From an uncultured Bacteroidales bacterium (GTDB lineage: Bacteria > Bacteroidota > Bacteroidia > Bacteroidales > WCHB1-69), in the NCBI GenBank assembly GCA_905233585.1, contig CAJOFD010000008.1:3077-67076 (forward strand): 64,000 nucleotides of DNA, in the 5' to 3' direction. The notes below the pieces were generated by a model, which searched no databases, was not told the DNA's origin, and saw only the letters and a program-made list of their open reading frames with translations. The translations under genes and the position numbers were made by a program. Shown one piece after another: positions 1-64,000 of this stretch (positions within the stretch are counted from its first letter, which is position 1; every line of letters starts with the position of its first letter).

Positions 1-80
1 ATAAAATTAACCCATGACAAAAATCCCAAACATTGTTTTCCATACTATTTGATAGTGTAGTACTTGTAAATGTCGCTTGT

Positions 81-434
81 TTACTTTCTCCTTCTTATCT
101 TTACTGATATTTCCACTTGTTGTTCAGTATGTGCAGCCGCATTCAACCGACAGACTCTCACTTCATAAATATCATCGTAACCCATGTCCAAATACTTGGA
201 AATCTCTTTATTGTGTTCACGTGGCAAATATCCCAATTTATATTCATTGTAATACACTGCAACGGCATAAGCATCAAAACGATTGTTTTCTTCTCTCTGA
301 AAATGCAATATAGAACCAATCTGTAGAGAATTAAATGCTTCTGCTCCATCCCAATAGGCAAAACCCGCAATGTGAGTATTCAACAAGTGTCTGTTCATAC
401 GTATTTCTATCTTTTCTTCAATTTGATTTTTCAT
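81..434 (-). CDS. stand-alone HIRAN domain-containing protein
   Basis: ORF 81..482. Segments HIAGFAYWDG, ILHFQREENNRFDAYAVAV and LGYLPREHNKEISKYLD align by eye with HLTF HIRAN motifs (VVGLRYYTG, ALQRDPNNPYDKNAIKV, VGHLKKELA). The 482 start is TTG and lies upstream of the -7 box at 458-465, so ATG at 434 (MKNQIEEK) is preferred. Confidence 0.7.
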   Translation of the reverse strand: MKNQIEEKIEIRMNRHLLNTHIAGFAYWDGAEAFNSLQIGSILHFQREENNRFDAYAVAVYYNEYKLGYLPREHNKEISKYLDMGYDDIYEVRVCRLNAAAHTEQQVEISVKIRRRK

Positions 435-457
435 ATTTTCTTTATTTTTATTTTTTG

Positions 458-465
458 CAAAAGTA
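458..465 (-). promoter_or_regulatory. Bacteroidota -7 promoter box (TACTTTTG on minus strand)
   Basis: Plus strand reads caaaagta, the reverse complement of TAnnTTTG. It lies 23 nt upstream of ATG 434. Confidence 0.5.
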
Positions 466-476
466 GCACCTATTTT

Positions 477-491
477 TGACAAATAGTGTCA
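477..491. promoter_or_regulatory. palindrome TGACA-aatag-TGTCA between the divergent HIRAN and WYL promoters (candidate operator)
   Basis: Perfect 5-bp inverted arms with a 5-bp spacer, read directly. Located between the two -7 boxes (458-465 and 520-527). Confidence 0.35.
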
Positions 492-519
492 TTTTTTTAA
501 TTATTAATATTTTTTTTAC

Positions 520-527
520 TACCTTTG
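520..527 (+). promoter_or_regulatory. Bacteroidota -7 promoter box (TACCTTTG)
   Basis: Matches TAnnTTTG, 13 nt upstream of ATG 541. Confidence 0.5.
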
Positions 528-540
528 CAAAAAAAATGTC

Positions 541-1470
541 ATGAATAGTCAAGCAACACTTCAAAAACTTTTGCAAATAGCCATGTACCTGCTGAATGAT
601 TCTTGTACCATAGAGGATTTGCAACAAAAAACTCAAATTGAAAAGCGTTCAATATACCGTTATATCAACACTTTAAAAGAAGCCGGATTCGGTATCAACA
701 AAACCGGGACTCATTATAGCATAGTCAAATTGCCCAAAGAGATTGATGAAATCAAAAATTCTTTATATTTCAGCCAAGAGGAACAATATATGCTTTATTG
801 TGCCATAGAAGGCATACAATTTTCCACCTCGCCTTTAAAAGAGGTGCTTAAGAAAAAACTGAATGTCATTTATGATTATAAAATGCTTCCAAAACCAATT
901 ATCAACGAATTCTACGGAAATAATTTCCACCTGTTGGCGGAAGCCATACAACAGAAAAAACAAGTAAAATTGCAAAGGTATCATTCGGCAAATAGCAACA
1001 CCGTAACCGACCGGTGGGTTGAACCTTTTGCTTTTACCCCCAACAATTATGATGTATGGTGCTTGGATTTACAAGACAAACAGTCAAAAACATTCCGTAT
1101 TTCCCGTGTGGAAAAGGTGGTTGCAAGCAAGAAATATTGGGAGCATGAAGCGTTGCACAAACAAAATCCAGTGGATGTATTCCGTATGAGTGCATCGCAG
1201 CAGAACATTCCTATAAAGCTAAAACTCACAACACGGGCAGCCGACCTGTTAAAAGAAGAGTATCCTTTTGCAAGGGAATATCTTCATCGCACCGAATCCG
1301 GGAATCAATGGATATTAACAACCAATGTTTGCGATATTAAAGGTGCCGGGCGTTTTGTGATGAGTCTGCTCAATGAAATAGAAATCATCAATTCTCCTGA
1401 ATTGGAGAACTATATTCATGAGCAAATTGAGTTATATCATCATCACGAACGAAAAAATTCCAAGGAGTAA
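541..1470 (+). CDS. WYL domain-containing transcriptional regulator (wHTH-WYL-C-terminal extension; YafY/CapW/BrxR-like architecture)
   Basis: 309 aa. N-terminal HTH-like segment (KRSIYRYINTLKEAGF). Central segment VKLQRYHSANSNTVTDRWVEPFAF..YDVWCLDLQDKQSKTFRISRVEKV is typical of WYL beta-barrels. Size fits the family. Confidence 0.7.
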   Translation: MNSQATLQKLLQIAMYLLNDSCTIEDLQQKTQIEKRSIYRYINTLKEAGFGINKTGTHYSIVKLPKEIDEIKNSLYFSQEEQYMLYCAIEGIQFSTSPLKEVLKKKLNVIYDYKMLPKPIINEFYGNNFHLLAEAIQQKKQVKLQRYHSANSNTVTDRWVEPFAFTPNNYDVWCLDLQDKQSKTFRISRVEKVVASKKYWEHEALHKQNPVDVFRMSASQQNIPIKLKLTTRAADLLKEEYPFAREYLHRTESGNQWILTTNVCDIKGAGRFVMSLLNEIEIINSPELENYIHEQIELYHHHERKNSKE

Positions 1471-1508
1471 AATGCATTTTTAATAGCCTATTGGGGGGGC
1501 GTCGTATC

Positions 1509-2225
1509 TTACAGCAACGATGTCCACTTTTGTTGCAAAGAGTCAAAGGATAGGGCAAAATTTAACTTCTCAAAAAAGGCTTGTTTGGAAAATGTTGTTC
1601 CTCCCCATTCTATAAAATGCGGTGATACTTGTTGGCAATCAATGAAATGAAAATCAAATTTCAGCAAGATTTGCACCAAATAATAAAAAGCCACTTTAGA
1701 AGCGTCATTTTCATAATGAAACATAGATTCACCGGCAAACATTTTTCCGATACTTACCCCATACAATCCTCCGACAAGTTTTCCGTCTTTATAGGTTTCT
1801 ATGCTGTGAGCAAAACCTTTGTCGTGCAGTTGTTGATATGCATGGATAATCTCCTCGTTTATCCATCCGCCTTCTCTGTTCATGAGTTGACAATTTTTTA
1901 TCACTTGGGCAAAATTTGTATCCACTTTCACTTCAAAGTCTTGATGACGAATCCTTCGTTGCAGACTTTTTGAAAATTTTGCATTTTGAGGTAAAACCAA
2001 TAGTCGAGGAAAAGGTGAGAACCAAATAATAGATTCCCAACCATTGTTCTCCCGATAAGGCATAGGATATGCTCCCGCGGTATAGGCCGCTAATAGTCTA
2101 TCAACAGACAGACCACCACCGACGGCGACTATATCGTCCCATTTTTCAAAATATTCTTCAGGTAAGGCTTCTATATCTACGAACAAATGAGGAGGCAAGA
2201 AGTCCAGCCTACATAATTCCGTCAT
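1509..2225 (-). CDS. aat: leucyl/phenylalanyl-tRNA--protein transferase
   Basis: 238 aa. Motifs GGLSVDRLLAAYTAGAYPMP, WFSPFPR and KLVGGLYGVSIGKMFAGESMFH are characteristic of Aat. Confidence 0.85.
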   Translation of the reverse strand: MTELCRLDFLPPHLFVDIEALPEEYFEKWDDIVAVGGGLSVDRLLAAYTAGAYPMPYRENNGWESIIWFSPFPRLLVLPQNAKFSKSLQRRIRHQDFEVKVDTNFAQVIKNCQLMNREGGWINEEIIHAYQQLHDKGFAHSIETYKDGKLVGGLYGVSIGKMFAGESMFHYENDASKVAFYYLVQILLKFDFHFIDCQQVSPHFIEWGGTTFSKQAFFEKLNFALSFDSLQQKWTSLL

Positions 2226-3292
2226 TATTTTTTATCCATCAATTCTTTGACTTTTGCTTCCAAGTCTTTGCCTCTTAAACCTTTAGCAACAATTCGGCCA
2301 TCTTTGTCTAAAAGTACGGTATGAGGAATGCTATGTACTCCATACAATTCTGCTGCAGCCGATTGCCAATACTTTAAATCACTGATGTGAGTCCAAGTCA
2401 AACCATCTTTGTGAATGGCATCTAACCATTGGTGGCGTGCTCTATCTAAAGAAACCCCCAATATTTCAAATCCATCTTGATGATATGTATTGTATAGTCT
2501 AATCATATTCGGGTTTTCCATTCTACAAGGTCCGCACCATGATGCCCAAAAATCTATCACAACCACTTTACCTTTTAAAGAAGACAATTTAAACATTTTA
2601 CCATTGGTGTCGGGCAAGACAATTTCAGGAGCTAAACTGCCGATTTCTGTTTGTTTGCTCTTTTGGAATGCTGTATATTTATTTTGTATATAAGCATCTT
2701 TGGGATATTTGTTGTGCAAGGTATTCAAAACCGTATCAAATATTACCTTATTACTTTCTATAGGCAAGTATTCCAATAGTAATGAGGTGGCATAGTTGGC
2801 GGCATTTTCCATGCAAAGTTGTTGCTTTTCTATCATAAACTGAGCGTTTACTGCAGCCATTTCTTCTGTCGTTGCTGCAGACCCTTTCTGTTTTATCAGA
2901 TATAATTGTTCATCAACTTTTTTGCTTGCTTGTTGGAATTTTTGTAATAAAGCAATTTCTTCAGAATTTTCAACTCTGGTAATTTCGCCTGTTACCATAT
3001 CAAAATCCATTTCAACGGATTTGTTGGGTTCCAAAACAACTAATATTTGCTTGTTTTCACTGAATTGTACATAGAAAAAACCTATTTTGTCGGGCATATA
3101 CGAAAATGTATATGTTCCTTTTTTCCCTAAAGTTACTTCCTCCAAAACTTGTTGTTTGTTGAATGGATTTATCAACTGAAGTTTAATCTGTTCTTGTACA
3201 TTGTTGGAAACCTGTCCTTTTAAACTTGCATGGTTTGCCGCATTTGCCCATACGGACAACATAAAAACGGCATAAAACAAAATTCTTTTCAT
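2225..3292 (-). CDS. TlpA/ResA-like thiol-disulfide oxidoreductase (thioredoxin fold, secreted)
   Basis: C-terminal DFWASWCGPCRMENP thioredoxin CxxC motif. Signal peptide MKRILFYAVFMLSVWANA. ATG 3292 lies downstream of the -7 box at 3312-3319, so the longer ORF start at 3322 is rejected. Confidence 0.8.
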   Translation of the reverse strand: MKRILFYAVFMLSVWANAANHASLKGQVSNNVQEQIKLQLINPFNKQQVLEEVTLGKKGTYTFSYMPDKIGFFYVQFSENKQILVVLEPNKSVEMDFDMVTGEITRVENSEEIALLQKFQQASKKVDEQLYLIKQKGSAATTEEMAAVNAQFMIEKQQLCMENAANYATSLLLEYLPIESNKVIFDTVLNTLHNKYPKDAYIQNKYTAFQKSKQTEIGSLAPEIVLPDTNGKMFKLSSLKGKVVVIDFWASWCGPCRMENPNMIRLYNTYHQDGFEILGVSLDRARHQWLDAIHKDGLTWTHISDLKYWQSAAAELYGVHSIPHTVLLDKDGRIVAKGLRGKDLEAKVKELMDKK

Positions 3293-3311
3293 ATATTTGA
3301 ATATTTTTTTG

Positions 3312-3319
3312 CAAAAGTA
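3312..3319 (-). promoter_or_regulatory. Bacteroidota -7 promoter box (TACTTTTG on minus strand)
   Basis: Plus strand reads caaaagta, 19 nt upstream of ATG 3292. Confidence 0.5.
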
Positions 3320-3436
3320 CACTTTTTTTGAAACAAATATTATACCATAACTTAAAAAATAACAGATTATTATTATAAATGAAAAAAATGCTTTCAGTTT
3401 TTTACATAAAATATAAAAACTTGCTGTTTATTTTAG

Positions 3437-3444
3437 TATCTTTG
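3437..3444 (+). promoter_or_regulatory. Bacteroidota -7 promoter box (TATCTTTG)
   Basis: Matches TAnnTTTG, 47 nt upstream of ATG 3492. Confidence 0.45.
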
Positions 3445-3491
3445 CAGGCATAAAAAATCGAATAAATATTTTTATAAATATAAAGTAGTAT

Positions 3492-4568
3492 ATGAAAAAG
3501 CAATATTCTTTATTGGCGTTTATAATTATTTTAGGTGTTTCATCTTTGCAGGCTCAAGAAAAAGAGATGATAAATATTACCAAAAAAGCAAAAGAAATGA
3601 CAGATCTTACAAAAAAAGCAAAAGATTTGTCTTCGTTGGTAGGAGACAGCCCTGTAGAGAAAAAAACTTGGACATTTGGTGCCGGTTTCCAATTGACCGT
3701 AAGTCAGGCCTATTCAAAAAACTGGGTTGGTTCTACAAATCCTTCCATTGGGGGAACGATTGTAGGTAATGCGTTTGCAAAATATGCCCATAACAGATTG
3801 GCATGGGAAAACACTTTAGATATAACTTATGGTCAGCGGGTAACTTTTAACCCCAAACCGCCAAAGGGTATTGGTCCTAAAATGGAAAAATTGTCAGATC
3901 GATTGGATTTTAAATCTAAATTTGGTTATAAGGCCACTGGGAATTGGTTTTATGGGGCAATGCTTACATGGACAACTCAATTGACCAACGGCTATGATAA
4001 GGATAAAGACACATTGTTAGTTTCCAGTTTTATGACTCCAGGTTACATTACCTTATCGCTTGGTATGGATTACAAACGTGAAAAATGGTCTTGGTATATA
4101 TCTCCTATAGGTACCAAATTGGTAACAAAAGTTCATAATAAGTTTATTGATGTTGATAAAGATGGGGTTCTGGCCGGCAAAAAAATGTATGCTTCTATAG
4201 GTGCGTCCACTCATTTGATGTTTGCTGCTGATATTCACCCCAAAATCAATTTGAATACAAAGTTGGAATTGTTTTATGATTATTTAGGAGAATACAAACA
4301 ATTGCGAAATATGGACGTTCGTTTTGATATGGTGTGGTTGTTCCGTATTACCGATTGGTTGAGCCTTTCTTTAACCATGGCTGCATTGTATGATTATGAT
4401 GTTAAATTCAATTGTTATGATGCAGAAGGACAACAACGATATGTTGAAAAATATAAAAACAGAGTTGACAAAGAACTTGTTCCATTGCAAACAGATCACT
4501 TGCAATTCCAAGAATATTTCGGTTTAACTTTAGGATATAGTTTTAAAACTCCTAAAAATAAAAAATAG
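3492..4568 (+). CDS. secreted outer-membrane beta-barrel-like protein, probably DUF3078 family
   Basis: Signal peptide ending SSLQAQ. The pattern WTFGAGFQLTVSQAYSKNWVGS...AWENTLDITYGQ resembles DUF3078 as I recall it. The alternating aromatic and hydrophilic pattern is typical of beta-barrels. Confidence 0.55.
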   Translation: MKKQYSLLAFIIILGVSSLQAQEKEMINITKKAKEMTDLTKKAKDLSSLVGDSPVEKKTWTFGAGFQLTVSQAYSKNWVGSTNPSIGGTIVGNAFAKYAHNRLAWENTLDITYGQRVTFNPKPPKGIGPKMEKLSDRLDFKSKFGYKATGNWFYGAMLTWTTQLTNGYDKDKDTLLVSSFMTPGYITLSLGMDYKREKWSWYISPIGTKLVTKVHNKFIDVDKDGVLAGKKMYASIGASTHLMFAADIHPKINLNTKLELFYDYLGEYKQLRNMDVRFDMVWLFRITDWLSLSLTMAALYDYDVKFNCYDAEGQQRYVEKYKNRVDKELVPLQTDHLQFQEYFGLTLGYSFKTPKNKK

Positions 4569-4619
4569 TATAATTACGTTGGTGCGTATTTGACGTAAAA
4601 TACAAATCGAGGAAATCAG

Positions 4620-5408
4620 ATGAAAAAAAGAAAATTATTGTTCGTGTTTTTTGTCTTGTGTTCTTGCACTATGAATGCACAATATTTGCAAGAGCAAATT
4701 TCCCGCACAGACTCTGCGACATTATTTGTCTATGCCGATGTAGAATTTAGTTACAATTTTCCTTTGGCTGATTTGAGAAAAGAATTTAGCAATTTTATGG
4801 CTGTTGGAGCAAGTGTCAATGTCAAAACCAAATCAAATTGGTTGGTCGGTTTCGCTTTTAATTACCAATTTAGTGGGAAAGTACGACAGGAGGTTGTAAC
4901 TGAAATGTTTCAATATGTCATGGGTGGTCCCAACTATTTTATCTCTAGTAGCGGTTTGGCAACTGAAGAGGTGAGCGTAGATTATAGAGGTTTGAATTTC
5001 TGTTTGATGGCAGGAAAAATAATTCCTGTATCCCGGCGGTTTCGCAATTCTGGTCTTTTGCTGAAAGCAGGTTTGGGTATTAATCAACATTATATCTTCA
5101 TCAAGAATCCCAATAATGAAGTTTTACAACTTAACGAAGAGTATCGCAAGGGGTACGATAGATTGACCTTGGGTTATTCTTTGTATGAATTTGTTGGTTA
5201 TCAACACATGACTAAAAAGAATTTGTTGTGTTTTTTTGGAGGCATAGAGTTTCAACAAACATTTAGTCATCGCCAACGTGCATGGGATTTTAGTATGATG
5301 CAGAAAGACGACAGAAAATTTTTTGATGCATTGATTGGGTTAAAAATAGGTTGGATTATACCTTTGTACAAACATAATCCTTATCGTGTTTTCCAATCAA
5401 AATTATAA
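4620..5408 (+). CDS. hypothetical secreted/outer-membrane protein
   Basis: 262-aa ORF with signal peptide (MKKRKLLFVFFVLCSCTMNAQ) and beta-strand-like composition. No family recognised. Confidence 0.5.
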   Translation: MKKRKLLFVFFVLCSCTMNAQYLQEQISRTDSATLFVYADVEFSYNFPLADLRKEFSNFMAVGASVNVKTKSNWLVGFAFNYQFSGKVRQEVVTEMFQYVMGGPNYFISSSGLATEEVSVDYRGLNFCLMAGKIIPVSRRFRNSGLLLKAGLGINQHYIFIKNPNNEVLQLNEEYRKGYDRLTLGYSLYEFVGYQHMTKKNLLCFFGGIEFQQTFSHRQRAWDFSMMQKDDRKFFDALIGLKIGWIIPLYKHNPYRVFQSKL

Positions 5409-5414
5409 AAATAG

Positions 5415-6644
5415 ATGTTGTTTTATAATATTGGCATATATTGTTATGATTTTGTTGCTAAATTGTTAGCGTTGAAAAGTCCCAAAGCGAAACAATGGGT
5501 GAGGGGCAGAAAAACACTTTTGAAAGATATGCAACAACAGGTAAAACCTTCGGATAAAAGAATTTGGGTGCATTGTCCTTCGCTCGGTGAATTTGAACAA
5601 GGTCGCCCCTTGATAGAACGAATAAAAAAATATTATCCTGAATATCAAATTTTTCTTACCTTTTTTTCGCCATCTGGTTATGAAGTAAGAAAAAACTATC
5701 CCTTGGCAGATGATATATATTATTTGCCTATAGATAAACCCAAGTATGTAAAACAATTTTTTGATATTGTTCAGCCACAATGTATTTTCTTTGTAAAATA
5801 TGATTATTGGCTCAATTATATTCAAGAGGCTTATCGTAGAAAAATTCCTTTTTATTCAATAAGTTGCATTTTTCGACCACAACAATTTTATTTTAAGATC
5901 TATGGCAAACCTATACTACAAAAATTAAAATTGATTACTTGCTTTTATTGTCAAGATGAAAATAGTGCAAAATTGTTGCAACAAAATGGTATTCAACAAG
6001 TAAAAATTGTAGGGGATACCCGTTTTGATAGGGTGCAAGATGTTGTTAATGCTGTAAAACAAAATGATATTGTCCAACGCTTTGTCGGAGATAAATTTAC
6101 AATAGTTGCAGGTAGTTCATGGTTGCCCGATGAAATTTTAATAGCCCAATTATTAGAACAATATGAAGATATACAATTGGTTATTGCTCCACACGAAGTA
6201 GATGAAAGACGTGTGAAAGAACTGCAACGATTGTTTGTACACAAACAAACAATCAGATATTGCCAAGTAAGTGCCGATCAAGATTTGACATCGTTTAATG
6301 TGCTGATAATTGATACAATAGGAATATTAAATGCTCTCTATACCTATGGTCAAATTGTTTATATAGGTGGAGGTTTCGGTAGAGGTATTCACAATACTTT
6401 AGAGGCTGCAACATATGGTAAACCAATAGTTTTTGGACCGAAATATAAGAAATTTAAAGAAGCGGTTGATTTGGTTAACCAACAATCTGCCTTTGCTGTT
6501 CACAATTATGCAGAATTAAAGTCTATTTTTGAACATTTGTTGCAAGATGAAAATTTCAGAAGACAAGCCTCTCAAACCGCAAGAGCATATGTTGCTACCC
6601 ATGTAGGGGCAATAGAAAAAATACTACAGGATATAAATCTTTAG
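5415..6644 (+). CDS. waaA: 3-deoxy-D-manno-octulosonic acid (Kdo) transferase
   Basis: 409 aa. WVHCPSLGEFEQGRPLIERIKK and FLTFFSPSGYE are characteristic of WaaA/KdtA. Confidence 0.85.
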   Translation: MLFYNIGIYCYDFVAKLLALKSPKAKQWVRGRKTLLKDMQQQVKPSDKRIWVHCPSLGEFEQGRPLIERIKKYYPEYQIFLTFFSPSGYEVRKNYPLADDIYYLPIDKPKYVKQFFDIVQPQCIFFVKYDYWLNYIQEAYRRKIPFYSISCIFRPQQFYFKIYGKPILQKLKLITCFYCQDENSAKLLQQNGIQQVKIVGDTRFDRVQDVVNAVKQNDIVQRFVGDKFTIVAGSSWLPDEILIAQLLEQYEDIQLVIAPHEVDERRVKELQRLFVHKQTIRYCQVSADQDLTSFNVLIIDTIGILNALYTYGQIVYIGGGFGRGIHNTLEAATYGKPIVFGPKYKKFKEAVDLVNQQSAFAVHNYAELKSIFEHLLQDENFRRQASQTARAYVATHVGAIEKILQDINL

Positions 6645-7015
6645 ATAAAAATGGTTTCTAAAAGGTCATTGCCGATAATATTTATTGCTTGGTCGGCAAT
6701 ATCTTTAGTTTTGAAATATACAAAACTCGTGGGTTGTTCCACTTTTTGGGCATGCCATTGAGCGTCTCGCAATGTAATGATAAATTTATCTTCTTTTGTA
6801 TTGTTCCAATCAGGTTGCCAATCTTTGTTGAGATAGCAAGCAATATTTATCAAATCATTCATGGCTAACCATTTTTCAATATGCTGTCTGTTTTTACAGT
6901 TGTTTCTGTCAGCATATAGTGTAGTTTGGTTAGATTTGATTTTGCCGAACATATCTACGAAAAAAGTTTCTTTTTTGTAGTATAGTTCTTTCATGATTTC
7001 GTTTAGTGTTTCCAT
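6641..7015 (-). CDS. hypothetical protein (start uncertain)
   Basis: ORF 6641..7048. The first 11 codons are encoded by the rpsT terminator hairpin and T-run, so METLNEIM (7015) or a later Met is more likely. No family recognised and no -7 box seen. Confidence 0.35.
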   Translation of the reverse strand: METLNEIMKELYYKKETFFVDMFGKIKSNQTTLYADRNNCKNRQHIEKWLAMNDLINIACYLNKDWQPDWNNTKEDKFIITLRDAQWHAQKVEQPTSFVYFKTKDIADQAINIIGNDLLETIFI

Positions 7016-7016
7016 A

Positions 7017-7048
7017 GAAAAAAAATAAAAAGATGAGATAAATCTCAT
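7017..7048 (-). terminator. Rho-independent terminator of rpsT
   Basis: 8-bp stem gatgagat/atctcatc (7031-7048), followed on the minus strand by a T-rich run (plus-strand A-run 7017-7030). It lies 51 nt past the rpsT stop. Confidence 0.6.
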
Positions 7049-7099
7049 CTAATTATATATATATATATTATGAAATATTTCAAAAGAAACAGCATTCAA

Positions 7100-7357
7100 T
7101 TAAGATGCCATTCTGTTAATTTTTATCATTAAGCCAGATTTTAAATTGGCGGCTTTGTTTTTGTGGATAATACCTTTTTTTGCAACTTTGTCTATCAAAG
7201 AAATCACTTTTGGTAAATTAGCAGATGCTTCTTTAATATCATGTGTCATACGAATTTTCTTGATAGAATTTCTCATGGTACGATTCCAATATCTGTTTTC
7301 CAAACGTCTTTTTTCGTTTTGTCTTATTCTTTTAAATTGTGACTTATGATTTGCCAT
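7100..7357 (-). CDS. rpsT: 30S ribosomal protein S20
   Basis: 85 aa, starting MANHKSQFKRIRQNEKRRLENR, basic helical protein typical of bS20. Confidence 0.9.
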   Translation of the reverse strand: MANHKSQFKRIRQNEKRRLENRYWNRTMRNSIKKIRMTHDIKEASANLPKVISLIDKVAKKGIIHKNKAANLKSGLMIKINRMAS

Positions 7358-7405
7358 TCTTAATGTGTTTTTAACTTATTTTTTATTTATATCAAAATTA
7401 GTTTG

Positions 7406-7413
7406 CAAAGGTA
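7406..7413 (-). promoter_or_regulatory. Bacteroidota -7 promoter box (TACCTTTG on minus strand)
   Basis: Plus strand reads caaaggta, 48 nt upstream of the rpsT ATG at 7357. Confidence 0.5.
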
Positions 7414-7463
7414 CAATTTTTTTTCTTATCAAAAGATATTTTTCTTAAAAAAAACAAAAAAAA

Positions 7464-9944
7464 TTAATAGGGGTCTACATCTATAATGTAAAATACAGAA
7501 GAACAACTCTTTCTTCTTTTCATTTCTTCCCAACAATCAACAATTGATTTTTTATTTGTAGATAATTTTTTATCAAGAGGTATTTTTATCAAGATTTCTT
7601 TTCTGAACGTATTTTTTATTTTGGGTATAAGGGCATCCTCGGGACCGAAAATAGGTGTGTGAATATATTGCCTCAACAAAGCCACATAGTCTGTTGCAAT
7701 GTTATTTAATAATACTATGTCTTTATGTTGCAAACATATTTTCACGATTCTGCAATAAGGCGGATAATAAAATTGTTTGCGTTCATTCAATAACCTGTTT
7801 ATAACAATTTGATTATCGTAATTTTGTAAGTGTTTGAAAATATCGTGTTGTGGATTTTGCGTTTGAATAATTACCTTGCCTTGTTTGTTTTTTCTTCCAG
7901 CCCGTCCACTCACTTGTGTCAGCAATTGAAAAGCCCTTTCAAAAGCCCTAAAATCAGGATAATTGAGCATGTTGTCGGCATTCAAAACCCCCACCAATGA
8001 TACATTATCAAAGTCTAAACCTTTGGTTATCATCTGTGTACCTACTAAAATGTTTGTTTTTCCGCTTTCAAAATTGTGAATGATTTGCTGAAATGAGTTT
8101 TTGTTACGCGTAGAATCGTAATCCAAACGGTCAATGCGTATATTGGGAAAGATCTTTATCAATTCTTCTTCAATTCTTTCAGTTCCAAATCCTTTCATGT
8201 CAAGCGCTTGTGCATTGCAATTGGGGCAGGTTTCAATTATTTTTTGCGAAAATCCGCAATAATGGCAGCGAAGTTGTCTGTCGTGTTTATGGTAAGTGAG
8301 CGTAACATCGCAGTTTTTGCAATGGGGAATATAACCGCAAGTAGGACATTCTATATGTGGAGCAAAACCTCTTCTGTTTTGAAATAAAATCACCTGTTCG
8401 TTTGAAGATATGGCTTGTTCTATAGATGTAAGCAAATAATGACTAAAATGTTCTTGCATTTCACCTTTGAATTTAGCCTTTTTTATATCCACCAATTCGA
8501 TACTTGGTAATTGTAAGCCCTTGTAGCGTTCGGTTAAGGCTACGTATTCATATTTTCCAACGAGTGTGTTGTAATATGTTTCCACAGCGGGGGTTGCAGT
8601 TCCTAATAGTAAATTGGCTTGATGAAAATTGGCTAACATAATGGCAGTATCTCGTGCATTGTAGCGGGGAGAAGGCTCGTATTGTTTATAGGAATTGTCA
8701 TGCTCTTCATCTATAATAATTAATCCTAAATTATTGAATGGTAGAAAAATAGCAGATCTTGCCCCTAAAATAATTTGAAATTGTTCTCCGTTTTCGCTGT
8801 TTAAATTGTTCCAGATTTCAGCACGCTGCAAAACGTTGTATTTAGAATGATATACGCCGACTTTTTCACCAAAATAATATCGCAGACGATTGATTATTTG
8901 TTCTGTAAGGGCAATTTCAGGAAGCAAATAAAGTACTTGTTGGCCTTTGTTGAGCGTTTGTTGTATGAGTTTGATGTATATTTCTGTTTTTCCGCTGCCT
9001 GTTACGCCATGCAATAAAACTTTTTTACCATTGGCAAAACTATTGCAGATTTGTTTAAAAGCCTCATTTTGCATGGGAGTGAGTTCAATATTATCGGTGG
9101 AGGCTATGCTTTTGAAACGGGGCAAACGACTGACAGGCAAAGATTGGGTTACAAATACTTTTTTGAGTATCAATGATGAAATGCGGCTTTCTGTAACCGA
9201 TTTCTGTTGCAATAGCTCATTTTTCCTAACAAAAGGATATTTGTTTTTTTGTTGTAAATAAAGTAATTGAAGTATAGTATTGGCTTGTTCTTGGGTGTTT
9301 CTTTTGGCTTCCATTGTTTGAAGAAGGTCAGATAATTTTTGTTCGTCTTTCTGGTATTCTTCGCTTAAGGAAATGAATGTCTCATTTTTTTGTTTAAACT
9401 TATCAACAACCTCTTCTGTAATATAAATCAAACATTTGTCCACCATTTTGTTTATTTGTGCCATTGCATAAGTGTTGCCTAACAATTGACAAAGTTGATT
9501 TAAGTTTACTTGTTTGTTTATTTGTAGAAAATTGATAATTTTTAATTCTTGGCTGTCCAAATTGGTTATATCGCCATCAAAATCAGGGTGAATAGCCACT
9601 TTTGTTTCGCTATTCAATTTGAATACGGCAGGTAACGCCGCATTCATTACATCTCCAATATTGGTGAGGTAATAATCTGCCAACCAAAACCAAAGTTTGA
9701 GTTGATAGGCGGTAACAATGGCCTGTTCATCTAAAATGGAAATAATGGATTTAGATAGCATGTTTTGAGGGGGATTTGTGTGAATATGAGCCACAACAGC
9801 AGAATAAAATTTATTCCGCCCAAAATTGACCAATACACGTTGCCCTGTCAAAATTTGGGTGGCTAAATTTTCTGGTACCGAATAGGTAAAAGTACCTTTA
9901 ACTGGTAAGGGCAATATGACATCAACAAACAAACTATTCATCAT
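7464..9944 (-). CDS. priA: primosomal protein N' (replication restart helicase PriA)
   Basis: 826 aa. Walker A motif LLHGVTGSGKTEIY, DEEH box (IIIDEEHD) and a Cys-rich zinc-binding insert (CPTCGY..CKNCDV..CHYCGF..CPNC). Confidence 0.9.
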   Translation of the reverse strand: MMNSLFVDVILPLPVKGTFTYSVPENLATQILTGQRVLVNFGRNKFYSAVVAHIHTNPPQNMLSKSIISILDEQAIVTAYQLKLWFWLADYYLTNIGDVMNAALPAVFKLNSETKVAIHPDFDGDITNLDSQELKIINFLQINKQVNLNQLCQLLGNTYAMAQINKMVDKCLIYITEEVVDKFKQKNETFISLSEEYQKDEQKLSDLLQTMEAKRNTQEQANTILQLLYLQQKNKYPFVRKNELLQQKSVTESRISSLILKKVFVTQSLPVSRLPRFKSIASTDNIELTPMQNEAFKQICNSFANGKKVLLHGVTGSGKTEIYIKLIQQTLNKGQQVLYLLPEIALTEQIINRLRYYFGEKVGVYHSKYNVLQRAEIWNNLNSENGEQFQIILGARSAIFLPFNNLGLIIIDEEHDNSYKQYEPSPRYNARDTAIMLANFHQANLLLGTATPAVETYYNTLVGKYEYVALTERYKGLQLPSIELVDIKKAKFKGEMQEHFSHYLLTSIEQAISSNEQVILFQNRRGFAPHIECPTCGYIPHCKNCDVTLTYHKHDRQLRCHYCGFSQKIIETCPNCNAQALDMKGFGTERIEEELIKIFPNIRIDRLDYDSTRNKNSFQQIIHNFESGKTNILVGTQMITKGLDFDNVSLVGVLNADNMLNYPDFRAFERAFQLLTQVSGRAGRKNKQGKVIIQTQNPQHDIFKHLQNYDNQIVINRLLNERKQFYYPPYCRIVKICLQHKDIVLLNNIATDYVALLRQYIHTPIFGPEDALIPKIKNTFRKEILIKIPLDKKLSTNKKSIVDCWEEMKRRKSCSSVFYIIDVDPY

Positions 9945-11947
9945 TATTTTCTAATGGTTACCCCTAAAATGGATTCTATTTCGCTTATTGTTTGATTTAG
10001 ATTTTGTATTTTTTGCATTGTGTCTATTAAAAGTTGTTCGTCTAAAGGTTGTTTCAGGCATTCTAATTGCCTATTGCGAATAATTTCTAAATGTTCCAAT
10101 TTAAAATATTGTATAGTACGCACAACTTCTTCGCAGAGTTTGGCTTCATTGTTTTCCGTAGTTAATATAGGGGAATTTATTTTGCTGTCAGTCCAATGAA
10201 TACTTTCGGGGGCAAATAGTTCTTGCAGGTTAAGAATTTGATTTCTTGTTTCTTCGTCAGCATCCATTAATATATGTTGCACTACACTGGTGTTATATTT
10301 TTCGGCAGATGATATATAAGTGTTTAGTAGTTTTTGATAAATGTCATTAGATAAATCAATTTCTTCTTCGGCTAAATTGTCAATAATATATTGATCTATT
10401 CTATATTCAATAGGGGAATCTGGTTTTTCTTCATTTTCAAAAAAAATCAGCGATTCGCCTTTGTTGAATAATAGTTTGAGTAAATTTTTTTCTGTTTTTT
10501 CCAACATACTGTTGGCTGATACCTCAATGTGAGTGTTAGGGTGCGAGTGTTTGTCTGTATTGTTGATAAGGGTTTGTATTTCTTCGGTAGCGGTTGGGGT
10601 GTTATTCTTGTTTTTTTTGTTGAGTAAGAGCATTTTTGCCCGCTCTGTTTTTACGGCTTGAGCAATAGTATCTTCCGACATGTGAAGTTTGGCACTACAT
10701 TGTTGTACATAAACAGCACATAATAAAACATTGTTGGTAATGGCAATCATTGAAGCGATGTTGGTGAGCAGTTCCGCTTTTTTTATGGGGTCATTCCCAA
10801 TGTCTTTGCTGTTTAAATCAATGTAAAAATTGATGAAATCTTGCTCGTTTTCATTGATATAGTTTAAACATTCGTCCAATGAATGATTTTTTGCAAAAGA
10901 ATCAGGGTCATCTTCGGGAGGGAGCAACACAACTCTAACATTCATTTCTTCTTTGAGAATCATGGGTACCCCGCGTATTGCAGCATGAATGCCAGCATTG
11001 TCTCCATCGTAGATAATTGTAATATTGTTTGTGTATTTTTTTATCAGTTTTATTTGCTCTTGTGTCAGAGATGTTCCCGAAGAGGAAACCACGTTTTTTA
11101 TGCCAACTTGGTGAAAGGAAATAACATCGGTATAACCCTCTACCAAGAAACACTTGTCTTTTTTATGTATGTCATTTTTTGAAAAATAAAGACCATATAA
11201 GGAATTGCTTTTGTGATATATTTCAGATTCTGGGGAATTGATATATTTGGCTCCTTGTATGGGCTTACCTGCACTCATTACACGTCCGCCAAAGCCGATA
11301 ACTCTACCAGAAGTGTTGTGAATAGGGAAAATTACCCGTTCGTGAAATCTGTCGGAATAAATTTTTTTAACACTGTCGTGAATAATGGCTAACCCTGCTT
11401 TTTGCAATAACTCAATTGAATATCCGTTTTTTAAGGCATGTTGCACCAAGGCATCTTTTGTTTTGGGTGAATAGCCTAATTGAAAATCATTGATAGTAGC
11501 AGGCAAAAATTCACGCGATTCAAAATAAGTCAATCCGACATTTTGCCCTTCTTCGGTATGGTGCAATTGGTCTGAAAAAAAAGTCTTTGCAAAATTTACA
11601 ATATTAAAAAGTTGTTCTCTTTCGGTTTGTAAGGCTTTTTCTTTTGCCGTATCTTCTGTTTCTTTGATTTCAATGCCATATTTTTGAGCCAAATATTTCA
11701 GTGCTTCGGGATAGGTGTAATTTTCGTGTTTCATAACAAAAGAAACTGCATCACCTCCTGTTCCGCACACAAAACATTTAAATATGTTTTTTGACGTTGA
11801 TACCATCATAGACGGTGAGTGGTCATCATGAAAAGGACATATTCCAGCATAATTTGCTCCCTTCCTTTTGAGGTCAACAAAATCGCCGATAACCTCTTCA
11901 ATGCGACAAGCACTGATAATTCGTTCAATGTCAATTTGCGAAATCAT
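9944..11947 (-). CDS. dnaG: DNA primase
   Basis: Zinc-ribbon CPFHDDHSPSMMVS..FKCFVCGTGGDAVSF and a TOPRIM region (VEGYTDV...IYDGDNAG). ATG 11947 (MISQIDIER) is preferred over the 11974 start, which would overlap argS. Confidence 0.9.
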   Translation of the reverse strand: MISQIDIERIISACRIEEVIGDFVDLKRKGANYAGICPFHDDHSPSMMVSTSKNIFKCFVCGTGGDAVSFVMKHENYTYPEALKYLAQKYGIEIKETEDTAKEKALQTEREQLFNIVNFAKTFFSDQLHHTEEGQNVGLTYFESREFLPATINDFQLGYSPKTKDALVQHALKNGYSIELLQKAGLAIIHDSVKKIYSDRFHERVIFPIHNTSGRVIGFGGRVMSAGKPIQGAKYINSPESEIYHKSNSLYGLYFSKNDIHKKDKCFLVEGYTDVISFHQVGIKNVVSSSGTSLTQEQIKLIKKYTNNITIIYDGDNAGIHAAIRGVPMILKEEMNVRVVLLPPEDDPDSFAKNHSLDECLNYINENEQDFINFYIDLNSKDIGNDPIKKAELLTNIASMIAITNNVLLCAVYVQQCSAKLHMSEDTIAQAVKTERAKMLLLNKKNKNNTPTATEEIQTLINNTDKHSHPNTHIEVSANSMLEKTEKNLLKLLFNKGESLIFFENEEKPDSPIEYRIDQYIIDNLAEEEIDLSNDIYQKLLNTYISSAEKYNTSVVQHILMDADEETRNQILNLQELFAPESIHWTDSKINSPILTTENNEAKLCEEVVRTIQYFKLEHLEIIRNRQLECLKQPLDEQLLIDTMQKIQNLNQTISEIESILGVTIRK

Positions 11948-11951
11948 TTGT

Positions 11952-13739
11952 TTACATCTTTTCAGGTACATCAATGCCCAATAAATTCATAGCATGGGCA
12001 ATGAGTTTGGCAATTAAGTGAGATAATTGTAAACGTAAGATTCTTAATTCATTGTCTTCGCATTTAAGTATTTTGTTACTTTGGTAGAATTGATTGTATT
12101 GTTTTACCAAATTGTAGGTGTAATTAGCAATAAGTGCAGGATTTAAATCTTCACCGGCTTGATAGAGTACATTTCTATAATCGTAGATGTTTTTCAGTAA
12201 TTCCAATTCTGCTGCAGGTATTTCACAATTGAGATTTTGATCAATATCCATGTTTTGTTCTTGTGCTTTTTGCAAAAGAGAACAAATTCTTGCGTGGGTA
12301 TATTGTATAAAAGGAGCCGTATTACCATTCAAATCAACGGATTCGTCAGGGTTGAAGAGCATATTTTTCTTTGGGTCAACTTTTAAGATAAAATATTTTA
12401 ATGCACCCAAGCCAATCATTTCAAATAATTGTTGTGCTTCTTGCGGTGAGAATTGGTCTATTTTGCCCAATTCTGTTGTATTTTGTTTGGCCACTTCATA
12501 CATTTCTTGCATCAAGTCGTCAGCATCAACAACGGTTCCTTCACGTGATTTCATTTTGCCATTGGGCAATTCTACCATACCATAAGATAAATGGAAGATA
12601 TTTTTTCCCCATTCAAAACCTAATTTTTTGTCTAAAATAAGTTTAAGTACTTCAAAATGATAATTTTGTTCATTCCCAACTACATATATCATTTTTTGTG
12701 GGGCAAATTCTTTGGCACGCAGGCTTGCTGTTCCCAAATCTTGGGTCATATACACAGAAGTGCCGTCTTTGCGGAGAAGTATTTTTTCGTCAAGTCCATC
12801 TTGGGTTAAATCAATACGCACCGAACCATCTTGATGACGATAGAAAATATTATTGGCTAATCCTTGGGCAACAATATCTTTTCCTAAGAGATAAGTTTCT
12901 GATTCATAGTAGATTTTATCAAAATGTATCCCTAAGCGATTGTATGTCTGTTCAAAACCTTCATACACCCATTCGTTCATTTGTTGCCAAAGGTCGCGAA
13001 CTTCTTTATCTCCATTTTCCCATTTGCGGAGCATATCTTGAGCTGCGAGTAGGATAGGGGCTTCTTGTTTGGCTTCGTCTTCTGTTTTACCGGATTGTAT
13101 AAGTTGTTGTATTTCTTCTTTGTAGCAACGGTCAAAGGCAACATAGTATTTTCCCACCAATTTGTCCCCTTTCATTCCTGAACTTGCAGGTGTTTCTCCG
13201 TTGCCCAATTTGAGCCATGCAACCATGGATTTGCAGATATGAATACCTCTATCGTTTACTAGATTAACACGTTTTACATTAAAACCATTGTTTTCTAATA
13301 TGTTGCAGATGGCTGACCCTAATAGGTTGTTGCGAACATGGCCTAAATGTAGGGGTTTGTTGGTGTTGGGAGAAGAAAATTCAACAACACAAGGTGCTTG
13401 ATTTTCAGGTTTGAAAAAGTGAAAATCAGATGTTTTTATGGTTTGAAAAAACAAAAACCATGCATGTTGGGATACAGATAGGTTTAAAAATCCTTTTACA
13501 ACATTAAAGGCAGACAATATATCTGTTTTTTTGAGCATGGTTTCTCCAATTTGTTGGGCGGTAGCCTCCGGAGAAGTTGCTGAAAATTTGACAAAAGGAA
13601 AAACCACGATGGTGAAATCGCCGGTAAATTCTTTGCGTGTTTGACTTATTTGAATATTTTTTTCATCAACAGTTTGATGGTATAAATCGTTAATTGTTTG
13701 AATAAGAACTTGTTTTATTGTGTTTTCGAATATTTTCAT
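11952..13739 (-). CDS. argS: arginine--tRNA ligase
   Basis: 595 aa. Class I HIGH motif (SSPNTNKPLHLGHVRN), with MSKS-like GKMKSREG. Confidence 0.9.
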   Translation of the reverse strand: MKIFENTIKQVLIQTINDLYHQTVDEKNIQISQTRKEFTGDFTIVVFPFVKFSATSPEATAQQIGETMLKKTDILSAFNVVKGFLNLSVSQHAWFLFFQTIKTSDFHFFKPENQAPCVVEFSSPNTNKPLHLGHVRNNLLGSAICNILENNGFNVKRVNLVNDRGIHICKSMVAWLKLGNGETPASSGMKGDKLVGKYYVAFDRCYKEEIQQLIQSGKTEDEAKQEAPILLAAQDMLRKWENGDKEVRDLWQQMNEWVYEGFEQTYNRLGIHFDKIYYESETYLLGKDIVAQGLANNIFYRHQDGSVRIDLTQDGLDEKILLRKDGTSVYMTQDLGTASLRAKEFAPQKMIYVVGNEQNYHFEVLKLILDKKLGFEWGKNIFHLSYGMVELPNGKMKSREGTVVDADDLMQEMYEVAKQNTTELGKIDQFSPQEAQQLFEMIGLGALKYFILKVDPKKNMLFNPDESVDLNGNTAPFIQYTHARICSLLQKAQEQNMDIDQNLNCEIPAAELELLKNIYDYRNVLYQAGEDLNPALIANYTYNLVKQYNQFYQSNKILKCEDNELRILRLQLSHLIAKLIAHAMNLLGIDVPEKM

Positions 13740-13753
13740 TTTTATATGTATTT

Positions 13754-14419
13754 TTAGCGTTTCCCGAATATTGCACTACCAATTCTAACCATTGTCGAAC
13801 CTTCTTGTTGGGCAATGGCAAAGTCGTTGGTCATACCCATACTGATTTCTTTGAAATAGTTTTTGTCGGCGAAATAGTTTTGTTTTAAAGAGTCAAAATA
13901 AATTTTTAATTGTTTGAATTCTTGAGTAATTTTGTTATTGTCGTTTGTAAATGAAGCCATGCCCATTACGCCGCAAATACGTATGTGTTGTAAATTGGCA
14001 AAATTGGTGTTTTGGAGCATTTGTTGGGCTTCTTCAAAGGTAAACCCGAATTTTGTTTCTTCTTGGGCAATGTGAAATTGTAATAAACAATCCACTACGC
14101 GGTTATGTTTGTTTGCTTGTCTGTCAACTTCTTTCAGTAGATTTTCGTTGTCAATTCCTTGTATGCAGGATACAAAATCAATGATATACTTTACTTTGTT
14201 GCGTTGCAGATGTCCGATGAAATGCCATTGTATGTCTTTGGGCAATTGTGGATATTTTTCCACTAATTCTTGTACGTAATTTTCTCCGAACAAACGTTGT
14301 CCTGCATTGTAGGCTTCCATGATGTCAGAACATGGTTTCAGTTTGGAAACGGCAATTAATTGAACATTTTTATTTAGTTGATTACAAATAGATTGTATGT
14401 TTTCTGCAATATTATTCAT
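13754..14419 (-). CDS. yggS: YggS-family pyridoxal-phosphate homeostasis protein
   Basis: LIAVSKLKP (PLP lysine), HFIGHLQRNK, GMTNDF and MVRIGSAIFG. ATG 14419 (MNNIAENI) lies downstream of the -7 box at 14438-14445. Confidence 0.85.
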   Translation of the reverse strand: MNNIAENIQSICNQLNKNVQLIAVSKLKPCSDIMEAYNAGQRLFGENYVQELVEKYPQLPKDIQWHFIGHLQRNKVKYIIDFVSCIQGIDNENLLKEVDRQANKHNRVVDCLLQFHIAQEETKFGFTFEEAQQMLQNTNFANLQHIRICGVMGMASFTNDNNKITQEFKQLKIYFDSLKQNYFADKNYFKEISMGMTNDFAIAQQEGSTMVRIGSAIFGKR

Positions 14420-14437
14420 TTTACAATTTATTTTCTG

Positions 14438-14445
14438 CAAAGATA
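14438..14445 (-). promoter_or_regulatory. Bacteroidota -7 promoter box (TATCTTTG on minus strand)
   Basis: Plus strand reads caaagata, 18 nt upstream of ATG 14419. Confidence 0.5.
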
Positions 14446-14498
14446 CACATTTTCTGTTTCCCATTATAGAAATACCGAATATTAATAAGCGGTTTCAT

Positions 14499-15467
14499 TT
14501 AGGTTGTGTATATCAGGTTGACAATATCTTGCAATATGTAAGCATTTTCAATGTTGGGAATAGTAGGGGCTTGTTCTAATGAGGCTCCTTGTAACAAGTG
14601 TTGGGCTTGTTCAATGATTGGTAAATTCAAGCAATCTGTAGCAATTTCAATATTTTGAATACAATGCAGTGTCTCGTTGCTTGTAATATCCAATTCCACT
14701 TCTCCCCATGCAAAAGAGGCACTTTGTTTGGAGTGAAAGTTTCTCCATTTGGCGAATAAAAAATCATCGGAAGCAAGCATTTGGCTTTGTGCTATCACCT
14801 CAGGCGTGCAAACAAGGTCAAAGGGTGTGATTTGAGCTTTTGCTTGATATACATCTTGAAATGCAGTAATTAATGGCTGTACAATGTTCTCTGAATTGAC
14901 AGCAGCCAATTCAGAAAGATTGACAATGCGACTGCTGACAGATGCAACTCCATGTTTTTTCAATTTACTGGGTTTTACTTTAAGGTATTTTTGAACCTTG
15001 GTAATATCTGTTTTTATTAATAATGTTCCGTGGTGCAAATTGTTGATTTTGTCTGTTGTTGCAAAGGCATTGCCTGAAAATTTACGTCCATCGCACAAGA
15101 GGTCGTTTCTTCCGGATATTTCGGTCTGCAATCCAAATGTTTGTAAGGCTTTTTGTATGACAGCAAATTGTTTGGGAACATTATAATATTGCTTGGGAAC
15201 GATAAAAGAAAAATTAAGATTACCGGCATCGTGATATACGGCACCACCGCCTGTTAGTCTTCTCATCAGATGTCCCCCTTCTGACAATAGTGTATCAACA
15301 TTGCATTCCGTATAAGGATTTTGATTAAGGCCAATAACTACCGTTTGATAATTTTTCCATAGATACATCACTAATGTATCGTCAGGGTTTTGTTTGACTA
15401 AATTTTGTTCTACCGCTAAATTCAAAAAAGGATTTTGCTGATTGCTGATAACTATTTTCAGTTGCAT
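14499..15467 (-). CDS. lplA: lipoate--protein ligase
   Basis: NPFLNLAVEQNL, RRLTGGGAVYHDAGNLNFSFI and GRKFSGNA. ATG 15467 (MQLKIV) is taken as the start; the 29-aa upstream extension looks non-coding. Confidence 0.8.
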   Translation of the reverse strand: MQLKIVISNQQNPFLNLAVEQNLVKQNPDDTLVMYLWKNYQTVVIGLNQNPYTECNVDTLLSEGGHLMRRLTGGGAVYHDAGNLNFSFIVPKQYYNVPKQFAVIQKALQTFGLQTEISGRNDLLCDGRKFSGNAFATTDKINNLHHGTLLIKTDITKVQKYLKVKPSKLKKHGVASVSSRIVNLSELAAVNSENIVQPLITAFQDVYQAKAQITPFDLVCTPEVIAQSQMLASDDFLFAKWRNFHSKQSASFAWGEVELDITSNETLHCIQNIEIATDCLNLPIIEQAQHLLQGASLEQAPTIPNIENAYILQDIVNLIYTT

Positions 15468-15568
15468 AAATATAATATTACGGTTTGTTGCACTTAATAA
15501 ACGAAAAAATAGTTCAAATCGTATATTAGCAAAGTGCTGTTGGTTGTTAAACATTTCTAAAAAAGTTA

Positions 15569-15576
15569 TACATTTG
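15569..15576 (+). promoter_or_regulatory. Bacteroidota -7 promoter box (TACATTTG)
   Basis: Matches TAnnTTTG, 16 nt upstream of the GTG start at 15593. Confidence 0.45.
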
Positions 15577-15592
15577 CAAAAATTAATTAGCA

Positions 15593-16642
15593 GTGAATAA
15601 AATAAAGATATTGGCTATAGTCATGCTGTTTGTTTTTGTGGCATGTGCAAAAGAGTTTACGATAACCTTGCAGTCTAACGATGAAAATATGGGTTCGGTT
15701 AGTGGGGGCGGTACCTATCGCAAGGGAACAAATGCCAAATTGTTGGCCATTCCGAAAAATACGTATAAATTTGTAAAATGGGATGATGAAGATACTTCTA
15801 ATCCTCGCAGTATAGTTGTCGAACAGAATAAGACATATACGGCGATATTTGCAACTGATGTTCAGGAAGATGAGGGAGGCGACCCAACAACAATTCATAC
15901 AGGCATTGCTGTTATAGATGCGTTAGCATCGGATATGATAAAAGTGGAAGGCGGTACTTTTTGGATGGGTGCCAGAGCCAATGATACAGCCGCCAATATA
16001 AATGAAAAACCACAGCATAATGTAACATTAAGTGATTTCTATATTTGTAAATATGAAGTTACTCAAGAATTATGGCAGACGGTGATGGGTACAAGCCCAA
16101 CGTATGCAGGTGGTTGGAATGATACTTATGGTAAAGGTGATAAATATCCTGCATATTATATTAGTTGGAATGATTGTGATAGTTTTCTTCTGGAATTGAA
16201 TAAATTGACAGGATTGAAATTTCGTTTGCCAACGGAAGCCGAATGGGAATATGCTGCTAAAGGCGGGCAAAAAAGCAGAGGATATGTTTATGCAGGTAGC
16301 GATACCCTTGAACGTGTTGCGTGGTGTATAAATAATTCGGACAGCAAAAATCATCTGGTTATGCAGAAACAAGCCAATGAGTTGGGCTTATATGATATGA
16401 CAGGCAACGTTTCTGAATGGTGTAGCGATTGGTATAGTGCTACTTATTATAAAGAAAGCAATAATACAATCGCCCCCAAGGGACCTACTTCTGGTATTAA
16501 TCGTATCAATAGAGGTGGCAGTTGGGGCAATAGCGAAAATCCTTGCCGTGTAGTATATCGTGGCAGCAATGGTCCAGACAATAAATATTATTATCGTGGT
16601 TTTCGAATTGCCTTATCTGCAATAAAACAACCATCATTTTAG
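15593..16642 (+). CDS. lipoprotein with divergent InlB B-repeat-like N-domain and formylglycine-generating-enzyme (SUMF1/FGE-sulfatase) domain
   Basis: GTG start. Lipobox-like LFVFVAC. FGE-family motifs GGTFWMGA, EKPQHNVTLSDFYICKYEVTQELW, RLPTEAEWEYAAKGG, MTGNVSEWCSDWY and RGGSW. Confidence 0.8.
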   Translation: MNKIKILAIVMLFVFVACAKEFTITLQSNDENMGSVSGGGTYRKGTNAKLLAIPKNTYKFVKWDDEDTSNPRSIVVEQNKTYTAIFATDVQEDEGGDPTTIHTGIAVIDALASDMIKVEGGTFWMGARANDTAANINEKPQHNVTLSDFYICKYEVTQELWQTVMGTSPTYAGGWNDTYGKGDKYPAYYISWNDCDSFLLELNKLTGLKFRLPTEAEWEYAAKGGQKSRGYVYAGSDTLERVAWCINNSDSKNHLVMQKQANELGLYDMTGNVSEWCSDWYSATYYKESNNTIAPKGPTSGINRINRGGSWGNSENPCRVVYRGSNGPDNKYYYRGFRIALSAIKQPSF

Positions 16643-16693
16643 CCAATGTTTTGTGCTTTGTAAATTATATATTTATAATTGAAAATTTTATGC

Positions 16694-16701
16694 TACCTTT
16701 G
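16694..16701 (+). promoter_or_regulatory. Bacteroidota -7 promoter box (TACCTTTG)
   Basis: Matches TAnnTTTG, 66 nt upstream of ATG 16768. Confidence 0.5.
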
Positions 16702-16767
16702 CAAACATAAATTTTTCCATGAAAATATTCATAAAATGATGGAAAAATACCAATAATCATCAAATAT

Positions 16768-18066
16768 ATGGAAATTGTTATTATTATTTTGTTAATTTTG
16801 TTCAATGGCTTGTTGTCCTTGTTGGAAATAGCCCTTATTTCTTCCCGTCAAATTCGTATGAATGCTATGGAGAAAGATAATAAAATGGGGGTGAAAAGGG
16901 CATTGCATTTGATGGATAATCCAGATAAATATTTATCTACCATACAAGTAGGCATTACCTTAATAGGCATCTTAACTGGTCTTTATAGTGGAGATACTTT
17001 TGCTGTTTATCTAAAAGACTATTTGGAACAGTTCGCTCCTATAAATGCTTATGCGGGATTTATTGCCAAAACAATAATTGTTCTTATAATTACTTATTTT
17101 ACCATTGTAATAGGGGAGTTGATACCTAAAAAAATTGCTATGGCTTATCCGGAGACATTGTTGCGTATATTAGGCGGTTTTTTACGGTTCTTTTCTATAG
17201 TTTTTGCACCTCTTGTCTGGATATTGACAAAAAGCATAAATTTGTTTATCAGAATATTGAGAATAAAACCAACTCCTGAAAATAAAATTACTGAAGAAGA
17301 AATATTGGAAGCGGTAAAAATGGGGGCAAGCGAAGGGCAAGTACAAGACGTTGAACAAGATATTGTGGAACGTGTTTTTGATTTGGATGACAGGGATGTT
17401 GAAACCGTTATGACCCATCGTAATGATTTGGTTTGCATAGATATCAAATCAACAATAGAAGATATTCGCAATGTGTTGAAAGATGATATGTATAGTTATT
17501 ATCCTGTGATAGATGGGCATATAGACAATCTTGTCGGAGTCATTTCTTTACAACATTTGGTTATGATATTGTCAGAAGAACCTATGCAGATTGAAAAATA
17601 TATAGAACAACCTCGTTTCTTGCCTGAAACGACTAGTGCTTATAAGGCTTTGGAACAATTTAAATCCACACAAGTGTACTATGCTCTTATTTCTGATGAG
17701 TTTGGAGCGGTACAGGGTATTATTACCTCTGCGGATATTATGGAAGCCTTGTTGGGTAAAATGAGTGTTGCCGATGAAGATGAAGAGACAATTGTTCAAA
17801 TCGGCGAAAATTCGTGGGTGGTTGATGGGCAATATTCGTTTTATGATTTTCTTTCTTATTTTGATATTGAAGATGAAAGTCAAGAGTTTGAATACAATAC
17901 TATCAGTGGGTTGATATTAGATTTGTTAGAACATATTCCAACCATTGGAGAAACGATACAATGGCGAAATTTCAATTTTGAAATTTCCAATATGGACGGG
18001 GCCAGAATTGATAAGGTTGTTGTTACGAAAGTAGAAAGTGAGAAATCTGAAAGTACTACTGAATAA
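16768..18066 (+). CDS. hemolysin-family / CNNM (DUF21)-CBS-CorC_HlyC transporter-associated membrane protein
   Basis: 432 aa. Four N-terminal TM helices, a CBS pair region (VMTHRNDL...YPVIDG...) and a C-terminal CorC/HlyC-like domain (ISGLILDLLEHIP..GETI). Confidence 0.8.
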   Translation: MEIVIIILLILFNGLLSLLEIALISSRQIRMNAMEKDNKMGVKRALHLMDNPDKYLSTIQVGITLIGILTGLYSGDTFAVYLKDYLEQFAPINAYAGFIAKTIIVLIITYFTIVIGELIPKKIAMAYPETLLRILGGFLRFFSIVFAPLVWILTKSINLFIRILRIKPTPENKITEEEILEAVKMGASEGQVQDVEQDIVERVFDLDDRDVETVMTHRNDLVCIDIKSTIEDIRNVLKDDMYSYYPVIDGHIDNLVGVISLQHLVMILSEEPMQIEKYIEQPRFLPETTSAYKALEQFKSTQVYYALISDEFGAVQGIITSADIMEALLGKMSVADEDEETIVQIGENSWVVDGQYSFYDFLSYFDIEDESQEFEYNTISGLILDLLEHIPTIGETIQWRNFNFEISNMDGARIDKVVVTKVESEKSESTTE

Positions 18067-18074
18067 TATTTATA

Positions 18075-19298
18075 CTACAAATCTTTGGGATAGCAGATAA
18101 AAAATTTGCTGACAGTTTCAGACAAAGTTCTATGATTAAGATGATCGGATAATTCTTCCAATGGGTGTATATTGCCTTGTTTGTCAATTATCTGTATGGA
18201 TTCAATTTTTGCATTGTAGGCTCTGTTGACCATTTCTCCATTGATGACAAAATAAAGACTTTCCTTTGCGGTAAGATTAAATTTTTGGCATATTTGTGTT
18301 TTCTTCTTTTCAACATATTCTTTGCTGAAATCTTGTTCTGCCACTTCAATTTTAAACAAATTGCGTTGGTAAATTCTTTTACTCAGTTCAGAAAGTATAA
18401 TGTCATGGCTGTTTTGCCACATTTGGATACAAAACCAAATGGTGTTATCAGTGATGTTTAAATATTGATTAAGATTTTTTATATCTTTAAAATCAGATAT
18501 TTGTCTTTCTTTTTCAAAAAAGAAAGACAATTCGGGTGTTAGAAATATTTCTTGATGTTGTTGGTATAAATGTTTGGCACGGTTTAAGGTTGCAATCAGC
18601 ATTTGTTCTGCCACGTGTACTGTTTTGTGCAGATAGACTTGCCAATACATTAATCTTCGGGATATGATAAATTTTTCAATGGAATAAACCGCTTTTGCCT
18701 CAGCAACCAAACAATTGTCGTGTACATTTAACATTTGAATAATTCTTTCGGCTCCGATAACGCCTTCAGCAACACCAGAATAAAAACTGTCTCTATTCAA
18801 ATAGTCTAATCTATCAACATCTAACTGACTGGAAACCAATTGATGAAGAAAATGTTTGTGGTATTTATCTGTTAAAATATCAATAGTTAAGGTGAGTTTT
18901 CCTTTAAATTGATAGTTTAAATCGTTGATAATTAGTGTAGAAAATTTTTCGTGAGAGCAATTGGGCACCATGAAATATTCCAAAGCGTGAGAAAAAGCCG
19001 TATGTCCAATATCGTGGAGCAAAATTGCGGCTAAAACAGCCTCTTGTTCTTCTGTCGATATTTCTATTCCTTTGTTTAACAATGTTTCTACTGCATTTTG
19101 CATTAAAAACATGGCTCCAATAGAGTGTTGAAAGCGGCTATGGGTTGCTCCTGGATAGACCAAATAGGAAAGTCCTAATTGATGGATATGTCTTAATCGT
19201 TGGAAATAAGGGTGTTGTATCAAATCAAAACATAATTGACTTTTTATGCTGATAAGCCCATAGACAGGGTCATTGATTATTTTGGGATTTTTGTTCAT
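18075..19298 (-). CDS. HD-domain phosphohydrolase (SAMHD1/COG1078-like)
   Basis: 407 aa. INDPVYGLI, FQRLRHIHQLG, THSRFQHSIG and LLHDIGHTAFSH (HD motif). 4-nt gap after mutL. Confidence 0.75.
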   Translation of the reverse strand: MNKNPKIINDPVYGLISIKSQLCFDLIQHPYFQRLRHIHQLGLSYLVYPGATHSRFQHSIGAMFLMQNAVETLLNKGIEISTEEQEAVLAAILLHDIGHTAFSHALEYFMVPNCSHEKFSTLIINDLNYQFKGKLTLTIDILTDKYHKHFLHQLVSSQLDVDRLDYLNRDSFYSGVAEGVIGAERIIQMLNVHDNCLVAEAKAVYSIEKFIISRRLMYWQVYLHKTVHVAEQMLIATLNRAKHLYQQHQEIFLTPELSFFFEKERQISDFKDIKNLNQYLNITDNTIWFCIQMWQNSHDIILSELSKRIYQRNLFKIEVAEQDFSKEYVEKKKTQICQKFNLTAKESLYFVINGEMVNRAYNAKIESIQIIDKQGNIHPLEELSDHLNHRTLSETVSKFFICYPKDL

Positions 19299-19302
19299 TG
19301 GG

Positions 19303-21159
19303 TTAACTGAAAAAACGGACTAATTCTTTATCGTTGATAATAATACATGTTTTTTTTCCACTTGGTGAAAGTTGCGGAGATGAAGAGCAAAATAGTTCAT
19401 TTATAATATTTTGCATTTCTTTTTGAGACATGTTTTCTGTGTTTTGTTTGCGACAAAGTGTTGTTGCATAAGAGTGGGCAAGATTATTTTTTTTGCTGAT
19501 TTTTAGCGATAAAAGATTGTTGTTAAATGTTTCCAACATTTGTTCAATCAATTGTTGAGGTTGCTCTTTATTGTCTGCATCTGTTGGTATACCGTTGATA
19601 ATGAATGTATTTTTTCCAAATTCTTCAATATCAAACCCCAATTTATTGAAATCATTCAAGATATCTTTCATCGTTTCGGTATTTTGTGGGGACAATGTAA
19701 TAGTTTCCGCAAAAAGCAACTTTTGACATGCACTTTCATTATTGGCACTTTCCAATTTGTTGAGGTATCTGTCAAAAAAGATACGTTCTAATGCTGCTGA
19801 GATTTTTATTAATACAATACCTGATTTTATTTTTCCAACAATATAATCATCAAATACTTGAAAAACTGCAGGTGGTGTTATTTCTTCGAGTTTTTCTTCC
19901 TTTTCTTCGGAGGGAAATGGTATATTAGGTTCTGTATCACTTGTGGGTTCCGGTGTATTTTCTTTTATAAATTCGTAAATATTTTCCCAACCTTTTACCG
20001 ATTGTTTGGGTGTCCAATTCGATTTATTGGATTGATTGTTTTTGTTTTCGAAAGGATTATAGTTTTCATTACTATAAGTTATGGGTTCTCTGATGGAAGA
20101 TATTGGCTTATAGGTATAACTATTTAAATCCAATGGAGAAATATTGTCAAAATCAATGTTGGAATTCAGGTTAAATGCACCTAAACTATGCCTTGTTGTT
20201 GCATGTATAATTTTGTAAATGGCTTGTTCTTCTCTAAATTTGACTTCGGTTTTAGTCGGATGAATGTTTATATCGATATTTTCAGGTTTGATGTGCAGAA
20301 AAATAAAATAACTTGGATAAGTTTTTTCCGGAATTAGTTGTTCAAAAGCCGAAACAATGGCATGGTGAAAATAAGAATGTTTTATAAATCTGTCATTGAC
20401 AAACATATATTGTTCGCCTTTTGTTTTTTTGGCATATTCGGGCAAGGAAATAAATCCTGAGATTTGAATAATATCGTTTTTTTCTTCAACAGGTATAAGT
20501 TTTTCTTTGTAATGATTGCCGAAAATGCTGACAATACGTTGTTTGGGTGATTCAGGCAATAGGTTATATTCCAAATTGTCGTTGTGATACAATTTGAAGT
20601 GTATATTGTTGTGTACTAATGCAATACGAATGAATTCTTCTTGAATATGACCAAATTCAACATTGTCTGATTTTAAGAAATTTCTTCGTGCGGGGACATT
20701 GAAAAATAAATTTTTAACAAAAAATTTTGTTCCTTTTTCACAAGAGCAAGAATTTTGTTCAATACATTTGCAGGCTTCGACAAGCAATTTTGTTCCTAAA
20801 TTATCTGCTGCTCTTTTGGTTTGCAATTCCACTTGAGCAATGGCAGCAATAGAGGCGAGTGCCTCTCCTCGAAAACCTTTGGTGTGGAGGTGGAACAAAT
20901 CGTCTGCACATTTTATTTTAGAGGTGGCATGACGTTCAAAACATAAACGAGCATCAGTTTCACTCATTCCTATGCCATTGTCTATCACTTCAATAAGTGT
21001 TTTTCCTGCATTTTTTACAATGACTTCTATTTGTGTAGCCTGTGCATCAACAGCATTTTCCACCAATTCTTTGATTACAGAAGCAGGTCGTTGTATAACT
21101 TCCCCTGCTGCAATTTGATTGGCTACACTATCAGGTAAAATATTGATGATGTCGGACAT
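19303..21159 (-). CDS. mutL: DNA mismatch repair protein MutL
   Basis: 618 aa. N-terminal GHKL ATPase motifs (IAAGEVIQRPASVIKELVENAVDA, DNGIGM, FRGEALASI). Confidence 0.9.
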   Translation of the reverse strand: MSDIINILPDSVANQIAAGEVIQRPASVIKELVENAVDAQATQIEVIVKNAGKTLIEVIDNGIGMSETDARLCFERHATSKIKCADDLFHLHTKGFRGEALASIAAIAQVELQTKRAADNLGTKLLVEACKCIEQNSCSCEKGTKFFVKNLFFNVPARRNFLKSDNVEFGHIQEEFIRIALVHNNIHFKLYHNDNLEYNLLPESPKQRIVSIFGNHYKEKLIPVEEKNDIIQISGFISLPEYAKKTKGEQYMFVNDRFIKHSYFHHAIVSAFEQLIPEKTYPSYFIFLHIKPENIDINIHPTKTEVKFREEQAIYKIIHATTRHSLGAFNLNSNIDFDNISPLDLNSYTYKPISSIREPITYSNENYNPFENKNNQSNKSNWTPKQSVKGWENIYEFIKENTPEPTSDTEPNIPFPSEEKEEKLEEITPPAVFQVFDDYIVGKIKSGIVLIKISAALERIFFDRYLNKLESANNESACQKLLFAETITLSPQNTETMKDILNDFNKLGFDIEEFGKNTFIINGIPTDADNKEQPQQLIEQMLETFNNNLLSLKISKKNNLAHSYATTLCRKQNTENMSQKEMQNIINELFCSSSPQLSPSGKKTCIIINDKELVRFFS

Positions 21160-21162
21160 AAA

Positions 21163-21405
21163 CTATAAAACAGACATTATATATAACAATAACAACAAAA
21201 TAGCAACCATAATAAGTAGGCGTTTTAAAGGTAGTTGTTTTCCTTGTCGTTTTTGTTCTATTCTATGATGAAATTTGTCGCCAAATTCAATATTTGAGGA
21301 GTCTCCAGAAACAATTTTTTCTTTTTTTATTTCCTCATCTGATTTATCATAAAATCTTGGTTTATAATTGAATGTTCGTTTCTCAGGTGCTTTGAATAAT
21401 TTCAT
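21163..21405 (-). CDS. small C-terminally membrane-anchored hypothetical protein
   Basis: 80-aa ORF, 3 nt upstream of mutL. Charged N-terminus and one C-terminal TM helix (LLIMVAILLLLLYIMSVL). Confidence 0.45.
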   Translation of the reverse strand: MKLFKAPEKRTFNYKPRFYDKSDEEIKKEKIVSGDSSNIEFGDKFHHRIEQKRQGKQLPLKRLLIMVAILLLLLYIMSVL

Positions 21406-21489
21406 TTTTGTACAATATAATTAATATGTAAAATTATCATTTAAATTTTGTTTTTCCAAAGTAATGAGTATCATTTGTTAACAATTTTG

Positions 21490-23220
21490 TTAGCAAAGTC
21501 CTAAATCCCTTTTCATTTGTTCAATGGTCTCGCTGCATTGTTTGTCTAATGTATCAATTTCATTTTTGGAGTGTATTGCACTTTTTACTCCGAAATAAAA
21601 TTTGATTTTAGGTTCTGTGCCAGATGGACGAACGGTAATTTTACTGCCATTGGCTAAGAAAAATTGCAAAACATTTGATTTGGGTAGGTTAATGGTTTCA
21701 GTTGTGCCATTTTGAAGGTTGTAAGTTAAAGATGTTTGGTAATCTTTAATCATAACAATTTCTTGATTGTCAATTTTTTTCGGTGGATTTTGTCTGAATT
21801 GTTGCATCATGTTTTTTATTTCTTCCAATCCATTAAAGCCTTGTTTGGTGATAGAGAGCAGGCTTTCTTTGTAATAGCCGTATTGCATATAAATGTCGCA
21901 CAATAAATCATAAAGTGTTTTTCCTTGACATTTGGCCCATGCTGCAATTTCAGCAATGATAGAGCACGAAATAACAGCATCTTTATCTCTGACAAAATCA
22001 CCGATAAGGTAGCCATAACTTTCTTCACCGCCTCCGATAAATTGTTCTTTGCCTTCCAATAGTCTGATTTGTTCGGCAATATATTTGAAACCCGTTAAAA
22101 CATCGTAGCATTTGATGTTGTAATGTTTGGCTATTTCTGCCAATAGTTCAGTGGTTACAATGGTTTTTACGATGAATTCTTTTCCCTTGAGTTTTCCTTT
22201 GTTTTTCCATTCTTGGCAGAGATAACTGATAATCAGCGAAGCGGTTGCATTTCCATTTAGAAGGATAAATTCATTTTGATGGTTTCTAACAGCAATGCCC
22301 ACTCTGTCGCTATCGGGGTCAGTTGCCAAAACTAACTCAGCGTTGTTATTTTTTGCCAAATTGATAGCCATAGATAGAGCCTCAGCATTTTCTGGATTGG
22401 GTGAAATGACCGTTGGAAAATTTCCATCGGCAATAGCTTGTTCTGGAACAGATGTAACATTTTGAAAGCCAAATGTCTTTAAACACATTGGCACTAAATT
22501 GCGTCCTGTGCCGTGTAGGGGACTATAAACAATAGACAAATCTTTTTGCTGTTCAATACATTCAGGGTGTAATGATAAGGTCTTTAGCTGTTTAATGTAT
22601 ATTTCGTCAATTTCTTTACCAATAATATGGAGTAGGGCATTGTTGCCATTCATTTTTACCTCATCAATAGATTTTATCAAACGGTTTTCGGCAATAACAT
22701 TTTCATCATGAGGTGGAACCAATTGGGCTCCATCGCTCCAATAGACCTTATAGCCGTTATATTCTTTGGGATTGTGAGAAGCGGTGATAACAATACCACA
22801 TGTGCATTTGAGATGCCGTACTGCAAATGACAATTCGGGCGTAGGACGAATATCGTCCAAAAGAAATGTTTCTATTCCATTGGCAGTTAAAACGTTGGCG
22901 GTAACTTCTGCAAAAAAACGGCTATTGTTACGAGAGTCGTAGGCAATAGCGGCTTTGGGAGTGCTATGCTTGCCTTCAATTTTTTTGACATAATTGCATA
23001 AACCTTGTGTGGCTAAGGCAACGGTATATTTGTTCATTCTGTTGGTGCCAACGCCCATAATGCCGCGCAACCCACCGGTTCCAAATTCTAAATCTCTGTA
23101 AAAAGCGTCTTCCAATTCTGTTGGATTGGTTTGTTCCAATTGACGAATAAACGCTTTGTCTTCTTCGGCGTAATTGCCGTTCAACCATGAATTTATGTTG
23201 TTTTTTGTTGTCTCGTTCAT
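21490..23220 (-). CDS. phospho-sugar mutase (phosphoglucomutase/phosphomannomutase family)
   Basis: 576 aa. Active-site loop ITASHNPKEYNGYKVY, metal loop ATDPDSDR and sugar loop GGEESYG. Confidence 0.85.
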   Translation of the reverse strand: MNETTKNNINSWLNGNYAEEDKAFIRQLEQTNPTELEDAFYRDLEFGTGGLRGIMGVGTNRMNKYTVALATQGLCNYVKKIEGKHSTPKAAIAYDSRNNSRFFAEVTANVLTANGIETFLLDDIRPTPELSFAVRHLKCTCGIVITASHNPKEYNGYKVYWSDGAQLVPPHDENVIAENRLIKSIDEVKMNGNNALLHIIGKEIDEIYIKQLKTLSLHPECIEQQKDLSIVYSPLHGTGRNLVPMCLKTFGFQNVTSVPEQAIADGNFPTVISPNPENAEALSMAINLAKNNNAELVLATDPDSDRVGIAVRNHQNEFILLNGNATASLIISYLCQEWKNKGKLKGKEFIVKTIVTTELLAEIAKHYNIKCYDVLTGFKYIAEQIRLLEGKEQFIGGGEESYGYLIGDFVRDKDAVISCSIIAEIAAWAKCQGKTLYDLLCDIYMQYGYYKESLLSITKQGFNGLEEIKNMMQQFRQNPPKKIDNQEIVMIKDYQTSLTYNLQNGTTETINLPKSNVLQFFLANGSKITVRPSGTEPKIKFYFGVKSAIHSKNEIDTLDKQCSETIEQMKRDLGLC

Positions 23221-23233
23221 GAGCTGTTTATTT

Positions 23234-24382
23234 TTATTGGTTATTGATATTATTGTATTGCATTGATTTTCTTTGTTCTATCCATTCTTGGAAATAAGGA
23301 TTTTTGACTGCTTTGGCAAAATGCCTGGAATAATTTTCCACATCTTCTGGCATAGGCAAAAACAATTTGTCAACTTCCAATATGGTTTCGGTTAGTTTTT
23401 GATAGTCTTCAAGTGCATAATAAATGTTCATTTTTTCTACATATAGGTCGAACAATCCCGGTAGATAGACAATTGCACTATCCAGAGTCTGCAGAGCAAA
23501 ATCGTAAGCATCAACATTGAAAAACACTTGCGACATATAGAGATAATAAATAGGGTCAAAACCGCAATGTTTGACTAAGTTGTTGATATTGTTTTGCGTT
23601 TCTTCAACCAAACCATTGGCCATGGAACTATGTATAAGGTAAAAATCGGCTATACGCTCTTCTGTTGTAAAGTTTTGTTTGAATTTATCGGCATATTCTT
23701 CAAACTCATCATAATTATATAAAAGACTGGCTAATTTTAGGTCTAAAACTCTGGCGTATAGATTGTTTTGTTCTTGCGGAAGCAAGTATAAGAGCAAACT
23801 GTCAGCTTTGTCAAGTTCATCATTTTCAATATATGATTTTGCTATAAGCAATTTATTGGTATTTGCAATTTCTTCGTTGAGAATGTTGAATTTAACAGCC
23901 ATTTCAAAACGATAATTTTCACTCCATTTAACGCCTGAATTGACGATAAAAACATCTTCTATTTTAATGGCTCCGTCAACAACTTTTAATTCATATTCTT
24001 CAATGGAAATGCCTCCTTGGTAATATAATCGGAATAGAGCAAAGGCTTGGTTGTCTTTTCGGTAGAATTTTAGAAACATAAAATCTCCGCCGTTTTTAAC
24101 GGCTTCTGCTTTGAGGTTGCCAGGTGAAATTTCGTTTTTGAGCATAGTTTCAGCCTCTTCTTGTTCTTGTTTATTGAGATTGAAATCTGACAAAACAAGT
24201 TTGCAAAAACTTTTATAATCAAATGCTTGATTCATTATATCGGCATTGCCTTCCAAAATGGATTTTTCTATATTTTTGGCAAAAGCGATATATTCATCAT
24301 CGCTAAAATCTTTGTTTTTGCAAGAATGAAATGTTGTTGTTAAAGCCAACAAACAAATTGTAAAAATAATATGTTTTTTCAT
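23234..24382 (-). CDS. hypothetical lipoprotein (helical, TPR-like C-terminal half)
   Basis: Lipobox LTTTFHSC. No family recognised. Co-directional with the R-M genes and the mutase. Confidence 0.5.
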   Translation of the reverse strand: MKKHIIFTICLLALTTTFHSCKNKDFSDDEYIAFAKNIEKSILEGNADIMNQAFDYKSFCKLVLSDFNLNKQEQEEAETMLKNEISPGNLKAEAVKNGGDFMFLKFYRKDNQAFALFRLYYQGGISIEEYELKVVDGAIKIEDVFIVNSGVKWSENYRFEMAVKFNILNEEIANTNKLLIAKSYIENDELDKADSLLLYLLPQEQNNLYARVLDLKLASLLYNYDEFEEYADKFKQNFTTEERIADFYLIHSSMANGLVEETQNNINNLVKHCGFDPIYYLYMSQVFFNVDAYDFALQTLDSAIVYLPGLFDLYVEKMNIYYALEDYQKLTETILEVDKLFLPMPEDVENYSRHFAKAVKNPYFQEWIEQRKSMQYNNINNQ

Positions 24383-24410
24383 GATTTATTGTTGTTATTT
24401 GTTAAATAAT

Positions 24411-24608
24411 TCAGTCGTTATAATCTTCCCAAAATAGTTCTTCGCCCGTATGAAAATCTTCTATTCGAAAATCTTCCCCACAACCATCGCAATGATAATA
24501 AATCACATCTCGGTGGTCATTGTGATCGTCATCTTGAACAACTATTACTTCCCAATAATCATTGGAGCAATTGCATTTTTTATATTTTATTGTATCTATT
24601 GTATTCAT
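24411..24608 (-). CDS. small highly acidic Cys-pair (zinc-ribbon-like) hypothetical protein
   Basis: 65 aa with CNC...CDGC cysteine pairs. I counted 18 D/E against 5 K/R. 26 nt downstream of the methyltransferase, same strand. Confidence 0.45.
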   Translation of the reverse strand: MNTIDTIKYKKCNCSNDYWEVIVVQDDDHNDHRDVIYYHCDGCGEDFRIEDFHTGEELFWEDYND

Positions 24609-24634
24609 TAAGGTTATGCTCCTTTTGAGATAAT

Positions 24635-25537
24635 TTAAAATAAAAATCCTTGTTTTAAGAGTGGTTCTAATCGTTTGTTGGCTAATTTAACATAGTCTTC
24701 ATTTGTGTCATAACCAATAAAATTACGTTTAGATTTCAATGCAGAAACAGCTGTTGTACCGCTTCCCATAAAAGGGTCTAAAATAATATCATCTGTAAAG
24801 GAATATAATTGTATTAATCTATATGGTAATTCTTCTGGGAATGGAGCAGGATGACCTATACGTTTAGCACTTTCGGCATTCATAGTCCAAATGGATTTTG
24901 TCCATTCCATGAATTGTTCTTTCGTAATAGTATTTTCCTTGTCTCGTTTTTCTCTTTTATAGTCTCCCTTTGAAAAAATAAGAATATATTCGTGTACATC
25001 TCTCAAAATTGGATTAGCGGCACTTTGCCAACTACCCCATGCCGTAGATGGACTTGCACTTGCTGCTTTATTCCAAATAATTTCACCTCGCATATTAAAT
25101 CCAATTTTAAGCATTATTTGAGAAACATAATCAGACAAAGGAATGTAGGGTTTTCTCCCTAAATTTGCAACATTTATACATGCTCGTCCTCCATTTACTA
25201 AAACTCGATAAGTTTCTCTAAATGAATTTTCTAGTAAAGTTAAATATTCACTTAAAGACAAATCGTTATCATATTCTTTTGATACATTGTATGGAGGTGA
25301 GGTTATCATCAAATGAACTGAACTATTGGGAATTTCTATCAAATGTTCTGCTGTTCCTACGATAATTTTATTCAGATACTCTAATGGAAATATATTCTCA
25401 TTCTTTTCTACTAAAATCTCTGTCTTTTCCAGCTCTTTATATAATTTAGAATTGTAGAATTTTTCCGAGTTATGATTAATTCTTCCACTTGTTCCAAATG
25501 TACTTGTTGTAGTGCCTTTTTTGGGTATTTTTGCCAT
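24635..25537 (-). CDS. type II DNA methyltransferase, beta-class N4/N6 amino-MTase (SPPY motif, leaning N4-cytosine)
   Basis: 300 aa. Catalytic motif IV (HLMITSPPYNV) precedes the AdoMet motif I (ILDPFMGSGTTAVSA), which is the beta-class order. Confidence 0.8.
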   Translation of the reverse strand: MAKIPKKGTTTSTFGTSGRINHNSEKFYNSKLYKELEKTEILVEKNENIFPLEYLNKIIVGTAEHLIEIPNSSVHLMITSPPYNVSKEYDNDLSLSEYLTLLENSFRETYRVLVNGGRACINVANLGRKPYIPLSDYVSQIMLKIGFNMRGEIIWNKAASASPSTAWGSWQSAANPILRDVHEYILIFSKGDYKREKRDKENTITKEQFMEWTKSIWTMNAESAKRIGHPAPFPEELPYRLIQLYSFTDDIILDPFMGSGTTAVSALKSKRNFIGYDTNEDYVKLANKRLEPLLKQGFLF

Positions 25538-25546
25538 AAAAGATAT

Positions 25547-26404
25547 TTAACGAATTAATGATAAAAACTTTTCTGCTCTTGCTGTATCTGTTTTTTCTTT
25601 ATTTGCAAGAGTAATAATTTTTCCTAAATCTCTTTTACTTATCATTGAAGAAAAATAGTATAAATTATTCTCAACTAAATTTTTCATTAGAGAGGATAAA
25701 GATTTTTCTGTTGAAATAGTAATAAAACCTTTCTGAGGAGTTTCTTTAATAAAATCAGTATCTGTTGGATGTGGATTTAATGATATGAACTGTTGTATAA
25801 CGCCACATTTTTTCAGATAATCAACTTTTTTAACATAATTTGTAGTTATAGGGGAATTACCTAAAATAACAATAGGAATATTCGCACTTTTTTCTCCAGA
25901 AACTCTAATATTAATTGATTTTCCTATAGCTTTTAACATGCTATCGGAACGTAATAAAGATGGTGTTCCTTGGTGAGACTTATAATCACCAAGGAATTTT
26001 ATAGTATTCGGTTTGGTGAATTGATAATTAGATACTATGCTCATTTTTATTTCAAATAGCAATTTAATATCTTTTGCTTCTTGGTTTATTTTATTTTTTG
26101 TGCAAAAAGCTAAATCTGCACTTGTTTTTTGTGTAAGTCCAATTTCTTCACAAACAACACCATTGATAGCGTATAATCCTAATTTTCTTGCGATTGGATG
26201 CAATAAATCTTTGCACCATTTTTCTGTAAATTGCCCAATAAGAGCATTTCTAGATTGTAAGGTTTGTCCCTCTGCATGCATATCTTTAGGAACATATGCA
26301 AATGTGCCTTTTTTTAATTTATAAAACAATTGTTCTGGTGCAGCGAACCCCTTTAATGCTTTTGTAAAAAATTGTTTTTCTGTTTGTGTATTCCAAAATT
26401 CCAT
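25547..26404 (-). CDS. putative type II restriction endonuclease (PD-(D/E)xK-like)
   Basis: 285 aa, 9 nt upstream of the MTase. Candidate catalytic pattern SADLAF...(21 aa)...LLFEIKMS fits D...ExK. No specific enzyme family recognised. Confidence 0.55.
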   Translation of the reverse strand: MEFWNTQTEKQFFTKALKGFAAPEQLFYKLKKGTFAYVPKDMHAEGQTLQSRNALIGQFTEKWCKDLLHPIARKLGLYAINGVVCEEIGLTQKTSADLAFCTKNKINQEAKDIKLLFEIKMSIVSNYQFTKPNTIKFLGDYKSHQGTPSLLRSDSMLKAIGKSINIRVSGEKSANIPIVILGNSPITTNYVKKVDYLKKCGVIQQFISLNPHPTDTDFIKETPQKGFITISTEKSLSSLMKNLVENNLYYFSSMISKRDLGKIITLANKEKTDTARAEKFLSLIR

Positions 26405-26416
26405 ATCTAATAGACT

Positions 26417-29029
26417 TTATTTACAAATTACACTTTTTATATATCCCAAAGCAGCAGGAATACCTTCTTTATCTTTTCCGCCTGCTGTTGCGTAGAAGTT
26501 TTGTCCTCCGCCACCGCCTTTTACAAATTTGGCAGCCTCGCGGATTGTCTTGCCTGCATCAAAGCCTTTGGCTACCAAACTGTCGCTTAACATAATGGTC
26601 AGCATTATTTTATCGCCCGTAATATTGGCTCCTGCAAAACAGAAATCGTTAAATTCCCCACGGAATCTATAGGCTATGTCTTTCATTGTGTCGGCATCAA
26701 CGAATAGGGTTGCTTCAAAATAATGAAAATTCAGAATGTCTTGTCCTTTTCGTTTGATTTCATTATAGATATTTTGAGCGGATTGGTGTTTGAAATCTTC
26801 AACTTGTTTTTTGAGATCATTATTTTCGTTGATGGTTTTCTGAATGGATTTTACCAAATCAGGACTTGCTTCAAAGAATGTTCTGATTTGCGCAATCAAA
26901 TCTTGTAGTTTGTACAGATAGTTTTCTATTTCTTCTCCTGTAACGGCTTCAATTCTCCTTATACCTGCGGCAACTGCACTTTCACTGACAATTTTGAACA
27001 TTCCAATGTTTCCAGTGCTTTTCACGTGAGTGCCACCACAAAGTTCTATACTATCGCCAAAACGTATTACACGCACTTTGTCGCCATATTTCTCTCCAAA
27101 CAGAGCCATTGCACCCATATTACGGGCATCTTCAATAGGAATGTTCCGATGGTCTTCTGCTTGGAAGTTGTTACGTATCATCTGATTAACCATTTTTTCA
27201 GTGTTGCGTATTTCTTCGTCTGTGAGTTTGGAATGATGAGAAAAGTCAAAACGTAGGCGTTTGTCATCAACGTATGAACCTTTTTGTTCAACATGGTTGC
27301 CCAATACTTGTCGTAATGCAAAATGCAACAAATGTGTTGCAGTGTGGTTCCTTTCTATATTGTGCCTGCGGTTGATATTTACTTTGGCTATAAGTGTTGC
27401 GTTAATATCACTTGGTAAAGTTTTGGTAATGTGAATAGGTAAGTTGTTTTCTTTTTTTGTATCTATTACTGTTATTTTTTCTTCGCCCAAAATCAACAAG
27501 CCTTGGTCACCGACTTGTCCTCCCATTTCTGCATACATAGGAGTGCGGTCCAATACTATTTGATACAAGGCTTGACTTTTGGTTTCCACTTGACGATAAC
27601 GAACAATATGGCATTGACATTCTAATTCATCATAACCCACAAAGTTTTCTTCTTTGAAATCTTCTATCAACTCTACCCAGTCGCCAGCCTTAATGCTTGC
27701 TGCATTTTTGCTACGTTCTTTTTGCTTTTGCAGATTGTTTTCAAACTCAGTCATATCTACTTCTCTCCCTTGTTCTTTGGCCATTAGTTCGGTTAAGTCA
27801 ATAGGAAATCCATAAGTGTCAAAGAGTTCAAATGCAAAATTTCCGTCAATTTTTCCGTTAGGATTATCTTTTATATATTTGTCAAACTTAAGAATACCGC
27901 TACTTAATGTTTTTAGAAAAGCATTTTCTTCTTCTTTGATAACCTTGCATATAAGTTCTTTATTTTTAGTAAGTTCTGAAAATTGATGACCCATTTGTTC
28001 CACAAGGGTATCGACAAGCAGGTAGATAAAAGGTTCGTTGAAAGAGAGGAACGTATAACCATATCTTACGGCACGTCGAAGTATTCTTCTGATAACGTAT
28101 CCTGCTTTGTTGTTAGAGGGCATTAACCCATCTGCAATAGCAAATGAGACTGCACGCAAATGGTCAGCAATGACACGCATGGCAATGTCTTTTTTGCTGT
28201 CTTTGCCGTAAATGTTTCCTGAAAGAGAGGCGATTTTTTGAATTAAAGGTTGAAAAACATCTGTATCATAATTTGATTGTTTGCCTTGCAATACCATACA
28301 CAAACGTTCAAACCCCATGCCGGTATCAATGTTTTTTTCTTTTAATGGTTCAAGTGATTTGTCTGCTTTGCGGTTGAACTCCATAAAGACCAGATTCCAT
28401 ATTTCAATCACCAGAGGATTGTCTTTATTTACTAATTCTGCTCCGCTGATTTTCTGTTTTTCTTCTTCGCTTCGCAAATCTATATGAATTTCAGAGCAGG
28501 CTCCACATGGTCCGGTTTCGCCCATTTCCCAAAAATTGTCATGTTTGTTGCCGGGCAAAATATGGGATTCTTCACAGTATTGTTTCCAATATTCGTGTGC
28601 TTCTTCATCTGCTTTCAGACATTCTTTTTCATCGCCGCCAAAATAAGTTACATACAGATTTTTTTTGTCAATTTTATAAACATCAGTAAGCAGCTCCCAT
28701 GCATAGGCTATGGCTTCTTTTTTGAAATAATTACCAAACGACCAATTCCCAAGCATTTCAAACATGGTGTGATGATAAGTGTCGTGTCCAACCTCTTCCA
28801 AATCATTGTGTTTTCCGCTAACTCGCAAGCATTTTTGTGTATCAGCAGCACGATTGTATTTTTTTTCAACGTTGCCCAAAAAAATGTCTTTAAACTGATT
28901 CATACCCGCATTGGTAAACAATAGGGTAGGGTCGTTTTTTACTATCATTGAAGATGATGGAACAATTGTGTGTTCTTTGCTTTTGAAAAAATCAATAAAT
29001 ATCTGTCTGATTTCAGTACTTGTCATCAT
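26417..29029 (-). CDS. alaS: alanine--tRNA ligase
   Basis: 870 aa. FTNAGMNQFK, HHTMFEMLGNWSFGDY-like motif, editing-domain HTATHLL and C-terminal DHHA1-like GGGG. Confidence 0.92.
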   Translation of the reverse strand: MMTSTEIRQIFIDFFKSKEHTIVPSSSMIVKNDPTLLFTNAGMNQFKDIFLGNVEKKYNRAADTQKCLRVSGKHNDLEEVGHDTYHHTMFEMLGNWSFGNYFKKEAIAYAWELLTDVYKIDKKNLYVTYFGGDEKECLKADEEAHEYWKQYCEESHILPGNKHDNFWEMGETGPCGACSEIHIDLRSEEEKQKISGAELVNKDNPLVIEIWNLVFMEFNRKADKSLEPLKEKNIDTGMGFERLCMVLQGKQSNYDTDVFQPLIQKIASLSGNIYGKDSKKDIAMRVIADHLRAVSFAIADGLMPSNNKAGYVIRRILRRAVRYGYTFLSFNEPFIYLLVDTLVEQMGHQFSELTKNKELICKVIKEEENAFLKTLSSGILKFDKYIKDNPNGKIDGNFAFELFDTYGFPIDLTELMAKEQGREVDMTEFENNLQKQKERSKNAASIKAGDWVELIEDFKEENFVGYDELECQCHIVRYRQVETKSQALYQIVLDRTPMYAEMGGQVGDQGLLILGEEKITVIDTKKENNLPIHITKTLPSDINATLIAKVNINRRHNIERNHTATHLLHFALRQVLGNHVEQKGSYVDDKRLRFDFSHHSKLTDEEIRNTEKMVNQMIRNNFQAEDHRNIPIEDARNMGAMALFGEKYGDKVRVIRFGDSIELCGGTHVKSTGNIGMFKIVSESAVAAGIRRIEAVTGEEIENYLYKLQDLIAQIRTFFEASPDLVKSIQKTINENNDLKKQVEDFKHQSAQNIYNEIKRKGQDILNFHYFEATLFVDADTMKDIAYRFRGEFNDFCFAGANITGDKIMLTIMLSDSLVAKGFDAGKTIREAAKFVKGGGGGQNFYATAGGKDKEGIPAALGYIKSVICK

Positions 29030-29065
29030 ATTGTATAAAAAATAATATCACTAAATTATTAAATG

Positions 29066-29073
29066 CAAAGATA
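29066..29073 (-). promoter_or_regulatory. Bacteroidota -7 promoter box (TATCTTTG on minus strand)
   Basis: Plus strand reads caaagata, 36 nt upstream of the alaS ATG at 29029. Confidence 0.5.
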
Positions 29074-29220
29074 CCATTTTTAGTTGTCAAAAATGAATTA
29101 TTTCTACTTAAAAATATATTTTCAATGCGAATAAATATTATTGTCTTTAAAAGATAAGATTTTACAATGTATATTTCGATTTGACAAGAACATTTTTTTT
29201 ATTTTTAACTGAAAAAATTG

Positions 29221-29228
29221 TACTTTTG
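29221..29228 (+). promoter_or_regulatory. Bacteroidota -7 promoter box (TACTTTTG)
   Basis: Matches TAnnTTTG, 38 nt upstream of the metG ATG at 29267. Confidence 0.5.
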
Positions 29229-29266
29229 CAGGAAAATAAGTTTTTAATAAAATTGTTATAAAAGAA

Positions 29267-31330
29267 ATGCTTTATACAGAAAATCAATTTAAAAGATATA
29301 CAATTACATCGGCGTTACCATATGCAAATGGTCCTATTCATATTGGTCATTTGGCGGGAGTTTATGTTCCTGCAGATATTTATGCCCGTTATTTAAGATT
29401 AAACAATGAGGATGTTCTTTTTATCGGAGGTAGTGATGAGCATGGCGTGCCAATTACCATAAAAGCACGCAAAGAAGGTGTTTCTCCTCAAGTGATTGTT
29501 GATAGGTATCATTCTATTATCAAAAAGTCGTTTGAAGATTTCGGTATCAGTTTTGATATTTATTCACGTACTTCTGATGCAACTCATCATCAAACTGCAT
29601 CCGCATTTTTTAAAAAATTATTTGATGAAGGTAAGTTTATTGAAAAAACAACAGAACAATATTATGATGAACAAGCCGAACAGTTTTTGGCCGACAGATA
29701 TATAGTCGGTACTTGTCCTCATTGTGGCAATGAAAGAGCCTATGGCGACCAATGCGAAGCCTGTGGCACAAGTCTTAATGCAATGGAATTAATCAATCCA
29801 AAGTCTATGTTAAGTGGGGTACAGCCGGTGAAAAAAGAAACAAAACATTGGTTTTTGCCTTTGGATAAATATGAGAATTTTCTCAGACAATGGATATTGG
29901 AAAATCATAAAGCCGACTGGCGTTCTACTGTATATGGACAATGTAAGTCGTGGATAGATATGGGTTTGCAACCTCGTGCCGTTACCCGTGACTTAAATTG
30001 GGGGGTTAAATTGCCTATTCCAGATGCAGACGGCAAGGTGCTTTATGTGTGGTTTGAAGCCCCAATAGGATATATTTCCGCTTCTAAAAAATGGTCGGAA
30101 CAATCGGGAAAAGATTGGCAACCTTATTGGAAAGAAAAAGACACAAAATTGGTGCATTTTATCGGAAAGGATAATATTGTTTTTCATTGTATTATATTCC
30201 CTGTAATGTTGAAAATAGAAGGCAGTTATATTTTGCCGCAAAATGTTCCCGCCAATGAGTTTATGAATCTTGAAAACGATAAAATATCCACTTCTCGCAA
30301 TTGGGCGGTATGGTTGAATGAATATTTGGAGGATTTTCCTCAAAAACAAGATGTTTTGCGTTATGTTCTTACCGCCAATGCTCCAGAAACCAAAGATAAT
30401 GATTTTACATGGAAAGATTTTCAAGCAAAAAACAACAATGAATTAGTCGCCATTTTGGGTAATTATATCAATAGAATTGTTGTTTTAACCCATAAATTTT
30501 ATAATGGGCAAATACCTCAACCTAATGCTTTTCAAGATGTTGATAACCAGATAATAGATCAAATGGCTCAATATCCGGAACTGATAGGAAAAAATATTGA
30601 AAAATATCATTTTAGAGAAGCCTTAAACGAATTGATGAATTTAGCACGTTTGGGAAATAAATATCTAACTGATACCGAACCATGGAAAGCGATAAAAACA
30701 GACCCGCAACGTGTTCAAACGGTGATGAATTTGTCTATGCAGTTGGCGGCCAATTTAGCGATTTTGGCAGAACCATTTTTGCCTTTTAGTGCTAAAAAAA
30801 TACAACAAATGCTTAATATGGGCGATTATACTTGGCGAGATGCAGGTGGCATTTCCCTATTGGCAGCGGGTACGCAAATCGGAGAACCTACATTGCTATT
30901 TGAAAAAATAGAAGATGCTGATATTGACAAACAATTAGCAAAATTGGAAGTTAGTAAGAAAGAAAATGAAAAAAATGTTTTTACACCCAAAGAAATCAAA
31001 CCAGAATGTTCTTTTGATGATTTTACCAAATTGGATATTCGTGTAGGTACGGTACTTGATTGTGTGAAAGTACCAAAGGCGGACAAACTCTTACAATTTA
31101 AAATTGATGATGGGCAAGGTGGCAGAACCATTGTCAGTGGAATTGCCAAATTTTATTCCAATCCTCAAGAATTAATAGGAAAGCAAGTTTGTTTTATTGC
31201 CAATTTCGCTCCGAGAAAACTAAAAGGAGTAAATAGCGAAGGTATGATTCTTTCTGCCGAAGATGCTGATGGCCGTTTGGTGCTGATTAGCCCAAGCGAT
31301 TTGGTGAAATCGGGTGTAAATATTGGATAG
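29267..31330 (+). CDS. metG: methionine--tRNA ligase (with C-terminal tRNA-binding EMAP/Trbp111-like domain)
   Basis: 687 aa. [14 protein letters not shown] (HIGH), zinc knuckle CPHCG..CEACG, KISTSRN (KMSKS-like) and C-terminal LDIRVGTV...GIAK. Confidence 0.92.
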
Positions 31331-31338
31331 TGTTGCCT

Positions 31339-32238
31339 ATGTATTTATTGCAACCCAAGGATAAAATTCAGATAGTTGCCCCTGCAAGGAGTATAACTTT
31401 AGATGAATTGCAGTATGCCATTCGTTTGTTTGAAAAGCAAGGGTGGCAGGTGGTATTGGGTAAATATTTGTTCGGAAAACATCATCAATTTTCGGGTACA
31501 GATACAGAACGGGTTTGGGATATGCAATCTGCCATCGATAATCCAGAAATAAAGGCAATAGTATGTGCCAGAGGTGGTTATGGTGGCATGAGAATAGTTG
31601 ATAAGGTGGATTTTTCTCCATTGAAAACATGTCCTAAGTGGCTGTGCGGTTATAGCGATACCACTGTGTTTCATGCACATATTCATTCTCAATTGCAGTT
31701 GCCTACCTTACATTGTACTATGCCTATAAATATGAATGAAGAGTTGGAACGGCAACAAGCACATTTGTCTATGATACAAGCCTTACAAACAGGAAGTCTT
31801 TCTTATGAAGTCGATTCTCGACCATACAATCGCAAAGGTGTGGCAGAAGGGGTTTTGGTAGGTGGAAATTTGTCTCTTTTGTATGCTGTGAATAATTCTA
31901 TATCAGATATAGATACGGTAGGCAAAGTATTGTTTATAGAGGATTTAGATGAATATCTTTACCATATAGACAGAATGATGCTTTGTTTGAAAAGAGCAGG
32001 AAAACTCAAGTTGTTGAAAGCATTGATTGTCGGGGGTATGAGTGATATGCACGACAATGCCGTTCCGTTTGGACAAAATGCCATTGAGATAATACTTTCG
32101 CATGTTAAGGAATATGACTATCCTGTATGTTTTGATTTTCCTGCGGGACATATTTCCGACAATCGGGCATTGATACTTGGTGGCAAGGTGCGTTTGATGG
32201 TTGATGAAAAAAAGGTAACTTTGGAAAATTACGTTTAA
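31339..32238 (+). CDS. LD-carboxypeptidase (peptidase S66, LdcA-like)
   Basis: IQIVAPAR, ARGGYG and the nucleophile elbow CGYSDTTVFH. ATG 31339 is preferred to the GTG at 31330, which overlaps the metG stop. Confidence 0.8.
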   Translation: MYLLQPKDKIQIVAPARSITLDELQYAIRLFEKQGWQVVLGKYLFGKHHQFSGTDTERVWDMQSAIDNPEIKAIVCARGGYGGMRIVDKVDFSPLKTCPKWLCGYSDTTVFHAHIHSQLQLPTLHCTMPINMNEELERQQAHLSMIQALQTGSLSYEVDSRPYNRKGVAEGVLVGGNLSLLYAVNNSISDIDTVGKVLFIEDLDEYLYHIDRMMLCLKRAGKLKLLKALIVGGMSDMHDNAVPFGQNAIEIILSHVKEYDYPVCFDFPAGHISDNRALILGGKVRLMVDEKKVTLENYV

Positions 32239-32239
32239 T

Positions 32240-33202
32240 ATGGCACTATCAAGAAAACAAAGACTACAATTTTTGCAAATTCTATTGGTTATAGGTTTGT
32301 CGGTTTTGTGCTTGTATAAAATTTGGGATACAGCTATCGTGCCGATAGAGCAAACACTATCATGGTTAAATGTTGTGTTAAACAATGCTTTTTTCAATAA
32401 ATTGCTGTCTTCTGTGGTGTTATTGATAAATATAATCACATTTCAACGTATATTGGTGAAAACCGCTTTGGTCAATCGCGATAATTTGGAGCCGTTAGTC
32501 ATTTATTTATTGGTGTCACTGATGTTTCCTTTTTTGTTATTGTTGCCGTCTTTGTCATTGATATTTGTTCTCATGTTTTTTGTGGGGCAAAAAATATTGG
32601 CTTTTTCGGGCATCGAAAATCCTTATTCCAATTTTACCATTGGTCTTATAGTGGGAATACTTTCATTAATATATAGACCCTTAATTTTTTTATTGGGATT
32701 TGTATTTATATCGTATATTGTTGCCAAAAATTTTTCTTGGAAATATTTTCTTATTCCTATACTTGGTGCTTTGTTGGCTTATGTTTATTATTATGCTATA
32801 TTGTATATATTTGATTACAACGATTGGGCACAAAAATTTTTGTCAAGTTTCAATCATGCTTTCTCATTGAGACCTTTTACTGAATTGAAAAATAATCCTC
32901 AAATACTTATTTATGTAATTCTATATTCGCTTTTGATAATTGTTTCTATGGTGAAAACTGTCATTAATTTGGATAAAGAACTAATAAGTAGAAGGAAACA
33001 ATTAATGGTTGTGATGCTTTCTTTGTTATTGACAATGGTTTTGTGTTTATTGTTCAAAGACCCGCAATATCTGACTTTTACAGTGTTTGTTTTATTAACA
33101 GTATTCCAATTGGCATTGTCTGTTGATATGTTTAAATATAAACAGTTGGTTTATATTATATTAGTTGGACTATGTGTAATGAATAATATGAGTCTGTTTT
33201 AA
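32240..33202 (+). CDS. polytopic integral membrane protein, function unknown
   Basis: 320 aa, roughly 8 or more hydrophobic helices. Sits between the LD-carboxypeptidase and a glycosyltransferase. Confidence 0.55.
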   Translation: MALSRKQRLQFLQILLVIGLSVLCLYKIWDTAIVPIEQTLSWLNVVLNNAFFNKLLSSVVLLINIITFQRILVKTALVNRDNLEPLVIYLLVSLMFPFLLLLPSLSLIFVLMFFVGQKILAFSGIENPYSNFTIGLIVGILSLIYRPLIFLLGFVFISYIVAKNFSWKYFLIPILGALLAYVYYYAILYIFDYNDWAQKFLSSFNHAFSLRPFTELKNNPQILIYVILYSLLIIVSMVKTVINLDKELISRRKQLMVVMLSLLLTMVLCLLFKDPQYLTFTVFVLLTVFQLALSVDMFKYKQLVYIILVGLCVMNNMSLF

Positions 33203-33207
33203 TTCCA

Positions 33208-34296
33208 ATGAATAAAAAGATACTTTTTGTAGTGGCACATCGCTTAGGACGTAATCCAGGACAAAGATTCCGTTTTGAACAATATATACCTTATTTGCAG
33301 GCTAATGGCTATGAATGTGTATGTTCAAATTTGTTGTCTCAAAAAGATGATGCTGTTTTTTATCAACAAGGGCATTATTGGGTAAAATTGTATATCTATT
33401 TTAAATGTATTTTTATTCGGATAAGAGATGTTTTCCGTTGTAAATCATTTGATATAGTTTTTATTTACAGAGAAGCCTTGTTTACACGTTCCAATATCTT
33501 TGAAAGATTGTTTTGCCGTCTGAATAAGAATGTTTTTGTGGATTTTGATGATGCAATTTTTTTGTTGGATATTTCACGCGCCAACAAAATGTTACATTGG
33601 CTAAAAAATCCAAAAAAAATAAATAATACGCTAAAACATTGTGCTGTGGCAATTGTAGGTAATGAATATTTGGCACAATATGCCCGTCAATATGGCAAAG
33701 ATGTAAGAATATTTCCTACAACTTTGGATTTAACAACCATAAAGATAGACCATAGACAAAAAAATCCCGATAAGATTTGTATTGGGTGGATAGGCAGCAC
33801 AACGACAATCAAACATTTGGAATGGGCAGAACCGATTTTGCGTGCTATTTATGAAAAATATGGAGATAGAATTGTTTTCAAGGTGATAGCCGATGTGCCT
33901 TTGCACATAGAAGATATTCCTGTCGATAATGTAAAATGGACAAAGGAAGGAGAGTCTGAACAACTATCAAGTTTTGATATTGGCATAATGCCATTGCCTG
34001 ACAATGAATGGACAAAAGGAAAATGTGGTTTTAAGGGATTGCAGTGTATGGCTTATGAAATGCCTGTGATAATGTCACCTGTCGGAGTGAATAGAACAAT
34101 TGTTCAAGATGGACAAAACGGCTTTTTGGCAGATACCGTAGAAGAATGGCTTGAAAAGGTTTCCTTGCTTGTGGATAATGCTGAATTAAGAATCCGAATG
34201 GGCAAACAAGGCAGAGCAACCGTGGAAAAATATTATTCTTGTCAAGCACTAAAAGATAAGTATCTTTCTTATTTTAACGAATTTACGCATGCTTAA
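33208..34296 (+). CDS. glycosyltransferase family 4 (GT-B fold)
   Basis: 362 aa. C-terminal GT1/GT4 signature region (GIMPLPDNEWTKGKCGFKGLQCMAYEMPVIMSPVGVN...QNGFL). Confidence 0.75.
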   Translation: MNKKILFVVAHRLGRNPGQRFRFEQYIPYLQANGYECVCSNLLSQKDDAVFYQQGHYWVKLYIYFKCIFIRIRDVFRCKSFDIVFIYREALFTRSNIFERLFCRLNKNVFVDFDDAIFLLDISRANKMLHWLKNPKKINNTLKHCAVAIVGNEYLAQYARQYGKDVRIFPTTLDLTTIKIDHRQKNPDKICIGWIGSTTTIKHLEWAEPILRAIYEKYGDRIVFKVIADVPLHIEDIPVDNVKWTKEGESEQLSSFDIGIMPLPDNEWTKGKCGFKGLQCMAYEMPVIMSPVGVNRTIVQDGQNGFLADTVEEWLEKVSLLVDNAELRIRMGKQGRATVEKYYSCQALKDKYLSYFNEFTHA

Positions 34297-34894
34297 CAGA
34301 TTTTATCAATATCCACAATTAGAGGCAGGGTGTGATGAAGCAGGGCGTGGGGCTTTGGCGGGACCTGTGGTGGCTGCTGCTGTTATTTTGCCTGAAAATT
34401 ATTCTAATGACCAATTGAATGACAGCAAACAATTATCAGAAAAAAAACGAAATACTTTGCGTAAAATTATTGAGCAAGATGCCCTTGCTTTTGCTGTTGC
34501 TATGATTGATAATGTTGAAATTGACCAGTTGAATATATTGCAATCAAGTATCAAGGCGATGAACAATGCCGTAAAACAGTTGAAAATACAACCGCAATTT
34601 CTTATCATAGACGGCAATCGTTTTCATACCGATACGAATATTCCGTTTCAATGTATTGTAAAAGGCGATGCAAAATATATGTCTATTGCGGCAGCTTCTA
34701 TTTTGGCAAAAACCTATCGTGATGAATTTATGGCTCATTTGGCTGTTGATTTTCCTTATTATCAATGGGAGAAAAATAAGGGCTATCCTACGGCAGACCA
34801 TCGAATGGCTATCAAAGAATATGGCATTAGTTCCTATCATCGTAAAAGTTTTACTCTCATTCCTCAGCAATTGAAATTTGATTTTGATGAATAG
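34289..34894 (+). CDS. rnhB: ribonuclease HII
   Basis: 201 aa. GCDEAGRGALAGPVVAAAV, DSKQLS, IDGN and SIAAASILAK. Confidence 0.9.
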   Translation: MLNRFYQYPQLEAGCDEAGRGALAGPVVAAAVILPENYSNDQLNDSKQLSEKKRNTLRKIIEQDALAFAVAMIDNVEIDQLNILQSSIKAMNNAVKQLKIQPQFLIIDGNRFHTDTNIPFQCIVKGDAKYMSIAAASILAKTYRDEFMAHLAVDFPYYQWEKNKGYPTADHRMAIKEYGISSYHRKSFTLIPQQLKFDFDE

Positions 34895-36347
34895 GGAAAA
34901 ACTGCATATAGTTCTAAAGTGGAGTGGTATTGTTATTGCAATGGTATTGCTTGTTGCTTTTATTGTGTTGTTGGTGCATCTGTACAAATTTGTAGAAAAG
35001 CCTGATGCAAATCCGTATATGGCCATTCCTCAAGACAATGCTGTCTTGTTAGTAGCAAAAGACAGGCAAACCTTAGATGTATATCAGCATTATGTAGGAG
35101 CATTCAATGATATTTTTTTAGATAATTTTTCAATACCTGTCAGCAATTATTTGCAATTGTTGGCTCAGGAATCACAACTTTGCGATTTGTTGGGCAATAA
35201 TAAGATTTTTATATCTTTTCAGAATTATAGGAATCATTTGCTTCGTTCAATATTGGTTTTCCCAATAGCCAAAAAATCTCAACAAAAGTTTGAAAAATAT
35301 TGGCGGAATACTACCTATAGCACTATTTATAAAAATATACCTATTGTGCAGTTGAATAAAAAAAATCAACCATTCTATGCTTTTTACAATCAGGGCATTT
35401 TTGTATTGACTGACAATAACCAAACATTGAGAAAAGTAATTAATGAATGGGGTAATACGTCTGCCCCAAATACAATATTGGATAGGTTGCATGATGATTT
35501 TACCTTATTTATAAACAATAAGCATTTTTTGCCTTATTATCAAAGACAACAATGGACATTGTGTGATGATATGGCAAAATCGTATTGGTTGAATGTGGCA
35601 GATTATGTGTACGGCTCTCTGTCTATCAAAGATAGTGCTTTGTATCTGAAAAACAAAGTACATTTAAATACAGACAATCTGTTTGATTTAACGTCAAGCA
35701 ATGCAATAGATGTTTCTCGTGTCGTTGATGAACAAACAATCAAATTGTTTTATATCGGGCAACAATTTTATACGATGTTTGAACCTCAAATGTGGGATAG
35801 AAAAGTAGATGATCTATTGTTTTCTACACTTGCTCCTCAAGAAATTCTGTTGTTTACCGATAAGGTTGCAGGTGGTTTGGATAGAAATTATTTGTTGATA
35901 AATGTTAAAGATGTTGAGAAAACCTGTAATTTCCTTTTGTCTGCTACAGAAACTATGCTGGCGAGAGATGGTTTTGATGTGATAGATTATGATACTTTTT
36001 ATTTTAAAAATACAATGATAGGGCGGGTGGATTTGCCTAATTTTGTTTATCAGCGTTGGCGTCTCGGTAAGAATATGCCACGTTTGAAGAATTATGCTTT
36101 TATAAACAATGATATGGTGTTATTTTCGGATACAGACAGTAATTTAATGGCTTATATCGAAACTGAATACAAACTAAAAGAGAACAAAAACTACGAACAA
36201 ACTTCCAATTTTTTTGTGAAACAACCGCAGATAATTAATTTTACACACGCCAAGACGAATGGGAATCACTTGGTAAAACGTTATCAGTTACAAAAGTTTG
36301 ATGATACAACGTGTCTTTTTTATATGATAATGAAAAAAGATAGGTAA
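34887..36347 (+). CDS. hypothetical N-terminally membrane-anchored protein
   Basis: The ORF track starts at TTG 34878. The first ATG, at 34887, overlaps the rnhB stop by 8 nt. One TM helix (WSGIVIAMVLLVAFIVLLV). No family recognised. Confidence 0.5.
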   Translation: MNREKLHIVLKWSGIVIAMVLLVAFIVLLVHLYKFVEKPDANPYMAIPQDNAVLLVAKDRQTLDVYQHYVGAFNDIFLDNFSIPVSNYLQLLAQESQLCDLLGNNKIFISFQNYRNHLLRSILVFPIAKKSQQKFEKYWRNTTYSTIYKNIPIVQLNKKNQPFYAFYNQGIFVLTDNNQTLRKVINEWGNTSAPNTILDRLHDDFTLFINNKHFLPYYQRQQWTLCDDMAKSYWLNVADYVYGSLSIKDSALYLKNKVHLNTDNLFDLTSSNAIDVSRVVDEQTIKLFYIGQQFYTMFEPQMWDRKVDDLLFSTLAPQEILLFTDKVAGGLDRNYLLINVKDVEKTCNFLLSATETMLARDGFDVIDYDTFYFKNTMIGRVDLPNFVYQRWRLGKNMPRLKNYAFINNDMVLFSDTDSNLMAYIETEYKLKENKNYEQTSNFFVKQPQIINFTHAKTNGNHLVKRYQLQKFDDTTCLFYMIMKKDR

Positions 36348-36376
36348 TTTTGGTGATAGGGAGTTAAGAATAGTGT

Positions 36377-36384
36377 TATCTTTG
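36377..36384 (+). promoter_or_regulatory. Bacteroidota -7 promoter box (TATCTTTG)
   Basis: Matches TAnnTTTG, 16 nt upstream of ATG 36401. Confidence 0.5.
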
Positions 36385-36400
36385 TAAAAAATAAAAAAAG

Positions 36401-37177
36401 ATGTCAGGTATATTATTTCAAAAAATATTGTTTGGTCCTATTCATAGTCGTAGATTAGGGCGTTCTTTGGGTATTAATTTGTTGCCGGAAGATGTGAAAC
36501 TATGTACATTTAATTGTATTTATTGCGAATGCGGTTGGGCAAAGACAGATAAGATTATTTATGACAAATTGCTTTCCAAAGAAATTATTATTTCCGTTTT
36601 GCAACAGCGTTTTGTTGAATTGCACCAGCAAGGTTTGGAGATAGATTCTATCACTTATTCTGGAAATGGTGAACCAACCTTGCACCCCGATTTTGCTGCC
36701 ATTACCGATGAGTTGATACGTTTGAGAAACAAATATTTTCCACAAACAGTTATTTCTTGTTTGTCAAATTCAACACAATTGTTTCGGCATGATGTTTTTG
36801 AAGCATTGCAAAAAATTGACAATAGAATTTTAAAACTTGATGCAGGACGACAATGTACTTTAGATTTGATAAACAAACCTTTTGCTCCGATTTCTATTGA
36901 TGAAATTACGAATAATTTGGTGAAATTTAATGGTGATTTGACTATTCAAACTTTGTTTCTGCGAGGGGAATCGGATGGGCGAATGATAGATAATACTACA
37001 GATGAAGAGGTGGAAGCGTGGTTGGAACGTCTTAAAGTGATAAAACCGCAAAAGGTGATGATGTATCCAATTGACAGAGAAACACCTGCGAAAAATTTGA
37101 AAAAAATATCCAAAGAAGAGATGGAAACAATTGCCGAAAAAGTTCAACGTTTAGGAATAACAACATTGATATATTGA
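36401..37177 (+). CDS. radical SAM protein (small, no recognisable SPASM extension)
   Basis: 258 aa. CTFNCIYCECG is a CxxxCxxC cluster motif, preceded by GPIHSRRLGRSLGINLLP. Confidence 0.75.
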   Translation: MSGILFQKILFGPIHSRRLGRSLGINLLPEDVKLCTFNCIYCECGWAKTDKIIYDKLLSKEIIISVLQQRFVELHQQGLEIDSITYSGNGEPTLHPDFAAITDELIRLRNKYFPQTVISCLSNSTQLFRHDVFEALQKIDNRILKLDAGRQCTLDLINKPFAPISIDEITNNLVKFNGDLTIQTLFLRGESDGRMIDNTTDEEVEAWLERLKVIKPQKVMMYPIDRETPAKNLKKISKEEMETIAEKVQRLGITTLIY

Positions 37178-37611
37178 TGAAAACATCTAAAATAGACATA
37201 GAAATCGTCCGCATGGATAATGATTACAATATCCATTTAATAATCAAGGCCAACATAAAAAAAAGAAATATTCGTCTTTTGATAGATACTGGGGCAACGC
37301 ATAGTTGTATCGCCAAGCATATTGCGGATGATATGGCGGCATTGGAAACCGAAGATGTGGATAAACTTCTGAATTTGAATGAAGAAATTACTGATATTGA
37401 ACAAAAAAAGATGATAAAAATACCACGTTTGCAAGTGGGAGATTTTTATATAAACAATTATTTTTATTTGATTACAGATTTGACACATATCAATATGATG
37501 TATGAAAATATGGATATTCAACCGATAGATGGACTATTAGGAAGTGATATTTTGTTGAAATACAATGCTTTGATAGATTATTCGAGAGCCATGATGATAT
37601 GGCAAAAATAG
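37174..37611 (+). CDS. retropepsin-like (clan AA) aspartic protease, cytoplasmic
   Basis: 145 aa. LLIDTGATHSCI (D-T-G active site) and GLLGSDILLKYNALIDY flap/dimer region. No signal peptide. Its start overlaps the radical SAM stop (ATGA). Confidence 0.7.
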   Translation: MMKTSKIDIEIVRMDNDYNIHLIIKANIKKRNIRLLIDTGATHSCIAKHIADDMAALETEDVDKLLNLNEEITDIEQKKMIKIPRLQVGDFYINNYFYLITDLTHINMMYENMDIQPIDGLLGSDILLKYNALIDYSRAMMIWQK

Positions 37612-37734
37612 AAATTTTCTTCTCCTGTTCTTTTGAAAAATGTGTTATTGACTCCAGCCATTTAATGGGAAAAAATAAACATTTTAATGTTAAAAAGTTG
37701 GTAAATGATTTATTTTGCCAACTTTCTTTTTTAA

Positions 37735-37742
37735 TAAATTTG
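37735..37742 (+). promoter_or_regulatory. Bacteroidota -7 promoter box (TAAATTTG)
   Basis: Matches TAnnTTTG, 59 nt upstream of the ftsK ATG at 37802. Confidence 0.45.
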
Positions 37743-37801
37743 CAAAATTAGGTTTTTTATATATAGAAGTTTACAATATCAGATAGTAATAAAAAGGGAA
37801 T

Positions 37802-40513
37802 ATGGCAAACAGAATGCGAACAACAACGCAGACATCAACGGCAGTTAGAGACAAAGAGGTGAGTCTGTTAAAGGAGGGGACTAAGTCTAAGAATAACAAA
37901 AAACAAGCAAAGGCAAACAAGAAAGCAAAGGAGAAAAGTGCTTCAAAACAATCTTCTTTGTCTTTGATTGCCTTTTTTCAAAAAGAACAAGTACGGGTTA
38001 TTGTAGGCTTGATTATGTTGTTTTTCACCCTGTTTTTGTTTGCTGCTTTTGTTTCTTTTTTATTTACTCACGAAACCGATGATGATATTTTCTCTCTGAA
38101 TTTGTTGTCCACTTTGCAAGCGAACAAATCGGCTGAAAACCATTTGGGTTTGTTTGGGGTATATTTTTCATTCCTATTCATCAAAATTGGTTTCGGAGTT
38201 GCTTCATTTGGCTTTCTGTTGCTGATGTTTTTGTATTCTATCAATTTGATAGCCCGCAAAAGATTATTGCCCTTGCTCAAAACAACTGTGTGGACGGTCG
38301 CCATCATTTTGTGGGTATCTACATTGTTGGCTTTTTTGTTCAGCAATTCTGCTATATGGTTAGGTGGAGAAATGGGCAGTGAGATTGTGGAGTTCTTAGA
38401 TGATAAAATAAAAAGTGTCGGCATATTCTTGTTGTTGTTGCTCTATTTGCTTTGTTTGATTGTTTTGCTTGGCGGTGTGAAATTGTTTGCCCGTAAAAAA
38501 GACCCAGAGACAACCGATGAATCCGAAATAAAAATGGAAAAAGAAACAGAGGAACCGTCTGCGGAAGGAAATGAAAAGGAACAACCTAAAATAGGTTTGT
38601 GGACTCGTTGGTTCGGTCAAAAAGATAAAGATATCGACGATGACGATAAACAAGAATCCGATACATCAATATTGGAAAAAGAAACTATCGAAGTTGAAGA
38701 AACGAAAAAAGAAAATGAAAATGAAAATGTAGAGGAACCACAATCACCCGATAAAAAAATAACGGTTCGAACAGTTGATTTACCTGAAGAGCCTCCCGTA
38801 CAAGAGGAGGAGGTGAAAGACGAACCGATAATAGATAATACCCCTCCAGAACCTGTTCCTCATATTTCTGGTGAAGATATTCTTATAGATGATATAAAAC
38901 CGCAGCAGTCAAGTGCTATTGAGAATGAAAACACTCCTGAAGATGAACCGATAGAGGAAAAAGAAAAAACGGCTTTTGATGTTGCTCAATTACCGCCATA
39001 CGATCCTCGTGCAGATTTGCTTGACTTTAAATTCCCAACGACAGACATGCTCGAGGATTATGTTCAGGAGACAAGGTCAAAAGAACAGAAATTGATAGAG
39101 ATTGGCAACAACAAGCAACGAATAAAAGATACTTTGTCGAACTATGGCATAGAAATATCTAGTATCAGTGCTACCGAGGGGCCGACTATCACCATGTATG
39201 AAATTGTGCCTGCTCCCGGTGTGCGTATTTCTAAAATCAAAGGATTGGAAGATGATATAGCTTTGAGTTTGTCGGCGTTGGGTATTCGTATTATTGCCCC
39301 GATACCAGGCAAAGGTACCATCGGTATAGAAGTGCCGAATGCCCATCCGCAAATTGTGCCGATGAAAGATGTGATAATGTCAGACAAATTCCAAAATGCA
39401 AACAAAATGGCATTGCCTGTGGCTATAGGAAAGACTATTTCCAATGAGGTTTTTGTTTTTGACTTGGCAAAAATGCCTCACGTGTTGATGGCGGGTGCTA
39501 CGGGACAAGGTAAGTCGGTCGGTTTAAATGCTGTTTTGACTTCTTTGTTGTACAAAAAACACCCAGCCGAATTGAAGTTTGTGTTGGTAGATCCCAAAAA
39601 GGTTGAATTGACGCTGTATTCCAAGATAGAACGGCACTATTTGGCCAAATTGCCAGATTCTGATGAGGCCATTATCACCGATACCCACAAGGTGGTGAAA
39701 ACATTGACTTCGTTGTGTAACGAGATGGACCAAAGATACGAGTTGCTCAAATCGGCTCAATGCAGAAACATTATCGAATATAACGAGAAATTCAAATCCA
39801 GACGACTAAATCCTGAAAAAGGGCATCGCTTTTTGCCATATATCGTTTTGGTGTTTGATGAGTTTGCCGATTGTATTATGACAGCAGGCAGAGAGGTGGA
39901 ACAGCCTATAGCACGGTTGGCACAATTGGCACGCGCCATAGGCATTCACTTGATTATAGCCACTCAAAGGCCGTCTGTTAATATAATTACGGGTGTAATA
40001 AAGGCCAATTTCCCTGCCAGAATAGCCTTTAGGGTTTCATCTTCGACAGATTCGCGTACCATATTGGATTCCACGGGGGCTCAAAACCTGATAGGGCGTG
40101 GCGATATGTTGATTTCTACGGGCAATGAACTCACTAGAGTGCAATGTGCTTTGGTGGATACGCCTGAGGTGGAGAAAATATGTGAGTTTATCGGAGAACA
40201 AAGAGGATATACTGGTGCATTCCATTTGCCGGAGGTGGTTGATGACAACAGCGGGGCTCAACAAGAGGTTGATGACGGTGAATTTGACCCTTGTTTTGCC
40301 GAAGCAGCACGTATGGTGGTACAAAACCAACAAGGCTCCACTTCGTTTTTGCAACGCAAGTTGAAATTGGGATACAATAGGGCAGGGCGTATTATGGACC
40401 AATTGGAACGTGAAAAGATAGTAGGTCCTTCCTTGGGTAGCAAAGTCAGAGAGGTGTATATAAAAGATGAGATGGCTTTGGACGAATTGTTGAAAAATTT
40501 GAATCTTTTGTAA
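37802..40513 (+). CDS. ftsK: DNA translocase FtsK
   Basis: 903 aa. N-terminal TM helices, an acidic low-complexity linker, the motor domain (PHVLMAGATGQGKS, LVFDEFAD, IATQRPS) and a C-terminal gamma wHTH (STSFLQRKLKLGYNRAGRIMDQLE). Confidence 0.92.
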   Translation: MANRMRTTTQTSTAVRDKEVSLLKEGTKSKNNKKQAKANKKAKEKSASKQSSLSLIAFFQKEQVRVIVGLIMLFFTLFLFAAFVSFLFTHETDDDIFSLNLLSTLQANKSAENHLGLFGVYFSFLFIKIGFGVASFGFLLLMFLYSINLIARKRLLPLLKTTVWTVAIILWVSTLLAFLFSNSAIWLGGEMGSEIVEFLDDKIKSVGIFLLLLLYLLCLIVLLGGVKLFARKKDPETTDESEIKMEKETEEPSAEGNEKEQPKIGLWTRWFGQKDKDIDDDDKQESDTSILEKETIEVEETKKENENENVEEPQSPDKKITVRTVDLPEEPPVQEEEVKDEPIIDNTPPEPVPHISGEDILIDDIKPQQSSAIENENTPEDEPIEEKEKTAFDVAQLPPYDPRADLLDFKFPTTDMLEDYVQETRSKEQKLIEIGNNKQRIKDTLSNYGIEISSISATEGPTITMYEIVPAPGVRISKIKGLEDDIALSLSALGIRIIAPIPGKGTIGIEVPNAHPQIVPMKDVIMSDKFQNANKMALPVAIGKTISNEVFVFDLAKMPHVLMAGATGQGKSVGLNAVLTSLLYKKHPAELKFVLVDPKKVELTLYSKIERHYLAKLPDSDEAIITDTHKVVKTLTSLCNEMDQRYELLKSAQCRNIIEYNEKFKSRRLNPEKGHRFLPYIVLVFDEFADCIMTAGREVEQPIARLAQLARAIGIHLIIATQRPSVNIITGVIKANFPARIAFRVSSSTDSRTILDSTGAQNLIGRGDMLISTGNELTRVQCALVDTPEVEKICEFIGEQRGYTGAFHLPEVVDDNSGAQQEVDDGEFDPCFAEAARMVVQNQQGSTSFLQRKLKLGYNRAGRIMDQLEREKIVGPSLGSKVREVYIKDEMALDELLKNLNLL

Positions 40514-40566
40514 CTTTGGAACGATTCTTTCATTGTCCATTTTAATAACATCAAAAAACAAATGAT

Positions 40567-41223
40567 ATGAAAAATTTAGGAATAATAGTTGGTCTGATTT
40601 TGTTTGCTGCAATATTGACAGCACAAACAAATACGAAAAAATATGTTGATACGGAGGCCGAGGCTGTTTTGGCAGCGGTACAGAAGAAAATGTCTTCGTA
40701 TACCAATGTGAAAATGGGCTTTTCGCTTCAATCGCAAAAGAACAATAAAATTTTGCAGGATATAAAAGGGACTTTGTTGGTAAAACAACAAAAATATATC
40801 TTGGAATTGGAAAACCTGAAGGTGTTCTGCAATGGTGAAACCGTTTGGACCTATCTCGTTGATGCCAAAGAAGTGAATGTGGCAGACTATGATTCTTTGA
40901 ACGAAGACCAACTAAACCCACTGCATTTGGTCAATACCTATAAGCAGAATTATACCGCAAAGTTCATCAGGGAAGAACCGCAACGCGGGGTGATGATGCA
41001 AATTATAGACCTCAGCCCCAAGAAAGCCTCGGCTATCGCCAAGGTGCGACTGATGATTAATAAAGACAAAAAACAAATCTACCGATTGATTGTCTCGGAA
41101 AAAGACGGTACAAGCCATACCTATTTTGTCGAAAGTTTTCTCGTCAACCAGCGGGTTGATGACACAAGGTTCACTTTTAATGCCGAGTTGTATCCCGATG
41201 TGGATTTAATTGATTTGAGATAA
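40567..41223 (+). CDS. lolA: LolA-like outer-membrane lipoprotein carrier protein
   Basis: 218 aa with signal peptide. Position directly after ftsK (ftsK-lolA synteny is widespread) and LolA-like beta-sheet pattern (KGTLLVKQQKYILE...FCNGETVWTY). Confidence 0.65.
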   Translation: MKNLGIIVGLILFAAILTAQTNTKKYVDTEAEAVLAAVQKKMSSYTNVKMGFSLQSQKNNKILQDIKGTLLVKQQKYILELENLKVFCNGETVWTYLVDAKEVNVADYDSLNEDQLNPLHLVNTYKQNYTAKFIREEPQRGVMMQIIDLSPKKASAIAKVRLMINKDKKQIYRLIVSEKDGTSHTYFVESFLVNQRVDDTRFTFNAELYPDVDLIDLR

Positions 41224-43697
41224 TGTTTGCAGGAGAATACAAGCGAAGGGGCAAACGCTTGGGGATTGTGTTTGCCGTATGGACAGCAATGCTGTTGTCT
41301 TTGTTCGCTTGTGTACCCGAACAAAAATTGACCGAAGGCGAATATTTGTTGGTCAAGAACAAAGTTACCGTAGATAAAAAAGTGGCGGGGGCAGATGATT
41401 TGGGGCATGTCGTGCGACCTCAAACCAACAAGCGTACCTTTGGTTTGTTCCTGATAAGGGTGAGTATTTTTCAGGCTATGCAATCGTCAGACGAGGAGGT
41501 GGATTCCCTACGTTTGCAAAAGAGAATGGCAAGGCGGAAGAAATACGGCAGATATGAGTTCTTGTTAGACACCCTTGCCAACGACTATTATGCACAAAAA
41601 TTTTCAGACTTCAAAGTGTGGATGCAGAACAATTTCGGTGAGGAACCCGTTTTGTTGGACACCACCCTGATAGCCTATTCCAAAGCACAATTGCGTCTGA
41701 TGATGGCCAACAACGGTTATTTCAATGCAAGTGTGAACCATCGGGTGAAATATGGCGATAACAGAGCCAAGGTTTTTTATGATATTACCGCCGGCGACCC
41801 CTATAAAATCAACGGAATATATTATCGCATTCAAGATAGTAGTATTGCCGCCCTTGTTTATGCCGATTCCAACCGAAGGGCTTTCCATTCAGGAGATATT
41901 TATTCGGTGTCGGCCTTGGAGGAGGAACAAAAACGTTTGTCCAATAGAATGTTGAACAGAGGTTATTTCTATTTCTCACAAAATTATGTCCGTTTTGAGG
42001 TGGACAGCAATTATAACAACAATACCTTAAACGTTTGTGTTGTCATAGATGACCCCAAATACAAAGTAAACGACACAACCATTGTGGAAGGGAAACACCG
42101 TCTTTTCAAGATAGACAGCATTGCTGTGTTTTCCGATTGGGAAAAACAAGGCAAAGACAAGGTGTTTGATTATTACGATGTATCAAAAAACAAAGACACT
42201 TCGGTTTATCGGATTCATTACAGCAATAAAAAAGATTATCTGTTCCGAGCCTTGGTCTATCCGTTGTATTTCAAGCCGGGGGATATGTATTCGTCTATGC
42301 GGTCGCGGCTGACATATGACAATTATGTGGATATGAAAAACTTTGATTTTGTCAAAGTGTCATATACCGAGACACCGTTCAGCAAGGAGAATTACACTTC
42401 CGATACGGGATATTTGAACTGTCGCATACAATTGAGCCGCAGCAAACGCCATAGTTTTGATGCCGATTTGTTACTCAAGGACAATGGGTCGCGGATAGGC
42501 TTTGGCGGCAACCTGACCTTAACCAATAAAAACACATTCAGGGGTGGGGAGATATTGACGATGGATTTGAAATATATGCATGAGATACGGGCTGACTCCA
42601 CGCATGACAATAATTTTGAGTTAGGGGCAACAATAGGTTTGGAAGCACCTTATTTTTGGTTTCCTATTCCACAAGACCGTATTCCGAAGACATTCCGTCC
42701 TAAAACACTTATCCAGCTTGGGGTGAATTATATGCGTCAGGATTTGTACGACAGGTTCCTTATCAATATGTCCTATACCTATCGTTGGCGTATGCGTATG
42801 CAGAAGTATAGAAGGGTGGTGATGGAAAATTCATTGTCTATCATGGATTTTAACTTGATAAAAATGTACACGGACGATAACTTTGAGGAGGTTATTTCCA
42901 GCTATAAATTCAAGAGACGTACCTTGGAGAAGTACAAAGACCACTTAATATTAGGCTCCATTTATTCATTTACGCTACAAGATCCCAACAAATATCAATT
43001 GCGGGCGCGTCTTGACGTGTTCGGCAACCTGATGTACGCCTTTATGAGTGCATTGGGGAGCAAGGCGGAAAGGAACAGTTTGAACCAATACACGATATGG
43101 AAGATACCGTTTGCGTGCGGTGTAACTTTTGACGCCGACTATGTACATAATTTGTTTCAAAGGAAAAAACAATCCATGGTATTCCGTTTTGCGATGGGGA
43201 TAGGTGTGCCTGTGTTGAACTCCACCTCGTTGCCGTTTGAAAAGAGTTTTTATTTGGGCGGTTCCAATTCTATGCGTGGTTGGCGATTGCGGGGCTTGGG
43301 GCCGGGCAGTTATGCTGACACCAATACCACATCGATGACGGTGGAGGCTGTCGGTGATGTGAAATTGGAATTCAACTTGGAATATCGTTTCCAAATCTAT
43401 AAGGTGTTGCATGGGGCGGTGTTTGCCGATGTCGGTAATGTTTGGTTGGTGCGTAAGCAGACCGATTTTCCCAACGGGGAGTTTGCCTTCAACCGTTTTT
43501 ACAAGGAATTGGCTTTTGATGCCGGCGTGGGGCTACGTTTGGATTTGTCATTTTTTGTGATACGTTTGGATTATGCACTCAAGTTGCACAATCCTGCCAA
43601 GTCGGGGTCGGCGGCATGGCAGCATTTCAAATGGGGGTCATACAAAGAGTTCAAGGCTGACAGAGCCATTGTGTTGGGAATTGGTTATCCATTTTAA
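41223..43697 (+). CDS. BamA/TamA-family outer membrane protein (surface antigen D15 barrel)
   Basis: 824 aa. The C-terminal barrel ends FYLGGSNSMRGW...GDVKLEFNLEYRF...GVGLRLD...IRLDYA...GIGYPF (terminal aromatic). Its start overlaps the lolA stop (TAATG). Confidence 0.75.
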   Translation: MFAGEYKRRGKRLGIVFAVWTAMLLSLFACVPEQKLTEGEYLLVKNKVTVDKKVAGADDLGHVVRPQTNKRTFGLFLIRVSIFQAMQSSDEEVDSLRLQKRMARRKKYGRYEFLLDTLANDYYAQKFSDFKVWMQNNFGEEPVLLDTTLIAYSKAQLRLMMANNGYFNASVNHRVKYGDNRAKVFYDITAGDPYKINGIYYRIQDSSIAALVYADSNRRAFHSGDIYSVSALEEEQKRLSNRMLNRGYFYFSQNYVRFEVDSNYNNNTLNVCVVIDDPKYKVNDTTIVEGKHRLFKIDSIAVFSDWEKQGKDKVFDYYDVSKNKDTSVYRIHYSNKKDYLFRALVYPLYFKPGDMYSSMRSRLTYDNYVDMKNFDFVKVSYTETPFSKENYTSDTGYLNCRIQLSRSKRHSFDADLLLKDNGSRIGFGGNLTLTNKNTFRGGEILTMDLKYMHEIRADSTHDNNFELGATIGLEAPYFWFPIPQDRIPKTFRPKTLIQLGVNYMRQDLYDRFLINMSYTYRWRMRMQKYRRVVMENSLSIMDFNLIKMYTDDNFEEVISSYKFKRRTLEKYKDHLILGSIYSFTLQDPNKYQLRARLDVFGNLMYAFMSALGSKAERNSLNQYTIWKIPFACGVTFDADYVHNLFQRKKQSMVFRFAMGIGVPVLNSTSLPFEKSFYLGGSNSMRGWRLRGLGPGSYADTNTTSMTVEAVGDVKLEFNLEYRFQIYKVLHGAVFADVGNVWLVRKQTDFPNGEFAFNRFYKELAFDAGVGLRLDLSFFVIRLDYALKLHNPAKSGSAAWQHFKWGSYKEFKADRAIVLGIGYPF

Positions 43698-43703
43698 TAC
43701 AAT

Positions 43704-44324
43704 ATGAAAACAATAGGAATAACGGGTATTATCGGTTCGGGCAAGAGTACCGTCTGCCATATCTTTGAGCATTTGGGCATACCGGTGTATTATAGTGACG
43801 GGCATGCCAAGCAGGCTTATCTCAATCCGCAGGTGCTGGAACGGGTGCAACAGGTCTTTGGGACGGCGGTGGCGGGTGCGGACGGACGTCTGGACATGGC
43901 TCGGTTGGCAGACATCGTCTTTGCCGACAAACAGAAGTTGCAACAACTCAACAGCATTGTCCACCCTTGGGTGAAGGAGGACTTCTTGGCATGGAAACAA
44001 CGGCAGAACGCCCCCTATATACTCTTCGAGTCGGCCATTATATTTGAATGCGGCTTTGAAGATTGGTTCGACGAGATAATTGTCGTCAATACACCTGAAA
44101 AAGAGATTGTCGAACGGGTGAAGGCGAGGAGTCATATTTCCCAAGCGGAAATACAACGGCGTTTGGATAACCAACAGATTATTCGCAGACATATCCCGGA
44201 GGTGCGCTTCGTGATAGATAATGCAGAACAAACCATGGTCTTGCCGCAGATATTGGCAATTGACAAAATCATTAGGGACGAATTGAGAAATCATCGGACA
44301 TCATATATACATATCGGAATTTAA
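43704..44324 (+). CDS. coaE: dephospho-CoA kinase
   Basis: 206 aa. P-loop IGITGIIGSGKSTV, IVHPWV and typical length. Confidence 0.85.
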   Translation: MKTIGITGIIGSGKSTVCHIFEHLGIPVYYSDGHAKQAYLNPQVLERVQQVFGTAVAGADGRLDMARLADIVFADKQKLQQLNSIVHPWVKEDFLAWKQRQNAPYILFESAIIFECGFEDWFDEIIVVNTPEKEIVERVKARSHISQAEIQRRLDNQQIIRRHIPEVRFVIDNAEQTMVLPQILAIDKIIRDELRNHRTSYIHIGI

Positions 44325-44356
44325 GATTGGTTATATTTAATTTAATTTTTTTTTGT

Positions 44357-44390
44357 AGAGATGCAGCATGCTGCGTCTCTGCTTTTTTTT
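44357..44390 (+). terminator. Rho-independent terminator after coaE
   Basis: Stem agagatgcag/ctgcgtctct (10 bp, one G-U) around a GCAGCATGCTGC palindrome, followed by gc and T8. Confidence 0.7.
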
Positions 44391-44396
44391 GTAAGG

Positions 44397-44421
44397 GGAC
44401 ACATTGAACGTGTCCGTTTTT
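44397..44421 (+). terminator. second terminator-like hairpin (tandem with previous)
   Basis: GGACAC-attgaac-GTGTCC followed by gTTTTT. Confidence 0.4.
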
Positions 44422-44596
44422 ATACAACTTTCTTTGATGTTATCAAATCAGACGCAGGCAGAGCATCCGATTTTATACAACTTTATTTGGTAAGCCCAAA
44501 GAAATGGTCTTCTGTCAGCCGTTTTTTTGTTCCATATATTAATATATAATGTATAATCATTTTCTGCAATACTGCCAAATCGGCGAAAAACATCAT

Positions 44597-44987
44597 TTGC
44601 TAACGCTTAGCAAGTCCCACTTTTAATAAAATTATATTTGCGGAAAGCTCCGCAAATACTATTTTTTATATTTTTATACTTGCGGAATGTTCCGCAAACA
44701 CTTCTTTTTGTATTTTCATTCTTGCGGGCGACCCGCAAATACTACTTTTTGTATTTTTATACTTGCGGAATGTTCCGCAAACACTTCTTTTTGTATTTTT
44801 GTTCTTGCGGGCGACCCGCAAATACTACTTTTTGTATTTTTATACTTGCGGAGTATTCCGCAAATACTTCTTTTTGTATTTTTGTTCTTGCGGGCGACCC
44901 GCAAATACTACTTTTTATATTTTTATACTTGCGGAGTATTCCGCAAGCACTTCTTTTTGTATTTTTGTTCTTGCGGGCGACCCGCAA
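44597..44987 (+). repeat. tandem array of 10 hairpin-containing 41/42-bp units; two unit types alternate (83-bp super-period)
   Basis: Unit starts are 44597, 44638, 44680, 44722, 44763, 44805, 44846, 44888, 44929 and 44971. Each unit is TTGCGG[A/G]-loop-[T/C]CCGCAA plus a T-rich tail (a[c/t]act[t/a]ctttttgtattttt[g/a]t[t/a]c). Type B (TTGCGGGCGACCCGCAA) is identical in 4 copies. Type A loops vary (aagc, atgt, atgt, gtat, gtat). The first unit is degenerate (TTGCTAAcgcTTAGCAA). Confidence 0.9.
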
Positions 44988-45010
44988 ACATCTAAATATA
45001 AAAAAAACGA

Positions 45011-45040
45011 TACAAAAAAAAGGCAGCCATTTGGCTGCCT
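45011..45040 (-). terminator. Rho-independent terminator of the 4027-aa gene
   Basis: 8-bp stem aggcagcc/ggctgcct with a 4-nt loop (45021-45040), followed on the minus strand by T8. It begins 21 nt past the stop codon. Confidence 0.75.
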
Positions 45041-45060
45041 AATTAAATAAATAGTTATTA

Positions 45061-48000
45061 TTATTTTCCGACTGTCATCTTTTTGACAATTTTATGACCA
45101 TTGTATGTCATGGAATAGAAGTATATACCCGCTGCGAGATGTTCGGTATTAAATTCTATGCTGTTTTCACCGCTTTCGGCCATGGTTTCTTCTCTATAGA
45201 TTATCTGTCCTGTAACCGTTGAGATGTTAAACAACACTTTACCCTCTTGTGGAACGGTGTACAATACCTTTGTTTGTCCCGTTGTCGGGTTGGGTATGTT
45301 CTGACTCATACTAATTCCATCAGAATGATTGTCTGTAATGCTCAAGTCGGTGCATTTGCTTACAGGAGCGGCCGTATCGTTGTCGCTGTTGATGTCGCTG
45401 TTGCCCACCAAATAGGCTCGAATGGTGAAATTTGGTACCGCAACCACGGTGAATGCAGGTTGGAATTCGACTTCGGTATAGTCATCGGCATAGATTTCGT
45501 CTATGTTTTCTGTCCAAGAAGCCAGAATATTTCCATCATTGTCCTCAATGGCGGCATAGACATCGACTTGTCGGGCTGAAACGTCAGGATTTTTGTTGGT
45601 AACCTTTATTTTTACATTGAATTGGCTACCGATTCGCATACATTGACCGTCATCGGTGGGAACAAGAATGCCCTCAAGAACCAAATCGTTCAAGTCGATA
45701 CATTCATTAATCACATTTTGGAAACTGAGGTCGGTGTTGCACATCGGATAAACGTTCACCGAAACGTTGTACTGCTCGTCATCTGGAACGGTATAGACCT
45801 TTGTGAAGGTATGGATTTTCTGGGAATCCATTGCCAATACTCCAAAGAGAGTGTCGTATAGCGTTTCCACGACAGCACCGCTCGAATTGGAGACTTCCAG
45901 TTTCAATATCAGGTCTTCCATGTCCATATTGCCGTTGTTGGTAACAGATATCTGCTGCGAAACGGCTCTTCGGGCGGGTATGCAGTTGGTACCGTCCGTT
46001 ATTTTGGTCAATTGTATATCAAGTTGCGGATTGACAACAATTGTGTCGAAACGGACATCGTTGCCGGGTATATTGTCTATGGAATTTACAATATAGCTAT
46101 GGATAAAATAGTTGCCCGGATTGAAATCGAAGCTGCTGTCCAGCAGTAGCGTGTCGCTGTTCAGACCTGCGATAACACCGCTGTCCAACTGAATAACATA
46201 TGATTTTGCCGTTTGACCGCTGACATCAACCTTTAACAGGGTAGGATATTTGCTGAAATCTATGTTTTGGGCTGTGGCGGCGGATATGACTGCCGACAGT
46301 TCTTTCCCTTTATAATCACATGCTGTCAATGTGGGGACAAGCATCTTGTCAATGGCAAGGTCTTGGTTGGAGGTGATGCGTATTCTGTCTATGTATTGTT
46401 CGCCATTGAAAGAATTGTCAGACATTCTCATTGCCTCAAACACCATAACGATACAAGATTGGTTGATGAACGAATCCAGTTTGTAGGTGTATTGTTTCCA
46501 ACCCATGTCCACGCCGTTGTTTTTTCTTACGGAGAACAATGTCTGATAGGTAAGGGCACCGTCAAAGGTTAGACGAATGTCGGTATAATCCAGTGTGCTT
46601 GCATTAGCGGAGGTGTCGTGATAATACCAGAAGTCCAAGACAGGTTCGGAGGAACCGTTCAGGTCTAATTGTTGGGTAAACAAATGGGTCATTTCACCTC
46701 TGTTGCCGTTAAAGGCAATCATCGCATTGCCGAATTGTGGCACAACTGTGCCTGTGGCGTCTGAATCGTGCATCACTGTCCACATATTGGAGCCTATTTC
46801 GGCAATACTTCGTACCGTTGCCGGCATTCCGGCGGCAAAATTCTCGTCCATAGGCAAGATTACTTTGTTAGTGGTGTAAACAACGGACAGTGTGTCATTA
46901 AGGGTGTTGTGGTCATCGCTGTGTTGCAACCATGCTTGCAACAGGTAGTTGCCGGACGGATAGATGTTCAAATTGTTTAACAAGCGGAAGGTGTCCTGTT
47001 TGAGCATCTCCAAACTGCCGCTGTCTATCAGAATGGAGGTGTCCGCTTGTGTTTTCCCACTGACATGCAGATATAAGGTGAGCGGTTGCGTCGCAAAATC
47101 GACGTCCACGCCGCTGCTGTTTTTGACAATTATATCAATGGTAGCAAAGTCCGGTGAGCACATTTCCGTACTGTCGGGCAGACCTTCAATGGCTACTATG
47201 GACAAATCCAAACTGTCGGAAAATATCGGTGTGTAGGCTCCCATGGTTGTTTTCATTTTTCTGACATTGCCTTCGATATCTTGGTTGATACCGACATTGG
47301 GAACAAGCACATCGTAGTAATTGTTCAGCTTGAGGCTTTGACCGGCATTGGCAAAACTAACCGCTATATTGACAGAGTTGTTGTCTTGCATTGTTTTTGT
47401 TCTCAAATCTGCAAATGTAGAGACATTGCTGCCGATGTAAGCCAAATTGTCGTTGGCTCTGAAATTATAATAATTGTTATAATCCATAGTGGTGTTGAAC
47501 GCCGGAGTAGCGTGTGTTGCCGTGCCGACATATACCGCATAACTTGTTGCTGTTTTGTCCGAATTGACCGCAAGGATATTGTTCCTGATGTTCAAATTGC
47601 CTTCGGTGGAGGTTGTAAATTGCAGGGTTCTGACACTGCAGGTGTCTTGTATATAAATACTATTGTGATAGACATCGGCTCTTGAGGGAGAGTAAATGGC
47701 CAGACCTGTAGCGGTAACGCTGTTCACTTCCGCTTTTCTCAACCTGCGTATTTCATTGTTTGCAATCAGACCGTTTTTGTTCGGGTCGGCGGCTCTGGCT
47801 GTAGCGTTAAAGCCGGAGATGTACATACCAGTAGTGCTTCTGCAGCCTTGCAACAGTATTTTGTTGCCGACAATACCGCTGTCCACCGTTACCATAGTCA
47901 TATACATGCCGTATTGTACGGTGGTAACATTGTTTGTGGTTTTTGTTGTAATGTTATTGTAAGCAATGCTGGTGTAAATGGAATTGCCGGTGGAATAAAT

Positions 48001-51000
48001 TCCGGCATAATAAGCGTTTTCCATATTGTTGCTGTCAATGGTAATGCTGCAGGTACGCGTCAATATGTTTGCAGCCGAGCCTGCCGCATAGTTGCAATAG
48101 ATATTGTAATATCCACCGCTTATATTGTTTTTAATAAAACGTACATTGGTCAGCGTTTGGGTGGCTGTGGTAGCATTGTAGTATCTAATACCATTAGAAG
48201 TTGAAGCCGTTGCCGTAGGAGAGGCTTTTATATTACAACCATAAAATTCTACATTGGTAATTTGTCCCAACAATTGTACAGCATTGGAGGCTCTGCTTGC
48301 ATCGAAGGTAACATGGCGGAAATTCATATTGCCAATATTGTTCAGGGTAATGGCATCGCCAAGGTTTGCTATAAAATTGACATCTGCGGCATTGCCCGAT
48401 ATGGAGGTAATGGTAATAGGAGTCGTGTCTGACAAGCCGTTGATGGTTTCAAATTTGAGAACGTCATAGTTGCCATTTGCAAAAGCAAAGGTTGTCGTGT
48501 CTCCTACACCGCAAGTGTTTAATGCCCATCTGAATTCATCTAATGTCGCAAAATCCGATGTGTTTGTTCCGACTGTGTAGTATCCAGCCAATGCTCCGGC
48601 ACAAGCGTAGAATTGGTCGCTGATGGTGTCATTGCTATTGTCATCGTCTGTGCCGCTGCCATTGATGAGACTTATCCATGCCCTTAAGGTATTCAAACCT
48701 GTAGGAGGAACAATATTGCCCAAAGAAATGGTTTCTTGTTGTGTCAATGACAACGCACCTGTCCAATTGACTGCCGGTTGTTGCACACCGTTCAAACTCC
48801 AGTTTATGGTTAGAGTTTTCAGTGTATCGTATCCATTGTTGAATACTTTTACGCTGATAGGATTGGGCTGTTGTACTATAATGGGGTCATAGACGAACTC
48901 TGTTAAAGCGGCATCAGTGTTCGGGAATACGGCATCGTATGCTCCGCAGGCCGTTATCGTGTGCCGTGTAGTTCCCGAAATGTCAGTGAGCACCAGACTA
49001 TCTCTGTCTGTAAGAACATTGCCGTATGCTTTTAGGGTCAAATCTGTGTTTACATCATTGAAGATGGGTTCTACAAATACCGAATTGCTGTCGCTTTGTA
49101 CAACAGTAAGCCAATCTGACAATGTTTGTTTGTCCGAAGAATTTACATAACCGCATTTGGAGGTAGAGAAGTAGGCATTACCGTTGATACGATAGTTGGT
49201 GTCATAAGCGCCTGAATAGGTACCGTTGAAACGGATGGCGTAAGCATTGGTGCCTGTCGCTTTGTTTACAAATAGGTTTTTGCTTACCGTAGCGTCATAG
49301 TTGGCATTGCTATATACATACCACAAGAATGAACTTGAGGTAGTCGTGGTGCCGTCCACATAAACACTATTGTGTAAATAAGAAGTTTGTTTCGGATAAT
49401 CTACATATAATCCATAGGTTGTAGTGGAATACGAGGTAATGCGGAGTTCGTTGTTAGCAATGATATCCTTTGTGGAATAATAGGATCTTAATCCGTACAA
49501 TGTACCGGTAATGGTATTGCTGTTTATTGCAATTTTGTTACCGACAATCTTGCCGCTGTTGCTGTATATTATGTTCATTCCATAGTAGGTTGTTGATGTT
49601 TTTGCCGTTCTGTCAACAATCACCTTATTGTAAGACAGACTTGTTAAATCGGAATAATAGGTGTAAATACCCGAGTAACTATTATTTTTTATCAAGTTGC
49701 TGTCTATAATAATATTTGAACTATATCCATTGCCGGGATAGAGGTAAATACCGTAATATCCATTATGGATTTCACAATTTCTGATGGTTAGACTGTCTAA
49801 TCTGCCCGTAGAACTTGCTTTATAAATACCTATATAAGTAGAAGCGGTCGTATCTTTGGCTAAAATTTTACAATGCTCAAATGTGATATTGTTGGTGTTG
49901 TTCCGGAAATTGACTGCATAACGGTTGTTTCTTGCATCTAACGTAACATCTTTTATAACCAAATTATTAGTCTTTTCTAATGTTAATAGGGACATGGCAT
50001 TTGCTCCTGCATTGAAAACAACACTGTCTTTATTCGCAGCCAAAGATGTAATTGTTAAGGTTTTTCCGCCCATAATTTCTGATAGTCTTGCTAATGTAAC
50101 GCTATCGGTATAGGTACCTGTTTCAAATTTTAGGGTAACATCGTTGGCAACACCGCAACGTATGGCTTCTGTTGCCCAATCTTGCCATGTTGCATAGTCT
50201 GCCGTAGCCGAACTGCCTATGGTGTAATCGCCTGCTATGATAGTATTGCACATATAACGGCTGCTGGTAATGGTGTCGTTGTTGTTAATGGTGTCGCCTG
50301 CCAAAGTAACATAAGCCGATAGTGTATTGATACCTGCAATAAAATTAAGATTGCCAAGGGAAACAGTATCGCTATGTCTATAGGCCAAAGGCGTACTCGG
50401 TGTATAGGCAATAGGTGTTTGAACAACGCCATTGAGCGTATAAGTTATGGTAGCCGATGTTATATCTGTTAGTCCTTTGTTGGTTAAGATTACTGATATT
50501 GGATTCACACCTGCAATGGCTTCATTGAATCCGACAAAGTTTACCAGTTTGGCGTCAATGCTGACAGGCTCGGCTTCATATGCTCCCATAGTAGCCTCGT
50601 CTATACGTGCATTGCCTACAATATCGGTAGGAACACTTCCTATAACCAAAGCATCTAAGGCCGGATTGTTGCGAACAGCCAAGTTGTTGTTGGAGTTGGC
50701 AAACAATGGATCTACATTTACAGAATGTTCATCTTGTTGGGTGTAGGCTCGCAAACTGTCTATATTGTTAGGTAGAGCCTTGCCTACATAACCGATGTTT
50801 GCTCCGTTGGAATAATAGTTGTTGTAATCCAATTTTACTCCATAAGAGGGCAATACATAACTTGCAGTTGAACAATATATAGGATAATTGCTGGCGTTGG
50901 AACTTGTTGCCGCAAAAATATTGTTTTTAATATCTGCACTATAAGAGGAACTCATGGTTGTGATGTACAATGGATAGGATATGCCTGTACCTGTTCCCAA

Positions 51001-54000
51001 TACTGAATTGTGATATATATTCGCTTTGGTATAATTGATATAAATACCATATAATGTTCCCATTTTGAATGCTCTTATTTCATTGTTGGCAATTAAGGCA
51101 TTGTCGGTAGTACCTAAGGTGGAAGCATTCATATAATAGGTATGAATACCATAAGAAGTCGAAGTGCCGTTTAAGGTGATTTTGTTACCTATGATACCGC
51201 TGTCTATTCTGTTGTAACCATAGGTATAAATACCGTATTGGATGCCCGCGATATCGCTTCTGGTAGTAATGGTATTGTAAGAAATGCTCTTGTATCGGTT
51301 GTAATAATAAGAATATATTCCACCCATATAGCCGTTGGTCAAGATATTGCTGTCTATGGTAACACAAGGCAAATTGGCAGCAACGGTTGCCGCACTTGAA
51401 CCGCTATAATACAATTTTATGTTGTAATAACCGCCGTCAATGGTGTTGCGGATAAAACGCACATCTTTCAAATAACTGTTTGCTCCAGATGCACTTGTGT
51501 GGTTTACGGCAATTATAGCATTGCTTATGCTTGTGGTGTTTGTCCTTAATAAACAATTTCTAAATTCAATATCTTCGCAAATACCTGTCATTTCAACAGA
51601 CCCATAACCTCCGACAAAACACATATTGCGGAAATAGATATGTGCAGCACTATTCAAAGTTATGGCAATGCCTGAAACATTGACAATAGCGTCCAAAGAG
51701 TCGCCTGTAATAGGCACGAAAGTGATGGTATTGGTCTTACTTGTACTTGGAATGCTATTAATAACAATAGGTGTTCGGTCTAAATATTGTGGCAAGATAT
51801 GGAATGTTACCGCACTGTCCAATCCACAATAAGTTGCTGCCGATATGGCTTCCTGTATCGTGGTGAAAATGCCTCCCTGACCAACTGTATAAGTGCCGTG
51901 TATTGCTCCGTTGCAACCCCATATATGGGTAGAAACGGTGTCATCGTAAACAAAACCGTCTGCAACATTGTTGGGCATATTGGTAAAAATTACGATTTCA
52001 TTCAAGCCGGATATTATGGTAACATTGGTAAGGGGAACGGTGTCTATGGCACCAGGAGCCAATATGCCTGTCCATGTGTGATTGCTTGTGGTACCGTTGA
52101 CGTTCAGAACAATATTTGTAGAAGTTAATGTGTCCAAACCTCTGTTTTGAATACTTACACTTATTGGATAGGTTTGGCCAGCGGATTCTGCTGGCTGCAG
52201 ACCCAATATTTCCAATGGGGCTACATTGACATGAGGCGTACTATAAGTGTATGCTCCTGCTACTGTTACGAGGCTGTCTCTTGATTCTCCTTCTATGTCG
52301 TCAACTACACTTGACAAGGCAGGAACGGAAATGCCAATGCTGTCCAGTAATTTTAATGAGGTGTTGGGGTTTTGTATGTTGGGCATAACAACAACAGAAC
52401 CGCTATCGGTTGTTACATTGTTTTTCCATGTTGTCAAGTCGGTTGCATAAGATGAATAATAACCAATCTTGTTGTTGGTTAAATTATAATAAACATTGTT
52501 ATTGATGTTGTTGCCTGCCAAATAGGTTGTATTGGTCAAGTAAATAGGGCAGGAGTTGACACCTTCTCCATTGACAACAAAAATGTTATTTTGTATATCA
52601 AAATTTATGCCACTTGCAGATGTGATATAAATACCTCTGGCATTGGCGGTACTTTTCATATATACACTATTGTGATATACTCTGGAACTTGCTGAAGTGG
52701 AGAAATAGATACCGGCGTTGTCCCCGCTTCCGTTGGTGGCGATAATTTCATTGTTGGCAATGAGGAAATCAGGTGTTGTACGGTTGAAATATGCACAATA
52801 AATACCATATTGTACAACATTGCCGATAATTGAGTTGCCAATGATATCGCCTGAACAGTAAGAAGCATAAATACCATTCAACGTAGTTTGTTGAAAATCG
52901 GTTTCACGTTGAACAATTTTATTGTGAGCAATATATGCACTATCACAGTAATACATGTAAATACCATATTTGTCAAAAGTATGAATATAGTTGTTTTCTA
53001 TGTGAAGATTGTTTATGATTTTAGAGGAGGATCCGTAGGCATAAATACCATAACCGCCACCGGAAATGTTATTGTTGGTAATGGTAATATTGGAGGTAGT
53101 TGCCAAATTTGCATATATCCTTATTGCATTATGACTGTTGGTTGTAATGGCAGATGTGAAAAATGGAACTGCAAGTACACAACTGTCTATTGTTATATTT
53201 GAACAACTGTCCCCGATAATGATACTATGTGAATAGGTATAGGTTGAGGAAATAGGAGAGTGTCCTTTCAAGGTTAGATGTTTGAAACAAATATTGGAGA
53301 TGTTTTGTAACATAAAAGGAGCCACTTGGTTGGTTGGTGCCGTTGCTCGTTGGAAGATGACACTGTCTTTGTCCGCAGCGGCAGAGGTAAATGTAATACG
53401 ATAGGTGTTGGCTCCCACAAAGGTATTGCCATTTAAAACAACCTCTTGAAGATAGGTGCCTGTCAAATAAGCTACTTCCAAATCGCCGTTCAAACCACAT
53501 AGATTCAATCTTGTAAGGAAATCCATAGTATTGGCAAAATCTCCTCCGTTCCCAATGGTAATGCGACCATTCAAAGGTACACAAGCAAAGGAAGAGGAAG
53601 AAATGGTGTCGTTTTGCTGATTGTTGTCTGCCCATGTATTGGCATCAAGCCATGCTACAACACTATTAGGTCCATCTGCATATGTAATTGTCCCCAAGTG
53701 GAGGGTGTCTGATTCTTCGGTGGCCAAACTGCCTGTCCATACAATAGGTGTTTGCAGAACATTGTTGATAGTCCAACCGAAAGAAGCGGATTGTAAGGTA
53801 TCTACACCAACATTGGTAATGATGATTGATATGCTGTCTATCGTTCCTTGGCTAACACCATTACGCAATGGGGTGATATAGTTGACCCAAATATCTTTTT
53901 GCAACAATTGGAAACCTTGATAGCAACCCATGGCTGTTATAATATTTCTACGTGCATTTTGTTTGTCTTTCAATACATTTGGCAAACGCATAACATCTAA

Positions 54001-57000
54001 ACCATCATAAACTGCCAATTGTAAAGAAAGGGTTGTATCAAGTAGCGATTTTGTTGAATCCAACAAAGTAACAGTTGTATTAGTAGAGTTCATATCGCCG
54101 TTTACAGCTACTTTCCATGCGTTGAGGTCAGTATAGTTGCTGGATCCAAAACGTCCAATATATGTAGGTGCAGAGTAGTTGTTGTAGTTGATATCATACG
54201 TGGTTGTTGCCACAAGATTGATGGGATAACTTGAACCCGTTGTATTGGTCAAAATAATATTATTGTTGTATATTTTCATAGAAGTGCTACTCGAAGTTGT
54301 AGAATTGCCATACAGACCGACCATATTGGGGGCTCCCGACAAGTAAGCGGAATTGTTGATAATATCAAATTGTCCGTAATTGCAACTTAAACCATAAGAT
54401 ATGGTGGTATTGGTTGTGTTCAATGTGATAATAATTTCATTGTTGGAAAACAAACCTGCTTTTGTTGTACTGTCATTGCCACCATATCTGACATCGTTTA
54501 TGTAGTAGAAATAACCGCCTGATGCATAATTGAGATTGGTATTGATGTTTTGAATATGGTTGCCATCGCATTTGTCTAAATTGACATAATAAACATAAAA
54601 GCCTCTCCAATAAGTTGTAACGGTCAATCCGTTTTTACGACTGAATAGGTTATTGCCCGATAAACTGTTTAAGTGGGCGTAGTACAAATGGATACCTGTT
54701 ATATACGAATTGCTTATTGTATTGTTTTCAATACGAATATTTTGACCATATGCAGCATTACCTGTTCCGGCATAGAAATATATTCCATAATACCCTCCGT
54801 CAATTGTGTTGTTGGTAATGTTTATATTGTTTGCAATGCCTGTACTCGATGTTTTGTAAATGGGAGTAATGGCTGCTGCGTTTGTATTGGGGTCTGATTT
54901 GATGATACAATTGGTAATGGTAACATCGTTGCAGGCACCCTTGAAAATAATACCTTTGGCTTTGTTGGTGCTGGCGTCTATGGTAATGCCGTCAAATACG
55001 ATATTGTTACTGTTATTCAAAATAATAACATTTGAATTGACAGAGGAGGTAACAATGACATCGCTTGGGTTGCCTGTGGCTGATGTGATGGTCAATTTGT
55101 ATCTGCCCATAATATTGCTAAAATTGCTGAAATCCAAACTATCGTTGTAAGTTCCTGCATCTACCAGCAAACGAACATCACCTTGTGGCTGGCAATAAGC
55201 AAAACCTTCAAGAGCTTTTTTTATTGTTGGATATAGTTTGCCATTGCCGATTGGAATATCTCCACTGATAAGATTGTTGCACCCATAAACCATTAATGAC
55301 AGCGTATCGTCAAATGTGGTGGAGTCTGTGATATTGTTGGGATATGCTACCCATGTTACAATGGTGTCAAACTTATTCAACGTAGGGGTGTAGCTTCCAA
55401 TGTTTACGGATGTTTCTGTGTCCCATTCTAAATTACCTGTCCAATTGAACACGGGTTGAACATTTCCATTAATACTATGATACAAATTCGCGGAGGTGAG
55501 TACAGTATCGCCGGTATTTCTTATGTTTACACTGATAGGGGTAAGGTTGCCTGCGATGGCACTGCCATATATCGGAGAGGTTATGGCTGTTAAGGCAACA
55601 GAATTTTTTGCGTATCCCGATGTGGTGGACAAGCCGAAACGTATCAATGGTAGATATTTTTGGCGTGTCCAAGCCGTAGCGGTGCCATTTTTGTAGGCAA
55701 GCCTGTATTGATTGCTTGCCGTATATCGCCATGCTAACAAAGATGTTGATTTGGCGGGGTCTTCCGATTCTATGAATACATACAAATTGTGGTTGGCTGG
55801 AAGTATGAAGGCTTTGGAAAAATCTATTTGATTCCAATATTGTTTGGAACTTGTTTTGCCTTGATATACCAAAGTTGCTCCAATTTCGTCAGGCCTGATA
55901 TCTGTTGTGCTTACTCCCGTATCGGCGGTAGCCATCATCCATACTTTTATCTCTTTGGTTACTTGGTATGAGGCATTGTTACCGTTTGTTACATTGTACC
56001 ATGCCATATTGGCGATATAAAGAGGATTGCTTGTATTGCCCAATTCGGAAGCATAATAAAGTGAACGGCTTCTTGTTGGGCTTTGGCTTGTTGCATAGAC
56101 GACATAGCCGCTTGTCGGTGTTGTAGCCGTGCTGTCGCCCGTACAAACAACATCGGTGATATTCAATATACCGCTATTGGGTTTGACAATATTATATCCT
56201 GATGTAATTGTTGAATTGTTGCCCGTTGTATCTCTACCTGTTATATAATACAAAACATTTGAGTTGGGGGCTATTTGTGGTAATGTTGCTGTCCAAAGAC
56301 TATCGCCGGCATAGGCGGTCATCCTAACGGAATCAGTTGTAGTTGAACTCATATTGCTAACTGTATATACCAAATAAGGAGTTAACAGTGGGGCAGAGGT
56401 ACGTTTGGCTACTTTGGCATTTATGGTATAAGGTCCTGTGCTATAGACTGTACCTTGTACAAATGGCGGTAAAAACTCAACCACAGGCGGTTTTAATTCT
56501 GTATTGGAAGCATAGAGTTGAAAATCATCTATCAACCAACCATAGTTTAGGTTGGTTCCTGTGGTATTGCCTTTTTTGATGATAAAACGGAAGGCAACTT
56601 CGGTAAACGATACTTGATTGGTAATGTCAAAGGTTTCTTCTTTCCACCATGCTTGTGTTGGTATGGCCAATGAGTCGCCTGCTTGCCATTGCACATAACT
56701 TGCCGCACTAAAACCGTTTCTATACTCGCCTGAGCCTTCGTAGGTGTTGGCAGGTATCTCTTGCCATTTGGAACCCATGTCGTTGAGTTTATATTCTATG
56801 CGGACCTCATCTTCGGGGGAAATCTTGCAAATGTGTGAAAATCTCAATGTTACGTATGCGTATGACAGACAATTGTAAAGAGGGGTTTGTAAGACTAAAG
56901 AGTCGTTGGCCGCATTGGGTACTTGACCATGTAGTGATTTGGACCCACTTACGTAATAGTTCGTAGTTTGATTCCACGTTGTGGATTGTGAGGGGGTTAC

Positions 57001-57144
57001 TGAAAACGGATGAGTGGTCCCATCAAAATTTTCATGTACAATTTGCACAATTTGTGCTTCTGCTACGCTTAACAGACAAAACATGCACGCAAAAACGCAT
57101 GCCGACAGTGTCTGTAAGCCTTTTTTGTTGATTAATAGTTTCAT
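45061..57144 (-). CDS. giant (4027 aa) T9SS-sorted surface/secreted protein: MAM-like + 5 x (CARDB-like Ig + right-handed parallel beta-helix) + MAM-like + CARDB-like domains + type A CTD
   Basis: Single uninterrupted ORF. Signal peptide ending SVAEA-QI. PbH1-like repeats (NNxI, GGYYGIY) recur throughout. The periodic landmarks are listed in the module features. The C-terminal 80 aa look like a T9SS sorting domain. Confidence 0.9.
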   Translation of the reverse strand: MKLLINKKGLQTLSACVFACMFCLLSVAEAQIVQIVHENFDGTTHPFSVTPSQSTTWNQTTNYYVSGSKSLHGQVPNAANDSLVLQTPLYNCLSYAYVTLRFSHICKISPEDEVRIEYKLNDMGSKWQEIPANTYEGSGEYRNGFSAASYVQWQAGDSLAIPTQAWWKEETFDITNQVSFTEVAFRFIIKKGNTTGTNLNYGWLIDDFQLYASNTELKPPVVEFLPPFVQGTVYSTGPYTINAKVAKRTSAPLLTPYLVYTVSNMSSTTTDSVRMTAYAGDSLWTATLPQIAPNSNVLYYITGRDTTGNNSTITSGYNIVKPNSGILNITDVVCTGDSTATTPTSGYVVYATSQSPTRSRSLYYASELGNTSNPLYIANMAWYNVTNGNNASYQVTKEIKVWMMATADTGVSTTDIRPDEIGATLVYQGKTSSKQYWNQIDFSKAFILPANHNLYVFIESEDPAKSTSLLAWRYTASNQYRLAYKNGTATAWTRQKYLPLIRFGLSTTSGYAKNSVALTAITSPIYGSAIAGNLTPISVNIRNTGDTVLTSANLYHSINGNVQPVFNWTGNLEWDTETSVNIGSYTPTLNKFDTIVTWVAYPNNITDSTTFDDTLSLMVYGCNNLISGDIPIGNGKLYPTIKKALEGFAYCQPQGDVRLLVDAGTYNDSLDFSNFSNIMGRYKLTITSATGNPSDVIVTSSVNSNVIILNNSNNIVFDGITIDASTNKAKGIIFKGACNDVTITNCIIKSDPNTNAAAITPIYKTSSTGIANNINITNNTIDGGYYGIYFYAGTGNAAYGQNIRIENNTISNSYITGIHLYYAHLNSLSGNNLFSRKNGLTVTTYWRGFYVYYVNLDKCDGNHIQNINTNLNYASGGYFYYINDVRYGGNDSTTKAGLFSNNEIIITLNTTNTTISYGLSCNYGQFDIINNSAYLSGAPNMVGLYGNSTTSSSTSMKIYNNNIILTNTTGSSYPINLVATTTYDINYNNYSAPTYIGRFGSSNYTDLNAWKVAVNGDMNSTNTTVTLLDSTKSLLDTTLSLQLAVYDGLDVMRLPNVLKDKQNARRNIITAMGCYQGFQLLQKDIWVNYITPLRNGVSQGTIDSISIIITNVGVDTLQSASFGWTINNVLQTPIVWTGSLATEESDTLHLGTITYADGPNSVVAWLDANTWADNNQQNDTISSSSFACVPLNGRITIGNGGDFANTMDFLTRLNLCGLNGDLEVAYLTGTYLQEVVLNGNTFVGANTYRITFTSAAADKDSVIFQRATAPTNQVAPFMLQNISNICFKHLTLKGHSPISSTYTYSHSIIIGDSCSNITIDSCVLAVPFFTSAITTNSHNAIRIYANLATTSNITITNNNISGGGYGIYAYGSSSKIINNLHIENNYIHTFDKYGIYMYYCDSAYIAHNKIVQRETDFQQTTLNGIYASYCSGDIIGNSIIGNVVQYGIYCAYFNRTTPDFLIANNEIIATNGSGDNAGIYFSTSASSRVYHNSVYMKSTANARGIYITSASGINFDIQNNIFVVNGEGVNSCPIYLTNTTYLAGNNINNNVYYNLTNNKIGYYSSYATDLTTWKNNVTTDSGSVVVMPNIQNPNTSLKLLDSIGISVPALSSVVDDIEGESRDSLVTVAGAYTYSTPHVNVAPLEILGLQPAESAGQTYPISVSIQNRGLDTLTSTNIVLNVNGTTSNHTWTGILAPGAIDTVPLTNVTIISGLNEIVIFTNMPNNVADGFVYDDTVSTHIWGCNGAIHGTYTVGQGGIFTTIQEAISAATYCGLDSAVTFHILPQYLDRTPIVINSIPSTSKTNTITFVPITGDSLDAIVNVSGIAITLNSAAHIYFRNMCFVGGYGSVEMTGICEDIEFRNCLLRTNTTSISNAIIAVNHTSASGANSYLKDVRFIRNTIDGGYYNIKLYYSGSSAATVAANLPCVTIDSNILTNGYMGGIYSYYYNRYKSISYNTITTRSDIAGIQYGIYTYGYNRIDSGIIGNKITLNGTSTSYGIHTYYMNASTLGTTDNALIANNEIRAFKMGTLYGIYINYTKANIYHNSVLGTGTGISYPLYITTMSSSYSADIKNNIFAATSSNASNYPIYCSTASYVLPSYGVKLDYNNYYSNGANIGYVGKALPNNIDSLRAYTQQDEHSVNVDPLFANSNNNLAVRNNPALDALVIGSVPTDIVGNARIDEATMGAYEAEPVSIDAKLVNFVGFNEAIAGVNPISVILTNKGLTDITSATITYTLNGVVQTPIAYTPSTPLAYRHSDTVSLGNLNFIAGINTLSAYVTLAGDTINNNDTITSSRYMCNTIIAGDYTIGSSATADYATWQDWATEAIRCGVANDVTLKFETGTYTDSVTLARLSEIMGGKTLTITSLAANKDSVVFNAGANAMSLLTLEKTNNLVIKDVTLDARNNRYAVNFRNNTNNITFEHCKILAKDTTASTYIGIYKASSTGRLDSLTIRNCEIHNGYYGIYLYPGNGYSSNIIIDSNLIKNNSYSGIYTYYSDLTSLSYNKVIVDRTAKTSTTYYGMNIIYSNSGKIVGNKIAINSNTITGTLYGLRSYYSTKDIIANNELRITSYSTTTYGLYVDYPKQTSYLHNSVYVDGTTTTSSSFLWYVYSNANYDATVSKNLFVNKATGTNAYAIRFNGTYSGAYDTNYRINGNAYFSTSKCGYVNSSDKQTLSDWLTVVQSDSNSVFVEPIFNDVNTDLTLKAYGNVLTDRDSLVLTDISGTTRHTITACGAYDAVFPNTDAALTEFVYDPIIVQQPNPISVKVFNNGYDTLKTLTINWSLNGVQQPAVNWTGALSLTQQETISLGNIVPPTGLNTLRAWISLINGSGTDDDNSNDTISDQFYACAGALAGYYTVGTNTSDFATLDEFRWALNTCGVGDTTTFAFANGNYDVLKFETINGLSDTTPITITSISGNAADVNFIANLGDAITLNNIGNMNFRHVTFDASRASNAVQLLGQITNVEFYGCNIKASPTATASTSNGIRYYNATTATQTLTNVRFIKNNISGGYYNIYCNYAAGSAANILTRTCSITIDSNNMENAYYAGIYSTGNSIYTSIAYNNITTKTTNNVTTVQYGMYMTMVTVDSGIVGNKILLQGCRSTTGMYISGFNATARAADPNKNGLIANNEIRRLRKAEVNSVTATGLAIYSPSRADVYHNSIYIQDTCSVRTLQFTTSTEGNLNIRNNILAVNSDKTATSYAVYVGTATHATPAFNTTMDYNNYYNFRANDNLAYIGSNVSTFADLRTKTMQDNNSVNIAVSFANAGQSLKLNNYYDVLVPNVGINQDIEGNVRKMKTTMGAYTPIFSDSLDLSIVAIEGLPDSTEMCSPDFATIDIIVKNSSGVDVDFATQPLTLYLHVSGKTQADTSILIDSGSLEMLKQDTFRLLNNLNIYPSGNYLLQAWLQHSDDHNTLNDTLSVVYTTNKVILPMDENFAAGMPATVRSIAEIGSNMWTVMHDSDATGTVVPQFGNAMIAFNGNRGEMTHLFTQQLDLNGSSEPVLDFWYYHDTSANASTLDYTDIRLTFDGALTYQTLFSVRKNNGVDMGWKQYTYKLDSFINQSCIVMVFEAMRMSDNSFNGEQYIDRIRITSNQDLAIDKMLVPTLTACDYKGKELSAVISAATAQNIDFSKYPTLLKVDVSGQTAKSYVIQLDSGVIAGLNSDTLLLDSSFDFNPGNYFIHSYIVNSIDNIPGNDVRFDTIVVNPQLDIQLTKITDGTNCIPARRAVSQQISVTNNGNMDMEDLILKLEVSNSSGAVVETLYDTLFGVLAMDSQKIHTFTKVYTVPDDEQYNVSVNVYPMCNTDLSFQNVINECIDLNDLVLEGILVPTDDGQCMRIGSQFNVKIKVTNKNPDVSARQVDVYAAIEDNDGNILASWTENIDEIYADDYTEVEFQPAFTVVAVPNFTIRAYLVGNSDINSDNDTAAPVSKCTDLSITDNHSDGISMSQNIPNPTTGQTKVLYTVPQEGKVLFNISTVTGQIIYREETMAESGENSIEFNTEHLAAGIYFYSMTYNGHKIVKKMTVGK
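45064..45312 (-). other. T9SS type A C-terminal sorting domain (aa ~3945-4027 of giant protein)
   Basis: SMSQNIPNPTTGQTKVLYTVPQEGKVLFNISTVTGQIIYREE...LAAGIYFYSMTYNGHKIVKKMTVGK, the usual NP-x-x-G...G-x-Y-x-Y...K-x-x-x-x pattern of Por secretion tails. Confidence 0.75.
47230..48912 (-). repeat. protein super-repeat module 5 (aa ~2745-3305)
   Basis: Landmarks NPISVKVFNNGYDTLKT, VNWTGAL, CAGALAGYYTVGTN, SGGYYNIYCNY and TMGAYTP. Confidence 0.7.
48931..50562 (-). repeat. protein super-repeat module 4 (aa ~2195-2738)
   Basis: Landmarks NPISVILTNKGLTDITS, PIAYTPS (degenerate WTG), CNTIIAGDYTIGSS, HNGYYGIYLY and ACGAYDA. Confidence 0.7.
50575..52227 (-). repeat. protein super-repeat module 3 (aa ~1640-2190)
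   Basis: Landmarks YPISVSIQNRGLDTLTS, HTWTGIL, GCNGAIHGTYTVGQGG, IDGGYYNIKLY and TMGAYEA. The codon for E2190 was checked at 50575-50577. Confidence 0.7.
52240..53892 (-). repeat. protein super-repeat module 2 (aa ~1085-1635)
   Basis: Landmarks SISIIITNVGVDTLQS, IVWTGSL, CVPLNGRITIGNGG, SGGGYGIYAY and VAGAYTY. Confidence 0.7.
53920..55602 (-). repeat. protein super-repeat module 1 (aa ~515-1075)
   Basis: Landmarks LTPISVNIRNTGDTVLTS, FNWTGNL, GCNNLISGDIPIGNG, IDGGYYGIYFY and AMGCYQG. Confidence 0.7.
57055..57144 (-). other. Sec signal peptide of giant protein (aa 1-30)
   Basis: MKLLINKKGLQTLSACVFACMFCLLSVAEA|QIV: basic n-region, hydrophobic core and an AxA-like cleavage site. Confidence 0.7.
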
Positions 57145-57186
57145 ATAATATAGTATTTAAAATTGTTATCATGTGTAAAGTATTGA

Positions 57187-57199
57187 TTTTTTTTTTTTT
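57187..57199 (-). repeat. 13-nt homopolymer (T13 on plus, A13 on the giant-gene strand) between candidate -7 box and start codon
   Basis: Counted directly. It lies 43 nt upstream of ATG 57144 and 17 nt downstream of the -7 box at 57217-57224. Confidence 0.9.
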
Positions 57200-57216
57200 A
57201 CAAAATTTCAGACCTC

Positions 57217-57224
57217 CAAAGTTA
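57217..57224 (-). promoter_or_regulatory. candidate Bacteroidota -7 box for giant gene (TAACTTTG on minus strand)
   Basis: Plus strand reads caaagtta, the reverse complement of TAnnTTTG, 72 nt upstream of ATG 57144. Confidence 0.4.
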
Positions 57225-57356
57225 CATAAAAAAATGAAATAATCAACTTAAATATGAAAAAAAATTTATTCACAATTTATTAACAATTTGCAATTTATTG
57301 AAAATGATGACAATAAAAAATGTTATAAAAAATGAATTTTGTTACATATTTTTTTA

Positions 57357-57364
57357 TACCTTTG
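57357..57364 (+). promoter_or_regulatory. Bacteroidota -7 promoter box (TACCTTTG)
   Basis: Matches TAnnTTTG, 24 nt upstream of ATG 57389. Confidence 0.5.
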
Positions 57365-57388
57365 CAAAATTTTTTTAAGGAAGAGTTT

Positions 57389-57610
57389 ATGTATTGGACA
57401 TTAGATTTAGCATCAAAGTTAGAAGATGCTCCATGGCCAGCAACCAAAGAGGAGTTGATAGATTTTGCTGTTCGTTCAGGAGCACCTATGGAAGTCGTAG
57501 AAAATCTTGAAGAAATAGAAGATGAAGGCGAAATATATGAATCTATAGAAGACATTTGGCCAGACTATCCATCAAAAGAAGATTTCTTCTTCGCAGAAGA
57601 TGAATATTAA
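57389..57610 (+). CDS. small acidic DUF2795-like protein
   Basis: 73 aa starting at MYWTLDL. APWPATKEELIDFAVRSGAPMEVVENLEEI resembles the DUF2795 pattern (P-A-x-K-x-x-L-x-x-x-A...GA...V). The ORF-track start at 57332 lies upstream of the -7 box. Confidence 0.6.
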   Translation: MYWTLDLASKLEDAPWPATKEELIDFAVRSGAPMEVVENLEEIEDEGEIYESIEDIWPDYPSKEDFFFAEDEY

Positions 57611-57658
57611 AAAAAAGAAGAAAAACTACTACGCTAAATTGTGTTAAATAATTGTTTG

Positions 57659-58147
57659 TCAGATTTTTGTGCTTAGAAGTACAACGGCATAAGCACTAAT
57701 GCCTTCTTGTCTGCCTATAAATCCCATTTTTTCAGAAGTTTTGGCTTTTATGCTAATATCGTTGGTTGAAATTTGCATAATTTCAGCGATATTGCTTTTC
57801 ATTTGCTCCATATAGGGGAGTAGTTTGGGCTTTTCCAACACAAGGGTACAGTCTATATTATTAATGGTATATTTTTCATACACCAAATCTCTGCAACATT
57901 GTAACAAATACAGACTGTTTGCATTTTTGTATTTTATATCCGTATCAGGAAAATGATAGCCAATATCGTGCATATTAGCGGCCCCGAACAAAGCATCAAT
58001 AATTGCGTGTACCAATACATCTGCATCGGAATGTCCTAAGCAACCCAATGCAGAAGGAATATTCACTCCGCCCAATATCAAGGGTCGGTCTGCTGTAAGT
58101 TGATGGGTGTCAAAGCCGAAACCTATTCGCATATGTTTATTTGCCAA
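57659..58147 (-). CDS. ispF: 2-C-methyl-D-erythritol 2,4-cyclodiphosphate synthase
   Basis: 162 aa. RIGFGFDTHQL, GHSDADVLVHAIIDAL and KAKTSEKMGFIG. Confidence 0.9.
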   Translation of the reverse strand: MANKHMRIGFGFDTHQLTADRPLILGGVNIPSALGCLGHSDADVLVHAIIDALFGAANMHDIGYHFPDTDIKYKNANSLYLLQCCRDLVYEKYTINNIDCTLVLEKPKLLPYMEQMKSNIAEIMQISTNDISIKAKTSEKMGFIGRQEGISAYAVVLLSTKI

Positions 58148-58173
58148 TATTTTAAATAATTGTGATATGTTGG

Positions 58174-59418
58174 CTAATAACCTACTTGAACTTTTTTAGG
58201 TTGCCCAAATTCAAAGGAAATGGAAAATCTCAAGGTGTTTTCCAATGGGTGTTGTTTGGTGCCGACAGGCAATATATAGGCGGCATCAATGGCAAAAACA
58301 CTATATTTCAATCCTACGCCAAAGGTGAAATATTTTCTTCTGCCTTTGTATTGCGATTCGTTGAAATAGCCTGTACGGATAAACAATATGTTGTTGTAAG
58401 AATATTCCAAACCGACATTCAATACAAACTCACTCATTTCTTCTTTAAATCCACCTGGAGCGTCTCCCCAAGAGGTAAATACGGCTTCTGCCGAAGATAT
58501 ATTGGGGTCTCTGCCCTTGTCTATAACAGGTTTGCCTGTTGTTTGATTTATAATAACCACTCCGTTGGAATCTGTTGCATAGATAGGTGGAGTCGGTACC
58601 AATAATTTATTAATATCAAAAGCAAAAACCAAACGGTTGTATTTGTCAATATTCATAGAATAGGCGATACCTACACGGAAATTGGCCGGCAAGAAATCTC
58701 TTTCCGAAGAAGATGAATACGAAATTTTGGCACCGATATTCGAAATATTCAACCCAAAAGCAATATTGCTGCTATAAAGTCTGTTTGTTTTGAATTTGTG
58801 AAGATAAAACAACGAAATGTCGGCTGCTCCCGACAAACCGGGTTTGTTTTCTCTGTTAGGATTGACACTGGTGAGGTTAGAATAGATAAATCTGCCGGTT
58901 ACTGCCATAGACAAGTTTTCTATCAATTGACGGGAATAGGCCAAATCAATGGCAAATTCGTGCGGTTTGTAGTTTTGTTGCACTTCACCTTCTTCATTGG
59001 TTATTTCCATATTGCCCATTGAAAAATAACGGACAGAACCCGAAAGGGCATCGTTGGAAGTAAATTTGCCGAAACCGGATGCATACAACAAATAAATATC
59101 TCTAACATGCAAACCTGCCAACCATGGACTATATGATACGGAAAAACCATATTGATTGTCAGAACAAATATATTTGGCAGGGTTCCAGTGTTGGGCATTG
59201 GCATCGTTCAAAACAGCAACACCTGCCTCGCCCATACCGCCGATACGGGTGTCGGGGGCTATCTGCAAAAACGGAACCGCAGTCGTGATGACATTGCTGC
59301 CCATACGCCCTAAAATGTCGTCTTTGGTTTTTGTTTGTGCTTGTATATTGTTATTGAATAAACAAAATATAATAATGGCTATCAATGAGATAGTTTGTTT
59401 TGAATGTTTGTTGCTCAT
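58174..59418 (-). CDS. porV: type IX secretion system outer-membrane channel/shuttle protein PorV (LptO)
   Basis: TTAVPFLQIAPDTRIGGMGEAGVA is the conserved PorV N-terminal motif. Beta-barrel composition ending in F. Directly downstream of porU. ATG 59418 (MSNKHSKQ...) gives a signal peptide and avoids overlap with porU. Confidence 0.8.
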   Translation of the reverse strand: MSNKHSKQTISLIAIIIFCLFNNNIQAQTKTKDDILGRMGSNVITTAVPFLQIAPDTRIGGMGEAGVAVLNDANAQHWNPAKYICSDNQYGFSVSYSPWLAGLHVRDIYLLYASGFGKFTSNDALSGSVRYFSMGNMEITNEEGEVQQNYKPHEFAIDLAYSRQLIENLSMAVTGRFIYSNLTSVNPNRENKPGLSGAADISLFYLHKFKTNRLYSSNIAFGLNISNIGAKISYSSSSERDFLPANFRVGIAYSMNIDKYNRLVFAFDINKLLVPTPPIYATDSNGVVIINQTTGKPVIDKGRDPNISSAEAVFTSWGDAPGGFKEEMSEFVLNVGLEYSYNNILFIRTGYFNESQYKGRRKYFTFGVGLKYSVFAIDAAYILPVGTKQHPLENTLRFSISFEFGQPKKVQVGY

Positions 59419-59500
59419 TATAATATTATTTTCTAAAAAAAGTAAAATACCAAAATAAAACGAAAAAAAAATAAAAATATTGCTATATGATATATCTTTT

Positions 59501-62500
59501 TTAAAGAATGACAATTTTTTCAATTTTTTCGGCTACATTGTTATTATTATCTCTCACCGATAGTTTGTAGAGATATACGCCTTTGCCGATTTTGTTTCCA
59601 TAGTCGTCCAAACCGTTCCATGGTATAGGATTGCTTCTGAAACCGGTGGTTGTTTGTGTGTCAAAAATTGTTTTCACCAATTTGCCTGAAATGGTAAAAA
59701 TACTTATTTTTACTTCTATAGGTTGATAGGGCTTATTGTGTTCAAAATAAAAAGAAGTATTGGTAGTAAAAGGGTTAGGGTAGTTTAAGACGTGGTCTAT
59801 ACTCAATTCGCTATTGTTCACCACTTCAAATTCTATTTCCGTTTCTCCCATATTGTTTACAATATCCCAAGCCCGTACTTTAAGGGTATGGTGTCCTTCG
59901 GGCAATTCAGACAAAAGATAACTTAAATTGCCTGAAGTGTAACTGTTTTCTTCAAATTCAAAATAATCGTTCAAAACAATGGCATTGGCAATATCGTTGT
60001 CAATAATGGCGACAATATCGTGTCCGATACCGGCTCCGGCTGTATTCAAACCTGTTTCGTCTGATATTTTGGCCAAAATGGTTGGTGTTGGGTTGCAAAT
60101 ACCTCCGCTTACAAATTGTTTATCGTTGAGATGCAATTCTATATCTGGACCTTTTTCATCGTGTATGCTGGTATCGTTCATACCACCAATATAAAAATGT
60201 TCATAGCCGTTGGCGTCATATTGGTCAGAATAGGCATAATAACTTATTTTGCCTAATCCGTATTCATAATTAATATCTTTGGGTACCATAAAACTAAAGG
60301 AGAATTTGCCGTCTTTTACAGGTATTTTCCCTTTGTAAATAATGCTTTTTTGGCTGTCAAAATGTCTGACGGAATCCCGATTGTTGTTGTTGATAGTGGC
60401 TATGGATTGGATTTTGTCAAAAATAATGGGATAAACATAACCTTTGAAATCGTTGATAATATTGTTGTTTTCATCTGTAATATGTCCGCAAACGGTAACA
60501 AAGGACAAGGATTTGATGGTATCAGTAAAGGTGCGGAAATCAGCATGGTTGATGCTGTCTGTATAGACATGTTGGGTGGGGTGTGCCAAGGTAACGGAAG
60601 GGTCGCCCAGATAAGTGTAACTTTCGTACACGCCAATACTGTTTTGGGCATTTCTATAGACTTCGCCCATGGTTAAATAGCCATTGCTGTTTTTTTGTAC
60701 CATATTGGCAAAAAGGTTGATACCCAAACGCTCGTTGTTGCCCGAACTTGAATTTCTTGTTGAAGCGACTAAGCCAATGCCACCTCCATTGGTGTGTAAT
60801 AATATTTTTTCACCCGGTGATGTGAATGATTGGTCGTAGTAGGCAAAACTACAACAAGCCGTATAAAATACCAATTGGGCATATTTGTTTGTCCAAGAAC
60901 TTATATCTGAGGCTTTTAATATTCTCTCGTGAGCCCAACCCGTATTGCCGCCATGTCCAAAATAGGTCATCGCCAAGCAGCCGTTGTTTATTCTGTAATT
61001 GATGTTTTTAGTAACATCGGGATACCGTTTGCCTTGCGAAGAACTTTCTTTTTTGTAGGCATCGGAATAGATTTTTTCAATATTATATATAGGTTGTTGG
61101 GCAAGAACGGTTTTGTATATTTGTTCAGGATTGTTCATGTGGGGATAGTCTTCATCATCATCGGATACTAATGCCAAATAATTCCGCCAAATACCATGAT
61201 TAGCAACATTGTTTTGCGACAAATAGTCTTTGGTGGCATAGTTGACAGATTTTTGCACTAATGCCGAGGCTTGTGATTCCGTTGTTACAGGCCAACGTCC
61301 AATACCTATGTCCATAGTTCCAATATTGCTAATGCCTTTGCCGTCTGCCAATTTGCCGATATAGTTGTCGGTGGAAGTATTGTTATCGACATCAAAAATA
61401 TAATTGCCTTGATAGTTGGGGATATAACAAGGAGCAGAGCCTTCTATTTGGCGAACATCGTATGAGGTTTTGCCTATCAATAGGGCATTTTTGGGGACAT
61501 CGTTTGCTGAACTTGCTCTGTCGTAGAACATTTTCAAAAAATTTCTTATTGCAGACAAATCTGTTGCCCCACTGCTAAATTCGTTGTATATTTCATCGGT
61601 GCTAACAACGGCAACACTCATATTGTCGTTTGTTTGTCTGTATTGTGCTAATTGTCTTGCTGCTGATAAAAAATTGGGGTGGCTGATGATGATAAAATCA
61701 ACGGCGGGCAAACCATGCAAATCTTGATTGTTGATTTTTCCTATAGGCGTGATGCTTCCAAAGGCACTGCCGTCAAAGGCTATCATTTCGCGTAGTGTAT
61801 CGGCAGGGAGTGTGAACGAAAACCAATTGCTGTTTTTTAAACCTTGTATTTGTCTGATATTGTGTCTGTCGCTAACGTCCCAAATTATAGTGTTTTTTCC
61901 TTGTGTGTCAAAATTGTATTTGGCAATATTGCCGGTGCCAACTATATTTGCATTGCGAAATGGAACAATGGCATTGTGTTGCCCTAATGAACACATTGCA
62001 TGTATTTCAATGTAGTCCAAATAACCGACAGCAGAAGCATCGGGTTTGTTGTAGGTTATAGACAAACTGATGTTTTCATCGGTGGGTTTGTAGTCTTTGT
62101 AAGTGGCATTTACAAGATTATTGCCACCATAAAACGTGGTGCTGAAACTTTTGCTGTTGTTGATAGTTGTTAGCATAGAGGCACCCGCATTGGCAACAGA
62201 AGCCACACATATATCAAGATAAATATTGCTGCTTACATCTATTCCTTTTATATTAAATGAATAAGAACGCGTAGTTGTGGATTTGAAATCATCGGCAAAC
62301 CAGCGGTTGCCAACGTCAAATATATTGATAGCATCTTTTTCGTAAACATCAAAATAGTGGTAGGTATTTACTTCGTGAGTAGGACTGATTTCAAGCGAGG
62401 GAAGGGTGGTGATACGTTTTTTTTCACCGATACCATTGTCTATATTCAAAAAGTAAAATGTTGTGTTGGTGTAACTATTTTGTTTATGACTATATTGGCA

Positions 62501-63304
62501 AACGGGTGTTTTGTAGTCATGTATCCAAGTAGAAACACCTACACCATAGAAAAGAATATAGTCGTTGTTGTCAAAAATACCGTTGTTGTTGTTGTCAGAC
62601 ACATATATGGCAAGTTCTTGCAGGTCGTCAAATACTTGTTCGGAGGTGCTTTGTGGCAATTCCCCGCCGCCATTGCCAAAAACAGCAATTTGGTTAATTG
62701 GTACATCAGTGTTGATACCCAATAGTTTGAAATCATTCGGGGTGATTTGGTAAATAGTTGTATTAGAAATGCCCATTTTGTAAAAATTACCGCTTTTCAA
62801 AATGGAATGTTCGGCATAGGTATTTTTTTTCCGTATGTTCGGAACGATAGAAGACGTTATATTCGCTTGTAAATCAAAACTTAATAGTTTTTCTATTTTG
62901 TTGCCGTTTTTTCTGAAAGGCAGAAATGACAATTTGAAAAATGCTTGTTTAAGCGTTTCTTCGGTGTAATATTTTAAGTGCAAAGTATCTGCTATACTAT
63001 TAAGATTAAGGGTTGCAATTTCATGCTGATTCAATGTTTCCCATTGTACATTTTTTATTTGCACGCTGTATTGTTCATATTTTGAAGCAATTGGTGTGCT
63101 AAAATAAAACAAAGGCATTAAAGCAGGCGGAAAATAATCCACTTTGGCATTGTCAAAATACAAATATTTCTGTGTTATATCCGAACTGATTTTTTCGATT
63201 TTTATGTCCTGCCACTTCAACACAAAATGTTCTTGTATTTGTTGGGCACAAATACAGCAACAAGACAATAAGAAAAATCCAAAAACGAGGAGCCGTTTGT
63301 TCAT
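59501..63304 (-). CDS. porU: type IX secretion system sortase PorU (C25/gingipain-like C-terminal signal peptidase)
   Basis: 1267 aa with signal peptide. C25-like region (FIIISHPNFLSAARQLAQYRQ...VVSTDEIYNEFSSGATDLSAIRNFLKMFYD; TYFGHGGNTGWAHE; VFYTACCSFAYYD). Own C-terminal domain NYPNPFTTNTSFYFE...GVYLYKLSV. porU-porV synteny. Confidence 0.8.
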   Translation of the reverse strand: MNKRLLVFGFFLLSCCCICAQQIQEHFVLKWQDIKIEKISSDITQKYLYFDNAKVDYFPPALMPLFYFSTPIASKYEQYSVQIKNVQWETLNQHEIATLNLNSIADTLHLKYYTEETLKQAFFKLSFLPFRKNGNKIEKLLSFDLQANITSSIVPNIRKKNTYAEHSILKSGNFYKMGISNTTIYQITPNDFKLLGINTDVPINQIAVFGNGGGELPQSTSEQVFDDLQELAIYVSDNNNNGIFDNNDYILFYGVGVSTWIHDYKTPVCQYSHKQNSYTNTTFYFLNIDNGIGEKKRITTLPSLEISPTHEVNTYHYFDVYEKDAINIFDVGNRWFADDFKSTTTRSYSFNIKGIDVSSNIYLDICVASVANAGASMLTTINNSKSFSTTFYGGNNLVNATYKDYKPTDENISLSITYNKPDASAVGYLDYIEIHAMCSLGQHNAIVPFRNANIVGTGNIAKYNFDTQGKNTIIWDVSDRHNIRQIQGLKNSNWFSFTLPADTLREMIAFDGSAFGSITPIGKINNQDLHGLPAVDFIIISHPNFLSAARQLAQYRQTNDNMSVAVVSTDEIYNEFSSGATDLSAIRNFLKMFYDRASSANDVPKNALLIGKTSYDVRQIEGSAPCYIPNYQGNYIFDVDNNTSTDNYIGKLADGKGISNIGTMDIGIGRWPVTTESQASALVQKSVNYATKDYLSQNNVANHGIWRNYLALVSDDDEDYPHMNNPEQIYKTVLAQQPIYNIEKIYSDAYKKESSSQGKRYPDVTKNINYRINNGCLAMTYFGHGGNTGWAHERILKASDISSWTNKYAQLVFYTACCSFAYYDQSFTSPGEKILLHTNGGGIGLVASTRNSSSGNNERLGINLFANMVQKNSNGYLTMGEVYRNAQNSIGVYESYTYLGDPSVTLAHPTQHVYTDSINHADFRTFTDTIKSLSFVTVCGHITDENNNIINDFKGYVYPIIFDKIQSIATINNNNRDSVRHFDSQKSIIYKGKIPVKDGKFSFSFMVPKDINYEYGLGKISYYAYSDQYDANGYEHFYIGGMNDTSIHDEKGPDIELHLNDKQFVSGGICNPTPTILAKISDETGLNTAGAGIGHDIVAIIDNDIANAIVLNDYFEFEENSYTSGNLSYLLSELPEGHHTLKVRAWDIVNNMGETEIEFEVVNNSELSIDHVLNYPNPFTTNTSFYFEHNKPYQPIEVKISIFTISGKLVKTIFDTQTTTGFRSNPIPWNGLDDYGNKIGKGVYLYKLSVRDNNNNVAEKIEKIVIL

Positions 63305-63448
63305 TTATACAATTTTATAATATATAACAACGATAGAAAAATAAAAATATTGCTGTTGTTATCAAGATTTGCTATATAATTGATTGGCGGCAAAGTGAGA
63401 ACAAAAATTGTTTTTTTTGCAAATGGCAATTGTTTTTATTTTTTTGTA

Positions 63449-63456
63449 TATCTTTG
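63449..63456 (+). promoter_or_regulatory. Bacteroidota -7 promoter box (TATCTTTG)
   Basis: Matches TAnnTTTG, 24 nt upstream of ATG 63481. Confidence 0.5.
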
Positions 63457-63480
63457 CAAATATATATAATAAGTAATGTT

Positions 63481-64000
63481 ATGAAACGTATATTCTTGTT
63501 TTTAGTCATTTGTAGTTTATCTATATGTGGCGTTTTTGGGGCTTATTTAAAGAATGTTCCTCAAAAATTGGTGCAACCCGATGGCATAGTTGTTAATTGT
63601 TTTGTTACAGGAGATGAATTTTATCGTGTTTTTCAAGATTCAGCGGGTTACACGATTGTAAAACACCCGCAAACAGGTTATTTCGTGTATGCTTTGCCTA
63701 TGAATGACAGTCTTACACATTCAGATTATATTGTTGGCAAAGCAAATCCACAAACGTTGGGCTTAACCAAAGGTGTGCGTTTGTCAAGTGCGAAAATAAT
63801 GGCTATACGTAAGGCATTTGAAGCGGAATATGAAGCAACCCATAAGACTCATAAGGCTGTAGCAGCAAAAGGAAAGATAAACAATATTGTTATTTTTATT
63901 TCTTTTGCTGACGATTCTGTCTTTTCCCAAACAACTTATCCTACAGAAATGCAAAAATTTAATGATTCAAGTTCTGCTTCTGCTGTTTCTGTTTATAACT
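63481..64000 (+). CDS. secreted protein, probable M6-family (immune inhibitor A-like) metalloprotease, 5' partial (runs off window)
   Basis: Translated by hand: MKRIFLFLVICSLSICGVFGAYLKNVPQKLVQPDGIVVNCFVTGDEFYRVFQDSAGYTIVKHPQTGYFVYA...GKINNIVIFISFADD. It is open to the window end. The N-terminal pattern resembles M6 metalloprotease domains as I recall them. Confidence 0.5.
   Translation, partial: MKRIFLFLVICSLSICGVFGAYLKNVPQKLVQPDGIVVNCFVTGDEFYRVFQDSAGYTIVKHPQTGYFVYALPMNDSLTHSDYIVGKANPQTLGLTKGVRLSSAKIMAIRKAFEAEYEATHKTHKAVAAKGKINNIVIFISFADDSVFSQTTYPTEMQKFNDSSSASAVSVYN

Follow-up and report, generated by a model that had tools for sequence, protein, structure and literature searches.

Is the array of palindromes that fills the gap between coaE and a convergent gene for a 4027-aa T9SS protein a device peculiar to this locus, or is it one copy of something more widespread? 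The array lies in a 64-kb window (the whole stretch of DNA analysed here, 64,000 nt) from an uncultured Bacteroidales bacterium. The first-pass annotation had described ten head-to-tail units of 41 or 42 bp at 44597-44987. Direct reading of the sequence and Tandem Repeats Finder (TRF) bear this out, with units starting at 44597, 44638, 44680, 44722, 44763, 44805, 44846, 44888, 44929, and 44971 (successive spacings of 41, 42, 42, 41, 42, 41, 42, 41, and 42). TRF gives a period of 83 with 4.1 copies (96% matches, score 601), and a second solution with a period of 42 and 8.3 copies (79% matches). The pattern TTGCGGR-N3-4-YCCGCAA occurs nine times in the window, always within the array, where 100 shuffles led us to expect no occurrence.

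Most details of that description hold as well. The four type B hairpins are identical, the loops of the type A hairpins read AAGC, ATGT, ATGT, GTAT, and GTAT, and the degenerate first unit, TTGCTAA-CGC-TTAGCAA, has a different stem that is still a perfect palindrome. The two unit types had been said to alternate strictly, which is true of the tails, but the hairpins follow the order degenerate, A, A, B, A, B, A, B, A, B, and so alternate strictly only from the third unit onward. Nor does the array end at 44987, as an inverted tail at 44988-45011 carries it past the last hairpin. The canonical orientation of the array is the minus strand, and the canonical unit is a 17-18-bp GC-rich palindrome, TTGC-GG[G/A]-loop-[C/T]CC-GCAA, followed by a tail of about 24 nt whose first bases read R-N-N-Y-AAAA. 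On the minus strand of the window, the tails begin GAACAAAAA or GTATAAAAA. The units and their surroundings are listed below, together with matches to R1, a covariance model that we built from 46 consensus units of arrays at other loci, with the window excluded.

44355..44390, plus strand: intrinsic terminator of coaE, a hairpin at 44355-44382 with a 12-bp stem, then TTTTTTTT; left limit of the gap, outside the repeat.
44597..44637, minus strand: unit 0, degenerate; TTGCTAA-CGC-TTAGCAA with a divergent tail; arms perfectly complementary, with pairs 5 and 6 unlike those of the family core; undetected by R1.
44638..44679, minus strand: unit 1; A-type hairpin (loop AAGC) with a B-type tail; partial R1 match on the hairpin.
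44680..44721, minus strand: unit 2; A-type, TTGCGGA-ATGT-TCCGCAA plus tail; full-length R1 match at 44656-44697 (minus strand), E = 2e-4.
44722..44762, minus strand: unit 3; B-type, TTGCGGG-CGA-CCCGCAA plus tail; units 2 and 3 make up the first AB dimer.
44763..44804, minus strand: unit 4; A-type, loop ATGT; R1 match at 44739-44780 (minus strand), E = 0.002.
44805..44845, minus strand: unit 5; B-type; R1 match at 44783-44821 (minus strand), E = 0.03.
44846..44887, minus strand: unit 6; A-type, loop GTAT; R1 match at 44822-44863 (minus strand), E = 0.008.
44888..44928, minus strand: unit 7; B-type; R1 match at 44864-44904 (minus strand), E = 0.02.
44929..44970, minus strand: unit 8; A-type, loop GTAT; R1 match at 44905-44946 (minus strand), E = 0.001.
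44971..45011, plus strand: terminal inverted unit; its B-type hairpin at 44971-44987 is common to the minus-strand array and the inverted unit, with the tail ACATCTAAATATAAAAAAAACGAT running rightwards; inverted repeat I6.
45021..45040, minus strand: intrinsic terminator of the 4027-aa T9SS gene, an 8-bp stem, then TTTTTTT; right limit of the gap, outside the repeat.

In the canonical register, the tail of unit 2 lies to the left of its hairpin.

The array had been taken for a possibly locus-specific element of an undescribed kind. Neither part of this view stands. When we scanned metagenomes with a pattern independent of the tail, at least 120 loci matched, and at least 85 of the listed loci, in several Bacteroidales genera, carry arrays of at least three units with the same architecture as the window array. 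The period is mostly 41-42 bp; among the matches listed plus the window, the commonest spacing is 41 or 42 in most of the 86 arrays. Across this family, the unit is a TTGCGG[G/A]-loop-[C/T]CCGCAA palindrome with a 24-nt lineage-specific tail starting RCRYCAAAA. The hosts include Tannerella serpentiformis, which alone has at least four distinct array loci, Tannerella OT808, Segatella salivae, S. oulorum, Prevotella, and Alloprevotella. As to kind, the 41-nt tandem repeats of MITEPgRS and the BrickBuilt elements of Porphyromonas gingivalis have already been published (PMC2575886, PMC4596501). The family itself seems to be uncatalogued: it corresponds to no Rfam family, and six common hairpin strings were absent from 8 million full texts.

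The window array shares the features that define this family, namely TTGC-NNN-loop(3-4)-NNN-GCAA with invariant outer TTGC/GCAA, the 41-42-bp period, the asymmetric R-C-R-Y-C-AAAA flank 3' of the palindrome, and a match to R1. Over the 64 kb, R1 reported only units of the array at E <= 0.03, and its best match outside the array had E = 0.36. Within the array there were eight full-length matches on the minus strand (E = 2e-4 to 0.03) and one on the plus strand, the terminal unit at 44971-45011, which is the best match of the window (25.9 bits, E = 7e-6). Neither the pattern nor R1 found singleton units elsewhere in the 64 kb, so the window holds one locus only. The closest tail type is that of the S. 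salivae arrays, which also hold blocks made up of a diverged 41-nt unit whose core pairs poorly.

The genes beside the arrays are unrelated housekeeping genes. Among the matches listed, the flanking genes are divergent at 11 arrays, convergent at 10, and co-directional at 16, and we rejected a fixed placement relative to genes (3'-UTR or promoter) because every orientation class occurs. A linked partner gene was likewise rejected: in an all-against-all clustering of 515 flanking ORFs, no cluster reached more than 7 of the 86 loci, spurious intra-array ORFs aside. A separate scan of genome contigs, with a pattern that included the tail of the window array, returned five singletons in Firmicutes and Muribaculaceae MAGs, which we discarded as chance single palindromes. 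A plasmid or phage origin found no blastn match in PLSDB or INPHARED, and the one "viral" contig (L141) proved to be the chromosomal htpG locus of T. serpentiformis.

We then compared the window locus with its closest relatives. The window has 9 hairpins; six metagenome contigs whose flanks are 99.9-100% identical to its own carry 5, 5, 7, 7, 8, and 5. Multiples of 83 bp separate the 5- and 7-hairpin alleles from the window allele, and the 8-hairpin contig has an internal deletion in one unit. Unit number thus varies among near-identical strains (5 to 9 hairpins), the first of two signs, the second being a lack of transcription, that had been named together as the mark of a neutral minisatellite. 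The same is seen at the GS-Wza locus of T. serpentiformis, which has 2 to 6 units over eight samples. In a sister species (87% CoaE identity), the orthologous gap is 223 bp long and retains only two half-decayed units, none of which R1 detects. Some of the differences in copy number could represent collapse in short-read (k141) assemblies. It could even be asked if the array, or its length, is an artefact of mis-joined or over-expanded repeats, since 83-bp repeats at 96% identity are hard for short-read assemblers, the contigs differ in copy number, and one of them (L010) has a unit with an internal deletion. This we find hardly credible: at least five samples yielded seven independent assemblies with the same flanks and order of variant units, the 7-hairpin allele and the 5-hairpin allele were each recovered from separate samples with differences at other positions, and the architecture is repeated at the other loci (at least 85), including on contigs of 1-2 Mb.

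[quoted passage not shown] These MITE-borne arrays are bounded by 6-7-bp target-site duplications such as TGTACA, TATGGA, and TACGTA. Inverted repeats of the ACGTGAGTTCGA type are those listed for ISPg3, MITE239, and MITE700 of P. gingivalis (PMC4596501, Table 2). Because arrays elsewhere lie in MITEs with IS5-family repeats and duplications, we infer that the family moves among intergenic sites by means of a transposase acting in trans. The window copy itself shows the varying internal repeat number of a MITE with a minisatellite and lacks the ends and the leader and tail. There are no ISPg3-type or ISPg1-type inverted repeats in or near the gap and no target-site duplication, and nhmmer profiles of 18 MITE leaders and 18 MITE tails had no match in the window at E <= 10. 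The IS5-type ends are absent from the S. salivae arrays as well. We counted it against a minisatellite or MITE reading that the window copy has no inverted repeats, target-site duplication, or leader or tail homology.

The palindromes also recall REP/BIME-type elements, whose units would spread as single-stranded hairpins through a RAYT (an IS200/IS605-like Y1 transposase) encoded elsewhere in the genome. The resemblance lies in the short GC-rich palindrome, whose stem has A/T at its first two positions, in the conserved unpaired flank on one side, which in a minority of lineages is GCGTC and so resembles the CGTC-tagged REPs of Bacteroidetes that have no dedicated transposase (PMC3733652), and in the terminal unit of the window, which forms one head-to-head pair. 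That pair is the sole inverted junction; the other eight of the nine are head-to-tail with a fixed 24-nt spacer, and BIMEs are built head-to-head and tail-to-tail (PMC3733652), so the suggestion of a BIME fails on organization. The flank is GAAC/GTAT in the window, with no GTAG/CGTC tag, and is not CGTC in most lineages, and a 7-bp stem with a 3-4-nt loop compares with 8-9 bp and 4-5 nt in CGTC REPs. Singleton copies are absent from the 64 kb. A Pfam scan of 38 window ORFs revealed no transposase, RAYT, or cas gene, the recurrent neighbors of the 86 arrays included no RAYT or Y1 transposase, and the mobility that is visible (inverted repeats, target-site duplications) is of the DDE/IS5 kind. 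We therefore regard a REP/BIME origin as very improbable. CRISPR had been excluded at the outset, and rightly: the tails are 79-96% identical to each other, and there are no cas domains in the window.

We also considered what the gap might encode. The array was said to lie outside the terminators of both convergent genes, and terminator-like hairpins are indeed present on both sides. It was also said to hold no credible ORF. This is correct in that we detected no protein homologues and no coding signal, but the plus strand is free of stops in all frames, and ORFs of 134, 102, and 95 aa therefore run across the array. Related arrays do not share these open frames, and in the closest subtype both strands contain stops. 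Given this, the lack of homologues, and a period of 83 bp that is not a multiple of 3, we rejected a coding array despite its three open plus-strand frames.

Alternatively, the array could be transcribed independently, from the minus (canonical) or the plus strand, as a multi-hairpin ncRNA, which could serve an RNA-binding protein as a sponge or a scaffold. Both strands do fold far better than shuffled sequences (z = -13.3 and -12.0), although low fold energy is a trivial outcome of perfect palindromes. GC<->AU double changes at stem pairs 5 and 7 are compensatory, but no more than 2 of 7 pairs vary, in units related by descent. On the canonical strand, G.T intermediates exceed A.C intermediates (20 vs 9 units, 4 vs 2 types), a weak hint of strand-specific pairing, and the related BrickBuilt of P. 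gingivalis has bidirectional promoter activity (PMC4596501). Set against these observations, the best Rfam match over the window array scored 30 bits against a threshold of 78, and 13 related loci gave no array match at threshold. No promoter or terminator is conserved at array borders across loci. In the window, the array is beyond the terminators of both neighbors, and no sigma-70-type promoter pointing into it was matched. For the Bacteroidetes -33/-7 promoter, for which we read the units by eye, TATTTTTG occurs in the A-type tails, but no suitably spaced TTTG accompanies it. Together with the unstable copy number, this makes an ncRNA a long shot.

The idea that dyad symmetry is maintained was upheld across the family: 282 of 352 tail-anchored units have 7/7 pairs. 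The outer TTGC...GCAA is invariant, changes in the interior are symmetric, and an A-tract lies at a fixed offset past the palindrome. The 17-bp palindrome and RCRYCAAAA are conserved across Prevotellaceae, Tannerellaceae, and this uncultured lineage, and many family hairpins take the form of a perfect 8+1+8 palindrome, for instance TTGCGGAA-C-TTCCGCAA. The tails diverge by about 50% across the family while the period stays at 41-42 bp. Conservation of the palindrome, flank, and period despite the divergence of the tails looks like constraint by a binding protein or structure, not pure drift, and we counted it against a minisatellite.

One form of such constraint would be a dimeric DNA-binding protein, conserved in Bacteroidales, for which the palindromes are phased sites; it could nucleate a nucleoprotein structure, be titrated by the array, or insulate the convergent genes. 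With one palindrome per 41.5 bp, about four helical turns, all of them would lie on one face of the DNA. The invariant outer bases and symmetric interior changes, the period that most arrays keep, and the A-tract all fit this reading, and 8+1+8 palindromes are better suited to recognition as duplex DNA than as RNA hairpins whose loop would be 1 nt. But no gene is consistently linked to the arrays, the 64 kb has no single-copy palindromes to act as ordinary operators, and the arrays occupy every intergenic context. Strains whose flanks are identical differ in copy number (2 to 9), the site has decayed in the sister species, the S. salivae arrays include the diverged unit whose core is poorly paired, and hairpin-templated correction also predicts symmetric changes. 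We consider binding sites of this sort rather improbable. A broader proposal, also unlikely in our judgment, is that the palindrome and RCRYCAAAA at four-turn spacing form the recognition module of a putative conserved Bacteroidales factor that binds DNA, RNA, or ssDNA hairpins, in which case the arrays would be functional platforms (for nucleoid organization, titration, or insulation) merely picked up and spread by MITEs.

Altogether, the array is probably a variable-number tandem repeat, a hairpin minisatellite, of a Bacteroidales-wide family akin to MITEPgRS and BrickBuilt. Since it is one copy of a widespread family, with a unit number that varies among strains, and since such arrays often sit within small transposable elements, we regard it as most likely selfish or neutral DNA rather than a device specific to the locus. 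Non-autonomous MITEs would carry arrays between intergenic sites, using a transposase supplied in trans. At the window locus, an 83-bp AB dimer derived from two diverged units appears to have been amplified recently, with dimers presumably gained and lost by replication slippage or unequal recombination, which the hairpin-forming palindromes probably favor. We propose that the palindrome stays intact while the tails drift because the units that keep it are those that are multiplied or homogenized. A dedicated cellular function at this locus is most likely lacking, while the array may incidentally affect termination or insulation between the convergent genes, or the local shape of the DNA.

This interpretation turns an apparently unique device in the window into one copy of a repeat family, present in several genera of oral Bacteroidales as well as in an uncultured lineage, and the neighboring genes need no special explanation. 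Such arrays break or collapse short-read assemblies, and they are also ready-made VNTR markers with which strains could be separated in metagenomes. The family joins MITE biology of the P. gingivalis type with a deeply conserved palindrome, whose putative binding partner could be a transposase or a host factor.

How does the family compare with known systems? One comparison is with the BOX elements of Streptococcus pneumoniae, intergenic repeats of a modular, MITE-like build (boxA-boxB(n)-boxC), in which the 45-nt middle module is present in variable tandem number. As here, they have predicted stable hairpins and no transposase of their own. They differ in belonging to another phylum, in their unrelated sequence, and in a small boxB number of 0 to about 8; they are co-transcribed with neighboring genes and have documented effects on expression.

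REP/BIME elements and CGTC-tagged REPs share with the family short extragenic GC-rich palindromes that have a conserved unpaired flank and are sometimes clustered, and CGTC REPs are present in Bacteroidetes with no dedicated transposase (PMC3733652). Their clusters are head-to-head or tail-to-tail with variable linkers, REP dimers being predominantly head-to-head and tandem head-to-tail dimers rare to negligible or absent (Di Nocera et al. 2013, PMC3733652). They are thus mosaics, in contrast to the strict head-to-tail 41-bp organization here; the tag, stem, and loop lengths differ, and no RAYT was seen here.

The closer parallels are in P. gingivalis. BrickBuilt has 19 copies, always intergenic, with a strain-dependent repeat number of 1 to about 23 (PMC4596501). 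Like the MITE-borne arrays, it consists of a leader, a tandem block, and a tail with short IS5-type inverted repeats, and, like the window copy, many of its copies are missing one or both ends. Its unit is 23 nt long, unrelated in sequence, and not described as a conserved palindrome, and its promoter activity was shown experimentally (PMC4596501). MITEPgRS, also called MITE464 (Naito et al. 2008, PMC2575886; Klein et al. 2015, PMC4596501), has a 41-nt repeat for which Klein et al. found no BLAST match outside P. gingivalis (PMC4596501). Its ends are of the ISPg1 type (GAGACTGTTGCA), as opposed to the ISPg3 type (ACGTGAGTTCGA) of the MITE-borne arrays, and the window copy is without ends. In other respects the two are alike: MITEPgRS is an intergenic, non-coding, multicopy element of a member of the Bacteroidales (PMC2575886, PMC4596501), it has IS5-family inverted repeats as the MITE-borne arrays do, and it contains internal tandem direct repeats with a stated length of 41 nt (Repeat C), which resemble the present unit in length. 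The number of these repeats varies between copies, up to 14, and the central repeats are flanked by other repeat types, just as in the S. salivae arrays.

We located the ten unit starts at 44597, 44638, 44680, 44722, 44763, 44805, 44846, 44888, 44929 and 44971, a spacing of 41 or 42 bp. Tandem Repeats Finder resolved two periods, 83 bp (4.1 copies, 96% matches) and 42 bp (8.3 copies, 79%); the ten units and their spacing are as described in the first-pass annotation. All nine matches to TTGCGGR-N3-4-YCCGCAA in the 64 kb fall within the array, and 100 shuffles produced none. The hairpin order is degenerate, A, A, B, A, B, A, B, A, B, so the strict alternation of A and B reported earlier holds for the tails but not for the hairpins. 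Nor does the array end at 44987, as had been thought: the repeat runs on to 45011 as an inverted unit. Terminator-like hairpins bracket the array, which does lie outside the terminators of both flanking genes.

44355-44382, + strand: terminator-like hairpin of coaE, the array's left bracket
44971-45011, + strand: inverted unit using the array's last hairpin (inverted repeat and family-model match)
45040-45021, - strand: terminator-like hairpin of the 4027-aa gene, the array's right bracket
45061-57144, - strand: 4027-aa protein, right-handed beta-helix repeats and T9SS C-terminal sorting domain

The gap had also been called free of ORFs. Because the + strand is free of stop codons in all three frames across the array, ORFs of 134, 102 and 95 aa do cross it; we rejected all three as genes. 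At least 277 ORFs have been spuriously called across such arrays in the protein collection.

When reference genomes were scanned with a pattern containing the tail of the window's own units, the only matches were five chance singletons. With the tail sequence left free and two hairpins required 22-26 nt apart, the pattern matched at least 120 metagenome-contig loci and 8 viral-contig loci. Among the matches listed, arrays of at least three units were found at 85 loci in addition to the window, with up to 19 units and a commonest spacing of 41 or 42 bp. The idea that the array might be locus-specific thus falls, as the same hairpin and tail architecture occurs at at least 85 other loci. Tails are alike within one array and about half different between lineages, and for every array there is an orientation in which the tail, 3' of the palindrome, starts with R-C-R-Y-C-A-A-A-A. 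In this canonical orientation, TTGC, G6, C12, GCAA and A24-A25 are invariant among 42 distinct consensus units. Within arrays, variation is highest directly 3' of the hairpin, in the first three bases and over R-C-R-Y-C as a whole (41-nt unit positions 18-22), and it consists almost solely of transitions (GCGTC, GCATC, GCACC, GCGCC, ACGCC); deamination of a methylated CpG or GCGC sequence is one possible cause. When units were picked by tail alone, which removes selection on the palindrome, all seven pairs were intact in 282 of 352 units; control 18-mers centre on two pairs. GC<->AU double changes occur at stem pairs 5 and 7. We built a covariance model on 46 consensus units, the window contributing none, and in the 64 kb it found matches only in the array: eight full-length - strand matches had E-values of 2e-4 to 0.03, and a single + strand match, at 44971-45011, had E = 7e-6. 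Because this window-free model matches the array only, and mostly on the - strand, the array is a member of the hairpin-repeat family, with minus as its canonical strand.

Host names were obtained from exact look-ups of flanking proteins. Tannerella serpentiformis carries at least four array loci (GS-Wza, glnS/DUF368, a carboxylase and htpG) and Segatella salivae at least two; Tannerella sp. oral taxon 808, Segatella oulorum, Prevotella sp. and Alloprevotella are further hosts. The flanking genes are unrelated housekeeping genes in every class of orientation, no neighbour gene recurs among the arrays beyond one locus sampled repeatedly, and a search of plasmids and phages gave no match. The T. 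serpentiformis htpG locus (L141), on a contig listed as viral in IMG/VR, has a group II intron domain (RF02012, 120 bits) at 11581-11728 as fetched, ~600 bp from its composite hairpin array.

Among the matches listed, 18 arrays are bracketed by ACGTGAGTTCGA and TCGAACTCACGT, and in canonical orientation the left repeat ACGTGAGTTCGA lies upstream in every case. Between the ends and the array come a leader (48-133 nt) and a tail segment (81-168 nt), and direct duplications of 6-7 bp surround these arrays (TGTACA, TATGGA, TCCATA, TACGTA, TAAGCA, TAAGGA, TAAATAC). Inverted repeats with 6-7-bp duplications are the signature of transposition, and the same inverted repeats are tabulated for ISPg3, MITE239 and MITE700 of P. 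gingivalis, of the IS5 family (PMC4596501). In other genomes, then, the family spreads as cargo of IS5-type MITEs. In the complete elements, these inverted repeats are 12 bp long, the leader and tail are conserved, the 41/42-bp hairpin array inside varies in length, and the target-site duplications of 6-7 bp mostly read T....A. Arrays without IS5-type ends include those of S. salivae, whose tails are nearest to the window's; in them, TTGCGGGAGGCCCGCAA-unit blocks stand next to blocks of another 41-nt unit, TTTCGCCGAGCGCGGAAATGCCAAACCATTCGGGAAATGAC, which has a homologous tail and a weakly palindromic, poorly paired core. Searches of the window found no IS5-type ends and no homology to the MITE leader or tail.

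Loci L023, L027, L028, L038, L039, L053, L054, L082, L100, L109, L114, L118, L129, L136 and L148: complete MITEs, 375-650 bp, in Tannerella and related oral Bacteroidales
L106 2565-3113 and L121 11480-11960 (canonical orientation): S. salivae composite arrays

At array loci such as L065, L094 and L136, tails ending in ...GAGAC give a unit junction in which ...CGAGAGAC is followed directly by TTGCGGG. By eye, GAGAC-TTGC resembles the IS5-type end GAGACnnTTGCA of ISPg1, MITEPgRS and BrickBuilt minus two bases. This could hint at derivation of the hairpin unit from a transposon end.

An identical CoaE is encoded on six metagenome contigs; for ~0.9 kb to either side of the array, their flanks match the window at 99.9-100% identity. 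Comparing unit number between these near-identical strains, as the first-pass annotation had proposed, gave 5, 5, 7, 7, 8 and 5 hairpins (a range of 5-8) against 9 in the window, the degenerate first unit left out. Whole 83-bp dimers separate the 5- and 7-hairpin alleles from the window, and each of these alleles was found again in different samples with other point differences. Short-read collapse could account for part of this variation, but the recurrence of the same alleles in different samples speaks for much of it being real. The T. serpentiformis GS-Wza locus likewise ranges from 2 to 6 units across eight further samples. Unit number changes locally, and would do so by slippage or unequal recombination.

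Close relatives of the CoaE are few (89%, 87% and 67% identity, all Bacteroidales MAGs). In GCA_017618435.1 (87%), the syntenic gap is 223 bp and holds two half-decayed units (...ATGTTCCGCAA-23 nt-TTGCGGAGTATTTAGTAA...); the family model found no unit at this locus or in the 89% relative. Because the sister gap has decayed units only and the relatives lack a family-model match, the window array is a lineage-specific expansion of a repeat that the sister species is losing at the same site.

The window itself is a chromosomal housekeeping stretch from an uncultured member of the Bacteroidales, with a GC content of about 35-44%. To the left of the array are ftsK, lolA, an Omp85 protein gene and coaE; to the right, the gene for the 4027-aa beta-helix protein with its T9SS sorting domain is followed by ispF, porV and porU. 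The 30 further ORFs scanned are all ordinary genes without transposase, RAYT or cas domains, which bears out the reported absence of cas genes. In the sister species, the orthologue of the 4027-aa gene is interrupted by contig ends, with called fragments of ~1900 aa. Between the coaE terminator and the array, 44397-44560 contains a hairpin, GGACACATTGAACGTGTCC, a duplicated motif, TTTTATACAACTTT[C/A]TTTG, and an AT-rich palindromic block, CCATATATTAATATATAATGTA, and an imperfect inverted repeat pairs 44429-44448 with 44485-44504. The CCATATATTAATATATAATGTA block is kept in both sister species (contigs L012, ~4660-4685, and L020, ~800-830), in a different order relative to neighbouring motifs. 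The GC minimum of the window (0.305) is at 24635-26404, where a methylase gene and a neighbouring ORF may form a small restriction-modification island.

81-482, - strand: small stand-alone HIRAN-domain protein, 133 aa
24635-25537, - strand: N6/N4 DNA methylase gene, adjoining the 285-aa ORF
25547-26404, - strand: 285-aa ORF, no Pfam match

Altogether, the array is best supported as a hairpin minisatellite of a Bacteroidales repeat family, of a MITE-associated or orphan kind. It probably has no dedicated function at this locus, since it is polymorphic between strains, is decaying in the sister species, and has neither a linked gene nor a positional preference. This reading does not explain well the deep conservation of the palindrome, the one-sided flank, or the 41-42-bp period across families. 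The amplification or transposition machinery could require such features, or they could stem from a putative binding factor. They are what a functional binding platform has in its favor, a reading that we consider improbable in view of the same polymorphism and decay; that the array encodes a structured transcript seems more doubtful still. The array is real and its first description sound, yet it is neither unique nor unprecedented, and its value lies mainly in the uncatalogued cross-genus family and its conserved core.

A REP/BIME mosaic differs from the hairpin array in organization, as REP dimers are head-to-head or tail-to-tail, with tandem dimers negligible (PMC3733652). Closer are two P. 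gingivalis elements, precedents in kind for an array that the first-pass annotation did not recognise as a described Bacteroidota element. MITEPgRS (MITE464), described by Naito et al. 2008, has ISPg1-type ends enclosing repeats A and B, carries Repeat C in up to 14 tandem copies, and numbers ~20 copies in a genome (PMC2575886); Klein et al. 2015 give 41 nt as the length of its tandem repeats (PMC4596501). Likened by description rather than by the sequence of Repeat C, the TTGCGG-hairpin family is plausibly identical with the MITEPgRS family. BrickBuilt, the second such MITE, contains a 23-nt minisatellite and shows bidirectional promoter activity; it is always intergenic and strain-variable, and one end or both are often missing (PMC4596501).
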